Source: Candidatus Hydrogenedentota bacterium
GTDB taxonomy: Bacteria; Hydrogenedentota; Hydrogenedentia; Hydrogenedentales; JAJRTN01
Length of the DNA stretch: 64,000 nt
Direction of reading: 5' to 3'
Assembly (NCBI GenBank): GCA_024278275.1
Contig: JAJRTN010000045.1
Location: 14,560-78,559, forward strand
The translations under genes and the position numbers were made by a program. Under the pieces are notes generated by a model that had not been told where the DNA came from, ran no database searches, and saw only the letters and a list, made by a program, of their open reading frames with translations. This document shows positions 1 to 64,000 of the stretch, in pieces. Every line of letters begins with the position of its first letter. Position 1 is the stretch's first letter.

Positions 1-55
1 GGGCGGGCGCAAGCCGGGCCAATCGAAGACGCCGCCGTCCGGCGCTTTGACACCG

Positions 56-259
56 CTACCGCAGCGCAGGGAGAAGGTCGCCTTCGTAAACGGGCGTATC
101 GGTGGGGATATCCGCCGTAAGCCGGCGGAGCGCGACCGACTCGGCGCGGCACGCGGGACACGCCGCGAGATGTTGGTTGAGGATTCTCGCCTCGTCGGGC
201 GGCAACGTCTCATAGAACGAGGCGGTCAGCATTCCCCGAACCTGCCTGCAACCTTTCAT
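56..259 (-). CDS. Putative small anti-sigma factor (ZAS-like zinc motif H-x3-C-x2-C), cognate to upstream ECF sigma
   Basis: 67-aa ORF immediately downstream (same strand) of the ECF sigma gene. Contains HLAACPACR (HxxxCxxC), typical of zinc-binding anti-sigma domains. No TM segment. Calling it an anti-sigma rests on position plus motif. Confidence 0.5.
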   Translation of the reverse strand: MKGCRQVRGMLTASFYETLPPDEARILNQHLAACPACRAESVALRRLTADIPTDTPVYEGDLLPALR

Positions 260-334
260 GATGAATCCTTTCCGGAAAAGGGGGAGGGACGCGTCTCTGA
301 GCGCGCCTGCTTTCCCTTGTGTTCATCTGTTTTC

Positions 335-934
335 CTAGACGGTATCGTAGAAGTCTTTGAGTTCCACGCGAAGTTTCTTGAGCGCCCGGAACAGGTGAAC
401 CTTCACGCTGCCCACGGTGCAGCCCATCTCCCCGGCAATCTCGGCCAGGGGAAAGCCTTCATAATGACGAAGGACAAACACCGTCCTCTGGGCCGGCGAG
501 AGGACGGACAGGGATTCTCGAACCTTGGCGTCAATCTCCCGCGCACGCACGGCCTCTTCCGTGGCCGCCGTCGCGGGGGTAATCGCGGCATCTTCCTGGC
601 CGGGCACGAAGGTCTCGTCCAACGACACATGACGGTTCCGCTTCCCACGCCGCAGGTGGTCGATGCCCTGGTTGACGGTCAGCCGGAGCAGCCAGGCCAA
701 AAACGGCCCGGTAGGCTGCCAACTGCCAATCTTCCGGTAGGCCTTCAGGAGTGCTTCCTGCGCCACGTCAAGAGCGTCCTCGCGATTGCCCGTTACCCGG
801 TAGGCCGTGGCATACACACGCCCCTGGTAGCGCCGGACAATCTCGTCGAAAGCGGCCTCATCGCCGCCCTTGAGCGCCAGGGCCAGTGCGGTGTCGCCCA
901 AAGCCTTCAAGTCTTTCCTTCCCTTGCTGGTCAC
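335..934 (-). CDS. ECF-type RNA polymerase sigma factor (sigma-70 family, regions 2 and 4)
   Basis: 199 aa. Region 2 (…EIVRRYQGRVYATAYRVTGNREDALDVAQEALLKAYRKI…) and a region 4 helix-turn-helix (…FPLAEIAGEMGCTVGSVKVHLFRALKKLR…) are recognisable. Size and architecture are typical of RpoE-like ECF sigmas. Confidence 0.85.
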   Translation of the reverse strand: MTSKGRKDLKALGDTALALALKGGDEAAFDEIVRRYQGRVYATAYRVTGNREDALDVAQEALLKAYRKIGSWQPTGPFLAWLLRLTVNQGIDHLRRGKRNRHVSLDETFVPGQEDAAITPATAATEEAVRAREIDAKVRESLSVLSPAQRTVFVLRHYEGFPLAEIAGEMGCTVGSVKVHLFRALKKLRVELKDFYDTV

Positions 935-1051
935 CGGTAATAACGCGCTCCATGGGTTAAAGGTTTACAGTACCGTTTTAGGGCCACGGATGCCAACAGG
1001 GGAACTCTCGGGAATATATTCGAGCCGGCAAGCGTGGGCTGTCCGATGGCA

Positions 1052-2071
1052 TCATACCAGGAAAAGGTAGTCCTCACCTTCACGGTAGCCCCGTGGGCCG
1101 AACCATTCCCGGATGGTTTGCCTTGCGCCGGGGGCGCCCACCATGACCAGTGTGAATACCGATCCGGGCGGGGGAAGTTCTTCGGGAGCGATGATGGGCA
1201 CGTCGTGGATGCGCCCGCCTATTTTCCGGGGATTGATGTCCACCGCCGCCAGGGGTTTCCGGCTCCTCCATTCCCGGAGCCATCGTTTTCCCACTTCACC
1301 CGCGCCCCACTGGTAGAACGGACGATCTCCCTGCAGGTACGAGGCAAAGAGGTAATGGCGTTTCAGCTTTCGGAATTGGCCCTCCCCATAGCGGGAGGAG
1401 GTCATGGAGAGACGTCCGGGGCGGTCGTGCCAATCGAGCAGGCACCGGGGCACCTTACCCAGGGGGCAGCCCGTGCGCCAAAAGCGCATGACCAGATCGT
1501 AGTCTTCGGCCCAGCCGTGGTCCTGGTAGCCGCCGATAGCCTGGTAGGCCTGGCGGCGCATCATGAAGGTGGGGTGGGGCAAGGGACATTCGATGAACAA
1601 ATCCCGCGCCAAATCCTCGGGACGGACCAGGTGGTTGATCCACGCTTCGTAACGCCTTCGGCCCGGACCAATAGCGGTACCGGTCATGCGAATGCGCGTG
1701 CCGCACAGGGCCATGGCCTCGTGTGCCTCCAGCAAGGCGACCTGCGCGGCGAGACGTTCGGGATAGGCCCGGTCGTCGGCGTCCATGCGGGCGATGTAAG
1801 TGCCTCCGGCCTCGGCGCAACCCCGCCGCAGGGCGTCCACGATGCCCACATGGGAGGAAGAAACGAGACGAATACGGGGGTCCTCCGACGCGGCCCGGGC
1901 GGCAATGGCCGCCGAACCATCCTCGGACCCGTCATCGAAGGCAATCAATTCCCAATCCGCGAAAGTCTGCTCCCGAATGGAGGCAATGGCTTGGCCGAGG
2001 GTGGAAGCGGCGTTGAAAAAAGGCAGCACCACCGATACCGTGGGCGCGGAATGCAGGGCGTCGTTACGCAA
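1052..2071 (-). CDS. Family 2 glycosyltransferase
   Basis: N-terminal VSVVLPFFNAASTLGQAIASIREQTF…FDDGSEDGS…ARMDADD is a GT2 (GT-A fold, DxD) signature. 339 aa. Confidence 0.8.
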   Translation of the reverse strand: MRNDALHSAPTVSVVLPFFNAASTLGQAIASIREQTFADWELIAFDDGSEDGSAAIAARAASEDPRIRLVSSSHVGIVDALRRGCAEAGGTYIARMDADDRAYPERLAAQVALLEAHEAMALCGTRIRMTGTAIGPGRRRYEAWINHLVRPEDLARDLFIECPLPHPTFMMRRQAYQAIGGYQDHGWAEDYDLVMRFWRTGCPLGKVPRCLLDWHDRPGRLSMTSSRYGEGQFRKLKRHYLFASYLQGDRPFYQWGAGEVGKRWLREWRSRKPLAAVDINPRKIGGRIHDVPIIAPEELPPPGSVFTLVMVGAPGARQTIREWFGPRGYREGEDYLFLV

Positions 2072-3557
2072 GGTTGATCGTCAGGGCCGTAAAGGAATGG
2101 GCCGGGAAAACATGGGTGAAGGTGCCGCCCTCGGCGTCCACCCTGACGCGTTTGGGCTTGACGGCGCCGGGGGTGTCGAAGTTGTTTCGCGCGCGCGGAT
2201 CATCGGCGTTCAACACGCGCCCGGAAACAGAGGCGATAGTGTGCTCCCGCAATTCCACCGTGGTCTCCACGTCCTCGTCAATACTCTGGTTGGATACGGT
2301 CAGCAGGATCTTGCGGCCTACGCCGGAAGCGCTGGCATCGAGGACGGCCACGGAACGTTTGGCGGAGCCGCCGACGCCGTGGGCTTCGTAGGTGGGCACG
2401 TCAAGCTCCCGGGTGAGGAGGCGTGCGCCCATGTGGGGCCGCATCATGTCGAAAACGTGGTACGTAGGCGTGAGAAACATGCGCGCGCCGTCGGTGACGG
2501 CCATGCACTGTAAAACGTTCACCGTTTGGGCGATATTGGCCATGCTCACCCGGTGGGACCACCGGTTGAAGAGGTTGAGCACGGAGCCCGCGAGGAGAGC
2601 GTCGCGGAGGGTGTGCTCCTGTTCGAGCCCGTTCTCGACGGTGGCCGAGGGGTGCCACATCCCCCACTCATCCACGGCGATGCCCACGTGCTTGTGGGGA
2701 TAGAAGTAACGCAGGACGGATTCCGTGAGTTCGAGGTCGTGTTCCAGGGAGAGCACGTCGGCAAACAAGGCATGGAAATCGCCGTCGGAAAACTTGACGC
2801 CGTCGCCACGCTTGAAATAGCGGTGCAGGGAGATGTGGTCGATGAGATCCGGGTAGGGCATCTCCTGGCAGAAGTCGTGGTTGAAGGTGTTGAACAAGGG
2901 ATTCTTGTAGTCGTCGAAGGTGGCACCGCAGGCAATGAGTTCCACGGAGGGATCCACGGCACGCAGGTACGTGGCGAAACGGGCATAGTCCCTGGCGTAA
3001 TCTCCGCCCCGGTAGCGGCCGCCGCATCCCCAGTTTTCGTTGCCCACGCCCCAGTACTTGACCCCGTAAGGCTCGGGGGAACCATTCGCCGCGCGCTGCC
3101 GGGTGAGGGTGGTATCGCCCCCGAAGTTGCAGTACTCCAGCCAGTCTCGTGCTTCCCAGGGCGACCCGGATCCCACGTTGCAGCAAACATAGGGAGCGCA
3201 GCCCACGGCCCGGCAGAAACGCATGAACTCGTCCGTGCCCACCTGGTTGGGCTCCCCCTGTTTCCACCACAGGTTCATGGTGGTAGGGCGCTCTTTCTTG
3301 GGGCCGATGCCGTCGCGCCAGTGATAGTCATCGGCGAAACATCCACCGGGCCAGCGCATCACGGGAGCGCGAAGGTGTTTGAGTGCCGCGAGAATGTCCA
3401 GGCGGAGCCCGTCTTCCTGCGGGACACGGCGTTGTCCGTCCACCCAGATGCCTTCATAAACGCAACGTCCCAGATGCTCGGCGAAGTGGCCGTAGATATT
3501 GGGGCTGATGCGCGACCGCCGCAAGGCGGGCCACAGCCGGATGACGCCCTTGCTCAT
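2064..3557 (-). CDS. abfA: Alpha-L-arabinofuranosidase, glycoside hydrolase family 51
   Basis: 497 aa with the hallmark GH51 motifs NIYGHFAEHLGRCVYEGIWV and YWGVGNENWGCGG (catalytic acid/base region). Overlaps the downstream GT2 by 8 nt, indicating translational coupling. Confidence 0.85.
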   Translation of the reverse strand: MSKGVIRLWPALRRSRISPNIYGHFAEHLGRCVYEGIWVDGQRRVPQEDGLRLDILAALKHLRAPVMRWPGGCFADDYHWRDGIGPKKERPTTMNLWWKQGEPNQVGTDEFMRFCRAVGCAPYVCCNVGSGSPWEARDWLEYCNFGGDTTLTRQRAANGSPEPYGVKYWGVGNENWGCGGRYRGGDYARDYARFATYLRAVDPSVELIACGATFDDYKNPLFNTFNHDFCQEMPYPDLIDHISLHRYFKRGDGVKFSDGDFHALFADVLSLEHDLELTESVLRYFYPHKHVGIAVDEWGMWHPSATVENGLEQEHTLRDALLAGSVLNLFNRWSHRVSMANIAQTVNVLQCMAVTDGARMFLTPTYHVFDMMRPHMGARLLTRELDVPTYEAHGVGGSAKRSVAVLDASASGVGRKILLTVSNQSIDEDVETTVELREHTIASVSGRVLNADDPRARNNFDTPGAVKPKRVRVDAEGGTFTHVFPAHSFTALTINLA

Positions 3558-4393
3558 GGGTCCATTTCCCCTTCGATGACATCGAACTGATTCAGGTAAC
3601 CGTAGACCGGACCGCTGATGAAGTCGCGTACCCGTTGCAGGTTATCAACCACGATGTCGAGGGCATCGGGTTTTACCGGTTGACGGCCAAAGACCCCCTT
3701 TACTTCCACGAAAACCTCGTTCAGACTGAAACGAAAGGACTCGATGGTAACGTGCAGTTCCCCGGGCGCTTCGTTGGTTTCGGGAAGCACGAAACGCAGA
3801 CCGCCCACGGCCAGGGGACGCTGAAAATGGAGTCCCACCCGGCCTTTCTGGGCACACAGGTGATCAATAAGGAACTCACGGGCATCCTCGAAATGGGTAA
3901 GGGCGAAGGTGGAGCGAACCGTTGCGGTATGGGCCATGAACACGGGTACCTGCCGCGCTTCCATGGCCCGCGAAGCGACCTCGCGCAAACGCACCAAAAA
4001 GTCCGAAAGTGCCGTGTCGGCCCATTCCTCCACCAGGAGCATGCGGTCGGGCAGGAAAATGGCCAGGGACTGGCTCTTCTTGCCACGACGGGAGTAAAAG
4101 CGGGATTGGACCGGATTGGTGAAATCGGTGCTGTCGTAGGCGGCATGTTTTGTCTGGGAAAGATCAAAATACAGCTTCTGCAGGGCCGGTACCTCGACGG
4201 GCGAGGGTCGATGAATGAGTTCGGTCGAAAAATGAATAATGCGATCTTCGGACTGCATGGGCGTGACTCCCTCGGGAAAGACGGGGCCTCCTGCCGGTTC
4301 CATTCCCCGTCTGAATGGTGCGTACCTTGAGTATAGGTATTGACCGTGGCCCTTTACAAACATGGAGGTGCCCTTGGGAATCATGGTGACCAT
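3554..4393 (-). CDS. Hypothetical protein (no recognisable domain), co-operonic with BlaI-like repressor and GH51
   Basis: 279-aa ORF. It overlaps the GH51 start by 4 nt and lies 28 nt downstream of the BlaI-like gene. No motif recognised. Start could be M1, M4 or M11. Confidence 0.5.
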   Translation of the reverse strand: MVTMIPKGTSMFVKGHGQYLYSRYAPFRRGMEPAGGPVFPEGVTPMQSEDRIIHFSTELIHRPSPVEVPALQKLYFDLSQTKHAAYDSTDFTNPVQSRFYSRRGKKSQSLAIFLPDRMLLVEEWADTALSDFLVRLREVASRAMEARQVPVFMAHTATVRSTFALTHFEDAREFLIDHLCAQKGRVGLHFQRPLAVGGLRFVLPETNEAPGELHVTIESFRFSLNEVFVEVKGVFGRQPVKPDALDIVVDNLQRVRDFISGPVYGYLNQFDVIEGEMDP

Positions 4394-4421
4394 GAGCCGC
4401 GCGGGGACGGGGCGGCCGGGA

Positions 4422-4817
4422 TCAGGTCCGTTTCTTGACCTGCTTGCGTACGCGCTTCAGTTCTCCCTTGGAAAGATTGCCATGCTTGATGATGGCGGAC
4501 ACCAATTCACCTTGCGAACCGTTCGTGAAAACTTCCGCCATGCGCAGGGCGGTCTGCCGGAGCAATTCATTCCGCGGCGCCACGGTCTGATAGTGGAACG
4601 CCTTACCACGCTTGACGCGGATGACGTAGCCCTGTCGCATAAGCACGCGGAGGACGGAGCGGAGGGTGGCGTTGTTCAACGACCAGGAGAAACGCGCTTG
4701 AATCTCGGCGGGCTTCAGGCCGGACTCATCCCACAGGATGCGGAGCGCTTCCAACTGGTTCCGATTGAGGTCGAGGGGTATGGCGGTATGGCCTTCCATC
4801 AGGGGTGAAGGTAGCAC
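4422..4817 (-). CDS. BlaI/MecI/CopY-family winged-helix transcriptional repressor
   Basis: 131 aa. The N-terminal …LNRNQLEALRILWDESGLKPAEIQARFS…ATLRSVLRVLMRQGYV… matches the penicillinase-repressor wHTH. No BlaR1/M56 sensor-protease gene is adjacent. Confidence 0.7.
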   Translation of the reverse strand: MLPSPLMEGHTAIPLDLNRNQLEALRILWDESGLKPAEIQARFSWSLNNATLRSVLRVLMRQGYVIRVKRGKAFHYQTVAPRNELLRQTALRMAEVFTNGSQGELVSAIIKHGNLSKGELKRVRKQVKKRT

Positions 4818-4889
4818 ATCACGGGGTACAATGCCAGCTTCCCGGGGCCGCCAACCTGGGTTTTCCGTGGCGAAGCGGTGGAAAACGGG

Positions 4890-5984
4890 CTAGCGGCACA
4901 GGGCCTCGACCACCCTGTCCCCGAACTCGCGGGTGGTGAGGACGGTACACTTGCCCTCGGGATCGCGCAGGTCCGCCGTGGTGACGCCCGCGCCGAAAAC
5001 GCTCCGCATGGCGTCCCACACGCGGCGGGCCTCGTCGGCCATATCAAAGCTCTTTTCCAGCATAAGGGCGACGGAACCAATCATGCTGTAGGGATTGGCG
5101 ATACCCTTTCCGGCGATATCGGGGGCGCTGCCGTGGGACGGTTCGTAGTACGATTTTTTCGTGCCCATGCAGGCCGACGGCATGAGGCCCAGGGAACCCA
5201 GAATACCCCCCGCCAGATCGCTGAGAATATCGCCGAACATGTTCTCCATGACCATCACGTCGAACTGACGGGGATCCAGGATCATGGCCGTGGCGGCGGC
5301 ATCGACGATGACATGCTTCACCTCGACGCCGGGGTAGTCCGCGGCCACTTCATCGACCACCTCGTTCCACAGCACACTGGACATGAGCACGTTGCTCTTA
5401 TGGATGCTGTGGAGGACTTTCTTTCGTTTTACGGCCTCCTCGAAGGCCACCACCAGGATGGAGCGAATCTCGTCTTCGTTATAGGAAAGCGTTTCGTTGA
5501 CGTAACGCAAGCCCTGGTCCGTGACTCCCTGTTCCTTGGCGCCGAAATAAAGTCCGCCCACCAGTTCACGAATGATGATGATATCCACGCCGCCGGCCAC
5601 GCGTTCGGGTTTGAGCGGCGAAAAATGAGCCAGTTCCGGCGGCAGGTAGACGGGCCGGAAGTTGGCGTAGGTGTTGTACCGCTTGCGCATCGGGAGAAGA
5701 CCGCCGCGCTCGGGCTGCTCTTCGGGAGGAATCTTTTTGGACGCCTCCGTACCGAGGCCGATGGGCCCCTTGAGGATGGCGTCGGAAGCGTCACAGATCG
5801 CCTTGGTCTCTTCGGGAAAGGCCGAGCCGGTCTCGAACCAGGCCGCCGCACCGAAGGGGGCGCGCCTCAGTTCAAAGGCCACGCCCGCCTGTTTGCCGAT
5901 GACTTCCAACACGCGGAGCGCTTCCGCGGTAATTTCCGGGCCGATGCCGTCGCCTTCCAAGACGGCGATACTGTACTGTTTCAT
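4890..5984 (-). CDS. leuB: 3-isopropylmalate dehydrogenase (isocitrate/isopropylmalate dehydrogenase family)
   Basis: MKQYSIAVLEGDGIGPEI…QPERGGLLPMRK…NMFGDILSDLAGG…HGSAPDIAGKGIANP aligns along its length to the LeuB family. True ATG is at 5984, with an RBS-like GGA upstream. The ORF-track extension to 6086 would run through a terminator hairpin and is rejected. Confidence 0.8.
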   Translation of the reverse strand: MKQYSIAVLEGDGIGPEITAEALRVLEVIGKQAGVAFELRRAPFGAAAWFETGSAFPEETKAICDASDAILKGPIGLGTEASKKIPPEEQPERGGLLPMRKRYNTYANFRPVYLPPELAHFSPLKPERVAGGVDIIIIRELVGGLYFGAKEQGVTDQGLRYVNETLSYNEDEIRSILVVAFEEAVKRKKVLHSIHKSNVLMSSVLWNEVVDEVAADYPGVEVKHVIVDAAATAMILDPRQFDVMVMENMFGDILSDLAGGILGSLGLMPSACMGTKKSYYEPSHGSAPDIAGKGIANPYSMIGSVALMLEKSFDMADEARRVWDAMRSVFGAGVTTADLRDPEGKCTVLTTREFGDRVVEALCR

Positions 5985-6009
5985 CCTATGCTCTTTTCCG
6001 GGAGTGGGC

Positions 6010-6050
6010 AAAAAAGAGGGGCGGCAACCACCTTGTTGCGCCCGTTTTTC
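6010..6050 (-). terminator. Rho-independent terminator-like hairpin, bidirectional (A-run / GC stem / T-run), downstream of 6221-7462 gene and 26 nt upstream of leuB start
   Basis: Plus strand reads aaaaaa-gaggggcggcaacc-acc-ttgttgcgccc-gttttt: a GC-rich 9-10 bp stem flanked by an A-tract and a T-tract. Confidence 0.5.
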
Positions 6051-6220
6051 GCGATGATCGCAATGGGAATACGAGGGGACTTTCATGGTAGCACCCCGCG
6101 CGGCCCGCGTTCAAAAAAGACGAAAGGGAGAAGCGTCCCTGGATTCATATACTTAAGTGCAACGGTTTGTCAGCGCAGGGGCCTAAGCCCTCTTCCGCCG
6201 GTGCCGTTCGTCGCGGGTTA

Positions 6221-7414
6221 TTATGGGGTGCGGTAATGACGGCGGATAGCCTCTTCAATCTCATCCATCGCTGCGGCATAGGGCTGTACGCGCTGGCGAA
6301 CGGCAAGCTGAAGGTCGTCCAGGGCGACGAGGTCAAGCGGGTTGGCCATGGCGACCGAAAGGACTTCCCGGTCGATGTGGAAGGGCAGGCAGGTGTGGCG
6401 TCGGGCCAATTGCGGCGTGACCACGCGGAGCGCCCGGGGATCGATATTGGATTCCCGCAGGTGAATAAAAGGCACTTCCGTCTGGGCCGCAAGGGCTTGG
6501 GCAATGCGGGTGTGGGAAGTGTAGCCCTTGTCCACGAGGATTTGTCCCAGGTGACGGTTACCTTGGGCCTGTTTGGCGATCAGGGCTTCATCGAGTTGAT
6601 CCTGGGAGATGACTTGGGCCTCCACCAGGATCTGCCCCATGCGACGCTTCTGGCCATGTTCGTCACGAACGCTGGCGATCATGCGACGGTAGGGATCCAC
6701 GGGTGCAGCGTTTGGGGCGGCGCCGGTGTCCCCGGTGGCGCCGGGTGATAGGGCTGTCGCATTGATCACACCACGCCGTGCCGAATCAAGTTCCCCCTGG
6801 AGCGCGTCGATCCGTTCACGCAACGCGGCGATTTCTTCCCGTGCCGTGGCAACGACTTCGGCTTCATGGTTTTTCGCGTTGGCATGGGCTTCCCGTGCCG
6901 CGGCAAGCTCCGTCCTTAACGCGCTGACACGGTCCTGCAAGTCGGCCTCGCGTTCGCTGGGCAAAGACACCGGCCCCGTACCGGTCTCATAGGCAATCAG
7001 CGCATCACTTTCGGCGGAAAGTACGGGGGATCCCTCGCCCCGTATGGCGAGAAGCCGTTCCATGAGTTGCTCCCCCGCGCGGACCGTGGTGTTGGCCTGC
7101 TCCAGCAAGCCTTCCAGGGCGCGCTCGAAGGTCCCCAGGTACATGCCGAGTTCCGCAACGGCTGAAACCGCCTCATCAACACATCGGCGCCGTTCTTCCG
7201 GGCTCTGCTCGACGGCGTCCAGGCCGATGCGGGCCGTAACCAGGGAGGGGTAAAGGGAACGCTGCACGTCCAGCATGCGCGCCACCGAATTCAGCCGTTC
7301 CCGGCCATCCGCGATGGCGCGAAGCACCCCATGATGGGCCTTTCCCGCGCGAGCGTTCCACGCGGCAACGGCTGCCTCCAACTCCGCGAAAATGTTTTCT
7401 ACTTCATCGCCCAT
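6221..7414 (-). CDS. Coiled-coil protein with C-terminal GspE-N (T2SSE_N / MshEN-type) domain; predicted c-di-GMP receptor
   Basis: The N-terminal ~280 aa is Ala/Glu/Arg-rich and heptad-like (coiled coil). The C-terminus carries tandem MshEN-like motifs: RRMGQILVEAQVISQDQLDEALIAKQ then HLGQILVDKGYTSHTRIAQALAAQ…VPFIHL…IDPRALRVV. This matches the N-terminal domain of GspE/MshE ATPases, but no ATPase domain follows. I prefer the ATG at 7414 (strong RBS GGAGGGAG 9 nt upstream). The ORF-track start at 7462 is a TTG. Confidence 0.7.
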   Translation of the reverse strand: MGDEVENIFAELEAAVAAWNARAGKAHHGVLRAIADGRERLNSVARMLDVQRSLYPSLVTARIGLDAVEQSPEERRRCVDEAVSAVAELGMYLGTFERALEGLLEQANTTVRAGEQLMERLLAIRGEGSPVLSAESDALIAYETGTGPVSLPSEREADLQDRVSALRTELAAAREAHANAKNHEAEVVATAREEIAALRERIDALQGELDSARRGVINATALSPGATGDTGAAPNAAPVDPYRRMIASVRDEHGQKRRMGQILVEAQVISQDQLDEALIAKQAQGNRHLGQILVDKGYTSHTRIAQALAAQTEVPFIHLRESNIDPRALRVVTPQLARRHTCLPFHIDREVLSVAMANPLDLVALDDLQLAVRQRVQPYAAAMDEIEEAIRRHYRTP

Positions 7415-7535
7415 GCGACACCACTCCCTCCAATGCCCCGCGGCTGCGATTTCCCCGCGCAAGTATTATAGGGTGGCGCTGTGGGCCCTGCAAGAAGGGT
7501 AATGGCATCGGTCAACCGAATACCAACCGCCGCAT

Positions 7536-8405
7536 TCAGGTCGGTAATTCCCCGGGAACCACCAGGTCGGTCACGTCAAGTCCCGCGGCATCGCGTTGCT
7601 TCAGGTCGCGAAGAAACTCGATGAAGCCGATGGCGGGTTGCCAGCCAAGAACTTTTTCCGCTTCGGAAAGATCGTGCTGCTCAACACGTTCGGGTATGTG
7701 TATTCCATATTTCTCGATGAGGCCGCGCGCGCCGGGAAGCTGCTCTTCGCACCAATCCGGACCCAGCGCTGAAAAACGGGCCACCACTTCGGCGGGCATG
7801 TGGTGGTTCGTGTGGACAATCGTATTGAAAAGCCCAATGTCCTTTTCCGTCACCCCGCGCAAGGCGGCGAGCGTTGCCGTCGCCACGTCCTGACGGTCCA
7901 CGCCGTTCCGCAGCAGGCGCGCGCCGAAATCCAGGTACGGACCGGGCACGAAAGCATGATAGCGCAACATGGCCACGGAAGCCCCGGTCATTTCATGGTA
8001 CGCGCGGCACAGTTCTTCTCCCAGAACCTTGGTTACGGAATAAACACCGCGCCAGCCATAGGCCATGGAAGAGGCATACACCACCGGCGGGCCACCGTTG
8101 CCCCGGCAGGTTTCGAGAAGGTTGAATGTGCCGTCCACATTGACCGCGAAGATGGTTCGGTCGCTCACCGGGGGAAAGTGCCCGCAATGCCACGCCGCAA
8201 GATGGATCACGGCATCCACGCCCGTCACCGCGGCCTCGACATCCGACGGCGTGCGCGTGTCGCATCGGACGAATTCGCCCAGCGCGCGAACATCATCGGG
8301 CGGGGTGGCCACATCGGCCAGCCTGAGTTCATAGCCTGCTTCGGCAAGCAGTCTGCTCACGGCGATGCCGGCGTTGCCCGCCGCGCCCGTAATCAATACT
8401 TTCAT
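7536..8405 (-). CDS. NAD-dependent epimerase/dehydratase (extended SDR family)
   Basis: MKVLITGAAGNAGIAVSRLL (Rossmann GxxGxxG) plus a YxxxK-type active-site region. 289 aa. Confidence 0.85.
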   Translation of the reverse strand: MKVLITGAAGNAGIAVSRLLAEAGYELRLADVATPPDDVRALGEFVRCDTRTPSDVEAAVTGVDAVIHLAAWHCGHFPPVSDRTIFAVNVDGTFNLLETCRGNGGPPVVYASSMAYGWRGVYSVTKVLGEELCRAYHEMTGASVAMLRYHAFVPGPYLDFGARLLRNGVDRQDVATATLAALRGVTEKDIGLFNTIVHTNHHMPAEVVARFSALGPDWCEEQLPGARGLIEKYGIHIPERVEQHDLSEAEKVLGWQPAIGFIEFLRDLKQRDAAGLDVTDLVVPGELPT

Positions 8406-8568
8406 AGCGTTTCCTTTGAATCCTATATGTTTTTTTAATTAATCACTAAACTAATGATAGAGGCCCGCATGGTCGAGTTCAAGTATCGAGCCGACACCGT
8501 TTGCGACGGGTGACGCGGGGTGATAGGCTTGCGAATCGAGTTGATGCCGAGAGGGGAGGAGTGAAGCC

Positions 8569-9627
8569 ATGTCTTACGATGACGGGTGGGCGGCGCTGAA
8601 CCTGGAGATGCCGGCGCGGGTGCCGCGCACGGAGTATTCCGCGGAAATGCACTGGCCCCTTATCCGGGCGGTGACGGGACGGGAAACCGATGCGTCCTCG
8701 TCGCCGGAAGAGCAACAGGCGGCCCGCGTGGCGTTCATGCGGGCCTGGCATTATGATTTCTGCTGGAATACATGTGTCTACCGCGATGCCTTCGACGGTT
8801 TTTTCACCCGGATGGGCCACGCCGAGTACCAGGCGGGCGGGGCGGATTTCAGCGAGGAGCGCGGCTCACCTTTCTCCACACCGGAGCAGGTACTGGCCTT
8901 CGACCCATGGGAGCAGTACGGAAAGCGCGACCACGCCACCCTGGTGCGCATGTTTCAGGATAACTACCAGGCGGCCTGCGCGAATTATCCCGACGCGGTC
9001 AACATGAGCGGCATTTACATCACCTGTATTTCGGGGCTGCTGGAGATTTTCGGGTGGGACAACCTGCTGATGGCCCTGGGCGCGGACCCGGCGGGATTCG
9101 GTGCGCTTACCAACCGCTACGCGTCGTGGATCCAACAGTATTTCGACGCCCTGGCCGACGCGCGTCTACCGGTGGTGATGGTCCATGACGACATCACCTG
9201 GACCTCGGGGCCGTTCTACCACCCGGATTGGTACCGGGAATACGTCTTTCCCAATTACCACAAGTTTTTCGATCCCCTGCGTGACGGGGGGAGCAGGATC
9301 CTTTTTACCAGCGACGGAAATTACACGGAATTCGTGGATGATATCGTGGCGGCGGGAGCCCATGGCCTGGTGCTGGAACCGGCGACGGACATGGCCTACA
9401 TTGCCGGGAAGTATGGCAAGACCCACGTGTTCATCGGCAATGGGGACACGCGGATTCTCTTGCAGGGGAGCCGCGCCGCCATCCGGGCGGAGGTGGCGCG
9501 GTGCATGGCCATTGGCAAGGAATGTCCCGGCTTTTTCATGGCCGTGGGGAATCATATTCCCGCCAACACGCCCGTCGAGAACGCCCTGTATTACAACGAG
9601 GTCTACGAGGAATTCAGCCGCCGTTGA
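8569..9627 (+). CDS. Uroporphyrinogen decarboxylase (URO-D) family protein (paralog 1)
   Basis: 352 aa. Overall similarity to the URO-D / MtaA-like methyltransferase fold, and clearly paralogous to ORF 26953-28023. RBS GAGGGGAGGAG precedes the ATG. Divergent from the epimerase gene across an AT-rich promoter region (8406-8568). Confidence 0.7.
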   Translation: MSYDDGWAALNLEMPARVPRTEYSAEMHWPLIRAVTGRETDASSSPEEQQAARVAFMRAWHYDFCWNTCVYRDAFDGFFTRMGHAEYQAGGADFSEERGSPFSTPEQVLAFDPWEQYGKRDHATLVRMFQDNYQAACANYPDAVNMSGIYITCISGLLEIFGWDNLLMALGADPAGFGALTNRYASWIQQYFDALADARLPVVMVHDDITWTSGPFYHPDWYREYVFPNYHKFFDPLRDGGSRILFTSDGNYTEFVDDIVAAGAHGLVLEPATDMAYIAGKYGKTHVFIGNGDTRILLQGSRAAIRAEVARCMAIGKECPGFFMAVGNHIPANTPVENALYYNEVYEEFSRR

Positions 9628-9696
9628 CCAATGCCCCATGGTATACTTTCGTGGAGGGCGTTCCCCTCCATGGCCCCGGTGGAATAGGGCGGTATA

Positions 9697-11202
9697 TTGA
9701 TCGAAAGTCACGAAAAGACCGGAGCGTGGCCGGGGCCGGACCGGCGTGTGCGGACGCGCGAGAAGACGAAACGTCGGGCCGTTTATTCCCGTCCCGGCGT
9801 GGCCGATGTTCTCGCCGACGGCATGGTGGTGGACATCAGCCCGAGCGGGCTTCAAATACGCACGGCCGTCCCGCTGGCCGAAGGGGATCCCATCGAAATA
9901 GAGGTGTACCCCCGAAGCGAATCGCCACGAAACAACATTATCCTGGTTCGCGGACGCGTTGTCCGCGTCTCCCCGGAGGGCGGTGAATACGCCATGGGCG
10001 TTCAACTCACCGGGCCGGCGGCCGGCGCCGGACCCGTTGCCGGCGCCGGCCCCGCGGCGCGCGTCGAGTTTTCCGCTCAAGCCCGCGCCATGATGGCCCG
10101 CCTGCCCGGACGAATCCAAAGCCGGGAACGGGGCGCGCCTTCCCTGCTGGCCTTCGCCGAGCACCAGGCCGGTGAGGCGGAAACGCCCGTGGTTTTCCGG
10201 AAAAGCCGTCCCATGCGCCGGCTTTGGCGGTCCCTGCTTCTGTTGCTCTTGTTGCTTTTGCTTGGAGGCGTGGGGTGGTGGCTTTCGCACGCCTTCCGAA
10301 CGCCGTCTCCGGCGCAAAGGGTGGCGTCCTACGGCCTCGCGACACGGAGCGCGGGCGAGACGCGAACCCTTTCCCCCGTGATCGAACCGGAGATACGCGA
10401 ACCGGTGGTGCGCCGTGCTCACGCGGATCGGCGTGGCGCGGCGCGGCTCGCCGCGGCGCAGGTCCTGCTCCTGGAGGGGGAGGTGGAATCGGCCCGCGCG
10501 GCTTTCCGGGACCTGGCGGAGGACGGGAATCACGATGCCCTTTCCCGTTTTGTTGCCCGTTTGGGCATGGCGTGGTCGTCCGTCATCCTGGGCAATACCG
10601 ACGATGCGGAGAAGGCCGTTGAAGCCGCCCTGGCGCGGGCCGCGACGGACCGGGGCGGCGCCATCCCGAAACCTTGGGCGGGCGTGGCGGAATCCATGGA
10701 GCGGGACCTTGAGCGGGGTGATCCGTCGTGGCCGGCGCTGGGGTTTCTCGTGGATGCCTTAGTGCTGGGTGAGATGCGCGCACCCGCCGATAATCCCGCC
10801 CCCGCGGATGAGGCGGGACGAATGCGTATCGAGGTGAGCACTTCCCAATACCTGCTTACCGTTCGGCGCGGGAACCTGGTGCTGGGCCGCTTTCCCGTGG
10901 GCCTTGGCAAGGACGGCGCCACGCCGGAAGGCCATTTTTCCCTGGTCAACAAGATTCGCGATCCCGCGTGGTACAACCGGGGCAACGTGGTGCCGCCGGG
11001 CGATCCAAAGAACCCCCTGGGCGCGTTTTGGATGGGCCTGGGTGACGACAAGGGCCCGACGCCCATCGGTATTCATCCCACCGGCGACTCGGCCTCCATT
11101 GGCGAAAACCAGAGCCGGGGTTGTATCCGAATGCGCCCCGAAGACGCGGAGCGCGTATTCCGCTGGTGTCCCTTGGGCACCCCCGTTCGGGTGGCGCCGT
11201 GA
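9697..11202 (+). CDS. PilZ domain / transmembrane / L,D-transpeptidase (YkuD) fusion protein
   Basis: N-terminus: RR…R then DISPSG (the PilZ RxxxR + DxSxxG c-di-GMP-binding signature) and a beta-barrel-like segment. Middle: poly-Leu TM helix LLLLLLLLLLGGVGWWL. C-terminus: GIHPTGDSASIGENQSRGCIRMRPEDAERVF, the L,D-transpeptidase catalytic H…S.GC(I/V)R motif. Confidence 0.75.
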   Translation: MIESHEKTGAWPGPDRRVRTREKTKRRAVYSRPGVADVLADGMVVDISPSGLQIRTAVPLAEGDPIEIEVYPRSESPRNNIILVRGRVVRVSPEGGEYAMGVQLTGPAAGAGPVAGAGPAARVEFSAQARAMMARLPGRIQSRERGAPSLLAFAEHQAGEAETPVVFRKSRPMRRLWRSLLLLLLLLLLGGVGWWLSHAFRTPSPAQRVASYGLATRSAGETRTLSPVIEPEIREPVVRRAHADRRGAARLAAAQVLLLEGEVESARAAFRDLAEDGNHDALSRFVARLGMAWSSVILGNTDDAEKAVEAALARAATDRGGAIPKPWAGVAESMERDLERGDPSWPALGFLVDALVLGEMRAPADNPAPADEAGRMRIEVSTSQYLLTVRRGNLVLGRFPVGLGKDGATPEGHFSLVNKIRDPAWYNRGNVVPPGDPKNPLGAFWMGLGDDKGPTPIGIHPTGDSASIGENQSRGCIRMRPEDAERVFRWCPLGTPVRVAP

Positions 11203-11337
11203 GGGCGGGGACTTAGTGGACCAAAGGAGTGCCGCCAGGGTGTTGGTCCGAGCCGACAGGAGGCATGCCCCGTCCACGGTGCCCACGAGGTCCGCCGGGG
11301 GTTGTACCCATGAATCTTGCCGTGTAGCATTAAGGCC

Positions 11338-12855
11338 ATGAACAAACTGCTGGAACGTATCCGGGAATCTTTTGGCCGGGGACGGCGCTTTGTCAAGCAT
11401 GATGCGTGGCGGATTGGCCTTCCCGGAGAAGACCTGCCTCACGGGTTCATCGCCAAGCAGGTGCGGGTGGCCTTTCTGTTGCTGCGCGGGCTGGGCGAGG
11501 AAACCGTGCTTCTCCGGGCCTCGGCGCTGACCTTCGCCACCATGCTTTTTATTGTGCCTTTCCTCACCTTCATGTTTTTCATCATCCAGACCTTCAACCT
11601 GGGCGACGAGGTATACCGTTCCCTTTCGGAAAAACTGGACACGAAGATCACCCATGTGGCTTCGGCGCTGCGGGGAATGCCTGAAGAGGAGGTGGTTGCG
11701 GAAACCCCCGAGACAAAACCGGATCATGAGACGGAGACGGACGCGTTGCGTCAGCAATTGATCGAACTGGTCTTTCCTCGCGCCATTTTCTCGGAGGATG
11801 GCGGTTTGGCCGACGGCACGAATCGTCAGGATCCGGTGCAGGAACTGGTCAACCTGGCGACCAGGGGGGCGAAAAGTCCCAAGACCATCGGGATCAGCGG
11901 GCTGCTGTTCATCCTCAGCACCGTTTTCGGTTTCATGCGCAACGTGGAGGTGGCCTTCAACAAGATCTGGGGGGTGCGCCGGACACGAAGCCCTTTCCGC
12001 GCCATCAGCGACTACATGATGGTGACCTTGGTGCTGCCCTTTGCCGCGGCGGGCGTGCTGGCGATTACGGCCGCCATGCAGAGCGACACCGTGGCCAATG
12101 CGCTTGGTCCGCTCGCCGTGGGGCTCCGGGGCGGACAGTTCGGCGTACTCTGGTTCATCTTCACCATTCTCTACTTTTTTGTCCCCAACACCCGCGTACG
12201 CCTTCGCTACGCGGTACTGGGTGGTTTCGTGGGCGCCCTGTTACTCACGCTGAGTTCGTCGGCCTTTGTGAAGTTCCAATTCGGTCTCAGTCGCTACGAC
12301 CTTTTCTTCTCCAGTTTCGCCCTGTTTCCGTTGCTCGTCATGTGGATCTTTGTGAGCTGGCTTATCCTGCTCTTTGGCGCGCTCGTGACCTTTGCCTACC
12401 AGAACGAAAAAACCTTTGCCATGGAACGCTGGGCCGAAGGCGCGAGCTATGCCTACCGCGAGGCCCTGGGGCTTCGCGCGGTGGTGGACATGGCGCGCCG
12501 CTTCAAGGAAGGACAGGATCCGCTTGGCGTTGAGGAGGCCGCCGCCGCCTGGAACGTGCCCACCCGCCTGCTCCACGAGACTATGACCTGCCTGGTAAAC
12601 GCCAAACTCGCAATGCCCTGCGCCACCGAACCGGTTACCTACCAGCCCGGCCGTTCGCCCGACGCCACCCGCATCCGCGACGTGGTGCGCGCCATCCGGG
12701 AATCGGGGCAGGATCCCTCGCTCCTGCGCGCGGAAGGGGCCTTTCGTCCGCTCTATGAAGGGGTGCAGCAGGGCGATGCCGCCTGCCTGGACGCCACCAT
12801 CGCCGACATGCTGGAGCGCACCTTCGCCGCCGCCACCGTAGAGACCGACGAGTGA
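11338..12855 (+). CDS. YihY/BrkB (virulence factor BrkB / RNase BN-like) family inner membrane protein
   Basis: …RASALTFATMLFIVPFLTFMF… and multiple TM segments are typical of the YihY family. Start chosen at MNKLLERIR (11338). Confidence 0.8.
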   Translation: MNKLLERIRESFGRGRRFVKHDAWRIGLPGEDLPHGFIAKQVRVAFLLLRGLGEETVLLRASALTFATMLFIVPFLTFMFFIIQTFNLGDEVYRSLSEKLDTKITHVASALRGMPEEEVVAETPETKPDHETETDALRQQLIELVFPRAIFSEDGGLADGTNRQDPVQELVNLATRGAKSPKTIGISGLLFILSTVFGFMRNVEVAFNKIWGVRRTRSPFRAISDYMMVTLVLPFAAAGVLAITAAMQSDTVANALGPLAVGLRGGQFGVLWFIFTILYFFVPNTRVRLRYAVLGGFVGALLLTLSSSAFVKFQFGLSRYDLFFSSFALFPLLVMWIFVSWLILLFGALVTFAYQNEKTFAMERWAEGASYAYREALGLRAVVDMARRFKEGQDPLGVEEAAAAWNVPTRLLHETMTCLVNAKLAMPCATEPVTYQPGRSPDATRIRDVVRAIRESGQDPSLLRAEGAFRPLYEGVQQGDAACLDATIADMLERTFAAATVETDE

Positions 12856-12884
12856 GCCGCCGCCGCGTTGTCTCGCAGGTTTCG

Positions 12885-12938
12885 CCTCCACCCACGCTCA
12901 TTCCCATGGCCCTCCATGGGAACGAGCGTGGGTGGAGG
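12885..12938. repeat. 25-bp near-perfect inverted repeat (1 mismatch) with 4-nt spacer, immediately 3' of YihY gene
   Basis: cctccacccacgctcattcccatgg-ccct-ccatgggaacgagcgtgggtggagg. No U-tract follows. Confidence 0.6.
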
Positions 12939-13053
12939 AACTGGGCGTGCCCAGGGTGTGCGTTGATTACCTTTGCACCTGGCGTGCTTGCTATCCTGTG
13001 ACGCATGGGATCGGGATGGTCCGGCGGCTCAAACCAACCATACGGGAAACACC

Positions 13054-13779
13054 ATGCAATTAAAGAACAAGAAGGCTCTCGTCACCGGGGCGGGGCGGGG
13101 GATTGGACGGGCCATTGCTTTGGCCCTGGCGGAGGCGGGGTGCGACGTGGCGGTGGCGGCGCGGACCGCCGCCGAGGTGGATGACACGGCGGTCGGGGCG
13201 CGGGCTTTGGGCCGGACGGCCTTCGCGTATACCTGCGACGTGGGGGATACGAAGGCGGTGGACACCATGGTGAAGGCGGCCCTGCGGGACCTGGGCCAGG
13301 TGGATATCCTGGTAAACAACGCGGGCTACACGGTGTTCAAGCCCTTTCACGAAATCACGCTGGAAGACTGGCGTCGAACGCTGGACGTAAACCTGACGAG
13401 CATGTTTGTCGCGATTCAGGCGGTGCTGCCGGGCATGAAAGCGCGGCGGTCCGGCCGGATTATCAATGTGTCCAGCGTAACGGGGATCAAGCCCATCGAA
13501 AACCAGGGCGCCTATTGCGCAGCGAAACACGGTGTAAACGGCCTGACCAAATCCCTGGCGCTGGAACTCCGCGATTATGGTATCGGCGTTCATGCCATTT
13601 GCCCCGGTGGCGTGCGTACGCGGCTGACCGAGGAGTCCATGCCGGACCGGGACAAGTCGAATTGGATGACACCGGAAGACATTGCCCACACGGCACTCTA
13701 CCTTGCCACGCTGAGCCCCCGCGCCGCCGTGGACATCCTCACGGTGCGTCGTTTTGGCAGTGTTCCACTGAACGTTTGA
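13054..13779 (+). CDS. SDR-family oxidoreductase (3-oxoacyl-ACP reductase-like)
   Basis: ALVTGAGRGIGRAIALALAEAG (TGxxxGxG), NNAG, and YCAAKHGVNGLTKSLALE (YxxxK). Confidence 0.85.
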   Translation: MQLKNKKALVTGAGRGIGRAIALALAEAGCDVAVAARTAAEVDDTAVGARALGRTAFAYTCDVGDTKAVDTMVKAALRDLGQVDILVNNAGYTVFKPFHEITLEDWRRTLDVNLTSMFVAIQAVLPGMKARRSGRIINVSSVTGIKPIENQGAYCAAKHGVNGLTKSLALELRDYGIGVHAICPGGVRTRLTEESMPDRDKSNWMTPEDIAHTALYLATLSPRAAVDILTVRRFGSVPLNV

Positions 13780-13789
13780 CGGAAAGCCC

Positions 13790-15958
13790 ATGACGGAACC
13801 CCTGCCACAGCAGACCGACGTTGTCCCCATCGTCACGATTGAGGGGGTGGTGGATCGTATAGTCTATGAGAACCCGGACAATGGTTTCTTCGTGGCGCGG
13901 CTGCAAGAGCGGGGCAAGTCGGACCTTACCACCTTCGTGGGCAATCTCATGGCGGTTTCGCCGGGGGAAACGGTGCGGGTTCGCGGGCGTTGGGTGGAGG
14001 ACAAGCGTTTCGGGCGGCAGTTGCGGGTCGAGTCCTACGAGACGATCCTGCCGGGCACGGTGGAGGGCATCGAGAAGTACCTGGGCAGCGGTCTCATCGA
14101 GGGCATCGGTCCGACCTACGCGAAGCGCCTGGTGGAAACTTTCGGCGCGGAGACCCTGCGCGTTATCGACGAACACCCCGCCAGGCTCCGCCAGGTGCCG
14201 GGCATCGGCGCGAAACGGGCCGCCCAGATTCGCGAGGCCTGGTCGAGGCAGAAGGCCATCCAGTCCATCATGATCTTTCTCCAGGGCCACGGCATCACCG
14301 CGTCACAGGCGGTGAAGATCTACAAGGCCTACGGCGACGGCGCGGTGGCCGTGTTGCGGAAGAATCCCTACCAGTTGGCCCGGGACATTACGGGCATCGC
14401 CTTCCAGGGGGCGGACAAGATCGCCCGTGAACTGGGCATCGACCGGGATGCCCCGGCGCGCATCGAGGCGGGTTTGCTTTATGTTCTCGGGCAAAGCGTC
14501 GGAGAGGGGCATGTCTATCTTTCGGATGAGGAACTGATGGAATCGGCCACGGAATTGCTGGGTGTGTCACCGGAGGCCGTGCGCCAGTCCCTCGTGCAAC
14601 TCATCGGCAAGGAGCAGGTTATCCGCGAAGGCGACGCCCTTTTCCTGCCCACGCTGCACGCCTCCGAGCGGGGCGTGTCGGAGTTGCTCAAGCGCATTCT
14701 CGGAACGCCCCACGACCCCATCCCCATCACGAGCATGGAGAACGCCCTGCGTTGGGCGGAGAAACGCTACAACATCGAGTTGTCTCCCGAACAGGGCGAG
14801 GCCATTCGCCGCGCGGTGGAAGCGAAGGTCATGGTCATCACCGGCGGCCCCGGCACGGGCAAAACGACCGTCATCAACAGCCTTCTCGCCATTCTCGAAA
14901 AAAAGAACGTGTCCTTCCTTCTTGCCGCGCCCACGGGCCGCGCGGCGAAACGGATGGAGGCTGCCACGGGCCACGACGCCCGCACCATTCACCGCCTGCT
15001 GGAGTACAGTCCGCAGAAAAAAGGCTTCACCCGCGACGAGAACAACCCCATCGTGACCGATATGCTGGTGGTGGACGAAGCCTCCATGATCGACTCGCTC
15101 CTCATGCACAGCCTACTCCGGGCGCTGCCGCCTTTTGCCCGTCTCGTGCTCGTGGGTGATGTGGACCAACTGCCCGCGGTCGGCGCGGGCAACGTGCTGC
15201 TCGATATCATTGCCAGCGGCGTCGTGCCGGTGGTCCGTCTCAAGACTGTCTTCCGCCAGGCCGCGCAAAGCGGCATCATCACCAACGCCCACCTCATCAA
15301 CCAGGGCAAGTACCCCGCCTTCAACGGGTCGGATTTCTTCCTCATCGAGCGCAACGATCCCGCGCGGGCCGTGGAGACCATTCGCGAGCTGGTGGTGTCG
15401 CGCATGCCCGCCAGGTTCGGCCTCGATCCCGTCCGCGAGATCCAGGTGCTTTCGCCCATGCGCCGCGGCGAGGCGGGGGTGAACCGGTTGAACGAAGTCT
15501 TGCAGGAATCGCTCAACCCCCACGGCACACCCGTGCCGCGCCGGGCCTTCCGCAAGGGCGACAAGGTGATGCAGCTTCGCAATAACTACGAGTTGGACGT
15601 GTACAACGGTGACGTGGGGATTATCACGCTATTGGAGGAAGAGGCGCGGGAGGTGGAGGTCACCTTCGACGATCAGCGCGTGGTGCTTTACGGCTTCGAC
15701 GATCTCGACGATCTCGGCCTCGCCTACGCCGCCACGGTCCACAAGAGCCAGGGCAGCGAATACCCCGCCGTGGTCATCCCCTTCCTGCCCCAGCACTACA
15801 TGATGCTCCAGCGCAATCTCTTCTACACCGCCATCACCCGCGGCAAGAAACTCGTTATCATCGTGGGCAACAGCAAGGCCGTGGGCATGGCCGTCCGCAA
15901 CACCAGCGTGGTTTCCCGGAACACCAGGCTGGTGGAGCGTCTGCGGAATACGCTGTGA
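13790..15958 (+). CDS. recD2: RecD-like ATP-dependent DNA helicase (RecD2 / SF1B)
   Basis: 722 aa. N-terminal OB/HhH region, Walker A VITGGPGTGKTT, …LVLVGDVDQLPAVGAGN…, and a C-terminal …ATVHKSQGSEYPAVVIP… match RecD2. Confidence 0.85.
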   Translation: MTEPLPQQTDVVPIVTIEGVVDRIVYENPDNGFFVARLQERGKSDLTTFVGNLMAVSPGETVRVRGRWVEDKRFGRQLRVESYETILPGTVEGIEKYLGSGLIEGIGPTYAKRLVETFGAETLRVIDEHPARLRQVPGIGAKRAAQIREAWSRQKAIQSIMIFLQGHGITASQAVKIYKAYGDGAVAVLRKNPYQLARDITGIAFQGADKIARELGIDRDAPARIEAGLLYVLGQSVGEGHVYLSDEELMESATELLGVSPEAVRQSLVQLIGKEQVIREGDALFLPTLHASERGVSELLKRILGTPHDPIPITSMENALRWAEKRYNIELSPEQGEAIRRAVEAKVMVITGGPGTGKTTVINSLLAILEKKNVSFLLAAPTGRAAKRMEAATGHDARTIHRLLEYSPQKKGFTRDENNPIVTDMLVVDEASMIDSLLMHSLLRALPPFARLVLVGDVDQLPAVGAGNVLLDIIASGVVPVVRLKTVFRQAAQSGIITNAHLINQGKYPAFNGSDFFLIERNDPARAVETIRELVVSRMPARFGLDPVREIQVLSPMRRGEAGVNRLNEVLQESLNPHGTPVPRRAFRKGDKVMQLRNNYELDVYNGDVGIITLLEEEAREVEVTFDDQRVVLYGFDDLDDLGLAYAATVHKSQGSEYPAVVIPFLPQHYMMLQRNLFYTAITRGKKLVIIVGNSKAVGMAVRNTSVVSRNTRLVERLRNTL

Positions 15959-16090
15959 ACGCCTGCCATCGCTTTTCCGTCACCGTTCATGCCCCCCAGA
16001 CCGTCTGCCGCGTTCAAAACGGCTGGAAGCCGCCTCTACATCGGGCACGCATCTCGTGAACGGTTACTGCCCTTCCAGGGGGTCAAAGGG

Positions 16091-17596
16091 TTATGCCCCG
16101 GCTTCATCCGCCGGCTTTTCGTTGCCACCCGTCAGTTCCTCCGCCTGGAGGGCGCGGGTGGTGGTGTCGAGGCCTTCGACCGTTCCGATTTCTTCCCCCG
16201 TGGCGGCACCCAGGTCGTTGAAACGGCGGGCCGTCACCAACACGCGCGTTTCCAGTGTTCCCACGGCCTTGTTGTAGGCGCTCGTGGCACGGTCGAGGCC
16301 CTTGCGAACGTTCTCAAAGTGACCCGCCAGCACGCGGATGCGGTCGTAGAGGTCACGGCCCAGCTTGCTGATGACCTCGGCGTTTTCCGCGAGTTCCTCC
16401 TGCTTCCAGCCATAGGCCACGGCCTTCAGCAAGGCGATGAGCGTGGTCGGCGTGGCCAATATGACTTTCTGGTTCACCCCCCCCTCGATCAGGCTCGGAT
16501 CCTGCTCCAGGGCCGCGCTGAAGAACATCTCGCCAGGCAGGAAAAGCACGACGAACTCGGGGGTCTGGTCGAACTGATCCCAATAGGCCTTGGCGCTCAG
16601 TTGCCCGATGTGCTCCCGCACATGCCGCGCGTGTCGCTTCAACTGGTTAAGCCGTTCCGTTTCGTCCGTGGCGTTGAGGGCGTCAATATAGCCTGCCAGG
16701 GGCGTCTTTGAATCCACCACGATGTTCTTGTTGTTCGGCAGCGTGATCACCATGTCCGGCCGCAGTCGTCCATCCTCGGTATTCACGCTTTCCTGCTGGA
16801 CGAAATCGCAATGGGCCACCATGCCGGCCATTTCAACGACGCGCTGCAACTGGATCTCGCCCCACCGCCCGCGCACCACGGGCGAACGCAATGCGGTCAC
16901 CAGGTGCGACGTTTCCGCCTGCAACTGGTTTTGGGTCGTGGCCAGGCTTTTCACCTGCTCCGTGAGGGTGGCGTAAGCGTTGGTGCGTTCCCTTTCCACC
17001 TCGCCGATCCGGGCGTTCACTTTCTCCAGGGATTCCTGCAAGGGTTTCACCAGGGCATCGATGGCCTTCTTCCGTGTTTCCAGGTCGCCTTTGGCCCCCT
17101 CCTGAAAGTGCTTCAGGTTTTCCTGCGCCAGTTCGAGAAACGATTGGTTGTTCTTTTGCAGCGCTTCCGCCGAAAGAGACTTGAAGGCATCGGAGAGGCG
17201 CGTTTGTGCTTCGTCCAGGAGGGACAACTGCTTTGCGGCCTGTGTTCGCTCCGCTTCGAGACGGGTTTCCAGTTCCGACACCCGCGCCTGTAACCGGGAG
17301 GCTTCTTCCCGCCGTTCCGCCAGTTCGGCCTCCATTTTCGGAATGGGGGCGTTACGTTCTTCCGCCGCCGCCCGAAGCGCCCCTTCCTGCTGCAACGCCT
17401 CGCGCAACCGGACGACTTCCGCCTCCGCCGCGGTCAACCGTGTTTCCAATGCTTCCGAGCGGGCCTCCGCGGCGCGCATCCGCTCCGCCGCCGTGACCAA
17501 GGCGGTGCCGCCCCGCGACCGCGCCACGATCCATGCCGCGCCACCGCCCACCATCAGCCCTGTCACAACGCCGAGAAACATCCATGTCCCATCCAT
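16091..17596 (-). CDS. rmuC: DNA recombination protein RmuC
   Basis: N-terminal TM, a long coiled coil, then the conserved RmuC nuclease-like C-terminal region (…[15 protein letters not shown]…[24 protein letters not shown]…). Start is probably M18 (MDGTWMFLG…). The ORF-track start at 17647 is upstream. Confidence 0.85.
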
Positions 17597-17750
17597 GTCC
17601 AACGTTCTCCGTGGTAAAAGCAGAAACCGCCCCGCTCCATCTTCCATGTCGTGGGGGGCTTAGTCAAGCCTCCCAATCCGGGCTTGCACCCATGCCATCC
17701 CGCCGGGATAATACGGTCCCTGAGGAAAAACCGGAAAGAAGGAAAGGGTA

Positions 17751-18482
17751 ATGCGGCGGGAATGGACGGGCCGGCTGGCGGCGAATGGCGAGGATGCGCC
17801 TTATGCGTGCCCCGTGTGTGGCGCCTCCATTCGCCGATGGGCGCGGTTCCGGCCCGGTCCGCGTGTGTTGCGGCTGTTCGGCGGCGGACCAAGGCGCTTG
17901 TGCCCGGCCTGCGGTTCCTATGAACGCACGCGCCACATGGTGATCTGGCTCCGGCAACAGGGGCTCCTTGAAGGGCGTCCCCGTTTCCTCCATTGCGCCC
18001 CAGAATATGGGCTCAAACAATATCTCCGTCAAACCCTCGGCGACGGTTATATCACCACCGATGTCGCCATGCGTGGCGTGGACGTGCATACGGATCTCAC
18101 GGCGATGCTTTTCCCCGACGCCTCCTTCGATATCGTCTATTGCAGCAACGTGCTCGAACATATCGGGGAAGATCGCCGGGCCATGGCCGAGATCTTCCGT
18201 GTTCTCGTTCCCGGCGGACACGCCATCATCCAGGTGCCCATTCGCGGGGACGTGACCCACGAAGACCCGGCCATAACCACGCCCAAGGCGCGCGCGGAAC
18301 ATTTCGGCCAGTCGGATCACGTCCGCTACTATGGCCGCGATATCATCGGCCGCCTGGAGAAGGCCGGTTTTCACGTCGAGGAGCTGCACATGCCCGACTG
18401 CCTTCGGTTGGACCGGGCAACCATCGCCCGCTACCATATGGCCAAGCGGGAGATCGTGCATTGGTGCGCCAAGCCGGCATGA
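17751..18482 (+). CDS. Class I SAM-dependent methyltransferase with N-terminal Cys4 zinc-ribbon-like motif
   Basis: CPVCG…CPACG N-terminal, then a Methyltransf_11-like core (…DIVYCSNVLEHIGEDRRAMAEIFRVLVPGGHAIIQVP…). Confidence 0.7.
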   Translation: MRREWTGRLAANGEDAPYACPVCGASIRRWARFRPGPRVLRLFGGGPRRLCPACGSYERTRHMVIWLRQQGLLEGRPRFLHCAPEYGLKQYLRQTLGDGYITTDVAMRGVDVHTDLTAMLFPDASFDIVYCSNVLEHIGEDRRAMAEIFRVLVPGGHAIIQVPIRGDVTHEDPAITTPKARAEHFGQSDHVRYYGRDIIGRLEKAGFHVEELHMPDCLRLDRATIARYHMAKREIVHWCAKPA

Positions 18483-18740
18483 ATCGCCAACCCATGCGCA
18501 CGCCTATCTCGGGCTATCGCAAGGACATGTCTTGTTCGGCGAACTCGACGCGTATCTACAGCTCTTGTCGCATAAACCTGGGCCTGTAAGTGGAGGTCAA
18601 GTGACGAATTGGTCTGTCGTTATTGGTTGAAATGATTCCCGGAGCCCGGCGCGAAGGGTTGGCTGGAATGCGCTTGTGGTGCGGTTCTCTTTTGCCGAGT
18701 GCATGACGCGCAAGGCGAGGCCCCCGGCACCCCGACCGTC

Positions 18741-18760
18741 ATTCCCGCGAACGCGGGAAT
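18741..18760. repeat. Perfect 9-2-9 palindrome ATTCCCGCG-AA-CGCGGGAAT in long convergent intergenic region
   Basis: Read directly from the sequence. A related motif (CCCGCG-TG-CGCGGGAAT) recurs at 30502-30518. Confidence 0.6.
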
Positions 18761-19003
18761 CCATGAAAAGGGCGAAGTCACGCCGTCAACCCATGGAGCC
18801 CCGAGTTCGTGGGGATGACGGTTCTCGGGGACACCAACGGCTGGCCGGTACCTTTATGCACAACATGGGGGTACACGCTGTCGCCCGCCTCCCTTTGCCA
18901 GGCGGCCCTTGACCTGCCCCATCCGCCCTGCTCGCGACGAAGTTGATGAAAGGTTCGGGCTTGGCCGGTGGCCGCGAAGGGGGAGGTCACCGGGTTCCAT
19001 GCA

Positions 19004-20266
19004 TTACTTCAGGAACAGCTCCACCACGGGGACGACGACATCCGGCTTTTTCACGGGCAGTTCCAGGGTGAGGTCTCCGTCGGTGTCGTGGAAGCGGATT
19101 TCGGAAGCGTCGTTGAGGAGTTGGGCGTAGGCCACCTTACCGGCGAGGCCGGGGAGATGGGCGTGAATGAAGGGCCAGGCAAAGAAATGGACGTAGAGGC
19201 GCTCACCCTTTTGCGTGTAGCGGCAGCCGTTGGGCGCTTCATGTTCACTCTGGGTCGCGCCATAAATCGCCCGGTCGTGGTCGTCCATCCACCGGGCGTA
19301 CACATCCAGGGCATCCAGGGCGCGCCGGTCGAGCGTACCCCGTGCCGTGGGGCCCACGTTCATGAGCAGGTTGCCGCCCATGCTGACGGAGTTGATGAGC
19401 ATCTGGATGAGTTGTTCGGGACTTTTCCAGGTGGCCTCGTCGCGGTGGTAGCCCCAGGAACCGCTGAAGGTCTGGCAGGTTTCCCAATAGACCGGCTTGC
19501 CGTCCACCCTTACCCATTCCCGCGGCTGGAATTGCTCCGGCGTGTGAATGTCGGCCTGTTCCGCGGGCAGGTCGAGGCGGTTGTCCACGATGATGCCCGG
19601 TTGCAGTTCCCGCACCATTTTGAGCAACGCTTCGCTGCCCCAGTCTTCGCGTCCCTTGCCGGGCATGCCCCGGTATTCATGGTTCGGGTAGGAAAAGTCG
19701 AACCACATGATGTCAATTTTGCCGTAGTGGGTGAGCAGTTCCCGCACCTGGTTGTGGAGGTATTCGCGGTAGCGGGCCATGTCCCGGCCTTCGTTCATTT
19801 TCAGGGCGTCGGGGTGGTTGCGCAGGGGGTGCATGCCGTCGATGGTGAAGTCGGGGTGATGCCAATCGATGATGGAGTAGTAGAAGCCGACCTTCAGGCC
19901 CTCCGCGCGGAAGGCCTCCACCACCTCGCGGATGAGGTCCCTGCCGCAGGGGGTGTTGGTGGCCTTGTAATCGGTGAATTGTGAATCGAAGAGACAGAAG
20001 CCCTCGTGGTGCTTGGTGGTGATGACAAAGTACTTCATGCCCGCCTCGCGGGCCTTGCGCGCCCACAGCTTCGGGTCGAAGCGGTCCGGGTCGAAGTAAC
20101 GGAAGTATTTGTCGTAGACCTCGTCGGGGATTTCCTCGATGTTCTTTACCCATTCGTGACGCGCGGCGAGGGCGTAGGTACCCCAATGAATGAACATGCC
20201 GAAGCGGTCCCGTACGAACCAGTCCATGTCTCCGGAAACCGGCGCGGGCTGTGGTATGGCGGTCAT
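19004..20266 (-). CDS. Alpha-L-fucosidase, glycoside hydrolase family 29
   Basis: …FGMFIHWGTYALAARHEWV…KYFVITTKHHEGFCLFDS…GFYYSIIDWHHPDF…IMWFDFSYP… is characteristic of GH29. Confidence 0.85.
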   Translation of the reverse strand: MTAIPQPAPVSGDMDWFVRDRFGMFIHWGTYALAARHEWVKNIEEIPDEVYDKYFRYFDPDRFDPKLWARKAREAGMKYFVITTKHHEGFCLFDSQFTDYKATNTPCGRDLIREVVEAFRAEGLKVGFYYSIIDWHHPDFTIDGMHPLRNHPDALKMNEGRDMARYREYLHNQVRELLTHYGKIDIMWFDFSYPNHEYRGMPGKGREDWGSEALLKMVRELQPGIIVDNRLDLPAEQADIHTPEQFQPREWVRVDGKPVYWETCQTFSGSWGYHRDEATWKSPEQLIQMLINSVSMGGNLLMNVGPTARGTLDRRALDALDVYARWMDDHDRAIYGATQSEHEAPNGCRYTQKGERLYVHFFAWPFIHAHLPGLAGKVAYAQLLNDASEIRFHDTDGDLTLELPVKKPDVVVPVVELFLK

Positions 20267-20299
20267 GACGTGTCTCCTGCTGGTGATTCAGTTCCTGTG

Positions 20300-21109
20300 T
20301 TATTTCGGGGCCCGCTCTTTGGGGGCGTCGAGTTCTTCGAGAACCCCTTGCTTCAGCGGAGTGAAAAGCACGGCCACCTGGTCATGGGCGGTTTTGGCGA
20401 GGTGTTTGCGATCCTCCCCGCTGAGGGGGGCTTCGGCATAGCGAATAATGGCGTCGAAATGGGGCAGGGGCAGCAAACGCTTGAGGTGATCGCCCAGGGG
20501 TTCGGAGCGCCACCAGGCGATGCAGTCGGCGGCGGCGGGATATCCCGCGGGTGTGGCGTAGCTGATGGCGGCGCAATGGATGGGAAAACCCTTTTCGGCG
20601 GCCACCTGGAACAGGGCGGGCTTGAAGGCGCATACCTCCGCGCCACGGGAACAGGTGGATTCCGGAAAGGCGTGGACGCCGTCCCCCTTGGCCAGCACAT
20701 CGGCGATGAGACCCATCACGCGGACGCTGTCGCGGGCCTGTTTTCGGTCGATGAATATCTGCTGGCTGGTGCGGGCGATACGGCCCAGGACGGGCCAGTT
20801 TTGCATGTTGGCGCGGGCAATGAAAACGCAGCCCAACTCCCGGGCCAGGAAGAAGACGTCCACGTAGCTCAGGTGATTGGAAACGATGAAGTAGGGAGGG
20901 GTGGGCGGCGTGCCTTCCCGCCGTACGCGCGCGCCCAGGATACGGAGCATTCCGGCGCCCCACAGGCGGATTACCACACGGCGCGGGGCGCGTGAGCGGG
21001 TGTCGGAGCAACCGGTGGCCAGGTAGGCCGACAGCCATACTCCCCAGCAAAAGAAGCTCCACCCGAAAAGCAGTGGCAGCTTGACGTAGTAGCGCATGGT
21101 TCCCATCAC
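20300..21109 (-). CDS. Lysophospholipid (1-acyl-sn-glycerol-3-phosphate) acyltransferase, PlsC/LPLAT family
   Basis: N-terminal TM helices. H-x4-D block FIVSNHLSYVDV and …FPESTCSRG (FPEGTRS-like block III). Confidence 0.8.
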   Translation of the reverse strand: MMGTMRYYVKLPLLFGWSFFCWGVWLSAYLATGCSDTRSRAPRRVVIRLWGAGMLRILGARVRREGTPPTPPYFIVSNHLSYVDVFFLARELGCVFIARANMQNWPVLGRIARTSQQIFIDRKQARDSVRVMGLIADVLAKGDGVHAFPESTCSRGAEVCAFKPALFQVAAEKGFPIHCAAISYATPAGYPAAADCIAWWRSEPLGDHLKRLLPLPHFDAIIRYAEAPLSGEDRKHLAKTAHDQVAVLFTPLKQGVLEELDAPKERAPK

Positions 21110-21142
21110 AGATCTCGCACGTGTCGTCGCTTCCCTGCACCG

Positions 21143-22015
21143 CTACGGCATGGGTTCGAACTTGGAGCGCACTGCCTCATGCAGCCGCCGCGCCAGTTCC
21201 TTTCGGTCGCTTTCCATGATCGGTTCTTCCCCAAAGCGCACGGTGGCGGTGAAACCCCGGTGGCGGAGCAACCGGCGGACATGGTACATCAACGGTTCGG
21301 GCCGCCACCAGCCGACGATCTCGGAGGCGGGTGGACAGCCCGCGTGGGTCCGGTAGGAAATGGCGGCGTAGTGGATCGGGATGCCCGCGCTCACGGCGGG
21401 TTGAATGAGGGAGGACTTGAAAGGTTCCACGTCGAGGCCGCGCGAGATGCCGCCCTCGGCGAAAACAACGAGTCCATCCCCCATTTCCATGGCGTGCCTG
21501 ATGAGTCCATTCACGCGGACCGTGTCGCGGCGGTTGCTTCGGTCGACGAAAATAGTGTGGAGGGCCTTCGAGAGGAAACCGAGTACCGGCCACTTCGACA
21601 CATCGCCCTTGGCGACGAAGGTGGCGCCCACGATCCCGTTGATGAGCCACGGATCGATATAGCTGACGTGGTTGCACACCAGGTAGAACGGATGCCTGGG
21701 CATGGGACCTTCCACCACGACCTTCGCGCCGAGAAAGGGAAAGAAGACGCGCCCCCATAGATAAACAATGGCCCGGCGCAAGCGGCGATCAAGCCGCTCA
21801 TTTACCAGCACCACGGGCCACACCGCAACCCGAAGCATAACAATGAATGCGGTCCAGAGAATGAGTACCGGAAACCGGATGAACAAACGCAGGTATGGCA
21901 TGACAATTCCCAACAACCTTTGCAGGCCCACAGTGTACCATGCGTGGAACGACGCAGGCACGCGATGCGGCAATACGGCATTTGGGTCCCGGCTATGCCA
22001 GGTTAGAAGGACCAT
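21143..22015 (-). CDS. Lysophospholipid acyltransferase, PlsC/LPLAT family (second paralog)
   Basis: YLVCNHVSYIDP (HxxxxD) and VFAEGGISRG (FPEGT-like). N-terminal TM. Confidence 0.8.
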   Translation of the reverse strand: MVLLTWHSRDPNAVLPHRVPASFHAWYTVGLQRLLGIVMPYLRLFIRFPVLILWTAFIVMLRVAVWPVVLVNERLDRRLRRAIVYLWGRVFFPFLGAKVVVEGPMPRHPFYLVCNHVSYIDPWLINGIVGATFVAKGDVSKWPVLGFLSKALHTIFVDRSNRRDTVRVNGLIRHAMEMGDGLVVFAEGGISRGLDVEPFKSSLIQPAVSAGIPIHYAAISYRTHAGCPPASEIVGWWRPEPLMYHVRRLLRHRGFTATVRFGEEPIMESDRKELARRLHEAVRSKFEPMP

Positions 22016-22211
22016 GAACCAAAAAGAGCAGTACGTAGGGTGACCCTACTTCGGAACCACGGTTCTCCGAGGAGATGATTCCGGCTATGCCGGGTTAGGT
22101 TCAAGCGGGTGAAGCCCACCTCTGTCCCGTAGAAGCCATGCCGCTTCGTCCCGTAAGGGACGATTGAACCTGTGCCCGAGCCTGGGGCTTTAGTGCATGG
22201 AAGGCTTTCAG

Positions 22212-24164
22212 TCAGGCGAGGACCCCCTGAAAGATCCTCAGCACGCTTTCCCGCTCTTTTTCGACGGTGTAGTGTTGGTGGATATAGTCGGCGGCACGTT
22301 GGGCCTGCCCTGCGGGGTCTTGCCGGAGGACCTGCTCGACGGCGCAGACATAGGCCACGATATCGCCGGTTTCGACGGGGTGGGCGTAGGGAGGGCGGAG
22401 GAACTCGCGGCCGCCGTTGCCGTGGTAGCCGATGACGACGCAGCCGCAGGCCATGGCCTCGGCGGGGGGGAGGCCGAAGCCTTCGGGATGGCCAAAGCTG
22501 AGGAAATAAGCGGACTCGCGAAGTATGCGTGCCGCGTCTTCTTCGGAAGCCCCGTCGATGGGGACGATGGGCAGGTCGAGTCCGCGGGCGCGGAGGATAT
22601 GAAGCACCTGGGTGGCGTCCTCGCGGTTTTTGCGGGGCATGTAGGCCAACTGGCGCTTTTTCACGGCGGGATCATAGTGGTAGCGGTCGGGGTCGATGGC
22701 GTAGACGATACGATGGACGGGCACGTCCGGAAAGGCCAGCCGCAGGTAGTTGGCGTTGTCTTCGGAGACCACGATGATACCCTTGGCCTCCTCATGGGCG
22801 TAGGGGCCGGTGTAGCTTTCCGGGTAGGGCACGAAGGTGTTGTAGGCGTTCTGGTTGAGGATGACGCGGGGCACGCCGGGGGAAAGGCGCATGGCGTGGG
22901 GTCCGAAAATCTCGGGGATCACGAGCAGGTCATGGTGACGCGGGGTCACTTCGCCCATGTACCGGATCATCGTGTCGTTGTCGAACCAATCGCAACGGAA
23001 AGGAGAGGCCTGGTGCAGCACGCACGCGGGCGTGCCCGCGGCGTTCAGGATATCCACGTATCGGTAGATCTTGCGGATGCCGCCCGCGGGCGGTGTGTAA
23101 TCGGGACAGAGGAAGTAAATGGTGGGAGCATCACCCAGCGACGCCAGGAAAGCGGCGGCATCCCGCGCGTTCCCCAGGGCTTCAGCGTAATCCGGGTCGC
23201 GGACCAGGGCCTGTTTGAAAAGCTCCAGGGCCAATTCGTATTGTCCCGCCTCCCATACTACCGCGCCCAGGTCGTTGTGATAGCGGGCCACCTCGGGGCA
23301 GGTCTCGACGGCTTGGCGCAGGAATCGCGTGGCCCTCGCAAGGTCGCCCTGTTTCATGGCCTCTTTGGCGCGTTCATGGAGGCGCGCGGCCCGTGCCTCG
23401 GGGGATTCGGGTTCGGGCAGGTTGATCGCCCACTTCTCCCGGTAACGCCGGCGGTTTTCCGCCATGATCGCTTTGAACGCTTCACCTTTCAGGCCCATGG
23501 CCGAGAAAGTTTTTCCGCCATGGTGGAAGACGAAGCTGTCCTCCGCGATGACGAGACGGTAGCCCGCCTGGCGCGCGCGCGTGCAATAGTCGTCGTCCTC
23601 GTAGTTGCCGATGGCGAAACGTTCATCGAAAAGTCCGATCTCCGCCAATGCTTTATCCCGGATCATGAGACAGAATCCGATCAGACGGGTGACATACCGG
23701 ACACGGCCCGCAAAGGCCCTCACCCGTTCCACCCCGTGGGCGGCGATGGCCTGTTCATTGGGGAAGTCGGGTCCCTCGATCTGCTGGGGGCCCGCGGCGT
23801 TGTTGCTGACCGGTCCCGCCAGGCCCGTGTCCGGGCTGGAAAGTAGGGCGTGTTCGAGGCGTGTGAGCCAGCCCTCGGTCACGAGGGTGTCGCTGTTGAG
23901 CAGCACCACATGGCCCGTCGCTTCCTTCAGTCCCAGGTTCACGCCCCCGGCAAACCCCAGGTTTTCGGGCGAATGAATCACCGTGGCGCCGGGTACGGTG
24001 TCGAAGTATTCCGACACGCCGTCGGTGCTGCCGTTGTCCACCAGGATCAGGCGGTGGGCGCGTCGGGTGTTACGGCGCAGCGCGCCGATGCAGGCGCGGC
24101 AGTAGTCCAGTTGGTTGAACGCGGGGATGATAATGGAAACGGGGTTTTCGTCGTGGTCGGCCAC
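22212..24164 (-). CDS. Multidomain glycosyltransferase: N-terminal GT2, central TPR repeats, C-terminal GT4 (group 1) domain
   Basis: VSIIIPAFNQ…LILVDNGSTDG (GT2). A TPR-like stretch (…YHNDLGAVVWEAGQYELALELFKQALVRDPDYAEAL…). C-terminal …HPEGFGLPPAEAMACGCVVIG… (GT4 EX7E motif). Confidence 0.8.
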   Translation of the reverse strand: MADHDENPVSIIIPAFNQLDYCRACIGALRRNTRRAHRLILVDNGSTDGVSEYFDTVPGATVIHSPENLGFAGGVNLGLKEATGHVVLLNSDTLVTEGWLTRLEHALLSSPDTGLAGPVSNNAAGPQQIEGPDFPNEQAIAAHGVERVRAFAGRVRYVTRLIGFCLMIRDKALAEIGLFDERFAIGNYEDDDYCTRARQAGYRLVIAEDSFVFHHGGKTFSAMGLKGEAFKAIMAENRRRYREKWAINLPEPESPEARAARLHERAKEAMKQGDLARATRFLRQAVETCPEVARYHNDLGAVVWEAGQYELALELFKQALVRDPDYAEALGNARDAAAFLASLGDAPTIYFLCPDYTPPAGGIRKIYRYVDILNAAGTPACVLHQASPFRCDWFDNDTMIRYMGEVTPRHHDLLVIPEIFGPHAMRLSPGVPRVILNQNAYNTFVPYPESYTGPYAHEEAKGIIVVSEDNANYLRLAFPDVPVHRIVYAIDPDRYHYDPAVKKRQLAYMPRKNREDATQVLHILRARGLDLPIVPIDGASEEDAARILRESAYFLSFGHPEGFGLPPAEAMACGCVVIGYHGNGGREFLRPPYAHPVETGDIVAYVCAVEQVLRQDPAGQAQRAADYIHQHYTVEKERESVLRIFQGVLA

Positions 24165-24173
24165 GTCGGGGGA

Positions 24174-25811
24174 TTATCCTTTCAGCAGGGTGTATAACGC
24201 GGGGTCGATGGCGGCGTAGACCTTGCGCAGTTCCACCATGAAGGCCTCGAAGCGCGCCGCGTCGGGGCCCGACAACGCCTCGGGAGGCCCCTCGTCGAGC
24301 ATGGGCGCCACGTCGCGGCGAACCCGGGCGCCCAGGCCGCCCTCCCGGGAGGCGTCGAGTTCCGTCAATGAGTCCAGCATGACCGCCTGAATATACCGCA
24401 CCGTCCCGGCCCCGATCAGTTTTTTTTCGAGGCAACAGGCCAGGTTCTGGAAGGTGCAGTGGAAGATGTAGAGGAAATCCAGGTAAAGGGCGGGGTGGCG
24501 TGATGGGGCGCCCGCGTCGTCGTTGATAAGGCGGACCGATTGGTTCAGGGTGGTGGGCATTTCCTCCAGGACGGCGGTCAGGCTGTTCAGTATGCCGTGG
24601 TCTTCCCGGTGGGCCCGGGCCCATCCCCACAGGGTTCGCAGGGCGCTGTCGTTGCTGTCCCGCCGCATGTGGAAGGCCCGGGCGTTGGGGGTGACCGTGC
24701 AGGTGTATCCCGCGGCATGGAGTTTTCGGGCAATGTCGCCGTCTTCGGAGTTGGTTCGGTAACGCTCGTCGTAACCGCCCACCTCCAACACCCGTTTCCG
24801 CACGTACAGGGTGTTTGATCCGTAGAGGAAACGGGGCGCGTGAATACGTGCCGGGCCCGGATCCTGGGAGAGGTGAAGGGCGCGCCAGAGGTCGGCGGGG
24901 GTCCGGGTGTGCAATTCGTGCAGCCGCCCCCCCACGCCCGCCACGTCCGGGGCGGCGTTTTCCAATTCCATCATGGCGTACTTGGCGTAACCGGGGTCGG
25001 GATAGGCATCGGTATCCAGCGCGCCCAGGTAGTCGGTCCGGGCGTTCCGGAAGGCCGTGTTGCGGGCCGCGGCGAGACCGCGATTGCGGTCATGGCGCAG
25101 CACGGTGACGGGAAAAGCCTCCGCGATGCGGATGCTGTCGTCCGGGGTGCCGTCGTCCACCACGTAGACCGCGTCCAGGGGATGGTTCAGCGCGAAAATC
25201 CCTTCGAGGGCGCGCCGGATGAACCGTTCCACCTTGTAGACGGGCAGGTAGAAGGCCAGGGTGCGGCGCCGGGGCATGGGGTCCAGGTACAGATCGAAGC
25301 GGCGCGGGCGGCCCGCAGCCAGGTCATCGCGCAAGACGATGAGATCGCCCTGTTCCGGGGCAAGGTCCAAGCTGACCCCGATGAGTTCTCCCGCCAGGCC
25401 GTGGATGCCGGCATGGGCCAGCCAGCGGATCACCAGGTTGAGCGTGGACACATCGCCACCGGCCCGGCGCAGCCCCGTCTCCATCACGTCGCAGGCATCC
25501 TGGAGGCGATGGGCACTAAGCAGCGCCTTGGCGACCGAGTAGAAGACCCAGGGGTCTTGGGCGCATTCCACCTCCGCCTTGAGTTCATCGCGGGACGCAC
25601 CCGTGAGAAGGCCCAGGACCAGGCGGTCCGCCGGGGAAGTCCGCGCCTGCGGCGCCAGGGCCCGAAGGGCCTTCCGGTCGCCCCGAAGGGCGTGAAAATA
25701 CAGCAGGTCCGCCACGGAACCGGTGGCCTCGGCCGCGCCGTGCAGCTGGCGTTCCTGGTATTGGGCGACGGTTTGTGTCACGCCGGCATCCATGGGTGCG
25801 GGGTGGCGCAA
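24174..25811 (-). CDS. Glycosyltransferase family 2 protein with N-terminal extension
   Basis: Central …LAFYLPVYKVERFIRRALEGIFALNH…VYVVDDGTPDDS…DTDAYPDPGY… is a GT2 core. ~180-aa N-terminal region of unknown function. Confidence 0.7.
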   Translation of the reverse strand: MRHPAPMDAGVTQTVAQYQERQLHGAAEATGSVADLLYFHALRGDRKALRALAPQARTSPADRLVLGLLTGASRDELKAEVECAQDPWVFYSVAKALLSAHRLQDACDVMETGLRRAGGDVSTLNLVIRWLAHAGIHGLAGELIGVSLDLAPEQGDLIVLRDDLAAGRPRRFDLYLDPMPRRRTLAFYLPVYKVERFIRRALEGIFALNHPLDAVYVVDDGTPDDSIRIAEAFPVTVLRHDRNRGLAAARNTAFRNARTDYLGALDTDAYPDPGYAKYAMMELENAAPDVAGVGGRLHELHTRTPADLWRALHLSQDPGPARIHAPRFLYGSNTLYVRKRVLEVGGYDERYRTNSEDGDIARKLHAAGYTCTVTPNARAFHMRRDSNDSALRTLWGWARAHREDHGILNSLTAVLEEMPTTLNQSVRLINDDAGAPSRHPALYLDFLYIFHCTFQNLACCLEKKLIGAGTVRYIQAVMLDSLTELDASREGGLGARVRRDVAPMLDEGPPEALSGPDAARFEAFMVELRKVYAAIDPALYTLLKG

Positions 25812-25937
25812 GGAGCGGTCTTCCGGCCCGAAATCCGGTCTTGGTCACCGGCGGGGACGGACAAGCCGCGCGTTGCGCTCGATCTCGTTTCCTTGCATCG
25901 GGCCCTTGGGAAAAACGGACGTTTCCCAGCCGTGCCG

Positions 25938-26936
25938 CTAATCCTCGTAATAGTACCGTTCGCCGGTGGACTTTATCTCCAGGGCGATGCCGTGGCGGCG
26001 GACGGCGATGAGCGTGGCCTCCGACCCGGCAATGCGCTCGCCCACGTAGACCTTCTCCATGTTGATAATCGCGTGGGCGTAGGGCCGGTCGGGGCTGGGC
26101 TCCTTGAGCATGTTGATGGTCATGTTCTCAAGCCCGTAGCGCCGCTTCTCCGTCTCCCGCAGGGGGGGCAACTTGCGGATGTCATCGGGGAGGGGGCGCT
26201 CCCGGGGTTTTTCTGGAACGGGACCAGGACGGGATGGTTTGGGCGCGGGGGGGGCCACACGGGCCACTCGCAGGGGGGCGGGCGTCGCGGACGCGGCGGA
26301 CGGCGCGGGTTCCACGTTTCGTGGTACCGGTGACGGCGCGGGCGTTACGACGGCCGGGGCCGCTCCGCCCGTGGTAAACTGCACCGTTACAACGGTGGGC
26401 GCGGCGGGTTGGGGGATTACGGCCTGCGGAACCGGCGATGGAGGCGCCGGTTGAGCCGACGGGGCGGCCGGGGCCGGCGTGGGCGCCGGACGCGGGAGGG
26501 GCGCGGGTGTCGTGGTCTCGGATACGGGGTGCGGCGCGACCGGAACCTCATGCGGTTGCACCGGCGTTGAGACGGGCGGCGGCTCCATGGGCGCGGGGGG
26601 GGATTTCGGGGCGGATACGGCGGCCAATGGCCCGCCGGGGGCCGGTGTTTGTTGCGCTTCGGCGCCATTGCCTGTTCCGGCCAGTTTCAGGGCCAGCACC
26701 GTGGAGACGGTCAACATGGCGGTAAGCAACACGGCACCGCTGGCGACATAGAGCCAGGGGGAAACCTGGCGTTTGCCTCGGCGGCGGCGTTCCAGGGCGG
26801 CTTCGGCGGTCTTTACGTCCATTCCCGCGGGCGGCGCGGATGACACGGGCGACAGGTCGGGCCGTGGGTCCGCGCCATTGTCTTGGGCGGCCCGCTCGGC
26901 TTCGACTTTTCGTAGTGCGTCGAGAATGGAACTCAT
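25938..26936 (-). CDS. Proline-rich bitopic membrane protein, GspB/ExeB-like candidate (partner of GspA)
   Basis: Short cytoplasmic N-terminus, one TM (WLYVASGAVLLTAMLTVSTVLAL), ~200-aa Pro/Ala-rich periplasmic linker and a ~70-aa C-terminal globular domain. Located in-operon 2 genes downstream of the GspA-like ATPase. The GspB assignment rests on position and architecture. Confidence 0.4.
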   Translation of the reverse strand: MSSILDALRKVEAERAAQDNGADPRPDLSPVSSAPPAGMDVKTAEAALERRRRGKRQVSPWLYVASGAVLLTAMLTVSTVLALKLAGTGNGAEAQQTPAPGGPLAAVSAPKSPPAPMEPPPVSTPVQPHEVPVAPHPVSETTTPAPLPRPAPTPAPAAPSAQPAPPSPVPQAVIPQPAAPTVVTVQFTTGGAAPAVVTPAPSPVPRNVEPAPSAASATPAPLRVARVAPPAPKPSRPGPVPEKPRERPLPDDIRKLPPLRETEKRRYGLENMTINMLKEPSPDRPYAHAIINMEKVYVGERIAGSEATLIAVRRHGIALEIKSTGERYYYED

Positions 26937-26952
26937 GGTCTACCTTGGTCCG

Positions 26953-28023
26953 CTATTGTTTTCCGTCAAACCAGTAGGTTTGAAACGCTTCGAAGGCGGA
27001 GGCCAGGGCCTCCACATTCTCCGGGGGGGTGGGCGGATAGATGCCCGCTACCAATTCCAGGCCGCCGGCGGGATCGCCGAGGGTCCGGACCTCCTCCTCG
27101 ACCAGTTCCCGGATCTCGGTGGGCGTGCCGTAGGGCACGGTGGTCTGCCGGTCCACGTCGAGGCTGATACAGATACGCCCCTTCAGTTCACGGCGCAGGT
27201 TCTCGATTCCGTTGCACAAGTCCTGCGGATTGATAATGGTCACGCCCGCCACGATAAGATCGTCCAGCAGATCCATGATATAGCCGTCACTGTGCAGGTA
27301 GACCTGCTTGCCCCGCGCGCGGCAGGGTGCGATAAGCCGCTCGTAGACGGGCTTGCAGTAGCGGCGAAACATGGCCGGGCTGATGATGGAAGCGTTCTGC
27401 GAACCCAAGTCTTCCGCCAGGCTGATCATGTCCACGTCCGCGTCGAGATACTCCTCGACAATCGTCTTGTTGTGTCCATACAGGGCTTCGACGAGTTCGT
27501 CCAGCCGGGGCTCCTCGGTGGCCATGTCGATCATCAGGTTCTCAAAGCCCCGCAGATAGGTAAGCCGCATGAAATGGAAGCCATGGGGCGGCCCGCCTGC
27601 CGCCAGTTGCCCGGCGGCCTTGCTCCGGGCCAGGTTTTCCCGGATCCACGCCCAGTCCACGGGGCCCCGATCGCCCGTCTCCAGGGGATCGGGCACACGG
27701 TAGTTGGACCACGCCTCCCAGGAGGCCAGGGGGTGGCGCGTCACCACGCCTTCAATACCGTTCATGGGGGTTTCCCACACGCAACCCCACGCATCGGTGA
27801 AGGGCTCGCCCACCTGGTGGGCGGGGCCGAAGCGGAAATGGTCATAGTCCCGCTTTCCGGGCACGAAGTCCGGCCATAAGCGGGGGTGGCGGGCCACGAC
27901 TTCCTCGAGGTCATGGCGCAACTGGTCCCAACTCGCGTTCGAGATATGAAGCCCCACCGGCATGTATTCCGGATGCTCAAACGATGCGTTCCGCAGGTAG
28001 TTCTCGCGTGGACTCAGCCCCAT
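26953..28023 (-). CDS. Uroporphyrinogen decarboxylase (URO-D) family protein (paralog 2), embedded between gspA-like and gspB-like genes
   Basis: 356 aa, URO-D/MtaA-like fold and paralogous to 8569-9627. Intergenic gaps to neighbours are only 2 nt and 16 nt, so it is predicted to be co-transcribed. Confidence 0.7.
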   Translation of the reverse strand: MGLSPRENYLRNASFEHPEYMPVGLHISNASWDQLRHDLEEVVARHPRLWPDFVPGKRDYDHFRFGPAHQVGEPFTDAWGCVWETPMNGIEGVVTRHPLASWEAWSNYRVPDPLETGDRGPVDWAWIRENLARSKAAGQLAAGGPPHGFHFMRLTYLRGFENLMIDMATEEPRLDELVEALYGHNKTIVEEYLDADVDMISLAEDLGSQNASIISPAMFRRYCKPVYERLIAPCRARGKQVYLHSDGYIMDLLDDLIVAGVTIINPQDLCNGIENLRRELKGRICISLDVDRQTTVPYGTPTEIRELVEEEVRTLGDPAGGLELVAGIYPPTPPENVEALASAFEAFQTYWFDGKQ

Positions 28024-28025
28024 GC

Positions 28026-30218
28026 TCAGTTTTCCTCGGGGGTTGGCGTGCCGTCGGCGCCGCCATCGTTCCCGGTTTGGCCGTCGGTCAAAGGTGGTAT
28101 GCCGGGGGCCGGTGCCGTACGCTCCTTGAGATCCAGGGGACTCAGCGGACCCAGGCCGGTGGGAAAAAAGGGTACGTCCAAGTCCTCAATCGAAAGCAGG
28201 TTCGTGTCGTCAGCAACAGGGAATCCGGATGCCTTTTCCGACTCCGTCGCGGGTGCTTTGGCGGTCTTCACCTTTTCCGAAGGTGTCGGTGTTGGCCCGG
28301 TCTTCACCTTTTCCGAAGGCGTCGGGGTTGGTCCGGTCTCCGGGGCTTTGGGTTTCGGCGGGACCGGCGACGACGGCGGATTCGCCCGGGCGATGGTTTC
28401 CAGCGCTTCGGGCCGGTCCTCGCCGGGCACCGCCCGCTTGAGCGTGGGCGAACCCGTTCCGGGCAACCAGCTATTGAGCACCATGCGCACCTGGCGTCCC
28501 GCGATCCCATCGACAATCAACCCGGTCTCCGCCTGGAGCTTGGATACGGCCCCGGCGGTGTGAGAGTCGTATCGGTCGTCTCGGGCTCCTTCTTCCAGGC
28601 GGTGCAGAAGGCGGAGGTTGGCCTTGAGAGCGGCCACGTAAGGCCCTTTACGGCCCAACATCATGTCGGGGGCCTTCGGGTCTTTATCACGCCACAGGAC
28701 AATGGCCTCATCGGCGTAGGCATCCAGAATCTCCCCCCGAGGCGCTTCCACCACCTTATCGCCCTCGGCGGTCAGCCACAGGCGATCATCGTCCGCGCCA
28801 ACCAGGGCGACCCAGTAATCCCGTGAAGCCGATCCGGTTTTGCCGGGCCGAAGACGGATCAGGGCGGGAAGATCCAGGGCTACCAGTTGACTCAACGCGG
28901 GCCGAATACGTTCGTGCTTGAGTCCCAGCTCCCCGGCCAACGTCACCAATTCCCTGTCGCTGGCGGGCAAAGCGCGATCCTCGGGAAGGGTAACATCCCA
29001 AATGCGCAGCAAGGTGCGGCTGGCGGAACGGCACGCGGTTTCCGGGTCCGTGGCCAACAGCGCTTCCCCCAGCGGGATCGTTTCGCCGGGCGCTTTCTCC
29101 GGCTCCTGCGCTTTTCGGGTTACGGACACTTCCGGGGTTTCCGGCGGATCAACCGTTTTTTCCGGCGACGTGTTGTCCCGGGTCTTGGCATCCGCAGCGG
29201 GCGTCACCGGATCGCCTGGACGCGCGACCGGTACCCCGAGGGTCGCCACATCGCGGAAAACGCGGACCCCATCCACGATCTCGCCCAGGACGGGGCCGAA
29301 CTGTTGGACGAGGAAATAGGCCAACACGAGCGCCAGCAATAAGGCGGGACTCGGCAGCCAGCGCCAACGGGAAAGGCCGGCACGTTTCTTTTTGCCCGTC
29401 CTTATCTTCTCACCGCGAATTTCGACGGCCGCCTTCTTCACGATGGCCGCCGTGATGATGTGGGCTTCCCGGGTATAACCGATGAGCAACGCGCGGTCGC
29501 AGATGGCGTTGATCATGCGGGGAGTTCCCCCCGAGTGCTTGTATATTTGCCGAATGGCGGACCGGTTGAATCGCACGCTCCGCCGTCCGCCGGCGGTATG
29601 AAGGCGGTACGCCACGTATTGCAGCGTTTCCTTCTCGCTCAGTTCCTTGAGGTGATACCGGGCCGTGATGCGCTGGTTGAGCTGGCGCAATTCATGGAGG
29701 GCAAGCATTTCGCCCAATTCCGGCTGACCCACCAGCACGATCTGGAGCAGTTTTTCCGTTTCGGTCTCCAGGTTCGAGAGGAGACGGATCTGTTCCAACA
29801 CCTGGGGCGAAAGATTCTGTGCCTCGTCGATAAGCAGCACGCAGTTCCGGCCCCGGGTCTTGGCTTCGAGCAGGTAAACGTTAAGCTCCTCGACCAGGTC
29901 GAGCACATTATCCCCCACGGGGGTCAGCCCGAATTCCGTCAGGATCTTGCGGATGAGCTCCACCGGCTTGAGCGAGGGATTAAAGATGAAAGCCAGTTCC
30001 GTGTCGCTGTCAAGCTGGCGCACCAGGTTACGGCAGATGGTCGTTTTGCCCGTGCCGATCTCGCCGGTGACCATGACGAAACCCGAACCGCTCTTGATGC
30101 CATAAAGCAGGTGGGCAAAGGCCTCCTTATGCTTCTCGCTCAAGAAGAGGTATTTGGGGTCGGGCGTGAGGTTGAACGGCTTTTCGCTCAGCCCATAGAA
30201 GGCCTCGTACATGACCAC
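28026..30218 (-). CDS. gspA: GspA/ExeA-like AAA+ ATPase with TM segment, periplasmic peptidoglycan-binding domain and Pro/Thr-rich repeat tail
   Basis: N-terminal …LSEKPFNLTPDPKYLFLSEKHKEAF…GFVMVTGEIGTGKTT…CVLLIDEAQNL… is the ExeA/MshM-type AAA. TM WRWLPSPALLLALVLAYFLV. PG_binding_1-like YDSHTAGAVSKLQAETGLIVDGIAGRQVRMVLNSW. ORF-track start 30218 is GTG. An ATG at 30212 has RBS GAGGTG. Confidence 0.8.
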   Translation of the reverse strand: MVMYEAFYGLSEKPFNLTPDPKYLFLSEKHKEAFAHLLYGIKSGSGFVMVTGEIGTGKTTICRNLVRQLDSDTELAFIFNPSLKPVELIRKILTEFGLTPVGDNVLDLVEELNVYLLEAKTRGRNCVLLIDEAQNLSPQVLEQIRLLSNLETETEKLLQIVLVGQPELGEMLALHELRQLNQRITARYHLKELSEKETLQYVAYRLHTAGGRRSVRFNRSAIRQIYKHSGGTPRMINAICDRALLIGYTREAHIITAAIVKKAAVEIRGEKIRTGKKKRAGLSRWRWLPSPALLLALVLAYFLVQQFGPVLGEIVDGVRVFRDVATLGVPVARPGDPVTPAADAKTRDNTSPEKTVDPPETPEVSVTRKAQEPEKAPGETIPLGEALLATDPETACRSASRTLLRIWDVTLPEDRALPASDRELVTLAGELGLKHERIRPALSQLVALDLPALIRLRPGKTGSASRDYWVALVGADDDRLWLTAEGDKVVEAPRGEILDAYADEAIVLWRDKDPKAPDMMLGRKGPYVAALKANLRLLHRLEEGARDDRYDSHTAGAVSKLQAETGLIVDGIAGRQVRMVLNSWLPGTGSPTLKRAVPGEDRPEALETIARANPPSSPVPPKPKAPETGPTPTPSEKVKTGPTPTPSEKVKTAKAPATESEKASGFPVADDTNLLSIEDLDVPFFPTGLGPLSPLDLKERTAPAPGIPPLTDGQTGNDGGADGTPTPEEN
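28263..28334. repeat. Tandem 2 x 36-nt direct repeat (33/36 identical) encoding TGPTPTPSEKVK x2 in GspA-like tail
   Basis: ggtcttcaccttttccgaaggtgtcggtgttggccc / ggtcttcaccttttccgaaggcgtcggggttggtcc. Confidence 0.7.
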
Positions 30219-30501
30219 CTCGCGAAGGGATCCTGCCAGTAATCTGTTGACTGATTAGCCTACCATCTTACGGTCCCGGAATCAACCAATGATCCGCACA
30301 ACCCTACCGGCGACGGGGGTTTAGCAAAGTTTCCGCCATGGCGGCGGAAGCGCCTTGTCACGGTTGTGCGATATAGTCCTTTACCCGTGAAGGCCTGTAC
30401 AAATGCTCATGAAATCGTGTTTGCCGCCGCGGCCCACCGTCATCCCCCGCGAAGGGGGGGCTCCATGGGTAGGGGAAACGCCCTGCCCGTTCCCGTGGAT
30501 G

Positions 30502-30518
30502 CCCGCGTGCGCGGGAAT
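30502..30518. repeat. Palindrome CCCGCG-TG-CGCGGG followed by AAT; second copy of the CGCGGGAAT-type motif
   Basis: Lies in the 354-bp gap between gspM and gspA-like. Compare 18741-18760. Confidence 0.45.
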
Positions 30519-30572
30519 AAGGGCAGGCATGGTGTATGTGAACGATGCCCGGTGGGTTTTTCAAACACCTTT

Positions 30573-31088
30573 CTACACCTTAAGCGTGGCAAAGGTCACC
30601 GAACAGAGGAGGCCTTTCTCACCTGACGCGGGGCGTATCCACATCTCGCGCATAACCACCAAGTCCTTGTGGTCATGCACCCGGTGCAGGAACTTCACGA
30701 CCTCCCCGAGTGATACGCCCTCCAGTGAGACCTTGACGGCAGGCTGGTTCTCGTTGCCCCGGCGGCGGCTGGTCACGTTGTCGATACGTGCGCGATCCTT
30801 CAGCCGCGATTCCGCCAGGGCCTTATCGAGGAAGGCGTAGAGGTCGAAAGAGGGACTGCGCCCCTGAAGCCGCTGCTTGAGCGCCTCCTGACTGCGCAGG
30901 CGGATCCGCTCCTCGTCTCGCGCGTCGCGGGTGAGTTGAAGCTCGTGCCGTTTCCGGGCCACTTCGCGCCGTGACCGTTCGTAGTCCTTGCGCGGTCCGG
31001 CGGGGATATAGGCCAGCAGGGCCAGCACCAGCAGAAAGGCCACCCCGCCAAAGAACAGGCCGGCCTTTTCACGACGGTCAAGATTCAT
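30573..31088 (-). CDS. gspM: Type II secretion system protein M (GspM)-like
   Basis: 171 aa, bitopic (TM GLFFGGVAFLLVLALLAYIP), last gene of the gspC-M series. Overlaps the gspL stop by 11 nt. Confidence 0.55.
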   Translation of the reverse strand: MNLDRREKAGLFFGGVAFLLVLALLAYIPAGPRKDYERSRREVARKRHELQLTRDARDEERIRLRSQEALKQRLQGRSPSFDLYAFLDKALAESRLKDRARIDNVTSRRRGNENQPAVKVSLEGVSLGEVVKFLHRVHDHKDLVVMREMWIRPASGEKGLLCSVTFATLKV

Positions 31089-32541
31089 GGTCCGCGCCCT
31101 CCTTCCTGTCTTCGGGGCGGAAAGCTATGATGGTGAATGCCGTCGTGTTCCCCTTGGTGCTTTTCCGGGGCTCATCCCGAATTGTAAAGTATGGCGAATT
31201 GGCCAGGTCCTGGAAAACCTGGTTGAACACGGCCACATCGTCGGTATTTCCCTCGATGGTAAGCCAGCCGGCCTTGGCACCGGGGGGAGAAAACTTGATG
31301 CTTGTAATATGTACTTTACGGTCGGGCATTTTGCGGCTGATCTCCGCCAGCAGATCCAGCGTCACGGGGGCGTTGAACATCTCGGTGTCCACGTCCACGC
31401 CGATACCTCGGGACTCCAAGTCCGCAATTTCATCGTTAATCGCCTGAATTTGCCCGTCAAGAGCGGCGATTTCCGCGTTATTCGAACGGATGCCCAGTTC
31501 GTAGTATCCCACCCAGCAGATCAAGGCCAACAATGCCAGGCACGAGGAAAACATGAGGTGGGCGATTACACCCCGCAAAGCGCCCTCGGCTCCCTGCTCG
31601 GCACGAATGAAATCCAGGGCGAAAGGCCCGCCCAGCGCGCCGGCGGCCGCCCCGCAGAGTCCCTCCCAAGTGTTTCCTTCCGCCGTGCCGGGGTCCTCTC
31701 CGAGCACTTTCACCGCCCCACGCAAGGCGGGCAACATCACTTCGGACTCGACCCGCATGTCGAGCGCCCGGGACAGGACGTCCGACTCGGCGGGGTCGAG
31801 CGCAACGCCCGTCACATGCAACGTATCCAGTTCCGCGTCGCCACGCCACCGTGCCAGAAAGGCGCGCAGGGTGTTCTGCACCTCGCGGGCAACCGCCCGG
31901 GGATCTTCCCGCAACGTATCAACCCCGCACGGGATATGTCGAAAGTAGGCCAGCCCGCCATGGTAGAGAATGACGAGGTTCGATCCCGTGGCCCCGGCGT
32001 GCAATACGGCCGCAAGCCCCTTCGGCATGCGACGACCCGCGGCCCACAGCCCGGTGAGGGCGGGCGCGTCAAGGGTCACCGCGTCGGCAACGACACCGGC
32101 GGCCTTGAGCCATTCCAACTGTTCATCCACCTGCTGACGGCGAACCCCCATGGCGAGCACTTCCGTCTCGCCATCGAACTCGGCCACGGGTTTGAAATCC
32201 AGCAACAGCTCGTCAATGGGAAAGGCGAGGTAGGGCTCCAGTTCGAACTGCACGGCCGCGGCCACGCGGCGGCGGCCACGAAAGGGAATGGTGAGGGCGC
32301 GCACGATGCCATATTGACTGCCCAAGCAAAGAACGAAAGCGGCGGGCCGGTGTTTCAGCCCGTCCAACAGCCGCTCGATGGCGGCCACCGTTGCCTCCGA
32401 ACGCTGCTCGGGGTCCCCGCCGTTGATGGGCTCGACCAGCAAATCAAGCACTTTGGGCCGCCTGCCGCCGGTCTTGACGACGGCCAGGCGTACAACGCTC
32501 TCGCCTATCTCGATGGCGGCCAGCTTTACGCTAAACAACAT
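31078..32541 (-). CDS. gspL: Type II secretion system protein L (GspL): cytoplasmic actin-like (PilM-like) domain + TM + periplasmic PilN-like domain
   Basis: N-terminal MLFSVKLAAIEIGESVVRLAVV… (actin-like ATPase fold start), TM HLMFSSCLALLALICWVGYY, periplasmic C-terminus. 487 aa. Confidence 0.7.
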   Translation of the reverse strand: MLFSVKLAAIEIGESVVRLAVVKTGGRRPKVLDLLVEPINGGDPEQRSEATVAAIERLLDGLKHRPAAFVLCLGSQYGIVRALTIPFRGRRRVAAAVQFELEPYLAFPIDELLLDFKPVAEFDGETEVLAMGVRRQQVDEQLEWLKAAGVVADAVTLDAPALTGLWAAGRRMPKGLAAVLHAGATGSNLVILYHGGLAYFRHIPCGVDTLREDPRAVAREVQNTLRAFLARWRGDAELDTLHVTGVALDPAESDVLSRALDMRVESEVMLPALRGAVKVLGEDPGTAEGNTWEGLCGAAAGALGGPFALDFIRAEQGAEGALRGVIAHLMFSSCLALLALICWVGYYELGIRSNNAEIAALDGQIQAINDEIADLESRGIGVDVDTEMFNAPVTLDLLAEISRKMPDRKVHITSIKFSPPGAKAGWLTIEGNTDDVAVFNQVFQDLANSPYFTIRDEPRKSTKGNTTAFTIIAFRPEDRKEGADHES

Positions 32542-32638
32542 TCAACCCGCTCCAGCTTCTTTGAAAAGACAGGGCACACACCCCCGTCCGGAAAACCGAT
32601 GCCCAGTATAGCGTTTTGTGACCAACGGCTTCGACCCT

Positions 32639-33787
32639 CTATCGGATGACACGCCATTCCAGGATGCGGAACGGCTCCGCGGGCGCTTCGGTACCCGCCG
32701 GAAAGTCCGGTACGGCCCCCCCTGTTTCCAGGGGCGTGCGCCACACATAGGCCTCGATGCGAACCATGTTTTCCCCGGCCAGTCCATCGCCGCGAATGCG
32801 AAACACATTGCTGTTCACCCGAAAGGCGCGTTGGGAGGGCGGCGGCGGGGCGTCTGGATCCCGGGCCCGGTTTCGGTTTCGCGTCCGGTCTTGATCCCGG
32901 CCCGGCCCCGGGCCCACGTAATCCGCCAATTCCCCCACATTCCCGAAAGGCTGCTCTTCGTGGGTACGAATGTAGATGTCTTCACCCGCCGTGAAATTGA
33001 ATCCAGACCCGTCGTAGGCGCCGACCACGGCGGCCAGCACCTCCTCCCGCGCGGTATTGGCGTTGACCCGTCCCTGCCAATCCCCATGGACCGTGAGATA
33101 CTCGCTAAGCGGCAGTTGATCCCGTTCCGGGTCGCCCCAATAGATGTCGGGGGTGATGCCTTTGATCAACAGGAGTTCTTCAATGGTGTCCATCTGGGCA
33201 TTCTTGCAGGGATAAGGGATTTCCGAAGCCTCGTAGAAATCGTTTTCCGCGCCGCCGGGTCGCTCGTCGTCCTCGTCGCCATAATCCAGCCAATCCAGGA
33301 TGGCGTCCACGGGATCCTCGGCATCGGGCGCGCGGTCGAGAAAGAAAGCGCGCAGGGCCTCAACCAATGCCTCCCGCTCGACGGGCGGACTCTGGCTGTA
33401 GTCAAGCAGGGCATTGAGGTTGATCTTGCCATACTCGTCGTCGATGGTGGCGCGCATGTACGCGTCTTCGTTGATGGGATCGAAAGGATGGCCCGCGTAC
33501 CACACATCCAGGGCCGTATCGAGGACGGTCAGGTCGTACTGAGGGTCCGAGTTATCCGGAAGCAGGTCAGCCGCGAGGAGGGCCAGGCCTTGGGCCACGG
33601 CGGACTTCGCGGCGAGGCGGGCCTGTAGGTCATTGCCCCGATTCTCAGCGAAAGAAGCCTCCAACTGGCCGTCGTAGCTGAAGTTTACGACCAACACGGA
33701 AAGGAGTACGATGAACAACAGGGCGAGAATGAGAGCCATGCCCTCGTCCCGTCGCGCCGGTCCATGTTCACGGTGATAACTGCTCAT
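32639..33787 (-). CDS. gspK: Type II secretion system minor pseudopilin K (GspK)
   Basis: GMALILALLFIVLLSVLVVNFSY (non-cleavable-type pseudopilin N-terminus), …YGKINLNALL… GspK signature, 382 aa. ATGA overlap with the gspJ stop. Confidence 0.7.
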   Translation of the reverse strand: MSSYHREHGPARRDEGMALILALLFIVLLSVLVVNFSYDGQLEASFAENRGNDLQARLAAKSAVAQGLALLAADLLPDNSDPQYDLTVLDTALDVWYAGHPFDPINEDAYMRATIDDEYGKINLNALLDYSQSPPVEREALVEALRAFFLDRAPDAEDPVDAILDWLDYGDEDDERPGGAENDFYEASEIPYPCKNAQMDTIEELLLIKGITPDIYWGDPERDQLPLSEYLTVHGDWQGRVNANTAREEVLAAVVGAYDGSGFNFTAGEDIYIRTHEEQPFGNVGELADYVGPGPGRDQDRTRNRNRARDPDAPPPPSQRAFRVNSNVFRIRGDGLAGENMVRIEAYVWRTPLETGGAVPDFPAGTEAPAEPFRILEWRVIR

Positions 33788-34617
33788 CGCTGTTCCCTGA
33801 ATATGCCGTCGGGATCGTCGATCAGATCGGTTCCCAAATGGTTCATATCGAGAAACCGGTCCACCACGCCCATCCCCGCGGCCAAGGGGATGGTCACGTC
33901 AAGGTCCGCCGTCTCGCCGAATTCAATGCCGGCCTCCAGGTCCCCCTGGTATTCGGCCTCGCTCCGGGGAAAATCGATCCGGATCCAGACGGCCCAGGGC
34001 AAGCGGTTGGTTTCCAACGAATCCCAGTCCTCGACCCAGTCCTCGCTTTCAATGTCGTAATACAGCACATCGAAAGACCGCACGGGAACCTGCCGGCTCG
34101 TGCCCAGCGCCTCATAGTCTCCGGAATCCCGTTCCTCATTCAGACTGGACAGCACCAGGGGCCGCTCGGTAATGGTGAGCATGACGGACGGCTTGCGGTC
34201 GAGGTAGTCCCGGTCCATGTCGTAAGCCAGGGAACCGTCTCCCCCATCCTCCTCCACCTCCCCCACTTCGTAACTTACCACCTTAAATATGCCGGGCAGC
34301 GCGTAGGGACCGCTCATGGGCTGGGAGGTACAGAAAGACACGCTATCCGCGGGGCCCAACATGGTCTCGCCGTTCTCCCCCAGAAACTGGTACTCCGTCA
34401 CGACGCACGCCGAATCAGCGTAAACCGTGCTGAAATTGGTGAAAAGGTTCTCTTGCAGAATCTGCCGGAAACGCAGCTCTCTCGACAAGTCCCGCATCAT
34501 CTCGGTGGCGCTGATCACCGAATTGAGACTGACGAAAACAACCATCACCAGGATGGTGAGCAGGGTGAGCGCGACCAGCATCTCGATGAGCGTAAAGCCC
34601 TGCCGCCGGGGGATCAT
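33784..34617 (-). CDS. gspJ: Type II secretion system minor pseudopilin J (GspJ)-like, extended (277 aa)
   Basis: Prepilin N-terminus MIPRRQG|FTLIEMLVALTLLTILV (G-1, F+1, E+5). Position between the I-like and K genes. Acidic C-terminal extension. Confidence 0.65.
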   Translation of the reverse strand: MIPRRQGFTLIEMLVALTLLTILVMVVFVSLNSVISATEMMRDLSRELRFRQILQENLFTNFSTVYADSACVVTEYQFLGENGETMLGPADSVSFCTSQPMSGPYALPGIFKVVSYEVGEVEEDGGDGSLAYDMDRDYLDRKPSVMLTITERPLVLSSLNEERDSGDYEALGTSRQVPVRSFDVLYYDIESEDWVEDWDSLETNRLPWAVWIRIDFPRSEAEYQGDLEAGIEFGETADLDVTIPLAAGMGVVDRFLDMNHLGTDLIDDPDGIFREQR

Positions 34618-35138
34618 CGCGCGCCTCCCCGCATACGCGAACGGGTGTTGCCGAAACCGCCGGGGCGGGAATTGCCATTGGACGACGCCCCGCTTCGTGA
34701 AAAAGAACGGCTTTTCCCCGAATTACCGCGGCCCGTGCCGCCATCCAAGTCCTCCGGCCCCGTGTTAAAACAAAGAAAGGTCACTTCCCGCGTATCCGTC
34801 GGGCCGGTCAGGCGCACGTCCACCGCATAGAGGGGGATCAATTCATCTTCATCGGCGGTGGCTTCGTAAGACCACTCGAACCCCGGGTACCGCGCGCCAA
34901 AATCACCGCCCCCCGCAAGCGCGCCGTTAATCACCTCCACTTCCGCGAAGGCCACGCTCCGCTCGAGAAGCAACCGCATGTTCACTTCCTCATCCACCAC
35001 CTGGTGAAGCTGCAGGGACTGGCTGTGCGCGGCCAGCAGGATAAACATGGCGGAACCCAGTATGGCCAGCGCCGCCAGAACTTCCATGAGGGTGAAACCG
35101 GCGATTGGGGTCCGCTGTGCAAAGGGGGCGCGTGTCAC
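34614..35138 (-). CDS. gspI: Type II secretion system minor pseudopilin I (GspI)-like with Gly/Ser/Arg-rich C-terminal tail
   Basis: …PIAG|FTLMEVLAALAILGSAMFILL prepilin motif. GTG start overlapping the gspH stop (GTGA). The C-terminal 40 aa is low-complexity (GRGNSGKSRSFSRSG…). Confidence 0.65.
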   Translation of the reverse strand: MTRAPFAQRTPIAGFTLMEVLAALAILGSAMFILLAAHSQSLQLHQVVDEEVNMRLLLERSVAFAEVEVINGALAGGGDFGARYPGFEWSYEATADEDELIPLYAVDVRLTGPTDTREVTFLCFNTGPEDLDGGTGRGNSGKSRSFSRSGASSNGNSRPGGFGNTRSRMRGGAR

Positions 35139-35959
35139 CGGTCCGGCCTCCCTTCAAAGGCTTCCGATTCACCCGTGACGGGATCCCAGATCACGGTGTA
35201 TTCATCGCCATCGCCGTTGGCCAGGAGGAAGACCGTCTCCGCAGGGAAACCCAGCGGCGTGATCTCGATCTCCACCACCCCCGAACGGTATTCCACGTTG
35301 TCCACATAAACCGCTTCTATCCACGCATCCTCGAGGGCCACGGGCATCAGCGTCAAGTCCTCAACCATCTCCTCGACGGGTTCCGCCTGATCCAGGTCGA
35401 GTTCCTCATCATCGAAGATGTCCACCTGGTCCAGAAACCCCTCCTCATGCACGACATTCCTGGCCCGCTCGTCGATGGCACGCCGGGCGAAATCGTTGAA
35501 ACGGTCCCCCATCTGTTCGTCGGCCAGTTCCGGGTCGAAATCCCCGTCCAAATCACCCAGGCTGCGAACCTTGTCGGTGCTGTTACCGCGGAGCAGACTC
35601 GACAAGTCATCCGCGGAAAGCCCCCCCTGCCGGAGATCCTTCAAACGCGACCACTGGTCTTCATCGGCCCCGGAACCGGGAACATCCTCCTCCGAATCGG
35701 GAATCACCCAATGTACGGTGTAGTACTCCTGCTTGTCCAGATCGATTCGAACCACGTGGCGTTCACGGGTAAACAGGGCCCGCCCATAAGCGCCGCGGCC
35801 ATAGCCCGCCAGGTGATTCGCCTCACGCTCAAGACCGCTGAAGGCGATGAGCGGCGCGAATTGCGGAAAGGCCACGGCGGCAATAAGACCGATAAGGAAG
35901 ATCACCACCATCAGTTCAATCAGCGTGAACCCGGCCTTTTCTCGAACGTAACCGTTCAC
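35135..35959 (-). CDS. gspH: Type II secretion system minor pseudopilin H (GspH)-like with long acidic C-terminal region
   Basis: Prepilin motif …VREKAG|FTLIELMVVIFLIGLIAAVAF. The real start is a GTG at 35959 preceded by AGGAAGG (5 nt spacer). The ORF-track start at 36076 would add a 39-aa unlikely leader. Confidence 0.65.
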   Translation of the reverse strand: MNGYVREKAGFTLIELMVVIFLIGLIAAVAFPQFAPLIAFSGLEREANHLAGYGRGAYGRALFTRERHVVRIDLDKQEYYTVHWVIPDSEEDVPGSGADEDQWSRLKDLRQGGLSADDLSSLLRGNSTDKVRSLGDLDGDFDPELADEQMGDRFNDFARRAIDERARNVVHEEGFLDQVDIFDDEELDLDQAEPVEEMVEDLTLMPVALEDAWIEAVYVDNVEYRSGVVEIEITPLGFPAETVFLLANGDGDEYTVIWDPVTGESEAFEGRPDR

Positions 35960-36010
35960 GGAACCTTCCTGTCTTGGCAACCGTTCACGGAGAACTCGCC
36001 CCTTTCGGTG

Positions 36011-36028
36011 CCGCTTGGATCCAAGCGG
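36011..36028. repeat. 18-bp perfect palindrome CCGCTTGGA|TCCAAGCGG, with a second hairpin (36038-36057) in the gspG-gspH intergenic region
   Basis: Read from the sequence. Lies 3' of the major pseudopilin gene on the transcribed strand. No U-tract. Confidence 0.5.
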
Positions 36029-36141
36029 ATGGAGTAGGGACAAGCTCCCACTTGTCCGTTGACCGGGCGTGGACAAGCCTCAAAAGGGACCTCTTGCCTG
36101 ACACAAAGCACTTGACGCCTACGGTCGCGCGGGTGCCCGCC

Positions 36142-36567
36142 TCAACTGTCTTGCTTCAGGTTATCGCTGCTGAGGTCGGCGTCATAGCCGGAACCGCCGG
36201 GCATGCCATCGGCGCCATAGGAGGTAATCACGAACTTGCTCGAACCTTCGACCTCGTATTGGTACGTGCCGCCCCAGGGGTCCAGGGGCACTTCATCGGA
36301 ATCAAGGAACTTGATGCCTTTGGGGTTGTTTATCAGCGCATCCAGGCTGTCCGGAAGCCTTTTGTAGCGCGTACGGTACATGACGACCGCATCCTTGAGT
36401 GAACGGATCTGGGCCTTGGCCGCCACCTGGTCGCCCTCATCGAGCCCTCCCATGACGTTCACGCCGACAATGGTCGCCAGCACGGCGATAATGGCGATCA
36501 CCACCATCAGCTCGACGAGGGTGAAGCCGCCATCCCCGCGCCGCACATGTCTCTTTTTACACTGCAT
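36142..36567 (-). CDS. gspG: Type II secretion system major pseudopilin G (GspG)
   Basis: MQCKKRHVRRGDGG|FTLVELMVVIAIIAVLATIV is the canonical type IV prepilin leader and N-methyl-Phe site. …PDSLDALI…PLDPWGGTYQY… are GspG motifs. 141 aa. Confidence 0.9.
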   Translation of the reverse strand: MQCKKRHVRRGDGGFTLVELMVVIAIIAVLATIVGVNVMGGLDEGDQVAAKAQIRSLKDAVVMYRTRYKRLPDSLDALINNPKGIKFLDSDEVPLDPWGGTYQYEVEGSSKFVITSYGADGMPGGSGYDADLSSDNLKQDS

Positions 36568-36820
36568 TACCCTGGATCTCCTTGTGCCGTGTCGTGAATC
36601 CGGGCCTTGGCGGCCCGGATGCCTGCTGTAAAAGCTGATTTCCTTTAACCACGAAAAAGTCGAAGCACACGCATTGGGATATCAAAAACACCGCCGACAA
36701 TGGTCGAAATCGCTTCCTTCTTTCGTATGTTTCGTGGTTCATCCCTTTTCCGGGGCGTGGGCATGGCTCACGCCAGTATAACGGATTCATCCTTCGGGTC
36801 GTTGACCACGGGCGTGGCTA

Positions 36821-38044
36821 TCACCCGATATTGCTGCTCATTTTCAAAATTGGCAACAAAATGGCCAATACGAGAAAACCCACGAAAAGGCCCATGACCA
36901 CGATGATGGCCGGCTCCAGGAGCCCCACCACGGCGTCGATGGTCAACCGCACATCGTCGTCGTAGGTGTCGGCCACGTGCATCAGCATGTCCTCGATCTC
37001 GCCGCTCCGCTGACCCAGGTCAACCATATGGAGGAGCATGGGCGGAAAAATCCCGGTCTCCCGCAGGGGTTCCGCGAGATCACGTCCACGGCGGACCCCC
37101 GCCTTCACGTCATCCATGTGCCCCTGTATATGGGCATTCTCAATGACTGATTTTACCACGTCGAGGGCGGGCAGCATGGTCAGGCCGCTTTGCAGCATGG
37201 TGCCCAGGGTGCGGGCGAAGCGCGCGCACACAAGCTTGAGATGCAGGTTGCCATAGATGGGAAAACGCAGCTTTACACGGTCCCACGTCTTGCGCCCCTT
37301 CTCCCGTGAAAGCCAAAAGCGCCACGACAGGTAACTTAGCAACACAGTCCCCAGGATAAGCCACCACCAATGTCCGATGAAGGCGCTGGTGCCCATGAGG
37401 ATTTTCGTCGCGAGTGGCAGTTCCGTGCCTTGCTTCTGAAAAATGCCGGTAATGCGCGGCACGATAACCATCATAAGGAAGATGATGACCCCCAGGGCGA
37501 AGATACACATGAAAACCGGGTAGGCCAGGCTCGACAGAATCTGCGACTTGAGCTTGGCCTGGTGTTCCAGGATGTCCGCCAAGCGCTTGAGCACGTCCTC
37601 CAGGGTGCCGCTCGCTTCGCCGGCGCGCACCATGTTCACGTAAAGGCTGGAAAAAACACGCGGATGCTCGGCCATGGCGTCGCCCAGATTTGAACCGCTG
37701 TTCACGCGGTCACGAATATCGTAGATGGTGGAACGGAGCCGGGGCTTGTTGGTCTGGTCGAGCAATGCCGCCAGCGCGCCCACCACGGGCATGCCCGCGC
37801 GGAGCAGGGTGGCGAGCTGGCGGGTCATCAACGCGAGATCCCGCGTGGAAATGCGCCCGCCCAGCCGTCGGCTCACGCCCTGCTCTTCCATCGCCGCGCC
37901 GGCGGTGGTCTCCCTGACGGAGGTGGGAAACAGCCCCTGGTCACGCAGCTTTTGGCGGGCCTGCACCGGACCGTCGGCATCCACCATGCCCTTGGTGGCT
38001 TTGCCCGTACCCTTTTCTATTGCTTTGTATTCGTAGACGGCCAT
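36821..38044 (-). CDS. gspF: Type II secretion system inner-membrane platform protein F (GspF)
   Basis: 407 aa. MAVYEYKAIEKGTGKATKGMVDADG… and a duplicated GspF/PilC domain organisation with 3 TM regions. Confidence 0.9.
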   Translation of the reverse strand: MAVYEYKAIEKGTGKATKGMVDADGPVQARQKLRDQGLFPTSVRETTAGAAMEEQGVSRRLGGRISTRDLALMTRQLATLLRAGMPVVGALAALLDQTNKPRLRSTIYDIRDRVNSGSNLGDAMAEHPRVFSSLYVNMVRAGEASGTLEDVLKRLADILEHQAKLKSQILSSLAYPVFMCIFALGVIIFLMMVIVPRITGIFQKQGTELPLATKILMGTSAFIGHWWWLILGTVLLSYLSWRFWLSREKGRKTWDRVKLRFPIYGNLHLKLVCARFARTLGTMLQSGLTMLPALDVVKSVIENAHIQGHMDDVKAGVRRGRDLAEPLRETGIFPPMLLHMVDLGQRSGEIEDMLMHVADTYDDDVRLTIDAVVGLLEPAIIVVMGLFVGFLVLAILLPILKMSSNIG

Positions 38045-38056
38045 GAGCGTGCGGCG

Positions 38057-39802
38057 CTACGCCTCCTCCACCACTTCCTCGACCGGATCGTCGCGGGTGA
38101 CGCGAACAATCTCCTCGAAGGTCGTCATGCCCCGCAGGGCCCGCTCCACGCCATCCTCGCGCAAGGTTCGCATACCGAGGCGCCGGGCCTCACGTTTGAT
38201 AACGTTGGAGTCCACATCGCGCAGGGCCAGGGCCTGGATACGCGGGCTCATGACCAGCAGTTCAAAGATGCCCGTCCGGCCCATGTACCCCCGTTGCGCG
38301 CACTGGTCGCATCCCACGGCGCGCCACAAACGGTGCGCGCGCGTGTCGTTGGCGTCAACGCCCAGCTCCGCCAGGTCCTCGGCGCGGGGCACGTATTCCT
38401 CGCGGCACTTCGGACAGATACGCCGCACCAGGCGCTGCGCCTGAATGGCGATGGTGGAGGACGTGACCAGGAAGGGCTCGATGCCCATGTTGACCAGGCG
38501 CGTCACCGCGCCCGCGCTGTCGTTGGTGTGAAGCGTCGAGAAGACGAGATGGCCCGTCAACGAGGCATGCACCGCCATATCCGCCGTCTCGTGGTCACGA
38601 ATCTCGCCGACCAGGATGATGTCAGGGTCCTGGCGCAAAATACTGCGCAGGCCCGATGCGAACGTGAGGCCTATCTTGGGCCGCACCTGGATCTGGCCGA
38701 TCCCGGCAATCTGGTATTCAATGGGGTCCTCTACGGTGATAATGTTCTTGTCGGGCGAGTTTACCTTCTGCAAGGCGGCGTAGAGCGTGGTGGATTTGCC
38801 GGAACCCGTGGGGCCGGTGACCAGGAAGATGCCGTGGGAGCTTTGCAGCAGTTTGTCCACGTGCGCGTGGACTTCTCCGTCCATGCCCAGCTTTTCGAGG
38901 GAGAAAAGGAAACTCCCTTTTTCAAGGATACGCATCACCACCCGTTCACCGTAGGCCGTGGGGATGATGGAAACGCGGATGTCGATCTCTTTGCCGCTCA
39001 GGCGAATCTTGATGCGACCGTCCTGGGGCAGGCGGTGTTCGGCGATATTCAGGTTCGCCATGATCTTCACGCGGGAAATGACGGCCGCCTGTTGACTGCG
39101 GGGCACGTCGAACTTCTCATAAAGCACACCGTCGATGCGGAAACGGATCCGGACCGTGTGCTCAAAAGGCTCGATGTGGATGTCGGAGGCGCGCTCCTTC
39201 ACCGCCCCGGTAATCAACAGGTTGATGAGCTTGATGATGGGCGCTTCGTTGGCCAGATCGAGAAGATCACGCTCGGATTCGATGTTCTCAAGCGTGTGAA
39301 TCGTCCCTTCATCGTCATCATCGGTCATGGTAATGCTGTCGATCATTTCGGCGGCATTCTCACCCTGCTGCTCGAAATAACTGTCAATGATCCGCTGGAT
39401 ATCGTCCTTCGGGCAGAGCACGGGAACCACCGGCCCGCCCAGCAGGAGGCGCAGGTCGTCAAGAGGCAGCAAGCTGACGGGGTCGTTCAACGCGACGTAG
39501 TAAGCGCTTCCGTTCTTGCGGAAAGGCACCATGTAGTATTCGCGAATGAAGTTGATGGGAACCTTGGTGGTGAGGGTCGGATCCACCTTATCTTCCAGGC
39601 TGGTCTCGACCGCGATGCTGAATTGCTCGCCCAACGCTTCGAGGATGTACATCTCATCCACATAGCCCAGCTCCATCAGCACCTCGCCCACGCGCTTGGG
39701 ACGAATCTTCTGCAATTCCAGGGCTTCCGTCACCTGCTCGGGATGGACATAGCCCTTCTCCAGCAGGATATCGCAAAGCTGTCGGTCCTGTGCCTTGGGC
39801 AT
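38057..39802 (-). CDS. gspE: Type II secretion system ATPase E (GspE)
   Basis: N-terminal GspE-N domain, Walker A GPTGSGKSTTLYAAL, Asp/His boxes, and the tetracysteine motif CPKC…CDQC. 581 aa. Confidence 0.95.
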   Translation of the reverse strand: MPKAQDRQLCDILLEKGYVHPEQVTEALELQKIRPKRVGEVLMELGYVDEMYILEALGEQFSIAVETSLEDKVDPTLTTKVPINFIREYYMVPFRKNGSAYYVALNDPVSLLPLDDLRLLLGGPVVPVLCPKDDIQRIIDSYFEQQGENAAEMIDSITMTDDDDEGTIHTLENIESERDLLDLANEAPIIKLINLLITGAVKERASDIHIEPFEHTVRIRFRIDGVLYEKFDVPRSQQAAVISRVKIMANLNIAEHRLPQDGRIKIRLSGKEIDIRVSIIPTAYGERVVMRILEKGSFLFSLEKLGMDGEVHAHVDKLLQSSHGIFLVTGPTGSGKSTTLYAALQKVNSPDKNIITVEDPIEYQIAGIGQIQVRPKIGLTFASGLRSILRQDPDIILVGEIRDHETADMAVHASLTGHLVFSTLHTNDSAGAVTRLVNMGIEPFLVTSSTIAIQAQRLVRRICPKCREEYVPRAEDLAELGVDANDTRAHRLWRAVGCDQCAQRGYMGRTGIFELLVMSPRIQALALRDVDSNVIKREARRLGMRTLREDGVERALRGMTTFEEIVRVTRDDPVEEVVEEA

Positions 39803-39804
39803 GC

Positions 39805-42336
39805 TTACCTCTTGATGTCGCCCTTGTGGAATCGGGTGTTGCCGCGCCGGCCCGTCAGTTCCTCCGACCGGGAAAGCGTGGGACGGCGCATGGTGCGATC
39901 CGCCTTTTTCTGCTTCACCCGTTTGAAGAAACCGCCCTGGAACATCTGCTCAAGGTTGTAGTCATGGTACTCGCCCACGGCGTGCTGGGTCAGGCGTTCA
40001 AGGTCGGTGCCTTCCTTGACAATGTGAGGGGTGACCAGAACCACCATGTTCTGACGAAGCCCGGACTTGCCCCGGCTGCCGAAAAGCCACCCGATGAGCG
40101 GAAGATCGCCGAGGATGGGCGCGGAGCTTTTGTTGCGGCTCACACTGTCTCGAATCAACCCCGCGATAACGGCGGTCTCTCCGTCCTTCACCCACACGAT
40201 GTTTTTCACGAGTGATTTGTTCGTGGTAGGCCCGAGAATGTTCGCGTCACCCACCGACTGCTCGGCATTGGCCACCTCCGAAACTTCCACGTTGAGATCA
40301 AGACGGACCTTCTCACCTTCGCTGATCTGGGGGGTCACGGTGAGCTGAATACCCACATCCTGGCGTTCCACGCGGGTGGTTCCAAAGTTCGAGCCGACCA
40401 GGTCGCCCGCATTGTTCACCGCCGGCCGGGAGGAACCCGTGACGAAAGGCACCTCCTGGCCCACGGAAATGGAGGCCTCCTCGTTATCAATAGTAACCAG
40501 GCTCGGCTGGGAGAGCACCTCCAGGTCGGTGAGTGTCTCCAGTGCCTGCATCAACACCGGCACATAGGGAACCTTTACGTCCTGGCCGTTTACGTTCAGC
40601 GTGATATCGTCGCGGACACCCACCGTCATGCCGCCGTTCGACCCCAATCCCAGAAGCCCCATGGCAAACTGTCCCCCCGCGGTGGCCAGGCTGGTGGCAT
40701 CCGCAAGCGGGCCATACAAGGAGGCAATGGTGGCGCTTCGTGTCAGGCCAAAGCCGTCGTTGCCGGTGACCCCCGCGGCGTTCACCTCGAGACTGAAACC
40801 GTCGGTAATGGTTACGCTCATCACCGTGGCCTCGACGTAAACCTGGCGGGGCGCCACGTCGAGGCGGGCGATAAAGGCTTCCAGCACGCGGTAATCCTGG
40901 GGAGAGGCCATGATGAGCAGAGAATTGGTCTGGTCGTAACGCGCGACGGAAACCTCCTGCTCGAAAGCCTGGATACCAGAGCCGGCCCCGCCGCCGGCAA
41001 CCTGCTGCACTCCACTGCGGGAGGCGGTCCCACCCCGGGACAGGGAGCTGCCCCGGCTGCTTCGGCGCCCGGCTCCACCCAGGATGGGCTGAAGAGCTTC
41101 CTCCACCTGCTCGGCATCGGCATTAAGCAGTTCGTAGATATGCAGGTTATTGGATTCAATGGGCGTGGGCGTATCGAGACGTTTGATGAGGTCGCGCACG
41201 CGCTCCATCATGCCTTCGCTTGCCACCACGATGAGGGCGTTGAGCCGCTCGTCCGGAACGATGCGCAAGGTCTCCTGGCGTTCACCTATAACCTGTGATG
41301 GCGCGGAACCGGGCACCGTGGGACGCACAGGACGCCGCGTCGTGCGCGTGGTCGGCGTGGGGCGCGGTCGGGATACGGCCGCGCCGGAGGCGGCGCCCGC
41401 TCCGTCATCCAGCAGCACCTGCTCGATCTGCATGGCCAGCGCATCGGCGCTGGCATACTTGATGATGAAAAACTCCATGTTCGTGTCGAGTCCGGGAATG
41501 TCCACCTCTTTCAGGAAGGCACGCACCCGCCGCAACCCATCGGCCGTATCCGTGATGAGAAGCATGTTGGTCGGCGCATAGGTGTCGATGCGGGAATTGG
41601 TCGAGGCCACCAGCTTGAGCGCACTCGACAGCTCCGCCGCGTCGGCGTATTGCACTTGCACCAGGTGGGTCGAATAGCCGTCAAAACTTTCCGGGATAAA
41701 GTCCAATCCCTTGTAGAGTTCGAGCTTGACTGAGCTGGTGGCATCCGCCGTGGCAACCACTTCGATAATGCGGCCATCCAGATTCTCGACCAGCGCGTAA
41801 CCGCGCCGGGCCAGAAGCGCTTCAAGCACCTCGTAAGCCATCTCCGGTGGAATCGCATCGTGCGTAATGAGGGTCACCGTGATCTGCTGCGCGCTGGGAT
41901 CCACGTCGAAGTTGCGCCCCGTAAGCATACCGATGCGCTTGATCACATCGTAGAGCGGAACGTCGGTGAAATCGAAATTGCTGGGCTCGCCCGGGGTACG
42001 GCCGTCCTTCTCGCCGTTAAAGGGTACCGAAATCCGCGGAGACGTGGACACGGGGGCGGCAGGCTTCGCGCCGGGAAGGGGGCGCCGCGTGGGCTTGGCG
42101 GCCGGACGTGGCCGGGGCGGCAGGGGCCGGGGCGACACCGGGGCGGGTTCCGCCTCCGCTTCGGCGTGGGCGTTGCCCCCGCTATTCTTCGCGGGAGCCA
42201 CGCTTTTCCCGGCTGGAGCCTCTTCCCGCGGCCAGGCGTGGGGCGCGCACAAAACGCCCCCTCCCAACACCAAGGCCAGACAAAGCAGTGTTTGTTTCAG
42301 CACGGCTAATCCTTCCAGCATGTGCCGCGTCACCAC
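39805..42336 (-). CDS. gspD: Type II secretion system secretin D (GspD) with Pro-rich N-terminal linker and C-terminal basic extension
   Basis: Signal peptide, N0-N3 domains, and the secretin domain …VPVLGDLPLIGWLFGSRGKSGLRQNMVVLVTPHIV…. 843 aa. Confidence 0.9.
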   Translation of the reverse strand: MVTRHMLEGLAVLKQTLLCLALVLGGGVLCAPHAWPREEAPAGKSVAPAKNSGGNAHAEAEAEPAPVSPRPLPPRPRPAAKPTRRPLPGAKPAAPVSTSPRISVPFNGEKDGRTPGEPSNFDFTDVPLYDVIKRIGMLTGRNFDVDPSAQQITVTLITHDAIPPEMAYEVLEALLARRGYALVENLDGRIIEVVATADATSSVKLELYKGLDFIPESFDGYSTHLVQVQYADAAELSSALKLVASTNSRIDTYAPTNMLLITDTADGLRRVRAFLKEVDIPGLDTNMEFFIIKYASADALAMQIEQVLLDDGAGAASGAAVSRPRPTPTTRTTRRPVRPTVPGSAPSQVIGERQETLRIVPDERLNALIVVASEGMMERVRDLIKRLDTPTPIESNNLHIYELLNADAEQVEEALQPILGGAGRRSSRGSSLSRGGTASRSGVQQVAGGGAGSGIQAFEQEVSVARYDQTNSLLIMASPQDYRVLEAFIARLDVAPRQVYVEATVMSVTITDGFSLEVNAAGVTGNDGFGLTRSATIASLYGPLADATSLATAGGQFAMGLLGLGSNGGMTVGVRDDITLNVNGQDVKVPYVPVLMQALETLTDLEVLSQPSLVTIDNEEASISVGQEVPFVTGSSRPAVNNAGDLVGSNFGTTRVERQDVGIQLTVTPQISEGEKVRLDLNVEVSEVANAEQSVGDANILGPTTNKSLVKNIVWVKDGETAVIAGLIRDSVSRNKSSAPILGDLPLIGWLFGSRGKSGLRQNMVVLVTPHIVKEGTDLERLTQHAVGEYHDYNLEQMFQGGFFKRVKQKKADRTMRRPTLSRSEELTGRRGNTRFHKGDIKR

Positions 42337-42380
42337 GCGGCGTATCGGCGCCGGTCCAGGACGTCTTGACGGTCCAAAAC

Positions 42381-43295
42381 CTAGCGCAGGTTGTAGGTGA
42401 TTATCCTCGGCTTGCCATTGCGAAGAATACCTATCCGGAACGACGACGCGTTCTGGTGCTTCTGTATAAGCTCCATGATCTTCGCTTGACTGTCGATTCG
42501 CTCATTGTTGACGGTCTGCAGAATGTCCCCGTCCTGAAGGCCGAGCTTCTTGGCCAAGGGATACCTGCCGATGTTGGCCGCCGTGACACCGGTCACGTTG
42601 CCCCGTGCGTCGCGCTTAATCACCGGCTTGATCTTGAGAAGTTCCGAGTAGTTGTTCACCAGCTCATCAGTAATCTCGGCCTTGCTGAGTTGGACTCGCT
42701 GCGTACTCCGGGTCGATGTTGAACTCGGCGGCTTGACCTTCGGCGCGGATGCAAAGCTTTCGCCATCGTCCATGCGCAACCGCTCCTGAACGGGCGGAGT
42801 TTTACGCTTGTTCAACAAGATAACCTGCCGCTTGTGAACTTCCGCCAAAACCACCTTGTCCACGACTTCCTCGCCCAGAAGAAAACTTTCCGGGTTGCCC
42901 CGGCGATCAAGATCCTGGATGAAGGCGCTCGCAAACAAATCGTCCTTGGAAAGGGCGATGGTGCCCATGAGGCGAAGGTTCAAATCCGTGTCGGGCAAAT
43001 CCTCCTGGACCGCCTGCACGGGCGGCGGAGGCGGCGCCTTGGACGGATCGAAGCGCCCGGCATCCCCGAACAGGCCATACTTGGTGATCACATCATAACT
43101 GGCCAGGGGACCCACCTCGGGCAAACGCATACCGCCGGCATCGGCGGGCGGCTCCGAACGTTCCTCCTGGGGCAAGGCGGCCTGGACAGGGTGCAAAAAC
43201 CGCATGACGAGTATACCGCCCATGGCCACGGCCGCCGCGGCCAAAGCCAAGTCCAACAGGATGAAGAATCGGCGTATCGCCAGGCCTCGAACCAT
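42381..43295 (-). CDS. gspC: Type II secretion system protein C (GspC)-like: TM + HR region + C-terminal PDZ domain
   Basis: TM FFILLDLALAAAAVAMGGILV. PDZ-like …GNVTGVTAANIGRYPLAKKLGLQDGDILQTVNNERIDSQAKIMELI…. First gene of the block. I prefer M65 of the ORF-track ORF (start about 43295). Alternative upstream starts are 43373 and 43487. Confidence 0.7.
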   Translation of the reverse strand: MVRGLAIRRFFILLDLALAAAAVAMGGILVMRFLHPVQAALPQEERSEPPADAGGMRLPEVGPLASYDVITKYGLFGDAGRFDPSKAPPPPPVQAVQEDLPDTDLNLRLMGTIALSKDDLFASAFIQDLDRRGNPESFLLGEEVVDKVVLAEVHKRQVILLNKRKTPPVQERLRMDDGESFASAPKVKPPSSTSTRSTQRVQLSKAEITDELVNNYSELLKIKPVIKRDARGNVTGVTAANIGRYPLAKKLGLQDGDILQTVNNERIDSQAKIMELIQKHQNASSFRIGILRNGKPRIITYNLR

Positions 43296-43654
43296 TGTTC
43301 TCTCTACTTCCGTAACGCGGCGCCGCTTGAAGTCAGGGTAACGCCGAAATATGGCGCACGAGTCATCGCCCATGGCCCTCGCCCCCGCACAAACCGTTCC
43401 ATGGCAACACGTTTGGGGTCTTCGTATGAACGTGTTGCCGCGGGATGAAGTTGACACAGGCAGGGGGCGTGCCCGCGTGGAACCCATCGCCCCGGCACTC
43501 CACCCCCGGACTGCCTTGGATTCAGGGGTCCGCCGCGGCCCACGGAGGACGGTTGCCGGGCCGACGCAAGTCTAGCGGATTACCACCCGGCAACGCAATG
43601 CCAAGCAAAACCGCGGCCCCTCTCCCCCGCCTCTTTGGAAGGGAATAGCAGAGG

Positions 43655-43700
43655 AAAAAAGTCCATCGACAAATAAATGCCGGGAGCACAGGCTCCCGGC
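43655..43700 (-). terminator. Rho-independent terminator after metzincin gene (9-bp GC stem, ACAG loop, U-rich tail on minus strand)
   Basis: Plus strand reads gaggaaaaaagtcc…gccgggagc-acag-gctcccggc. On the minus strand the hairpin is followed by auuuauuugucgauggacuuuuuu. Confidence 0.55.
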
Positions 43701-43729
43701 AAAGGCAGATCGGGATGAGATTGAGGGGG

Positions 43730-46153
43730 TCAACGCCGGGCGCGACGTTGCTCCCGGGCGATATGGCGGAGATAAGCCATGTATTCGCTGACCGTGACAG
43801 GCGTGGCGGCATCCACTTTGCCCGTGCCGGCTTTGCCGACAGCCGCTTCGGCCCGCTTCGCCTTGATTTTGGCGGCATCCTGTTTAAGGGCCATCGCACC
43901 GGTCTCGGTCCCCGCGCGCAGCACCTTATTACCCGTTTCGACATCGACGCTCACACGAAACACCCCGCGGGCGCCACCCAAAAGCCGCAGGGTCCCGTCG
44001 TCGGTTTCGCGAAGAAACAGGATCAATTCCTGGCCATCCTTGAGTGGAGCGGGCGCCGTGCTTACCCGCATTTCAAGGATACCGTACTTGCCGCCAAGGT
44101 AACTGAACTGGGTAAGACCCTCTTTATTGAGACGGCCCTTGGCCGTGTCCGTCACGCGAAGCGACACGTCGGTGTAGATGCGATTCTGATCAGTTCGGTG
44201 CGTGCTGACGGCCTCGACCACCCCGGAGACAATATGGGTCGCCTGCTGCGTGAGTTCCTCGCTGCTGATGTAGGCAAACGCGGCATGGGCCGCGGGCATG
44301 ACGCCGCCTGATGCGAGAAGGAACAGCAAGGCGGCCGTGGTGGCCACGAAACGGCGGCGAAGCCCCAGCATCAGGAGCAGAAGCGTACTCAGCGTGGCGA
44401 GGATGGTCAAACTGATCATGGTGATATGCTCCAGCACCCAGGCAACCCCCTGAACGCAGGTCCTGGCCGCTTCGAAGGCCCAGGCATGGCGCAGCAGGAA
44501 ACGCGCCATGGCGGGCGACATGCGGTAATAGGTATCCGCCACCATCGCCCCGGCCGCGGAGCTCAGGAGATAGCGGTCGCGGAAACCACGCAGGTTCTTC
44601 GACACGATCATCCCAACCGTGCCGCCGGTGTCCGTCCCCGTGCCGCCCGTGCCCTGGGTGATAACATTCAGGGGGCACACGTCATTGGGGTCGCCAAACA
44701 TGGGGGCATCGGGACGGATAATGGATTCAAGGGCCTTTCCGCTCGTGTAACTCACCAGCTTATTCCTGGAAAAATCCCAATACACGGGGGTTCCCGCGTC
44801 ATGATTCTCCACGTCTATGATATTGCCGCTCTCGTGGAATGTGGAAGAGAAGAAATCGATGTTGTAGGGCCCGCCGGTTCCGGTGTGCAAGGTGTCATGA
44901 TCCGCGGGAGTCCGGCCCTCGGGTGCCTGCCGGTCCAACCCCAACTGGTTCAGCGGATTACAGGTGAAGGTATAGGTCGGCGTGTAATGCTGCTGGGGTA
45001 TGCTCGAACCGGGCCGCTCAAACTGTTTCCACAGCCCCTTCAGTTCAAAGTTGCCGTTCTGCTCGGGAGAGGTCTGCGTTTCGTAGAGTCCCGTCATGGT
45101 GCTGAACATGGCCACGCGCTGGGCCTGCCGGGGATCGTCCCGATCTTCAATATCGGCCCATGCCACAATGTGCGCGCCCAGCAGCGGTTCGCTGGGGAAG
45201 TTGGTCCGCGTTTCCGTCCGCGCACGCTGATTCACATCGAACATGTTCGCCCAACCGCCCTCGCGGGGATAGAGATAGGTGAGTCCGGAGATGTCGTCGG
45301 GCGCCAGATCCGTCCCCCCGTCCCTCCGCTCGCCATGCTGATCCTCCACGTCAAAGGCGATGGGATACATGGTAGGGGTGACCCCGACCCAGTCCGCCAC
45401 GCCCTGCGGATTGGTGAACCAGAAAACTTCGCTTTCCACGAGCCCCGTTATACTGGTGGGATCGTTGGGATCGGCCAGCGTGGGCCGAAGGTTGTTGTTC
45501 GGCGGATGACCCAAGCCAAGAAAGTGGCCAATTTCGTGAACCAGGGTGGCCTTAAGGTCGATCAGCGGCTCCAGGCTGCCCGGCAACGGACGGTGGGCCA
45601 GTGCATCGACAACAATATCGATATCGATGATTTCGCCGGCGGTAACCCAGATAGCTTGCCCGTTGTTACCAACCAGCTCGCCCTCGGCCGTGGCCTGCAA
45701 GATGATGGTAACGCCCAGGATCCCCCCCCCCACGGAGCCCGCTTCAGGGTCGCCGGCACCCGCCATGAAAACACTCGGCAGAAAATCGACCGTGGGAGAC
45801 ACCGGAATGGGGTCCGAGAAAACGCGGCCGTCCTGGAAGGCCGCATAGGAGGTGGGGACATCCTCCCAAACCTGGAAAGATTCGTTGACGACATCGATCT
45901 CGTCATCCGTGAACCCAAAATCACCGCCCTCGATGAAAATCTCGATGCCTTCATCAGGACCCACTTCGCCATCGTTGTTGGTGTCGAACTGGCCGAAATC
46001 CCACTGCTGCAAGCGCAGGATGCCAAAATCGTCGAAGAAACCCAGCGGGTAAAAGGCCCACGCCGAGGGCGCCAGCGCCAGCACCAAAACCACGGCAATA
46101 ACCCCCACTCCCGTTTGACGTATGGTCGCGCTCACGTGTTGCTTTCCTTTCAT
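43730..46153 (-). CDS. Secreted metzincin-type zinc metalloprotease (HExxHxxGxxH + Met-turn), composite with two TM helices and a ~200-aa C-terminal domain
   Basis: Signal peptide MKGKQHVSATIRQTGVGVIAVVLVLALAPSAWA (ATG 46153). HEIGHFLGLGH…TMYP. Later ISLTILATLSTLLLLMLGLRRRF and VATTAALLFLLASGGVMPAAHA hydrophobic segments, then a C-terminal domain of unknown function. Confidence 0.75.
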   Translation of the reverse strand: MKGKQHVSATIRQTGVGVIAVVLVLALAPSAWAFYPLGFFDDFGILRLQQWDFGQFDTNNDGEVGPDEGIEIFIEGGDFGFTDDEIDVVNESFQVWEDVPTSYAAFQDGRVFSDPIPVSPTVDFLPSVFMAGAGDPEAGSVGGGILGVTIILQATAEGELVGNNGQAIWVTAGEIIDIDIVVDALAHRPLPGSLEPLIDLKATLVHEIGHFLGLGHPPNNNLRPTLADPNDPTSITGLVESEVFWFTNPQGVADWVGVTPTMYPIAFDVEDQHGERRDGGTDLAPDDISGLTYLYPREGGWANMFDVNQRARTETRTNFPSEPLLGAHIVAWADIEDRDDPRQAQRVAMFSTMTGLYETQTSPEQNGNFELKGLWKQFERPGSSIPQQHYTPTYTFTCNPLNQLGLDRQAPEGRTPADHDTLHTGTGGPYNIDFFSSTFHESGNIIDVENHDAGTPVYWDFSRNKLVSYTSGKALESIIRPDAPMFGDPNDVCPLNVITQGTGGTGTDTGGTVGMIVSKNLRGFRDRYLLSSAAGAMVADTYYRMSPAMARFLLRHAWAFEAARTCVQGVAWVLEHITMISLTILATLSTLLLLMLGLRRRFVATTAALLFLLASGGVMPAAHAAFAYISSEELTQQATHIVSGVVEAVSTHRTDQNRIYTDVSLRVTDTAKGRLNKEGLTQFSYLGGKYGILEMRVSTAPAPLKDGQELILFLRETDDGTLRLLGGARGVFRVSVDVETGNKVLRAGTETGAMALKQDAAKIKAKRAEAAVGKAGTGKVDAATPVTVSEYMAYLRHIAREQRRARR

Positions 46154-46252
46154 GGCACCCGGTCCTTCCGCCGGCCGGTCAGGCTGGTCTTGTCGCGAAG
46201 ATCCGCCCACGGACCGCCGAACGGCCCGCGGGCGAAGATCCACTATATCCGT

Positions 46253-49200
46253 TTACGCTTTGTTTCGCATTTTAGCGCGGCACGCGCCCAGCAGCAAGGC
46301 CAAAACCGCCATCAAGGCGATCAGATCGCCGCCGGCACCCGACTCCGCGGAACCCGCCGCACACCCGATTCCAGGAATGTCGGGCGAGTTGAGATACTCG
46401 AATCCGTTCACCAAAACATCTTCCTTGCCTTTGCTCTCGTCGCGCACGGTCACATCCAGGGGACCGGTCTTCGAGATACCACCGGCGGGGAAGCCCACAT
46501 TCACCCAACTGCCGTCGCCGGCAACATTGAGAACCTGCATTTCCGTATCACCAAAGTACACGGACAAGCTGCCCTCACCACCGAAGTTGGCACCATGTAC
46601 CACCACGGGGAAGACCGCCTGCGTACCCCGGTCCGGCTCTACGCGGATCACCTTCGGGCCATCCTGCGTGGAGCCGCCCACCAGGCTGAAGAGATCGGAA
46701 CGAACGGTTTCCTCCCGGGTCGCCGGATTCTTCACGATCAGAATGATCGGTTCCACGGGCGGCTCGTCGATGCGGGAACTGATGGTAACATCAATGGTGT
46801 TATCGGTCGCCGCAGTGATCACCACGTCGTAACCACTCAACAGCACCTCCGGGTCGGAGCCGAAGCCACGCCCACGGATAACGAACTCGAAGGGCTCGCC
46901 GGGCAACGTCTGGGCGGGCAAGGCCGTCTCGCTGACACCGTCAATCACCACGGAAACGGGCGAAAGCGGCTTCTTGCGCGCCTCGATAACTCCCGAACGC
47001 TGTTTCTTCGCGGAGTGACTGCGCACCCAGTTGATACCGCTGGTATCGGGCCGTTGCCTGGCTTCATTCCCATCCATGAAGTACCGCGTGGGCGGCTCCT
47101 TGAAGAAGCTGATAAAGCCCAAGCCGCGGCTGCCCCAGTTGAATTCCTCGAACTGCTTGTAGCCGTCCCGGTCACCACCGGACAGGCGCGCCCATGTGTC
47201 GGGATCGGGTTCCGACGGGGTGTTGGGACCCCAGGAAACAATACCGACACGGAAATCATCGTTCTCTTCCATGGTATCACTCGCGCGAATTACCAGGAAG
47301 AATTCCGCGCCGTGGTCCGGATCCGTGGTCCGTCGTCCAAAGCTGTCGGGAATCCACTGGCGGTGATTCGTCTGCTGCGCCATGGGCACGGGGACATCGT
47401 CCGTACCGGGGGTGGAGAAGACGAACTTGACCTGTGTCGACTCGCCGGAAACGCCGGAGAAGAAGGGGGCCACATCCAATTCGACCGGGAGGTCGATATC
47501 GGCATCGAAGATCCCGTTCCGGTTCCGCGGGTCGTTGTCATTATCACGGTAAAGCGCCAGACCGCTAATCCGCGGATCAATACTCAGGGGCAACAGGTCG
47601 GTGACGGGATTGAAGTTTCCGTTCGCACCCTGATCATAAAGCTCCACGATAAGCTGTTCGAGGAAGGTGGGATCGCGAACGATGCGCCACGGTCCCTCGG
47701 CCGGCGTGCCAAAGCGGAGTGAAAGCTGGTCCACCGTGTTCGACACGATCTCGAAGGCATGGTACTCCTTGTCCACGAGCCAATCTCCGGCGAACTCATC
47801 TTCCGCCCAAGCCGCGCCCACCGCGGTAAACCCGGCGGGAAGCCCCACGCCCGCGTCCCCCGTGGCCAGCGTGGCATCGGGGCGATTCGTGGATGCATCC
47901 ACCCCCATAACCGCCATGGCCGCGCCGCCAATGGTCAGCTTCTGCGTCGCATTGGTGAGGTTCAGGATGTGATGCGGCACATTGACTTCCATCATGTCAT
48001 GACCATAGAAGTCCTGTACCGGATCCTCATCGGGGCTGGTCTTGGTGTAGGCCGACGGACTGGTATTTATCTCGGGGAAGAACTGAATACCAGCCTGCCG
48101 TTCTTCGGGGCGTCGCGACGGCAAGGTGGCGGGCACCAGCACGCGGAATTGCTCGAAACGCCGGGCCTTGTCCGAGGTCTTCACCGTGATGAAGAGGTCG
48201 TCACCACCTTGGTCAACGGCCGGATCAAGGGCCTTTTCGTCCGGTCCGCCGGACTGGAGGATTTCCGCTTCTATCGTTGAAAGCTGCTTCTGAAGCGCCT
48301 CCGCCTCTTTCGTTCCGCCGAAGAAATTGGCGCCGACGCACCAACGCAGAATGAAATTAAAGGCGATACCGGTGGTCAGGTTGTCGTTGTGCGGCAACGG
48401 CCAAACCTCGCCCGGTTCGATTTCGACAACCCAGGCCAAGTCATTGCTATCCGCCACGCCATCGCCATTGAGGTCGTCCGGCGCGCCATCACCGTCCAGG
48501 TCGATGGGTTCAGGACTGGACGCCCACTGCAGATTGCGCAGGGGCACCACGTCATCAAAAGCATCGAAAACCGGCAGGGCATCCGCGTAATCGGCAATGG
48601 GGCCCGGCGTGAAGAACACACCGTTCTGATCCGCGTCCTCCCACAGGAGAATGCCCGAATCCAGATCGCTGCCGTCGGGGTCCAGGGGCGCCAGGTCATC
48701 CGGCGTGAAGTCGGGCCCCCAGAACGCCAGGGTAATCTTCGCCAGGCTGGGTTCCTGGCGGCCATTGACAATAATGTCATCCACGCCGGCGAGGTTGATA
48801 CCCAGCATGGCGGTCTGATTGCTGTCAACATCGATCTTCTGGGTCAGCAACCGGGCCTGTGTTTCCTCCAGGGGCCAGTCGCTCGCACGGGGATACTCAC
48901 CGGGGGCAAGCAGGGCGGGCCAGGTCGCATAAGCCGGCATGTTCGGCTGGAACGGGGGCGTCGCGTAGGCCGATGAACGATTGTCACCATCCAGCGAATT
49001 GAGGAATGGCACGGTCTCATAGGCGTACTGCCAGCTTTCATCATAGGTGAAGTTGATACCGTTTCCGATCCCCGCGTCTCCCGCACTCAGCGGAATGGAC
49101 AAACTGCCGAAGACGGACCAGTAGGTGACTCCCACACTGTGAAGATTGAGGAATTGGCTGCGAAGGAGACCGAAAGGATCCATCCAGCGGTCGAAATCCG

Positions 49201-52200
49201 TGGGGTCGTCCAACCCGTCGGCAAAGCCGTAACAGACCGAGCCGAAGGACGATCTCGAACCCCTTCCGAAGAAAATATCGGCTCTGAAGGCATACTCCGA
49301 ATCCGACTCATAGGTCAGGGTCAGATCGTGGACGTCCACCGTGCTGCGAAGCGGCTTGGCCGCGCTCGCGTTATGGGTCCGCTGGGGCCACCAAGGCTCC
49401 ACCGCCCCCCACTGCGGGTAGTCCTGCCAGGGCGCCCCGAAGAAATCGGGGTAGGCCAGGGAACCCTGCGCGGGGATCATACTGCTCAGATAGATTCCAC
49501 CGTCCTCGTGGCCAAAGCGGGCGTTGAAGCGCCGCGGCTCGATGAACACGCGGAAGTCCGCGCCGGCGGTAATGCCTCCCCCCGTGTTGGGTCCCATGGA
49601 GATATCCTGATAACCACTGTCGGTGCGGATAACCAGGAAGTAGTCAAATGTCCACGAACTGATGGGATCGGTGAAAACATTATCCGGCGTCGGCTCGAGG
49701 AAACCCGCCACGTTGGTTTCGTCCTCGGTCTCGGCGAGGGGCCGCCGCTCGCCGAAGATGAATTTCATTTTGAGTTTCCACCACGGATCACCACCGCCCG
49801 GAGGATTGGCGATATATTCCCAGCCCTGATCCTGGAAGAAGCTGCTCCCCATGCCAGGGAACATGGGCCGGTCGGTAAAGGTGATGCCGCCGCCGGGCAC
49901 CTGGGTGGGCGGATCGAAGATCCCGTTGTTGTTTGTATCGGACCACACCCAAACGCCGTTGAACGAGAAGTCATGTTCCAGGACCGGCTCGTACGTGGGA
50001 TACTCGTCGTAAGTGATCTCGTTCATACCGGTGATGGGATTGAAACCACCGTTGCCGGGCGGCCCCAGGGGATCCGCGCCGATGTCGGTCATGATCACGT
50101 TCACCTCGCGCAGCTCCGCCGCGGGACGATCCGCGAAAATAGTCCGGAAGCCCACATCGGGATCATATTGGTCGAAGTGGAGCGATTTGGTGGAGTGGAT
50201 GTTCAGGCCCAAAACGGGGAACCATGCTTCCATGGGCACCAACTGACGGATACGCAGGAACTCACCCGAGAAGCTGTCCAGCAACTGGTCGAAAGCGTTC
50301 CAGCGTGGCCGTGTAAACTCGGCCACCGGCGTGTACATGTAGTGCGGGGCCGTCCAGGTATTCACCATCCCCAGGCCATCCTGGATCAACGGCGTACCAC
50401 GCATCTCGAAAACGGAAAAGCTGGAAGCGTAAGCGTCGGTGTTCTCCAGGATTTCACCCGTCAGGAAATCCGGCGTGTAGCTGTCCAACGGTGCGCCGTC
50501 ATCACCCAGGGGGAAGTTGCCGTTAAGCGTCACCATTTGGGCGAAGAGGGCATCGGCGCTCATGGTAAGCTGACTGCGCCACGTGGCGGATGTCCGCACC
50601 GCGAGGACGTAAGACGCACCGTCCACCGTGTTGTCCACGTCCGGAGCGGCCGTGATATTCACCAGCGGCGTCCCCGTGTCATCGAGGAAATTGAGATCAT
50701 AGCTGATGAATCCGTCGTTCCCCGTGGCCACGCCGTAAGGCGCGCCGTCGTTGGCCCAACGGGCAATGAGCACGTCGAAGTCACTTAACACACCATTGTT
50801 GGCATCATCGCCACCGTCAAAGACTTCCCGGAACAGGCCGAATTCAAGCAGATCGCTCTGGTCCGGACCACCGGCGTTCAGGTAACCCAAATCCCTGCTG
50901 CTGTCATCATCACCATGAATGATGTACCGCAGGCGGGCCAGGTTGCGCGGCGCGGGCGCATCCACGCCATAGTTCATGGTGAAACGAAGCAGGGGCACCC
51001 AGTCACACAGGGGCACCAGCGCTTCACGGTCGCGAACGGCGGATTCGATGGTGAAGTTGGCCGGATCGGTCGCGATCTCGCCCTCGCCCTCACCCTCGGC
51101 GCCTCCCGCGAGAATCACCTGCACGTAGTCCTGGCGAACACGCTCGTTACGAACCAACTCGCCCGTACCGCTCTCGCGGAAGGTCACCTCCAAGGTCACC
51201 GTGTAGAAGCCGGGAGCGGTATAGAGGTGAGTCGGGTTGGCCTGGGAAGATTCGTCACCCGTGGACTGATCACCAAAGTCCCAGAAATAGGACTCGATGG
51301 CATGGTTCGGCCCGGGGTCGGTCTCGGCGCTGCTGAAACTGACCGCGGCGACACCGTTGGCCAGGGTCACCACCAGGGGTTGCGCGCTGAAATCGGCAAA
51401 GGGCGTCTCGATGATCTCGATATAATCATCCTTGAAAAGGGTGATCTCCGTCCCGAAGCGATCCACGATGGTCACGCTGACCGAATAGACCCCGGTCTGC
51501 CCGTAGACATGGGTGGGACTCTGCTCGAAACGGTCGTCGCCCGTGCTGCCATCGCCAAAGTCCCACGTCACGGTACTGATATTCTGGGGCTGGTTGCTGA
51601 GGATCTGGAAGGCCACCTCCTCGCCGAGGGCCTGCCGCACCGGCGTGGCCTCGAAATCGAAGGTCGGCGTTTCAAGCGCTGTAATCGGGGCGGTACGGGC
51701 AAACTTGTTCGGGTTGGTGCGCACCCAGTAACGGATGTTCGGATCCCGGTCGTCCTGGCTGTGATCCACTTCCTCGGCGGGCACGAAACGCTGTGCCTCG
51801 TAACTGTAGGTCCAGTTATAGACCGGGGGCGGATCCTGGAAGAAAGAGATCAGACCGATCCCGCGCGCGCCCCAGGGGAATTCGGAGAAGATATCGAACT
51901 CGTCTTCGCGCTGCTGCCGAAGATCGCCCGGCTCCAGGGTGACCGAGAAATTATCCGGGTCGGGTTCGGTCGGCGTGTTGGGTCCCCACGAGACGATGGC
52001 CGCGGCGAAATCATCACCTTGGCTCATCAACAACGAGGGACGTACCACGACGAAGAAATCGGGGCCGTAGGCATCCTCGGAGATGGTCCGCCCGAAGGTC
52101 TGGGGAATCACCTGGCGGAGCCTCGGCTGGGTCTCGTAGGGCACTACCGGTTCGGGACGGCCCACGATGTTGTCGGTGCCGGGCGAGGAGAAGACCATCT

Positions 52201-55200
52201 TGACCTGGTACTGGGGCTCCCCGGCGCGCCCGATGCGGATGGGCGGATCGTCGAGCCGCACGGGCAAGTCGATATACTCCACCACCGCGCCCGTATCGGG
52301 ATCCAGCACGGGCGGATCAAAGACACCGTTGGTGTTCAGGGGATGGAGATCGTTGTCACGATAGAGCGACACACCGCTCCGGAAACCCCGAACCGGGTCC
52401 TCGTAGTTCAGTTCGAGGAAGTCCACCGGCAGGCGGAACTGGCCGTCCCGGCCCACGTCATAGAATTCGACAATAACCTGCTCCAGGAAGGTCGGGTCCT
52501 TCACCACATACCACTCGCTGCCCGCGCGGGGCGCGCCGGCGAGGAGGGTCAACGTATTACCGGCAACACCCGTGATCTGGAAGGCCTCCACGGCATCCAC
52601 CGCGTTGAGATCATAGGCCGCTTGCTTGCCCGTGTCCCCCGTCACCTGGTTCAGGCCGACAAGCCACAACCCCACCCAACCGTCGGGCGTGCCGTGCGGA
52701 TCAGCCGGATCGGTAATACCGGTCTCGTAATCGGTGATCTCGAACGTGTTGACCCCGGCGATGGTCCCCACCCCGGAGCCCCGGGCAATCAGGTTGTCCG
52801 GACGATTGTTGGACAGGTCAAGGCCCAACACGGCCACGGGCGGACCGCCCGGGGCCACGGCCGGCGTACCGGCGGGAGTGACCTCGAGGGAACCTGTCAG
52901 ATCCAGAATGCGGGTCGGAACATTGGCCTGCGCCATGTCATGGCTGTAGAAGTCCTGCACCGCGCCCTCGTCGGGATTGCTCTTCTGGTAACTATTCACC
53001 ACGGTGTAGGCAAACGGGGCCAGTTGAATGCCGCCATGACCGCTTACCACGGGGTTGGGCGGCACACTGCGCTCCGGCAGGCGTGCCGGGACAACACAAC
53101 GGAACTGCTCGAACGCGGCGATATCACCGGAGGTGCGCACCACGACGAAAAGATCGTCGCCTTCCGAACCGCCGGCCGCCAACGCCTTGGTGTTCGTGAC
53201 GGAATCCGGCACGGAAGCCAGGTCATACAGGCTGGGCTGGGCCGTCGAATAGAACGGACTGGCCAGCGCCTTCTCGGCGGGGCTCGCCCCGGCGATGGGC
53301 GGCGCGGCACCCGGCGGCGTCGATATGGGCGCGCCGGTCCGGCGGTCGGACTGGGGCAGGTTCCACGTTCCACGGGGCTGCAAGCGCAACACCCACGCCA
53401 AGTCGCTCAGGCCGTCCCAGCGGGCGGCCTCCGCGCCGGTAATCTCCCCGTTCGCAATCGCGGTTTGCACGAGGGCATCAATCTCGGAAGGCGTCAGCCC
53501 CGCCACCTCGTGGAGGAAGACCACGCCGTCACCGCTCATGTCGTCGGCAACATCGTCCCCGTCCAGATCGATGGCCTCGGGGCTTTGCGCCCACTGAAGC
53601 GTACCCGGCTCCAACGGTACAATCGCGTCGGTAAGGGCGGGTACCGGCGAGAAATCAAAGAACACCGGCGGGTTATACACGCCGCTGGCATTGGAATCCT
53701 CGTAAAGCAACACACCGGAAGTCACCTGCGTGCCATTGGGATCGAGGGCCGCTAAATCACGCCGGTCGAAATCCGGTCCCCAGAAGGCGATGGTGATGCT
53801 GTCGAGGGACACGCTGTTGTTCTGGTTCACGATGAAGTCATCCGTGCCCGCCAGGTTGATACCCAGCATGGCCATGGGCTCGGACTCGGCTTCAACATGC
53901 TGTTTCAGCAGACGCGCGGCACGGGCGCCCTGGTCCTCGGGCTTCACCGGGAAGTTCGGCTCATGCAGCGGGAGCGCACCACCGATGCGCGGGCTCAACC
54001 CCGCCTTCCAGTCAGTGGCATGGGGATAGGTGCCGCGCGGCTTGGCCACGTCGGTCACGGCCCAACGACCGCGGGAAATGGCGAAATCCTCGCCTTCCGG
54101 CACACCAAAGGGCCAATCCGGCAGGTTCAGCACGCCGTCGGGGTAGACGGCCAGCGTGGCCGGACGGTCCGGGAAGCGCGCGAACTTGTCCATGTAGGCA
54201 TTGTGCCCGCGCATCAGGAAGAGGGTGTTCCCATTGTTCCCGGTGATCTTGTAGCGGTTGCCCGCGCGATCCACGAGCCACTTGCCCGCGAGGGTATCCA
54301 CCCCCGAAAAAGCGCCGTCCTCGAGAACAAAGGCATACACGTCATCCGAATAGGTGGATTCGGAATCGGGCGAGGTCGGGATGGCATAGGGTTCGTTGGT
54401 CACGCCTTCGTCGTAGAGGTAACAGTAACTCTCCTCGCCCCAGGCCAGGGCAATCGTGTTCAGCGGCCAGGACGTATCAAAGGCCAGGTAGTCCCGCGTA
54501 TCACGGAAGCGCGGCAGGGTCGGCTGTTCGGCGGGTTCGGGGTAGAAACTCGACCGGGGGTAGGTGGCCTGGCCGTCGATGGCGTCCGCGGTCAGGTCAA
54601 AGGGCACCGTCTCGTAAGCGTACTGGATCGCTGTAAGCGCGTCGTCGCCCGTCAGGTTCTCGGAGACATCCCGTTCCACGCCCACGGAAGCCGGGGGCGT
54701 AAAGCGGCTTTGCAGCATACCGTATTTGATCAACGTCGGCGGAACGTCCGGACCGAGGGTGTCGAGAATCGGCGGATCAACCCACAGCGAAAAGAGCGTT
54801 CGCCCAACAGACAAATCGGTATTGGGCACGGGAGTCGGCGGATTCTGGGCGATATTGATATAGGTTTCCTTGGCAAACACGTTGTTCGTGCTGTAGGTCA
54901 GCACCAAGTCGTGAATCTCGATCCCCCCCTGCTGTATCTTCGCGTTGTCCCGGTTCAGCGAACGCTCGGTCCACCACGGCTGGGGCGCCATGAAGACGGG
55001 CACGCAATTGTCCGGCGTGCTGCAATCCATGGTGATGCTGGTTTCGTCGCGGGCAGGGTTATCCTGTCCAATCACCCCCACGGGCGCAGGAATGTCGGAA
55101 CTGAAAAGGATGCCGCCGTCGTTATGGCCGCCATGAAGCGGGTTCCACCGGCGCGGCTCGATGAAGGCCCGGAAATCCGCGCCCACGGGCAGCCCCGTAC

Positions 55201-57538
55201 CATCCCCCTGCAACCCGGAAATATCCCGGAAACCGCTGTCGGGACGAAGCGTCACGAAATAGTCGGCCTGGGGCTGGTTCCCACGCAAGCCGGGGGGAAA
55301 GAAATCCGGGAGCGATTCCAGGCCGCCCGTGCAGCCCTGGCCGGACTGCAGATGACCACCGCCCGAGAAACGAAGACGGATCTTCCACCACGGGTCGCCG
55401 CCACCCGGCGGGAAGGGAATGTATTCCCACTCGAAAAAGGTGCCATCCACGAAATCCGATCCCGTACCCTGATCCAATATGCCGCCCGGACGCATGGGGA
55501 AATCGTTGAAATCGACACCCACGCCCGTGGGACTGGGCGGGTTGAAAATGCCGTTACCGGGACAATTAGACGGATTGCCCGCGGCGTCCGGGCAGTTTGA
55601 ACCACCGTCATTGTCATAGAACATCCAGGCACCGTTAAAGGAGTAATCGTTTCCGACGGCATGTCCCTGTCCCCCGTCCGCGGCCGTGGTCATCTTCTCG
55701 AGGCCCTCGGTCGGCTCAAAGCCCCCGTTACCCGGCACCGCGAAAGGATCGCCGCCTACGTCGGTAACGATGAGGTTCACTTCCGTCGGCCCCGTGTAAC
55801 AATCGCCGTGGGCGTTAATGGCGATCACGGGCACCCACGTCTCGACGGAGAAAATGCGCCGAATGTCCAGGAACTCCCCGGTCAGCGCCTGCACCATGGT
55901 GTTCGAAATATCCCAGCGCGGGCGAAAATGCTCCCGCCGGGGAGTGTACATGCGGATCGGCCAATTCCACGTGTTGCGGTCAAAGCCCGGACGATAACTG
56001 AAATCGCCCGTGTTGTTCCCGGATACATCCCATAGGCCGAAATTGGAGGTATAGCCCACATCCTCGGAAAGGGGAAAATCAGGATAGTCGTCGATGGGAG
56101 CCAAGTCGTCCGGGTTGATGGGAAAGTTGCCGACGGTCACGGGATCGTTCGCTTCGGGCCCCTCCCCGCCCAAGTCCGCGGGCGGATCGGGGGCGAAGGG
56201 CAGCATGGTGGCGCCAAGCACGGTGTAGGAAATGCCGGTGCCCGAGGTCCAACTGGAGGAGGTCCGAAAGGCCAGTATGTACGAATTATTGGGGGCGGGC
56301 CCCGCGGTCATCCAGCTTCGCGTCCGGGTCGGCACCCCGGTGACCTCGTCAATGTGGGTCCGGTAAAACGGCAGTTGGGGATTGTTCAGGTCCAGCGGAA
56401 CCGCCGCGTTGAAGGTGGGGTCGTGGGGGTTGAAAACAAAGGACAGGTTGTAGTCCAAGTCCCCGTAACTGAACGCACCCGTCGCGTCGGGCGTATCGTA
56501 GGGGTAGCCATGACCGTTGAAAACGACGACCGGCACCCGTGAATCAAAAAAACTTGTCGGAAGGCGAATATCGAGCAGGTCATCCGGCTCACCCTGGGGA
56601 CCGCTGTTCCGGAAGATGGCGAACTCCAGGATATCGGATTCCTGGGGCCCCACCAAACTGGATGAATTGCCACGGACGACATGGTCGCCGTCGATCCTGA
56701 AGTGCAGGTTGGCCAAGGCCCGGGGAGCCGGGGGGTTGTCGGGGTTGTAGGTCATGTCAAAGCGAAAAAGGGGCGTCCAGTCATTGAAGGGCAGCAGGGC
56801 CGCACCGTCCCGCGCGCCAATAAGGTCGGTAACGGCGAAGGTCGCCGGCTCCGGGGCCTCGCCTTCCCCCTCTCCCTCGGCCGCTTCGGTGACCGTAAGC
56901 GTGCCTACGCTGACCGGGCCGTCGGGCGGGCACACGAGCTCCACGTCCGGGTTCTCGGCGTGAACAATCAGCACCTGCATGGCCACATCGTAGTCACCCA
57001 CGATATCCAGGGAGAGATCCAGGCCAACGAGATCCTGGGGAAGAATGGTCAGGGTCGCGTCGTCAAAGAGAACCGTCTCGTACACCGTGGCGTTACCGTT
57101 GGGATCGGTGATGGTCCACTCGATGCCGGCCACGTTGGCGGGAATGCCCGCGGGAATGTCCTGCACATCGCCATACAGGGTGACGTTAAAGACGGTAGGC
57201 CCCGTGGTGTCCGGGTCGGCGGCGAAACCCAGTTGATACATATCGCAGGTAATCACCTGGCTCAGCAGGGCGGACTGAACCATGAGCCCCGCCAGGGCGC
57301 TGCCGGGGGCGGCGGCCAGTTGCAGGGGCGCTTCCGCGGCCGGAGGCGCCTCGGGCAGCAGTTCCAACATGGCCTCCGTCACGGACGCCGTGCGTGTCTC
57401 TGGGGCGGGCGCCCCATCCTGTCCCCCCCGTTCCGCGGCAATGGTCCGCGCTTGTTGCCCGGGGAGAACCCCGATCATCCCGATCGTCACGATGGCCGCC
57501 AGGGCCACGCTCACGAAGGCACCGTGTTTCATGCTCAC
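46253..57538 (-). CDS. Giant (3,761 aa) secreted repetitive protein: signal peptide, two ~1,600-aa diverged tandem duplications, 2 PKD domains, 2 IPT/TIG-like domains, C-terminal sorting-signal-like tail
   Basis: N-terminal signal peptide. AEGEGEGE-initiated units share colinear motifs: PPGGGDPWWK(I/L)…, AMLGINLAG(T/V)DD…AFWGPDF, IDLDGD…DD…GDGV, FEQFR…VPA(R/T)LP, PTFLEQ(V/L)IVE(F/L)YD, GIVSWGPNTP(T/S)EPDPD. PKD signatures WDFGDGS…PTHVYG…GVYSVSV and WDFGDQS…PTHLYT…GFYTVTL. C-terminus …GIGCAAGSAESGAGGDLIALMAVLALLLGACRAKMRNKA. Confidence 0.8.
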   Translation of the reverse strand: MSMKHGAFVSVALAAIVTIGMIGVLPGQQARTIAAERGGQDGAPAPETRTASVTEAMLELLPEAPPAAEAPLQLAAAPGSALAGLMVQSALLSQVITCDMYQLGFAADPDTTGPTVFNVTLYGDVQDIPAGIPANVAGIEWTITDPNGNATVYETVLFDDATLTILPQDLVGLDLSLDIVGDYDVAMQVLIVHAENPDVELVCPPDGPVSVGTLTVTEAAEGEGEGEAPEPATFAVTDLIGARDGAALLPFNDWTPLFRFDMTYNPDNPPAPRALANLHFRIDGDHVVRGNSSSLVGPQESDILEFAIFRNSGPQGEPDDLLDIRLPTSFFDSRVPVVVFNGHGYPYDTPDATGAFSYGDLDYNLSFVFNPHDPTFNAAVPLDLNNPQLPFYRTHIDEVTGVPTRTRSWMTAGPAPNNSYILAFRTSSSWTSGTGISYTVLGATMLPFAPDPPADLGGEGPEANDPVTVGNFPINPDDLAPIDDYPDFPLSEDVGYTSNFGLWDVSGNNTGDFSYRPGFDRNTWNWPIRMYTPRREHFRPRWDISNTMVQALTGEFLDIRRIFSVETWVPVIAINAHGDCYTGPTEVNLIVTDVGGDPFAVPGNGGFEPTEGLEKMTTAADGGQGHAVGNDYSFNGAWMFYDNDGGSNCPDAAGNPSNCPGNGIFNPPSPTGVGVDFNDFPMRPGGILDQGTGSDFVDGTFFEWEYIPFPPGGGDPWWKIRLRFSGGGHLQSGQGCTGGLESLPDFFPPGLRGNQPQADYFVTLRPDSGFRDISGLQGDGTGLPVGADFRAFIEPRRWNPLHGGHNDGGILFSSDIPAPVGVIGQDNPARDETSITMDCSTPDNCVPVFMAPQPWWTERSLNRDNAKIQQGGIEIHDLVLTYSTNNVFAKETYINIAQNPPTPVPNTDLSVGRTLFSLWVDPPILDTLGPDVPPTLIKYGMLQSRFTPPASVGVERDVSENLTGDDALTAIQYAYETVPFDLTADAIDGQATYPRSSFYPEPAEQPTLPRFRDTRDYLAFDTSWPLNTIALAWGEESYCYLYDEGVTNEPYAIPTSPDSESTYSDDVYAFVLEDGAFSGVDTLAGKWLVDRAGNRYKITGNNGNTLFLMRGHNAYMDKFARFPDRPATLAVYPDGVLNLPDWPFGVPEGEDFAISRGRWAVTDVAKPRGTYPHATDWKAGLSPRIGGALPLHEPNFPVKPEDQGARAARLLKQHVEAESEPMAMLGINLAGTDDFIVNQNNSVSLDSITIAFWGPDFDRRDLAALDPNGTQVTSGVLLYEDSNASGVYNPPVFFDFSPVPALTDAIVPLEPGTLQWAQSPEAIDLDGDDVADDMSGDGVVFLHEVAGLTPSEIDALVQTAIANGEITGAEAARWDGLSDLAWVLRLQPRGTWNLPQSDRRTGAPISTPPGAAPPIAGASPAEKALASPFYSTAQPSLYDLASVPDSVTNTKALAAGGSEGDDLFVVVRTSGDIAAFEQFRCVVPARLPERSVPPNPVVSGHGGIQLAPFAYTVVNSYQKSNPDEGAVQDFYSHDMAQANVPTRILDLTGSLEVTPAGTPAVAPGGPPVAVLGLDLSNNRPDNLIARGSGVGTIAGVNTFEITDYETGITDPADPHGTPDGWVGLWLVGLNQVTGDTGKQAAYDLNAVDAVEAFQITGVAGNTLTLLAGAPRAGSEWYVVKDPTFLEQVIVEFYDVGRDGQFRLPVDFLELNYEDPVRGFRSGVSLYRDNDLHPLNTNGVFDPPVLDPDTGAVVEYIDLPVRLDDPPIRIGRAGEPQYQVKMVFSSPGTDNIVGRPEPVVPYETQPRLRQVIPQTFGRTISEDAYGPDFFVVVRPSLLMSQGDDFAAAIVSWGPNTPTEPDPDNFSVTLEPGDLRQQREDEFDIFSEFPWGARGIGLISFFQDPPPVYNWTYSYEAQRFVPAEEVDHSQDDRDPNIRYWVRTNPNKFARTAPITALETPTFDFEATPVRQALGEEVAFQILSNQPQNISTVTWDFGDGSTGDDRFEQSPTHVYGQTGVYSVSVTIVDRFGTEITLFKDDYIEIIETPFADFSAQPLVVTLANGVAAVSFSSAETDPGPNHAIESYFWDFGDQSTGDESSQANPTHLYTAPGFYTVTLEVTFRESGTGELVRNERVRQDYVQVILAGGAEGEGEGEIATDPANFTIESAVRDREALVPLCDWVPLLRFTMNYGVDAPAPRNLARLRYIIHGDDDSSRDLGYLNAGGPDQSDLLEFGLFREVFDGGDDANNGVLSDFDVLIARWANDGAPYGVATGNDGFISYDLNFLDDTGTPLVNITAAPDVDNTVDGASYVLAVRTSATWRSQLTMSADALFAQMVTLNGNFPLGDDGAPLDSYTPDFLTGEILENTDAYASSFSVFEMRGTPLIQDGLGMVNTWTAPHYMYTPVAEFTRPRWNAFDQLLDSFSGEFLRIRQLVPMEAWFPVLGLNIHSTKSLHFDQYDPDVGFRTIFADRPAAELREVNVIMTDIGADPLGPPGNGGFNPITGMNEITYDEYPTYEPVLEHDFSFNGVWVWSDTNNNGIFDPPTQVPGGGITFTDRPMFPGMGSSFFQDQGWEYIANPPGGGDPWWKLKMKFIFGERRPLAETEDETNVAGFLEPTPDNVFTDPISSWTFDYFLVIRTDSGYQDISMGPNTGGGITAGADFRVFIEPRRFNARFGHEDGGIYLSSMIPAQGSLAYPDFFGAPWQDYPQWGAVEPWWPQRTHNASAAKPLRSTVDVHDLTLTYESDSEYAFRADIFFGRGSRSSFGSVCYGFADGLDDPTDFDRWMDPFGLLRSQFLNLHSVGVTYWSVFGSLSIPLSAGDAGIGNGINFTYDESWQYAYETVPFLNSLDGDNRSSAYATPPFQPNMPAYATWPALLAPGEYPRASDWPLEETQARLLTQKIDVDSNQTAMLGINLAGVDDIIVNGRQEPSLAKITLAFWGPDFTPDDLAPLDPDGSDLDSGILLWEDADQNGVFFTPGPIADYADALPVFDAFDDVVPLRNLQWASSPEPIDLDGDGAPDDLNGDGVADSNDLAWVVEIEPGEVWPLPHNDNLTTGIAFNFILRWCVGANFFGGTKEAEALQKQLSTIEAEILQSGGPDEKALDPAVDQGGDDLFITVKTSDKARRFEQFRVLVPATLPSRRPEERQAGIQFFPEINTSPSAYTKTSPDEDPVQDFYGHDMMEVNVPHHILNLTNATQKLTIGGAAMAVMGVDASTNRPDATLATGDAGVGLPAGFTAVGAAWAEDEFAGDWLVDKEYHAFEIVSNTVDQLSLRFGTPAEGPWRIVRDPTFLEQLIVELYDQGANGNFNPVTDLLPLSIDPRISGLALYRDNDNDPRNRNGIFDADIDLPVELDVAPFFSGVSGESTQVKFVFSTPGTDDVPVPMAQQTNHRQWIPDSFGRRTTDPDHGAEFFLVIRASDTMEENDDFRVGIVSWGPNTPSEPDPDTWARLSGGDRDGYKQFEEFNWGSRGLGFISFFKEPPTRYFMDGNEARQRPDTSGINWVRSHSAKKQRSGVIEARKKPLSPVSVVIDGVSETALPAQTLPGEPFEFVIRGRGFGSDPEVLLSGYDVVITAATDNTIDVTISSRIDEPPVEPIILIVKNPATREETVRSDLFSLVGGSTQDGPKVIRVEPDRGTQAVFPVVVHGANFGGEGSLSVYFGDTEMQVLNVAGDGSWVNVGFPAGGISKTGPLDVTVRDESKGKEDVLVNGFEYLNSPDIPGIGCAAGSAESGAGGDLIALMAVLALLLGACRAKMRNKA

Positions 57539-57793
57539 TGTCAGACTCTCCTCGGGCGGAAAAGCGTAAAGAACCCCTAAGCCAACGGGCTTCAGGAGCG
57601 TTCATTCACCTCGACTATACGGCGTGCCTCGATGGCCCGGCCCCGTGCGGATCTGTCCGCCCCCGCAAGGAAACCGTTGACCGAGAGACCAATCCGCTTA
57701 TTGACCGGAAGCACCGAACCCCGCACGTCATGTTCGGTGCAGCTTGCCAAACGCGTCACGATCATACACTACCCCATTTCATTGGTACCGTTT

Positions 57794-57822
57794 TTTATAA
57801 CACAGGCCAAGTCAAGTGTCAA
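57794..57822 (-). promoter_or_regulatory. Sigma70-type promoter candidate for the giant gene: -35 TTGACA, 17-bp spacer, -10 TATAAA, inside an AT-rich island
   Basis: Minus strand reads …tcTaTTGACActtgacttggcctgtgtTATAAAaaacgg…. Located ~250 nt upstream of the start codon at 57538. The surrounding 57740-57940 is markedly AT-rich versus the window. Confidence 0.35.
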
Positions 57823-57986
57823 TAGAGAAAGCCGTTGCAATCCCCGTAAATTCATAAGGTTAAGTGGAAATCACCCACTACGCAGTATATAGTTTTCACC
57901 TTTTTTGTAAATTATCTACCTGCACCCCGCTTGGGCACCATCCGGTTCAACCATCCCGTTCGTCCCGCCTCCTGGAAATCCACCCT

Positions 57987-59834
57987 TCACGAGTCCACAA
58001 CCCCGAGCACTATCTCGCGCAACGAGTCTATCAGATCCTGGGGTAGCTGGAAAAGCCCGTCGCGACCCTTTGCGCGGGCATAGCGCCGGGCAAGGTCGTC
58101 TTCGGTGAGCGACCCCACTTCGACCGGACCCAGCACGGTCGATTCCGCGGGGTTGGCGGGGTTGCGAACCAGCACCTCGAAACGAAAGACCGGGTCATCC
58201 AAGCCGTACACCGCCGGATCATCCTTCCATTCGAGCAGGGCGCCACGGGCGCGAAGCGGACTCATGAGTTCGAGCAGTTTCGTGGCGTCGCTCTGGTTCG
58301 CCAGCACCTTGCCTTCCGGCTTCCGCACCAGCCACCGTCCGTGGACCTTCTCGAAAACGTACTGAACGCCATCAAGGGTAAAGTCCATGCGCTCCGCCAT
58401 TTCACGGGTAAAAGCCAGCAGGGTTTTAGAACGGAAATCGGCGGCTTTCGCGAAGGCGCGTTGGGCCATGTTTTTATGAACCAGCGTCACGCCGCCGCCA
58501 TCCTGTAGGGCGGCGTAGTAGTCGGGGTTGTCCGGCGCGGGCGCCATGAGAATAACCCTCGGCGTCTCTTCCCCCTCGGTAAAGACGTTGATGGTGATTT
58601 GCGGCGCGTCCAGGTTGTAGTCCCCGGGCTTGGCATCATCGAGAAAATGGGAAATGGTGATGGTCTTCAGGGAGGCGATGAAAGAAGATATGGCCAATTG
58701 GTCCACGTCCTCGATGGCCGGTTCCACGACCTGCCAGCCCCGGTCGGAATCCAGTTCCAGGATGAACGCATCATCGCCGTTCCGGTATTCGATGCGGTGA
58801 ATGGGATTCTCCTGGGCCGTGAGCACATGCTTTTCACGCCAACTGTCGGGCTTACCGGGAAGCAGGGTCAGGAGGTGGGCGGGTGTAACGAAAAGGTCGG
58901 GCCGGTCGTCGCGCATGGTATAGATGCCGCCCTTCTCACTCAACACATCGATGTTGCCGTAAAAGATGGTCTGCGGTTCGCCCCTGTCATCGTCGGTGAC
59001 GGTGATCATGAAGCGTACGGGCGCCAGGCCATAATCCGCCAGGTCCTCCGGTTCGTCGATAAAGTTTGAGCCCATGGTGTTCTGAAGCTCGACGGCCAGT
59101 TCATTGAGCACCTTCTGATTGGCCGGCATATCCCTGGGCTCCAGAATGCGCCAGGGCTTGCCCGCCGCCTCGCGCTCGACCACGACCCGCTGCCCGAGCG
59201 TGCCGATTTCGGGCGCCTTGCCCTGGAAAGCCTCGCTGCCTTCCCCCGTGTAGATGGGCGAAAACTCGATACGCAGAAGGCTCGCCTTGTGGTTGTCCAT
59301 GAGAAAGCGCATCCGCAAGTCGTCCAACGACCGGTTCAGTTCGAAATACTGCGTGCTGTCCACCAGGATCACCGGGCCGCCATCCACTTGGGCGTAACGG
59401 AAACGTTCGGTAGGTTCCGTATCACCGAAAATAACTTCCACCGGCGCATGCCCCGACAAATCGGCCGCCACGCGCAGCGCGGGTTCAGCCAAACCAAAAC
59501 GGGCCAGGCCTTCGGGCGCCTCGGCGATGGTCCGGTGGTTCTTTAATTGGCTGAGGTGGTGAGCGACGCGGTTCCACATGAGGTCGAGCGGCGGAATACC
59601 CGGGCGGGGCTCCTGGATGGTCCAGGTGCCGTCTTCCTTGCGCATGGCGGTCACAGCGGGCCGGCCCACCTGCTCGACCGTGAGACGCTGCACCGTGTCC
59701 GGGTCAAAATCGTAGACGCGCATGGCCTCCTGCCTGCGCACCTCTTCGCGCTTGCCGGCCTGGATAAACCAGGCATAGCCGGCGCAAAGAACCAGCAACA
59801 CGGCCATCAGCATCAGCGTCGTTCTCGGCTTCAT
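57987..59834 (-). CDS. DUF4340-like periplasmic protein (fourth gene of GldG-type ABC operon)
   Basis: Start at MKPRTTLMLMAVLLVLCAGYAWF (signal/TM). Positioned immediately after the GldG-like gene (stop/start 3 nt apart), which is the architecture typical of DUF4340 partners. Confidence 0.65.
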   Translation of the reverse strand: MKPRTTLMLMAVLLVLCAGYAWFIQAGKREEVRRQEAMRVYDFDPDTVQRLTVEQVGRPAVTAMRKEDGTWTIQEPRPGIPPLDLMWNRVAHHLSQLKNHRTIAEAPEGLARFGLAEPALRVAADLSGHAPVEVIFGDTEPTERFRYAQVDGGPVILVDSTQYFELNRSLDDLRMRFLMDNHKASLLRIEFSPIYTGEGSEAFQGKAPEIGTLGQRVVVEREAAGKPWRILEPRDMPANQKVLNELAVELQNTMGSNFIDEPEDLADYGLAPVRFMITVTDDDRGEPQTIFYGNIDVLSEKGGIYTMRDDRPDLFVTPAHLLTLLPGKPDSWREKHVLTAQENPIHRIEYRNGDDAFILELDSDRGWQVVEPAIEDVDQLAISSFIASLKTITISHFLDDAKPGDYNLDAPQITINVFTEGEETPRVILMAPAPDNPDYYAALQDGGGVTLVHKNMAQRAFAKAADFRSKTLLAFTREMAERMDFTLDGVQYVFEKVHGRWLVRKPEGKVLANQSDATKLLELMSPLRARGALLEWKDDPAVYGLDDPVFRFEVLVRNPANPAESTVLGPVEVGSLTEDDLARRYARAKGRDGLFQLPQDLIDSLREIVLGVVDS

Positions 59835-61537
59835 TGGCTCCGCCTCCGAAGCATGTAGGCGAGAACCCCCGCGAGTACGACCAGTTGCGTGGTCAGGAGG
59901 GTCGAAAACCAGACAATGCCGCGCTCTTCCATGGGGGTGAGGATCACCGGGGGATCTTCCGTACCCGTGGCACGAATGGCAATCAGGTCCTCCGTGCCGC
60001 TCAGCCAATTCATGGCGTTAAGGATGAAATTCAGATGTCCGGGTATACCACCGTCACCCGCGAGCATGCCGTTGGCCAGGAACTCGGAATTACCCACCAC
60101 CACGATGCGGGACCGCGCGGGCTTTCCCCCGTCGGGCCGGGCGTCGGCGGTGCTCGCCGTGACGGCCACCGCCAGGGGAAGCGGTCCCTCGGGATCGCCC
60201 GCATCCTTGCGGGTCTGGCCCTTCTCCATGAGCCGCCTTATGTCGGTCTCGGCCCAGTAATCGGGAGTGGTTCGGAGCAACGCGGACCCCAAGAGACCGC
60301 GGTCCGGAGCCTCGGTGAAGCGGACCGTTCGCGCCCATCGCAGCAGCATAACCTGGTCGAACCGCTCCGTAATGAGCTGATCCGCGCGAAAGCAGCCGCG
60401 CCACGTACCGGGGTCATCGTCCACATCCTGAAAAGGCGCCGTGTCGGCACGAAGCTGCACGTCGATGGGACTGGACTTCGCGCCGTAGTGATCCGTAATG
60501 GCCACGTTATCACCCAGATCGATGTTGTAGCGTTCCTTCAACCACGGTCGGAGCACCTCCGCCTGCTCGAAGCCCTGACGGGCCGAACGGCGCGGTCCCA
60601 TGAGCAGAAGCATGCGCCCGCCCCGGTCCAGGTAGCGCCCGATGGCCTTGGCCTCTTCCGGAGTCAGATCATCCTTGGGCTCATTGATAAGCAATACGTC
60701 CACGTCGGCCGGGATCACCGGCGCGGCCAGGGGGATGGCAATACGCTCGACTTCATACGATTCCGCCCGCAACAGGTTACCCAGGCCCGACGCCCCCCTG
60801 GCGGGATCCTGGTCGATAATGTCCCGCTCGCGGTGCCCGGTAAGATAACCCACCTTGGGGTTGGCGCTGCGCAACACACTGATGAGGGCGCGGGTGAAGT
60901 CCCGTTCCTCAAGACGCGGGCTGCCCCCGGAAAGGGTGATGACCCGCTTGTCTTTCCTGTTGCCCGCCACGCGGATGACCACCGTACCCTGGGTGGACAC
61001 GTGGGTCTTCAGGTCCAGGTCCATCAACTGGGGCACGTCCACCTGCGGGTCCAGGAACTTCACCTTGAGCAGATCCGTATGCTCCCGGCACTGTTCCAGG
61101 AAACGCCGCGTTTTGTCCCGGGCGATAAGCACCAGGTCGTCATCGACATTCAGGAAGAAGCAAAAAACTTCCACTTCCTCGGTCATGGTCTGGAGTACCT
61201 GCACCGTCTGGTCGGCCAAGTCACGGCGGCCCTCCGCCGTAAGATCCCAGGAGGCGTTCCATTGCTTGAAGAAAGCGAAAATCACCACGCAAATCATGAG
61301 GAAGAGAAAGGATGCGGCGAAAGCGTTCAGGCCGCCCACGGCACGACCCCGGCGCGCGGCCTGGTGCGCCGCGGCGTCAATGCCCAGCATGATCAGCCAC
61401 ACCACCGCCAGCAGCAGGGCCAGGGAGAGCGGGGCCAGGGTGGCCGCGTTGAAAAGCCCGCCCCGCCACACCAGCAGGTTCAGCGACAGGGCCAGGAAGA
61501 AAAGGGCGGACAGGCCGATAAGGGTGCGTGCTTTCAT
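59831..61537 (-). CDS. GldG-like ABC-transporter-associated membrane protein (ABC-type uncharacterised transport system)
   Basis: 568 aa with N- and C-terminal TM helices flanking a large periplasmic domain. Conserved context downstream of an ABC-2 permease. Confidence 0.75.
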   Translation of the reverse strand: MKARTLIGLSALFFLALSLNLLVWRGGLFNAATLAPLSLALLLAVVWLIMLGIDAAAHQAARRGRAVGGLNAFAASFLFLMICVVIFAFFKQWNASWDLTAEGRRDLADQTVQVLQTMTEEVEVFCFFLNVDDDLVLIARDKTRRFLEQCREHTDLLKVKFLDPQVDVPQLMDLDLKTHVSTQGTVVIRVAGNRKDKRVITLSGGSPRLEERDFTRALISVLRSANPKVGYLTGHRERDIIDQDPARGASGLGNLLRAESYEVERIAIPLAAPVIPADVDVLLINEPKDDLTPEEAKAIGRYLDRGGRMLLLMGPRRSARQGFEQAEVLRPWLKERYNIDLGDNVAITDHYGAKSSPIDVQLRADTAPFQDVDDDPGTWRGCFRADQLITERFDQVMLLRWARTVRFTEAPDRGLLGSALLRTTPDYWAETDIRRLMEKGQTRKDAGDPEGPLPLAVAVTASTADARPDGGKPARSRIVVVGNSEFLANGMLAGDGGIPGHLNFILNAMNWLSGTEDLIAIRATGTEDPPVILTPMEERGIVWFSTLLTTQLVVLAGVLAYMLRRRSQ

Positions 61538-61541
61538 CGCC

Positions 61542-62372
61542 CTATCCCCTCCACTTTCGGCTCTCGAGAGCGCGGAAGGTCAAAAACAGGAAAAACACAC
61601 TGACCAGAACATAATAGGCAATATCCACGGGCTCCACGATGCCCAGGGCCATGTTCTTGGCGTGGGCGTCCATGGGCAGTTCCAGCACCACCCCCCGGAA
61701 CAGGCCATAGACAAAACCGAAGACGGTCCGAACCCCTTCCGCCAGCCCCTCGGGCGCCGGGTTGCCCGAGGGCAGGTCTTCGCCGAGGGTGCCCAGGATA
61801 AAAAGCAGCAGACACACGCCGAAGGTAATGGTGCCCGCGGTAATCTGGTTCCGCGTCATGGCGGAGACAAAGAGCCCCAGGCTGATGAAGGCCGCGCCCA
61901 TGAGAAAGACTGTCAACAAACCGAACCACAACACCGCCGGCTCCACCTCCACGAAACGATGCAGCACCAGCAGGTCCACCCCGATAAGCAGCATGATGAC
62001 CAGCAACATGCCCAGGGCGGCAAGATACTTGCCGAAAATGATCTCCCGGTCCCGCAGGGGGTAGGTGAGCAACAACTCCATGGTTCCCCGGTTGCGTTCC
62101 TCGGCCAACAGGCGCATGGTAATGAGAGGCGTGAGGAACATGAACAAGGTGCCACAGAACACGAGGAAGGGGCTTAACAGGGTTTCCTCGAAATCGGGCA
62201 CACCGGTCATGGCGTACTCGGAGGGCGCCTGCGACATCTTGGCATAGTAGGTGAAGCTGATGGTAAAGGCCAGTCCCGTGACCAGGGCCAGCACACCTAC
62301 CACCACGTAGCCGATGGGCGTCTGAAAATAACTGGCAAACTCGCGGCGGCACACCGCCCAGGTGTTACGCAT
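61542..62372 (-). CDS. ABC-2 family transporter permease (GldF-like)
   Basis: Six predicted TM segments (…IGYVVVGVLALVTGLAF…, …LLSPFLVFCGTLFMFLTPLI…). Start MRNTWAV at 62372 overlaps the ATPase stop by 8 nt. Confidence 0.75.
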   Translation of the reverse strand: MRNTWAVCRREFASYFQTPIGYVVVGVLALVTGLAFTISFTYYAKMSQAPSEYAMTGVPDFEETLLSPFLVFCGTLFMFLTPLITMRLLAEERNRGTMELLLTYPLRDREIIFGKYLAALGMLLVIMLLIGVDLLVLHRFVEVEPAVLWFGLLTVFLMGAAFISLGLFVSAMTRNQITAGTITFGVCLLLFILGTLGEDLPSGNPAPEGLAEGVRTVFGFVYGLFRGVVLELPMDAHAKNMALGIVEPVDIAYYVLVSVFFLFLTFRALESRKWRG

Positions 62373-63324
62373 CGCCCGCGTCCTCCCCGCCGCTCTCGAC
62401 TGCGCCAGGCACCTCAACGGAAACCGCTTCCATGAACACATCCTCCAGGGAACGGGAGCGCGGCTGTAATCGCCGGAGCCGCAAACCTTTCGATACGACA
62501 TGGCGCGCCAGCTCCGGGCCCGCGTCCGAATCCGCCATCTCGGCGATAAACTCCCCCGGCCCGGTGCGCCAGGCACGGCGAACATCCCGCGCGCCCCGAA
62601 GCGCGGCGAGGGCTTCGCTTTCCGGCGCGTCAATCTCCAGCAGAAAGGCGGAAGAGGCGCCGCCCCGGGTCAGATTGGCCATGGAATCTTCGGCCACCAG
62701 CCGGCCCTGGTTGATAATGATAACCCGTTCGCAAAGCATGGTCACTTCCGGGAGAATGTGCGTGCTGATAATAATCGTATGCTCCGATCCCAGGTCCTTG
62801 ATGAGCTGCCGGATCTCGATAATCTGCCGGGGATCCAGCCCCACGGTTGGCTCGTCGAGAATCAGAACCGCCGGGTTGCCGATCAGAGCCTGGGCCAGGC
62901 CGACACGCTGGCGAAAGCCCTTGGAGAGGTTGCCGATGATCCGCCGGCGCATGTCCCCCAAGCCGCACGCATCCGCCACCCGATCCACTTCCGAACGCAG
63001 TGAACGGCGGGGAATACCCTTCACCCGAGCCACGTAGAGCAGAAAAGAACGCACCACCATCTCATCATAAAGCGGCACCCGCTCGGGAAGGTACCCGACC
63101 CGGCGTTTCACCTCGATGGGCGCCGTTTCCACGTTGAAGCCATCAATACTGGCCGTGCCGCCGGAAGCAGGGGTAAACCCGGTCAGCACCCGCATGGTGG
63201 TGCTTTTCCCCGCCCCATTGGGGCCCAGGAAACCGATAATCTCCCCCTTGCCCACCTGGAAACTGATATCACGAACCGCGGCAATGGGGCCGTAGTACTT
63301 GGTGAGATGCTCGACCTGGATCAT
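62365..63324 (-). CDS. ABC transporter ATP-binding protein
   Basis: MIQVEHLTKYYG…, Walker A GPNGAGKSTT, signature LSKGFRQRVGLAQAL, Walker B LILDEPTVGLD, H-loop. RBS GGAGAGG sits before the ATG at 63324. Confidence 0.9.
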   Translation of the reverse strand: MIQVEHLTKYYGPIAAVRDISFQVGKGEIIGFLGPNGAGKSTTMRVLTGFTPASGGTASIDGFNVETAPIEVKRRVGYLPERVPLYDEMVVRSFLLYVARVKGIPRRSLRSEVDRVADACGLGDMRRRIIGNLSKGFRQRVGLAQALIGNPAVLILDEPTVGLDPRQIIEIRQLIKDLGSEHTIIISTHILPEVTMLCERVIIINQGRLVAEDSMANLTRGGASSAFLLEIDAPESEALAALRGARDVRRAWRTGPGEFIAEMADSDAGPELARHVVSKGLRLRRLQPRSRSLEDVFMEAVSVEVPGAVESGGEDAGDA

Positions 63325-63571
63325 GGTGGCCTCTCCGGCGGACTGACCGAATACTGACAGTGTGACAGCCCAATGACAGCTTGCCAAGGCGGTTCCTGCC
63401 CGGAAACTCAGCAAATTAACGATGCCGAGGGACAAAAATGGCCACCCGGGTGGATAGAATCTGCCGCCAGGCAAGTTCCATAATGGCACACACTTGTCAA
63501 TCAATTCCCTCAGCGTGCTGTTTAGTGTAGGGTTTGCACCCTTTTCAAGTCAAGCACCCCGAAAAACACGC

Positions 63572-63588
63572 TTGGCACGGAATATGCT
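63572..63588 (+). promoter_or_regulatory. Sigma54 (RpoN)-type promoter candidate: TGGCACG-N4-ATGCT with canonical GG(-24)/GC(-12) spacing
   Basis: tTGGCACGgaatATGCt. The GG and GC are exactly 12 nt apart. Located ~45 nt upstream of the small ORF at 63633. Confidence 0.35.
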
Positions 63589-63632
63589 CCATTCCAGGTG
63601 CCGCTTACAGCGGCTGGAAAGGCAGGTGCAGT

Positions 63633-63821
63633 ATGGTTATTCAGTGTTGTGTATGCAAAAAGGTCCGCGTCAAAGGTTATTGGCGAGACGTGCCGGTCCG
63701 GCACGGCAAGGCCCCGGTGAGCCACGGCTACTGTCCCCGGTGTGCCGAGGCCGCCTTCGCGGAGATCCGCGCCCTTCGCGCCAACACCTCTCTCAACTCC
63801 GTGCAATCACTCACCGCCTGA
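63633..63821 (+). CDS. Small (62 aa) Cys-rich zinc-ribbon-like protein
   Basis: MVIQCCVCKKVRVKGYWRDVPVRHGKAPVSHGYCPRCAEAAFAEIR… has two CxxC pairs. It is followed within 15 nt by a clean intrinsic terminator. A GGAAAGG lies 12 nt upstream. Confidence 0.45.
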   Translation: MVIQCCVCKKVRVKGYWRDVPVRHGKAPVSHGYCPRCAEAAFAEIRALRANTSLNSVQSLTA

Positions 63822-63835
63822 TCCCTTCCCTGCCG

Positions 63836-63875
63836 GCGGCCCGTTCAAAACATTGGACGGGCCGCCTTTTTTTTG
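63836..63875 (+). terminator. Rho-independent terminator (GGCGGCCCG stem, 8-T tract)
   Basis: ggcggcccg-ttcaaaacattgga-cgggccgcc-tttttttt. Confidence 0.7.
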
Positions 63876-64000
63876 GGTAACCATGACGCATTGCCGCCGG
63901 GGGAGGCTCCGTACATGAAAACACCATGGAATAAGCCGTGTGGTCCCCCTGTTTTTTTTGATCATTTGGTTAGTTGGGCCGACTTTGAGCGGCGCCTCTC

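Follow-up and report, generated by a model that had tools for sequence, protein, structure and literature searches.

A giant, internally duplicated protein of Hydrogenedentota is encoded beside a type II secretion cluster and ends in a tail resembling a surface-sorting signal

What is the giant protein encoded in this Hydrogenedentota genome for, and how might so large a product leave the cell? The phylum Hydrogenedentota is widespread and seems to have no cultured members, and to our knowledge next to nothing has been described of its cell surface. Our literature search found nothing on the giant protein, on the partner gene beside it or on a type II secretion system (T2SS) of Hydrogenedentota. 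We analysed a stretch of 64,000 nucleotides (the window; features in Table 1) together with related loci. The reading we favour, and rate as somewhat more probable than its negation, is that the giant protein is a calcium-binding, beta-sandwich, adhesin-like cargo of the adjoining T2SS, kept at the surface through a MYXO-CTERM-like signal.

Codon-position GC in the giant open reading frame is gene-like (GC3 0.77), and the GTG start is supported by the homologs, which open with MS[IL]K.G and a hydrophobic stretch (compare MSMKHGAF in the giant protein). Classical signal peptides are found at homolog N-termini, for example ...GGQAWA/AP in P0004. The N-terminal add-ons differ from homolog to homolog (DUF11/CLIPPER, Kelch, Calx-beta, PKD), and Cys is rare outside the tail (15 in 3,761 residues). 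Intact double-unit open reading frames of ~3,400-4,400 aa are present in at least 24 other genomes, which makes a frameshift or assembly artefact unlikely; P0067 is a 3,712-aa relative. An earlier note, made from the letters alone, had proposed a single giant secreted protein with a signal peptide and had argued against an artefact, and both proposals are supported.

Table 1. Features of the window; positions count from its first letter, and residue numbers (aa) refer to the giant protein.
Feature	Position	Strand	Remark
Upstream ABC-type module	57987..63504	-	
ABC-module ATPase	62365-63504	-	
Probable ABC-2 permease	61542-62633	-	by analogy with L002
GldG-like ABC_transp_aux	59831-61537	-	
DUF4340 gene	57987-60008	-	
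Promoter-like site TTTACA-16-TATACT	57884..57911	-	in 449-bp gap upstream of giant gene; consensus match only
Giant gene, 3,761 aa	46253..57538	-	GTG start; stop codon 46253-46255
N-terminal signal peptide or anchor region, aa 1 to ~36, MSMKHGAFVSVALAAIVTIGMIGVL...	57431..57538	-	predicted from sequence
N-terminal segment preceding unit A, aa 37-219	56882..57430	-	variable among homologs
Unit A, aa 220-1958	51665..56881	-	first copy; extra insert ~aa 1011-1169
PKD domain 1, aa 1964-2029	51452..51649	-	Pfam match
PKD domain 2, aa 2064-2125	51164..51349	-	Pfam match
Unit B, aa 2147-3524	46967..51100	-	second copy; three or more diverged Ca-loop beta-sandwich modules
IPT/TIG-fold domain 1, aa 3527-3620	46679..46960	-	weak match to 'choice-of-anchor Z' repeat
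IPT/TIG-fold domain 2, aa 3627-3717	46388..46660	-	
Tripartite tail, aa 3718-3761	46256..46387	-	lipobox-like G-I-G-Cys3726, spacer, Asp3738, helix, RAKMRNKA
Partner gene, ~807 aa from ATG	43730..46153	-	directly downstream of giant gene
Terminator-like hairpin	43678..43701	-	10-bp stem, 8 GC pairs, T-run; after partner stop, before gspC
T2SS cluster	28026..43487	-	starts two genes downstream of giant gene
gspC	42381-43487	-	T2SSC match
gspD	39805-42336	-	Secretin + N0 match
gspE	38057-39802	-	T2SSE match
gspF	36821-38044	-	T2SSF match
gspG	36142-36567	-	T2SSG match
Three pseudopilin genes	33784-36076	-	N_methyl matches
gspK	32639-33787	-	T2SSK match
gspL	31078-32541	-	T2SSL/PilM match
gspM	30573-31088	-	T2SSM 23.7 bits, under Pfam cutoff 27.8
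ExeA-like AAA + peptidoglycan-binding gene	28026-30218	-	

Most of the protein consists of two homologous units, each opening with AEGEGEGE (aa 220 and aa 2147). The duplication was detected after the protein was split, a whole-protein self BLAST having returned the self match only. Residues 228-1011 of unit A align with 2156-2870 of unit B at 32% identity (E 4e-87), and residues 1169-1958 with 2880-3524 at 38% (E 1.5e-117). These alignments confirm the ancient intragenic duplication of the earlier note and its divergence; its figure of 40-60% identity does not stand, the measured range being 32-38%, with 47% reached only over conserved columns of the C-half. The copies are unequal in length (A ~1,740 aa, B ~1,380 aa). 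Unit A clusters with the first units of other double-unit proteins at ~60-62% identity, the double-unit form is kept in at least 24 species genomes, and the tandem duplication is a single old event. The two PKD domains that the note had placed between the units were recovered by Pfam (PKD_4 2.9e-25, PKD 5.6e-17), with PF00801 and PF18911 above gathering score (88.6 and 61.9 bits, two stretches each). For its two IPT-like domains after unit B the support is a match to the IPT fold, generic in kind. In homologs the IPT-like repeats match the 'choice-of-anchor Z' repeat (NF058597, CoaZ_rpt_PGGG) above cutoff, whereas the giant protein scores 15.6 against a cutoff of 30.

The unit founds a family of its own, which we saw in Hydrogenedentota-type MAGs and nowhere else; Pfam, NCBIfam and PDB sequences offer no match to it (for unit B, 0 PDB matches at E<=1). 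The claim that no characterised family explains the unit therefore stands, but the unit is not the opaque block it had seemed, as it resolves into at least three beta-sandwich modules. The all-beta body carries repeated loops of the DxNxNGxFD and DLDGDG types, and homologous modules recur within unit B (hhalign 77-97%), the N-half and C-half of which were predicted at pLDDT 77 and 81. The top fold matches are to Gram-positive adhesin and pilin domains of the beta-sandwich type and to Bacteroidota GH33 sialidases, probably in their N-terminal region. The sialidase matches, found with Foldseek against the PDB, have low TM-scores of 0.15-0.22, so that one subdomain at most matches; we suspect this to be the N-terminal beta-sandwich of the sialidase. 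A GH33 class for the unit was set aside at these scores and is kept as a weak lead.

Giant calcium-binding repeat adhesins of Gram-negative bacteria are surface-tethered proteins of several thousand residues, with all-beta modular bodies, Ca-type Asp/Asn loops and variable ligand-binding add-ons. The LapA/MpIBP-type RTX adhesins among them rely on type I secretion, with the RTX signal at the C-terminus and a retention module at the N-terminus. The giant protein is like them in size, in its all-beta modular body, in its Ca-type loops, in its variable add-on domains and in its proposed tethering to the cell. It differs in having an N-terminal Sec signal, a Cys/helix tail and an adjoining T2SS, and Pfam, NCBIfam and PDB sequence searches found no sequence similarity to RTX adhesins.

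Could the unit instead be a secreted or surface carbohydrate-active enzyme, or a glycan-binding protein for foraging on polysaccharide or EPS, with the tail as its tether? Many W, D, E and R residues are very strongly conserved in the unit, which would also fit an enzyme and counts against an adhesin-like cargo. Against this stand the low TM-scores, the lack of any Pfam or NCBIfam CAZyme domain in the giant protein, and the modular beta-sandwich repeats, which one would sooner expect in binding or stalk domains. We regard such a function as unlikely, if still worth serious consideration. It is compatible with the export route favoured here and differs from it only in what the body does.

In the tail of the giant protein an 11-residue G/A/S spacer follows Cys3726, and the hydrophobic helix (3738-3753), also predicted by the structure model, precedes RAKMRNKA. 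Among 30 aligned tails Cys and Asp are invariant, each tail continuing with a helix and an R/K cluster. The spacer between the two is 11-15 residues long (mode 12), position -1 is G, A or S in 26 tails, and position -2 is F, I, L or V in 28. This tail is carried by ~44 of the 71 family proteins. The remainder mostly have the curated CFI-box-CTERM domain (NF041770), which ends 24 of the 71 (P0025 3e-26, P0037 3e-23) and which class-2 homologs reach at 81-91 bits (cutoff 40). In the CFI-box-type relatives Cys falls in the same alignment column as in the window-type tail (C851, at least 90% conserved in both classes), and tail class switches among lineages. The giant protein itself lacks the ~55-residue helical segment of CFI-box-CTERM and has no NF041770 match; in the literature we found no paper using that term.

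A tail profile was searched against 1.84 billion representatives, and unrelated proteins were found to end in the same tail type: P0060 and P0065 (DUF7467), P0066, P0070 (with a sub-cutoff choice-of-anchor D match), P0071 and P0059. At least one of these is from Hydrogenedentota, as the P0060 cluster contains NCBI proteins from Candidatus Hydrogenedentes. Within 20-kb neighbourhoods the tail HMM matched only family members. The tripartite sorting-signal architecture that had been read from the window alone is supported by this conservation and recurrence.

The assignment to a known class fared less well. For neither the window tail nor the tails of 10 relatives does any NCBIfam CTERM model reach its cutoff, including the GlyGly-CTERM, MYXO-CTERM and PEP-CTERM models that the earlier note had named. 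The nearest is MYXO-CTERM of Myxococcota (TIGR03901), with no match at E<=10 for the window tail and at most 10.6 bits against a cutoff of 20 for relatives. Both signals have an invariant Cys in a small-residue context, a transmembrane helix and a basic cluster, and both sit on diverse surface proteins. They differ in phylum, in the longer Hydrogenedentota spacer (11-15 aa) and in the invariant Asp that opens the Hydrogenedentota helix; in the window tail Cys stands 12 residues from the helix, farther than is known to us for MYXO-CTERM. IMG labels P0066, which has GCGCGP, as MYXO-CTERM, but it gives no TIGR03901 match at E<=1. Cys-containing tripartite signals of this kind are cleaved by CPBP myxosortases (MrtX), and the T2SS is required for surface delivery (Haft 2023, bioRxiv 10.1101/2023.06.07.544157; Guo, Haft & Wall 2025, PMC11980579). 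That link is experimental in Myxococcus, whereas for the Hydrogenedentota tail it comes from gene order.

GlyGly-CTERM proteins, processed by rhombosortase, offer a second comparison; VesB of Vibrio cholerae is a T2SS-dependent, surface-retained member. They share a C-terminal tripartite signal, and the window tail has GG before its helix (SGAGGD). Other family members do not keep this GG, as the residue ahead of Asp varies among G, T, S and A; the tails have no match to TIGR03501, and the window has no rhomboid gene. The window tail also lacks a PEP motif or a match to PEP-CTERM (TIGR02595), and there is no exosortase gene in the window. The tail looks like a surface-sorting signal not yet catalogued.

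A search for the enzyme that would read it, advised in the same note, covered the window and ~1.7 Mb of related loci and returned neither a rhombosortase nor an exosortase or CPBP gene. Pfam found no sorting protease in the 64-kb window, nor did the genes around four unrelated proteins with the tail include one. The ~1.7 Mb were scanned with a CPBP motif regex, crude and insensitive, and neither there nor in the window was a myxosortase-like gene (PF02517) found. The genes for sorting enzymes often lie at other places in the genome.

The partner gene was absent from the earlier reading. Its product runs from a signal peptide through a metzincin-like domain, a middle domain, a CFI-box-like segment and a second hydrophobic segment to a ~190-aa C-terminal domain. 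It has the metzincin zinc site HEIGHFLGLGH and the Met-turn TPTMYP, scores 20.2 against a cutoff of 24 for Pfam Peptidase_M10, and gave 0 PDB sequence matches at E<=1. The CFI-box-like segment, with Cys (DVCPLNV) and TM-RRR, matches NF041770 internally at 41.8 bits (cutoff 40; aa 550-598 of the 837-aa ORF). Of the 57 partner ORFs extracted, some few of which are truncated, only 25 retain HExxHxxGxxH. The partner was considered as a general sorting protease and rejected on this count and on its own Cys-containing anchor module. Of 61 loci, 57 have a partner homolog immediately 3' of the family gene, and in P0018 partner and family protein lie within one ORF.

Beyond the partner lies a T2SS cluster, which had also escaped the earlier reading: the window holds gspC-D-E-F-G, three pseudopilin genes and gspK-L, with gspM below cutoff. 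In most genomes sampled from the phylum the giant gene and partner stand directly before a complete T2SS cluster. Of 53 loci with a partner, 40 have gspC/gspD next after it. Independent gene calls in L001, L002 and L004, at 41-50% identity and with both tail classes, confirm the gene order, which holds in relatives only 36-50% identical. The T2SS link, first drawn by analogy, is now backed by this order, conserved across the phylum. No terminator-like site was found in the gap between giant gene and partner; the hairpin between this pair and gspC leaves room for a transcript separate from the T2SS genes. The upstream ABC module is present in 20 of 24 double-unit loci vs only 2 of 28 single-unit loci.

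On these grounds we infer that the protein is secreted by the adjoining T2SS, cleaved and lipidated, and retained at the surface, and that it serves in adhesion or glycan binding. Sec would export the precursor by its N-terminal signal peptide, and the body, with two ~1,400-1,700-aa Ca-loop beta-sandwich units and the PKD and IPT domains, would fold in the periplasm while the precursor stays in the inner membrane by virtue of its C-terminal helix and basic cluster. A putative sorting enzyme would read the Cys...Asp-helix signature, remove the helix and leave the invariant Cys, or a position close to it, with a lipid or similar anchor. Substrates of both MYXO-CTERM/myxosortase and GlyGly-CTERM/rhombosortase are processed by helix cleavage and anchoring. 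The T2SS two genes downstream would then carry the protein over the outer membrane, to act as a tethered adhesin-like or glycan-binding surface protein, and the partner, presumably co-transcribed and with its related CFI-box-like anchor, would probably take the same route. Several findings count against a T2SS cargo: 13 of the 53 partner-bearing loci have no gspC/D downstream and four loci lack both, no CTERM model reaches its cutoff, no candidate sorting protease was found in the window or the ~1.7 Mb of related loci, the hairpin may part the pair from the gsp transcript, and Cys lies far from the helix for a MYXO-CTERM-like signal. At ~400 kDa the protein is also far above the size of any T2SS substrate known to us.

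Giant protein and partner might instead be structural accessories of the secretion machine, for example a periplasm-spanning or secretin-associated scaffold anchored in the inner membrane by an uncleaved C-terminal helix. The tail is also borne by unrelated proteins whose gene surroundings are unrelated too, which argues for a general sorting tag; the N-terminal add-ons vary in the manner of adhesins, tail class switches between lineages, the gsp genes are missing downstream in those 13 loci, and the IPT match is no more specific than its fold. We consider such a role distinctly improbable. More speculative, and in our estimate a long shot, is that giant protein, partner, T2SS and, in the double-unit clade, the GldA/F/G-like ABC module with DUF4340 form one dedicated apparatus for attachment or surface motility, the giant protein being a ~400-kDa secretin-threaded fibre served by a new Cys-Asp sorting pathway with its own sortase. 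That the tail is a plain, unprocessed membrane anchor (stop-transfer helix and positive-inside charges), T2SS adjacency being an artefact of co-regulation or inheritance, would suit the sub-cutoff CTERM scores and the fruitless enzyme searches in the window and ~1.7 Mb of related loci, but we find it very improbable, since invariant Cys and Asp at a fixed 11-15 residue spacing in a lipobox-like context would be superfluous for an anchor, the tail recurs as a cassette on unrelated proteins, and gene order is kept among relatives as diverged as those above.

The surface-retained T2SS cargo remains our preferred reading. A two-gene module before the T2SS in most sampled genomes points to the main job of that T2SS, and the module is a concrete candidate for the attachment of Hydrogenedentota to particles or polymers. 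The tail brings Cys-containing C-terminal sorting signals to another phylum and, through the common Cys position, links the short Cys...Asp tail with CFI-box-CTERM; this link gives a handle on the missing sorting enzyme via phylogenetic profiling. If secretion is as proposed, a ~400-kDa substrate would stretch ideas of T2SS capacity. Were the single dedicated apparatus to prove real, it would comprise by far the largest T2SS-handled protein that we know of, together with a new pair of sorting signal and enzyme.

The giant ORF is real. Its 3,761 codons are uninterrupted by stops, as the earlier note had described, and its codon-position GC content is gene-like (GC1 0.63, GC2 0.46, GC3 0.77). 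The N-terminus, MSMKHGAFVSVALAAIVTIGMIGVL, aligns with the starts of homologous proteins, and classical signal peptides are present in several of these. The two PKD domains that had been anticipated are the sole Pfam matches on the protein, and an NCBIfam scan of the whole protein and of its last 49 residues returned nothing meaningful.

A tandem duplication within the protein is certain from its sequence. The motif AEGEGEGE occurs at residues 220 and 2147, and split BLASTP aligned residues 228-1011 of unit A with 2156-2870 of unit B (32% identity, E 4e-87) and residues 1169-1958 with 2880-3524 (38% identity, E 1.5e-117). The duplication itself thus stands, while the 40-60% identity first attributed to it does not; unit A also contains extra insertions. 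When 99 unit copies from 71 family proteins were clustered, the first units of all double-unit proteins formed one group, and all second units clustered together along with the single-unit proteins. Unit A of the window is 59-62% identical to other first units vs only 47% to its own unit B. We take this grouping and the higher first-to-first identity to mean one ancient duplication, kept intact since. An assembly artefact, which the earlier note had discounted, is ruled out because intact double-unit ORFs of ~3,400-4,400 aa recur at no fewer than 24 loci with the Cys tail and 5 with the CFI-box tail (both described below).

A search with unit B returned 55 proteins (E down to 0, identity 36-51%), most of them single-unit proteins of 1,650-2,400 aa with IPT/TIG, PKD, or other add-on domains. 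All named relatives come from Candidatus Hydrogenedentes/Hydrogenedentota MAGs, save one Nitrospiraceae-labelled fragment (P0053). One genome per GTDB species was scanned, and a relative is encoded at 169 loci; the 80 best of these lie in Hydrogenedentota MAGs or differently labelled MAGs (mostly 'uncultured Nitrospirales'), and most of these 80 share a common synteny. The record titles of loci L012, L014, L015, L024, L026, L032, and others read 'uncultured Nitrospirales/Nitrospiraceae bacterium' or 'FCB group bacterium', and several of these oddly labelled contigs (e.g. L015 and L024) have the full synteny. Such titles on Hydrogenedentota-type contigs are probably placeholder or mistaken taxonomy.

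Conservation across the family is very strong, with dozens of invariant W/P/G/D/E/R positions and the motifs FPPGGGDPWWK, EPRRFNP, EPWWPQRT, AFWGPDF, DLDGDGxxDDLNGDGV, DPTFLEQVIVEFYD, and IVSWGPNTPTEPDPD. It had been claimed that no characterised family explains the unit, and this held: a PDB sequence search found no relative, and the Pfam matches are PKD only. AlphaFold models that used the family alignment as input are confident and almost wholly beta, both for the N-half (pLDDT 77, pTM 0.81) and for the C-half with IPT domains and tail (pLDDT 81, pTM 0.74). Foldseek aligned Bacteroidota GH33 sialidases over ~230 columns (E 1e-5), with TM-scores of just 0.15-0.22; that the body is a carbohydrate-active enzyme or lectin is unlikely. 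Profile-profile comparison (hhalign) revealed a homologous ~140-residue module common to unit B segments 200-560, 735-1010, and 1010-1384 (probability 77-97%, E down to 4e-11), each copy with a DxNxNGxFD-type loop and a terminal 'hhhVRTS...F.h.h' strand pair. Given these internal repeats and the lack of a characterised family, the best description of the unit is a series of diverged beta-sandwich modules with Ca loops, an adhesin- or stalk-like architecture.

Features of the window, in order of position
Feature	Position	Strand	Remarks
279-aa ORF	3554-4393	-	No Pfam match; below GC3 0.68 filter
413-aa protein	6221-7462	-	Only a C-terminal MshEN domain, no ATPase domain
URO-D-like paralog	8569-9627	+	
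PilZ fused to YkuD L,D-transpeptidase	9697-11202	+	
332-aa ORF	25938-26936	-	No Pfam match; gene-like codon GC pattern
URO-D-like paralog	26953-28023	-	Just past T2SS cluster, beside glycosyltransferase and acyltransferase genes
ExeA/GspA-like gene	28026-30218	-	AAA_22 and peptidoglycan-binding domain; end of T2SS cluster
T2SS cluster	28026-43487	-	From the partner: gspC (PDZ), gspD, gspE, gspF, gspG, three pseudopilin genes, gspK, gspL, gspM, ExeA-like gene
Partner gene (837-aa ORF)	43730-46153 (from ATG)	-	Directly downstream of giant gene
Giant ORF	46253-57538	-	GTG start, 3,761 codons, no internal stop
GldA/GldF/GldG-like ABC module and DUF4340	57987-63504	-	Directly upstream of giant gene
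272-aa ORF	61534-62352	-	No Pfam match
363-aa ORF	61542-62633	-	GC3 0.81

The giant gene is followed by its partner and a T2SS cluster, within which no GspB-like or prepilin-peptidase gene was recognised. Independent gene calls repeat the order of family protein, ~800-aa protein, and GspC-D-E-F-G in homolog contigs of both tail classes. Among 82 non-redundant loci, a partner homolog lies immediately downstream of the family gene in 57 of the 61 with enough flanking sequence, and gspC/gspD come after the partner in 40/53. At the locus of homolog P0018, a T2SS cluster lies ~3 kb off in convergent orientation. Downstream of four family genes (P0045/L007, L064, L075, and L084), both the partner and the gsp genes are missing; two of the four, L064 (genome DIWA01) and L075 (genome CAZPMT01), are second copies, each in a genome with another copy that is linked to a T2SS. 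L007 and L064 have a Cys-rich tail of another kind (DPCGPMQCCPP...), and the L084 C-terminus consists of dockerin-like DxDGD repeats. A role for the giant protein as a structural accessory of the secretion machine is improbable; the IPT lipoproteins that form a belt around GspD in Deinococcus (PMC10828601) offer an interesting parallel, but one of generic fold.

In the window, the 449 bp preceding the giant gene contain a promoter-like site, the gap between giant gene and partner has no terminator-like site, and a strong hairpin (10-bp stem, then a T-run) follows the partner stop. By this arrangement, giant gene and partner seem to form a transcription unit of two genes, with the gsp operon directly adjoining it. 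The upstream module encodes an ABC ATPase, a probable ABC-2 permease, a GldG-like auxiliary protein (ABC_transp_aux), and a DUF4340 protein. A link with the giant protein is possible. DUF4340/GldG modules lie upstream in 20/24 double-unit loci vs only 2/28 single-unit loci. The 272-aa ORF here is probably in the wrong frame; the overlapping 363-aa ORF is the positional counterpart of the ABC2_membrane gene at locus L002. Elsewhere in the window, the MshEN and PilZ-YkuD proteins are possible c-di-GMP effectors.

The partner is most likely ~807 aa. From the N-terminus, a signal peptide precedes a metzincin-type site (HEIGHFLGLGH, with the Met-turn TPTMYP) and a middle domain; next comes a CFI-box-like segment, in which the Cys of DVCPLNV is followed by RGFRDRYLL...YYRMSP, a transmembrane helix, and RRR. 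A second hydrophobic segment and a conserved ~190-aa C-terminal domain ending ...YMAYLRHI complete the protein. Proteolysis is rejected as a universal role because HExxHxxGxxH is retained in only 25 of the 57 partner ORFs extracted. In P0018 (L006 10001-17140, on a 2.17-Mb contig), a single 2,379-aa ORF runs stop-free from a family protein ending in a CFI-box tail into a partner that has a signal peptide of its own and reads HSxxH instead of HExxH. The ORF may be a true fusion or the product of a lost stop codon, and it is consistent with family protein and partner being functionally close.

Family C-termini fall into two classes, that of the window (~44/71) and the curated CFI-box-CTERM (24/71; 81-91 bits vs a cutoff of 40). 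The tripartite tail proposed earlier was borne out in the window class, where both Cys and Asp are invariant (30/30 aligned tails). The Cys sits in a lipobox-like context (G/A/S at -1 in 26/30, F/I/L/V at -2 in 28/30), with Pro at +2 in 15/30, and is followed by a G/A/S/D/P spacer of 11-15 residues (mode 12), the Asp, ~17 hydrophobic residues, and an R/K cluster. The CFI-box Cys occupies the same alignment column, which is at least 90% conserved over both classes. The homologs' IPT-like repeats match NCBIfam 'choice-of-anchor Z' above cutoff, a name that signals proteins swapping C-terminal anchors. The proposed membership in a known sorting-signal class failed: no curated NCBIfam CTERM model reached cutoff on the window tail or 10 relatives, and the best scores (MYXO-CTERM 10.6 vs 20, PID-CTERM 13.5 vs 26) are owed largely to the helix-Arg part.

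An exhaustive search of 1.84 billion representatives with a profile of the tail gave 22 matches at E<=1e-3, comprising family members and unrelated proteins (P0059, P0060, P0065, P0066, P0069, P0070, and P0071) with the tail at the extreme C-terminus. Of these unrelated carriers, P0060 and P0065 contain DUF7467, P0065 also has GEGEGEGE linkers, and P0069 and P0070 match choice-of-anchor D below cutoff; the P0060 cluster includes NCBI proteins from Candidatus Hydrogenedentes, and IMG labels P0066 a MYXO-CTERM protein. From its presence on unrelated proteins, we infer that the tail is modular, a cassette shared by different proteins, not a peculiarity of a single one. The 536-aa gene call of P0059 (L091 8900-10510) carries the Cys...Asp-helix-RRR tail twice, internally and terminally, each copy preceded by a surface Ig-like region; the next gene is also Bact_surface_Ig-like, and the call looks like two merged tail-bearing genes or a tandem pair. 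No sorting protease turned up in the window, beside four other tail-bearing genes, or in 1.7 Mb scanned with a crude motif. That the tail is a plain uncleaved anchor is very unlikely.

Myxosortases of the CPBP family process the tripartite signals that contain a Cys (MYXO-, JDVT-, Synerg-, and CGP-CTERM), and surface localisation of MYXO-CTERM and GlyGly-CTERM proteins depends on a T2SS (10.1101/2023.06.07.544157; PMC11980579). Reasoning from these systems and from the conserved gene order, we favor with moderate confidence a five-step route of surface display, all of which we infer beyond the T2SS adjacency and the conserved tail. The giant protein would be exported by Sec and fold in the periplasm, its precursor anchored in the inner membrane via the C-terminal helix. 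A putative sorting enzyme would then cleave and anchor it at the Cys...Asp signature, and the T2SS would carry it through the outer membrane. At the surface it would be retained in an adhesin-like or glycan-binding role, and the partner would take the same route.

The giant protein would work like MYXO-CTERM and GlyGly-CTERM proteins, yet it falls below cutoff for both HMMs, and its tail is related to but distinct from CFI-box-CTERM. Its body resembles giant Ca-binding adhesins in build but differs in sequence and secretion route. We found nothing in the published literature on the family, the partner, the term CFI-box-CTERM, or Hydrogenedentota T2SS biology. What appears new is the combination of an uncatalogued Cys-Asp C-terminal signal with an uncharacterised, phylum-specific module of giant cargo and partner tied to the T2SS.
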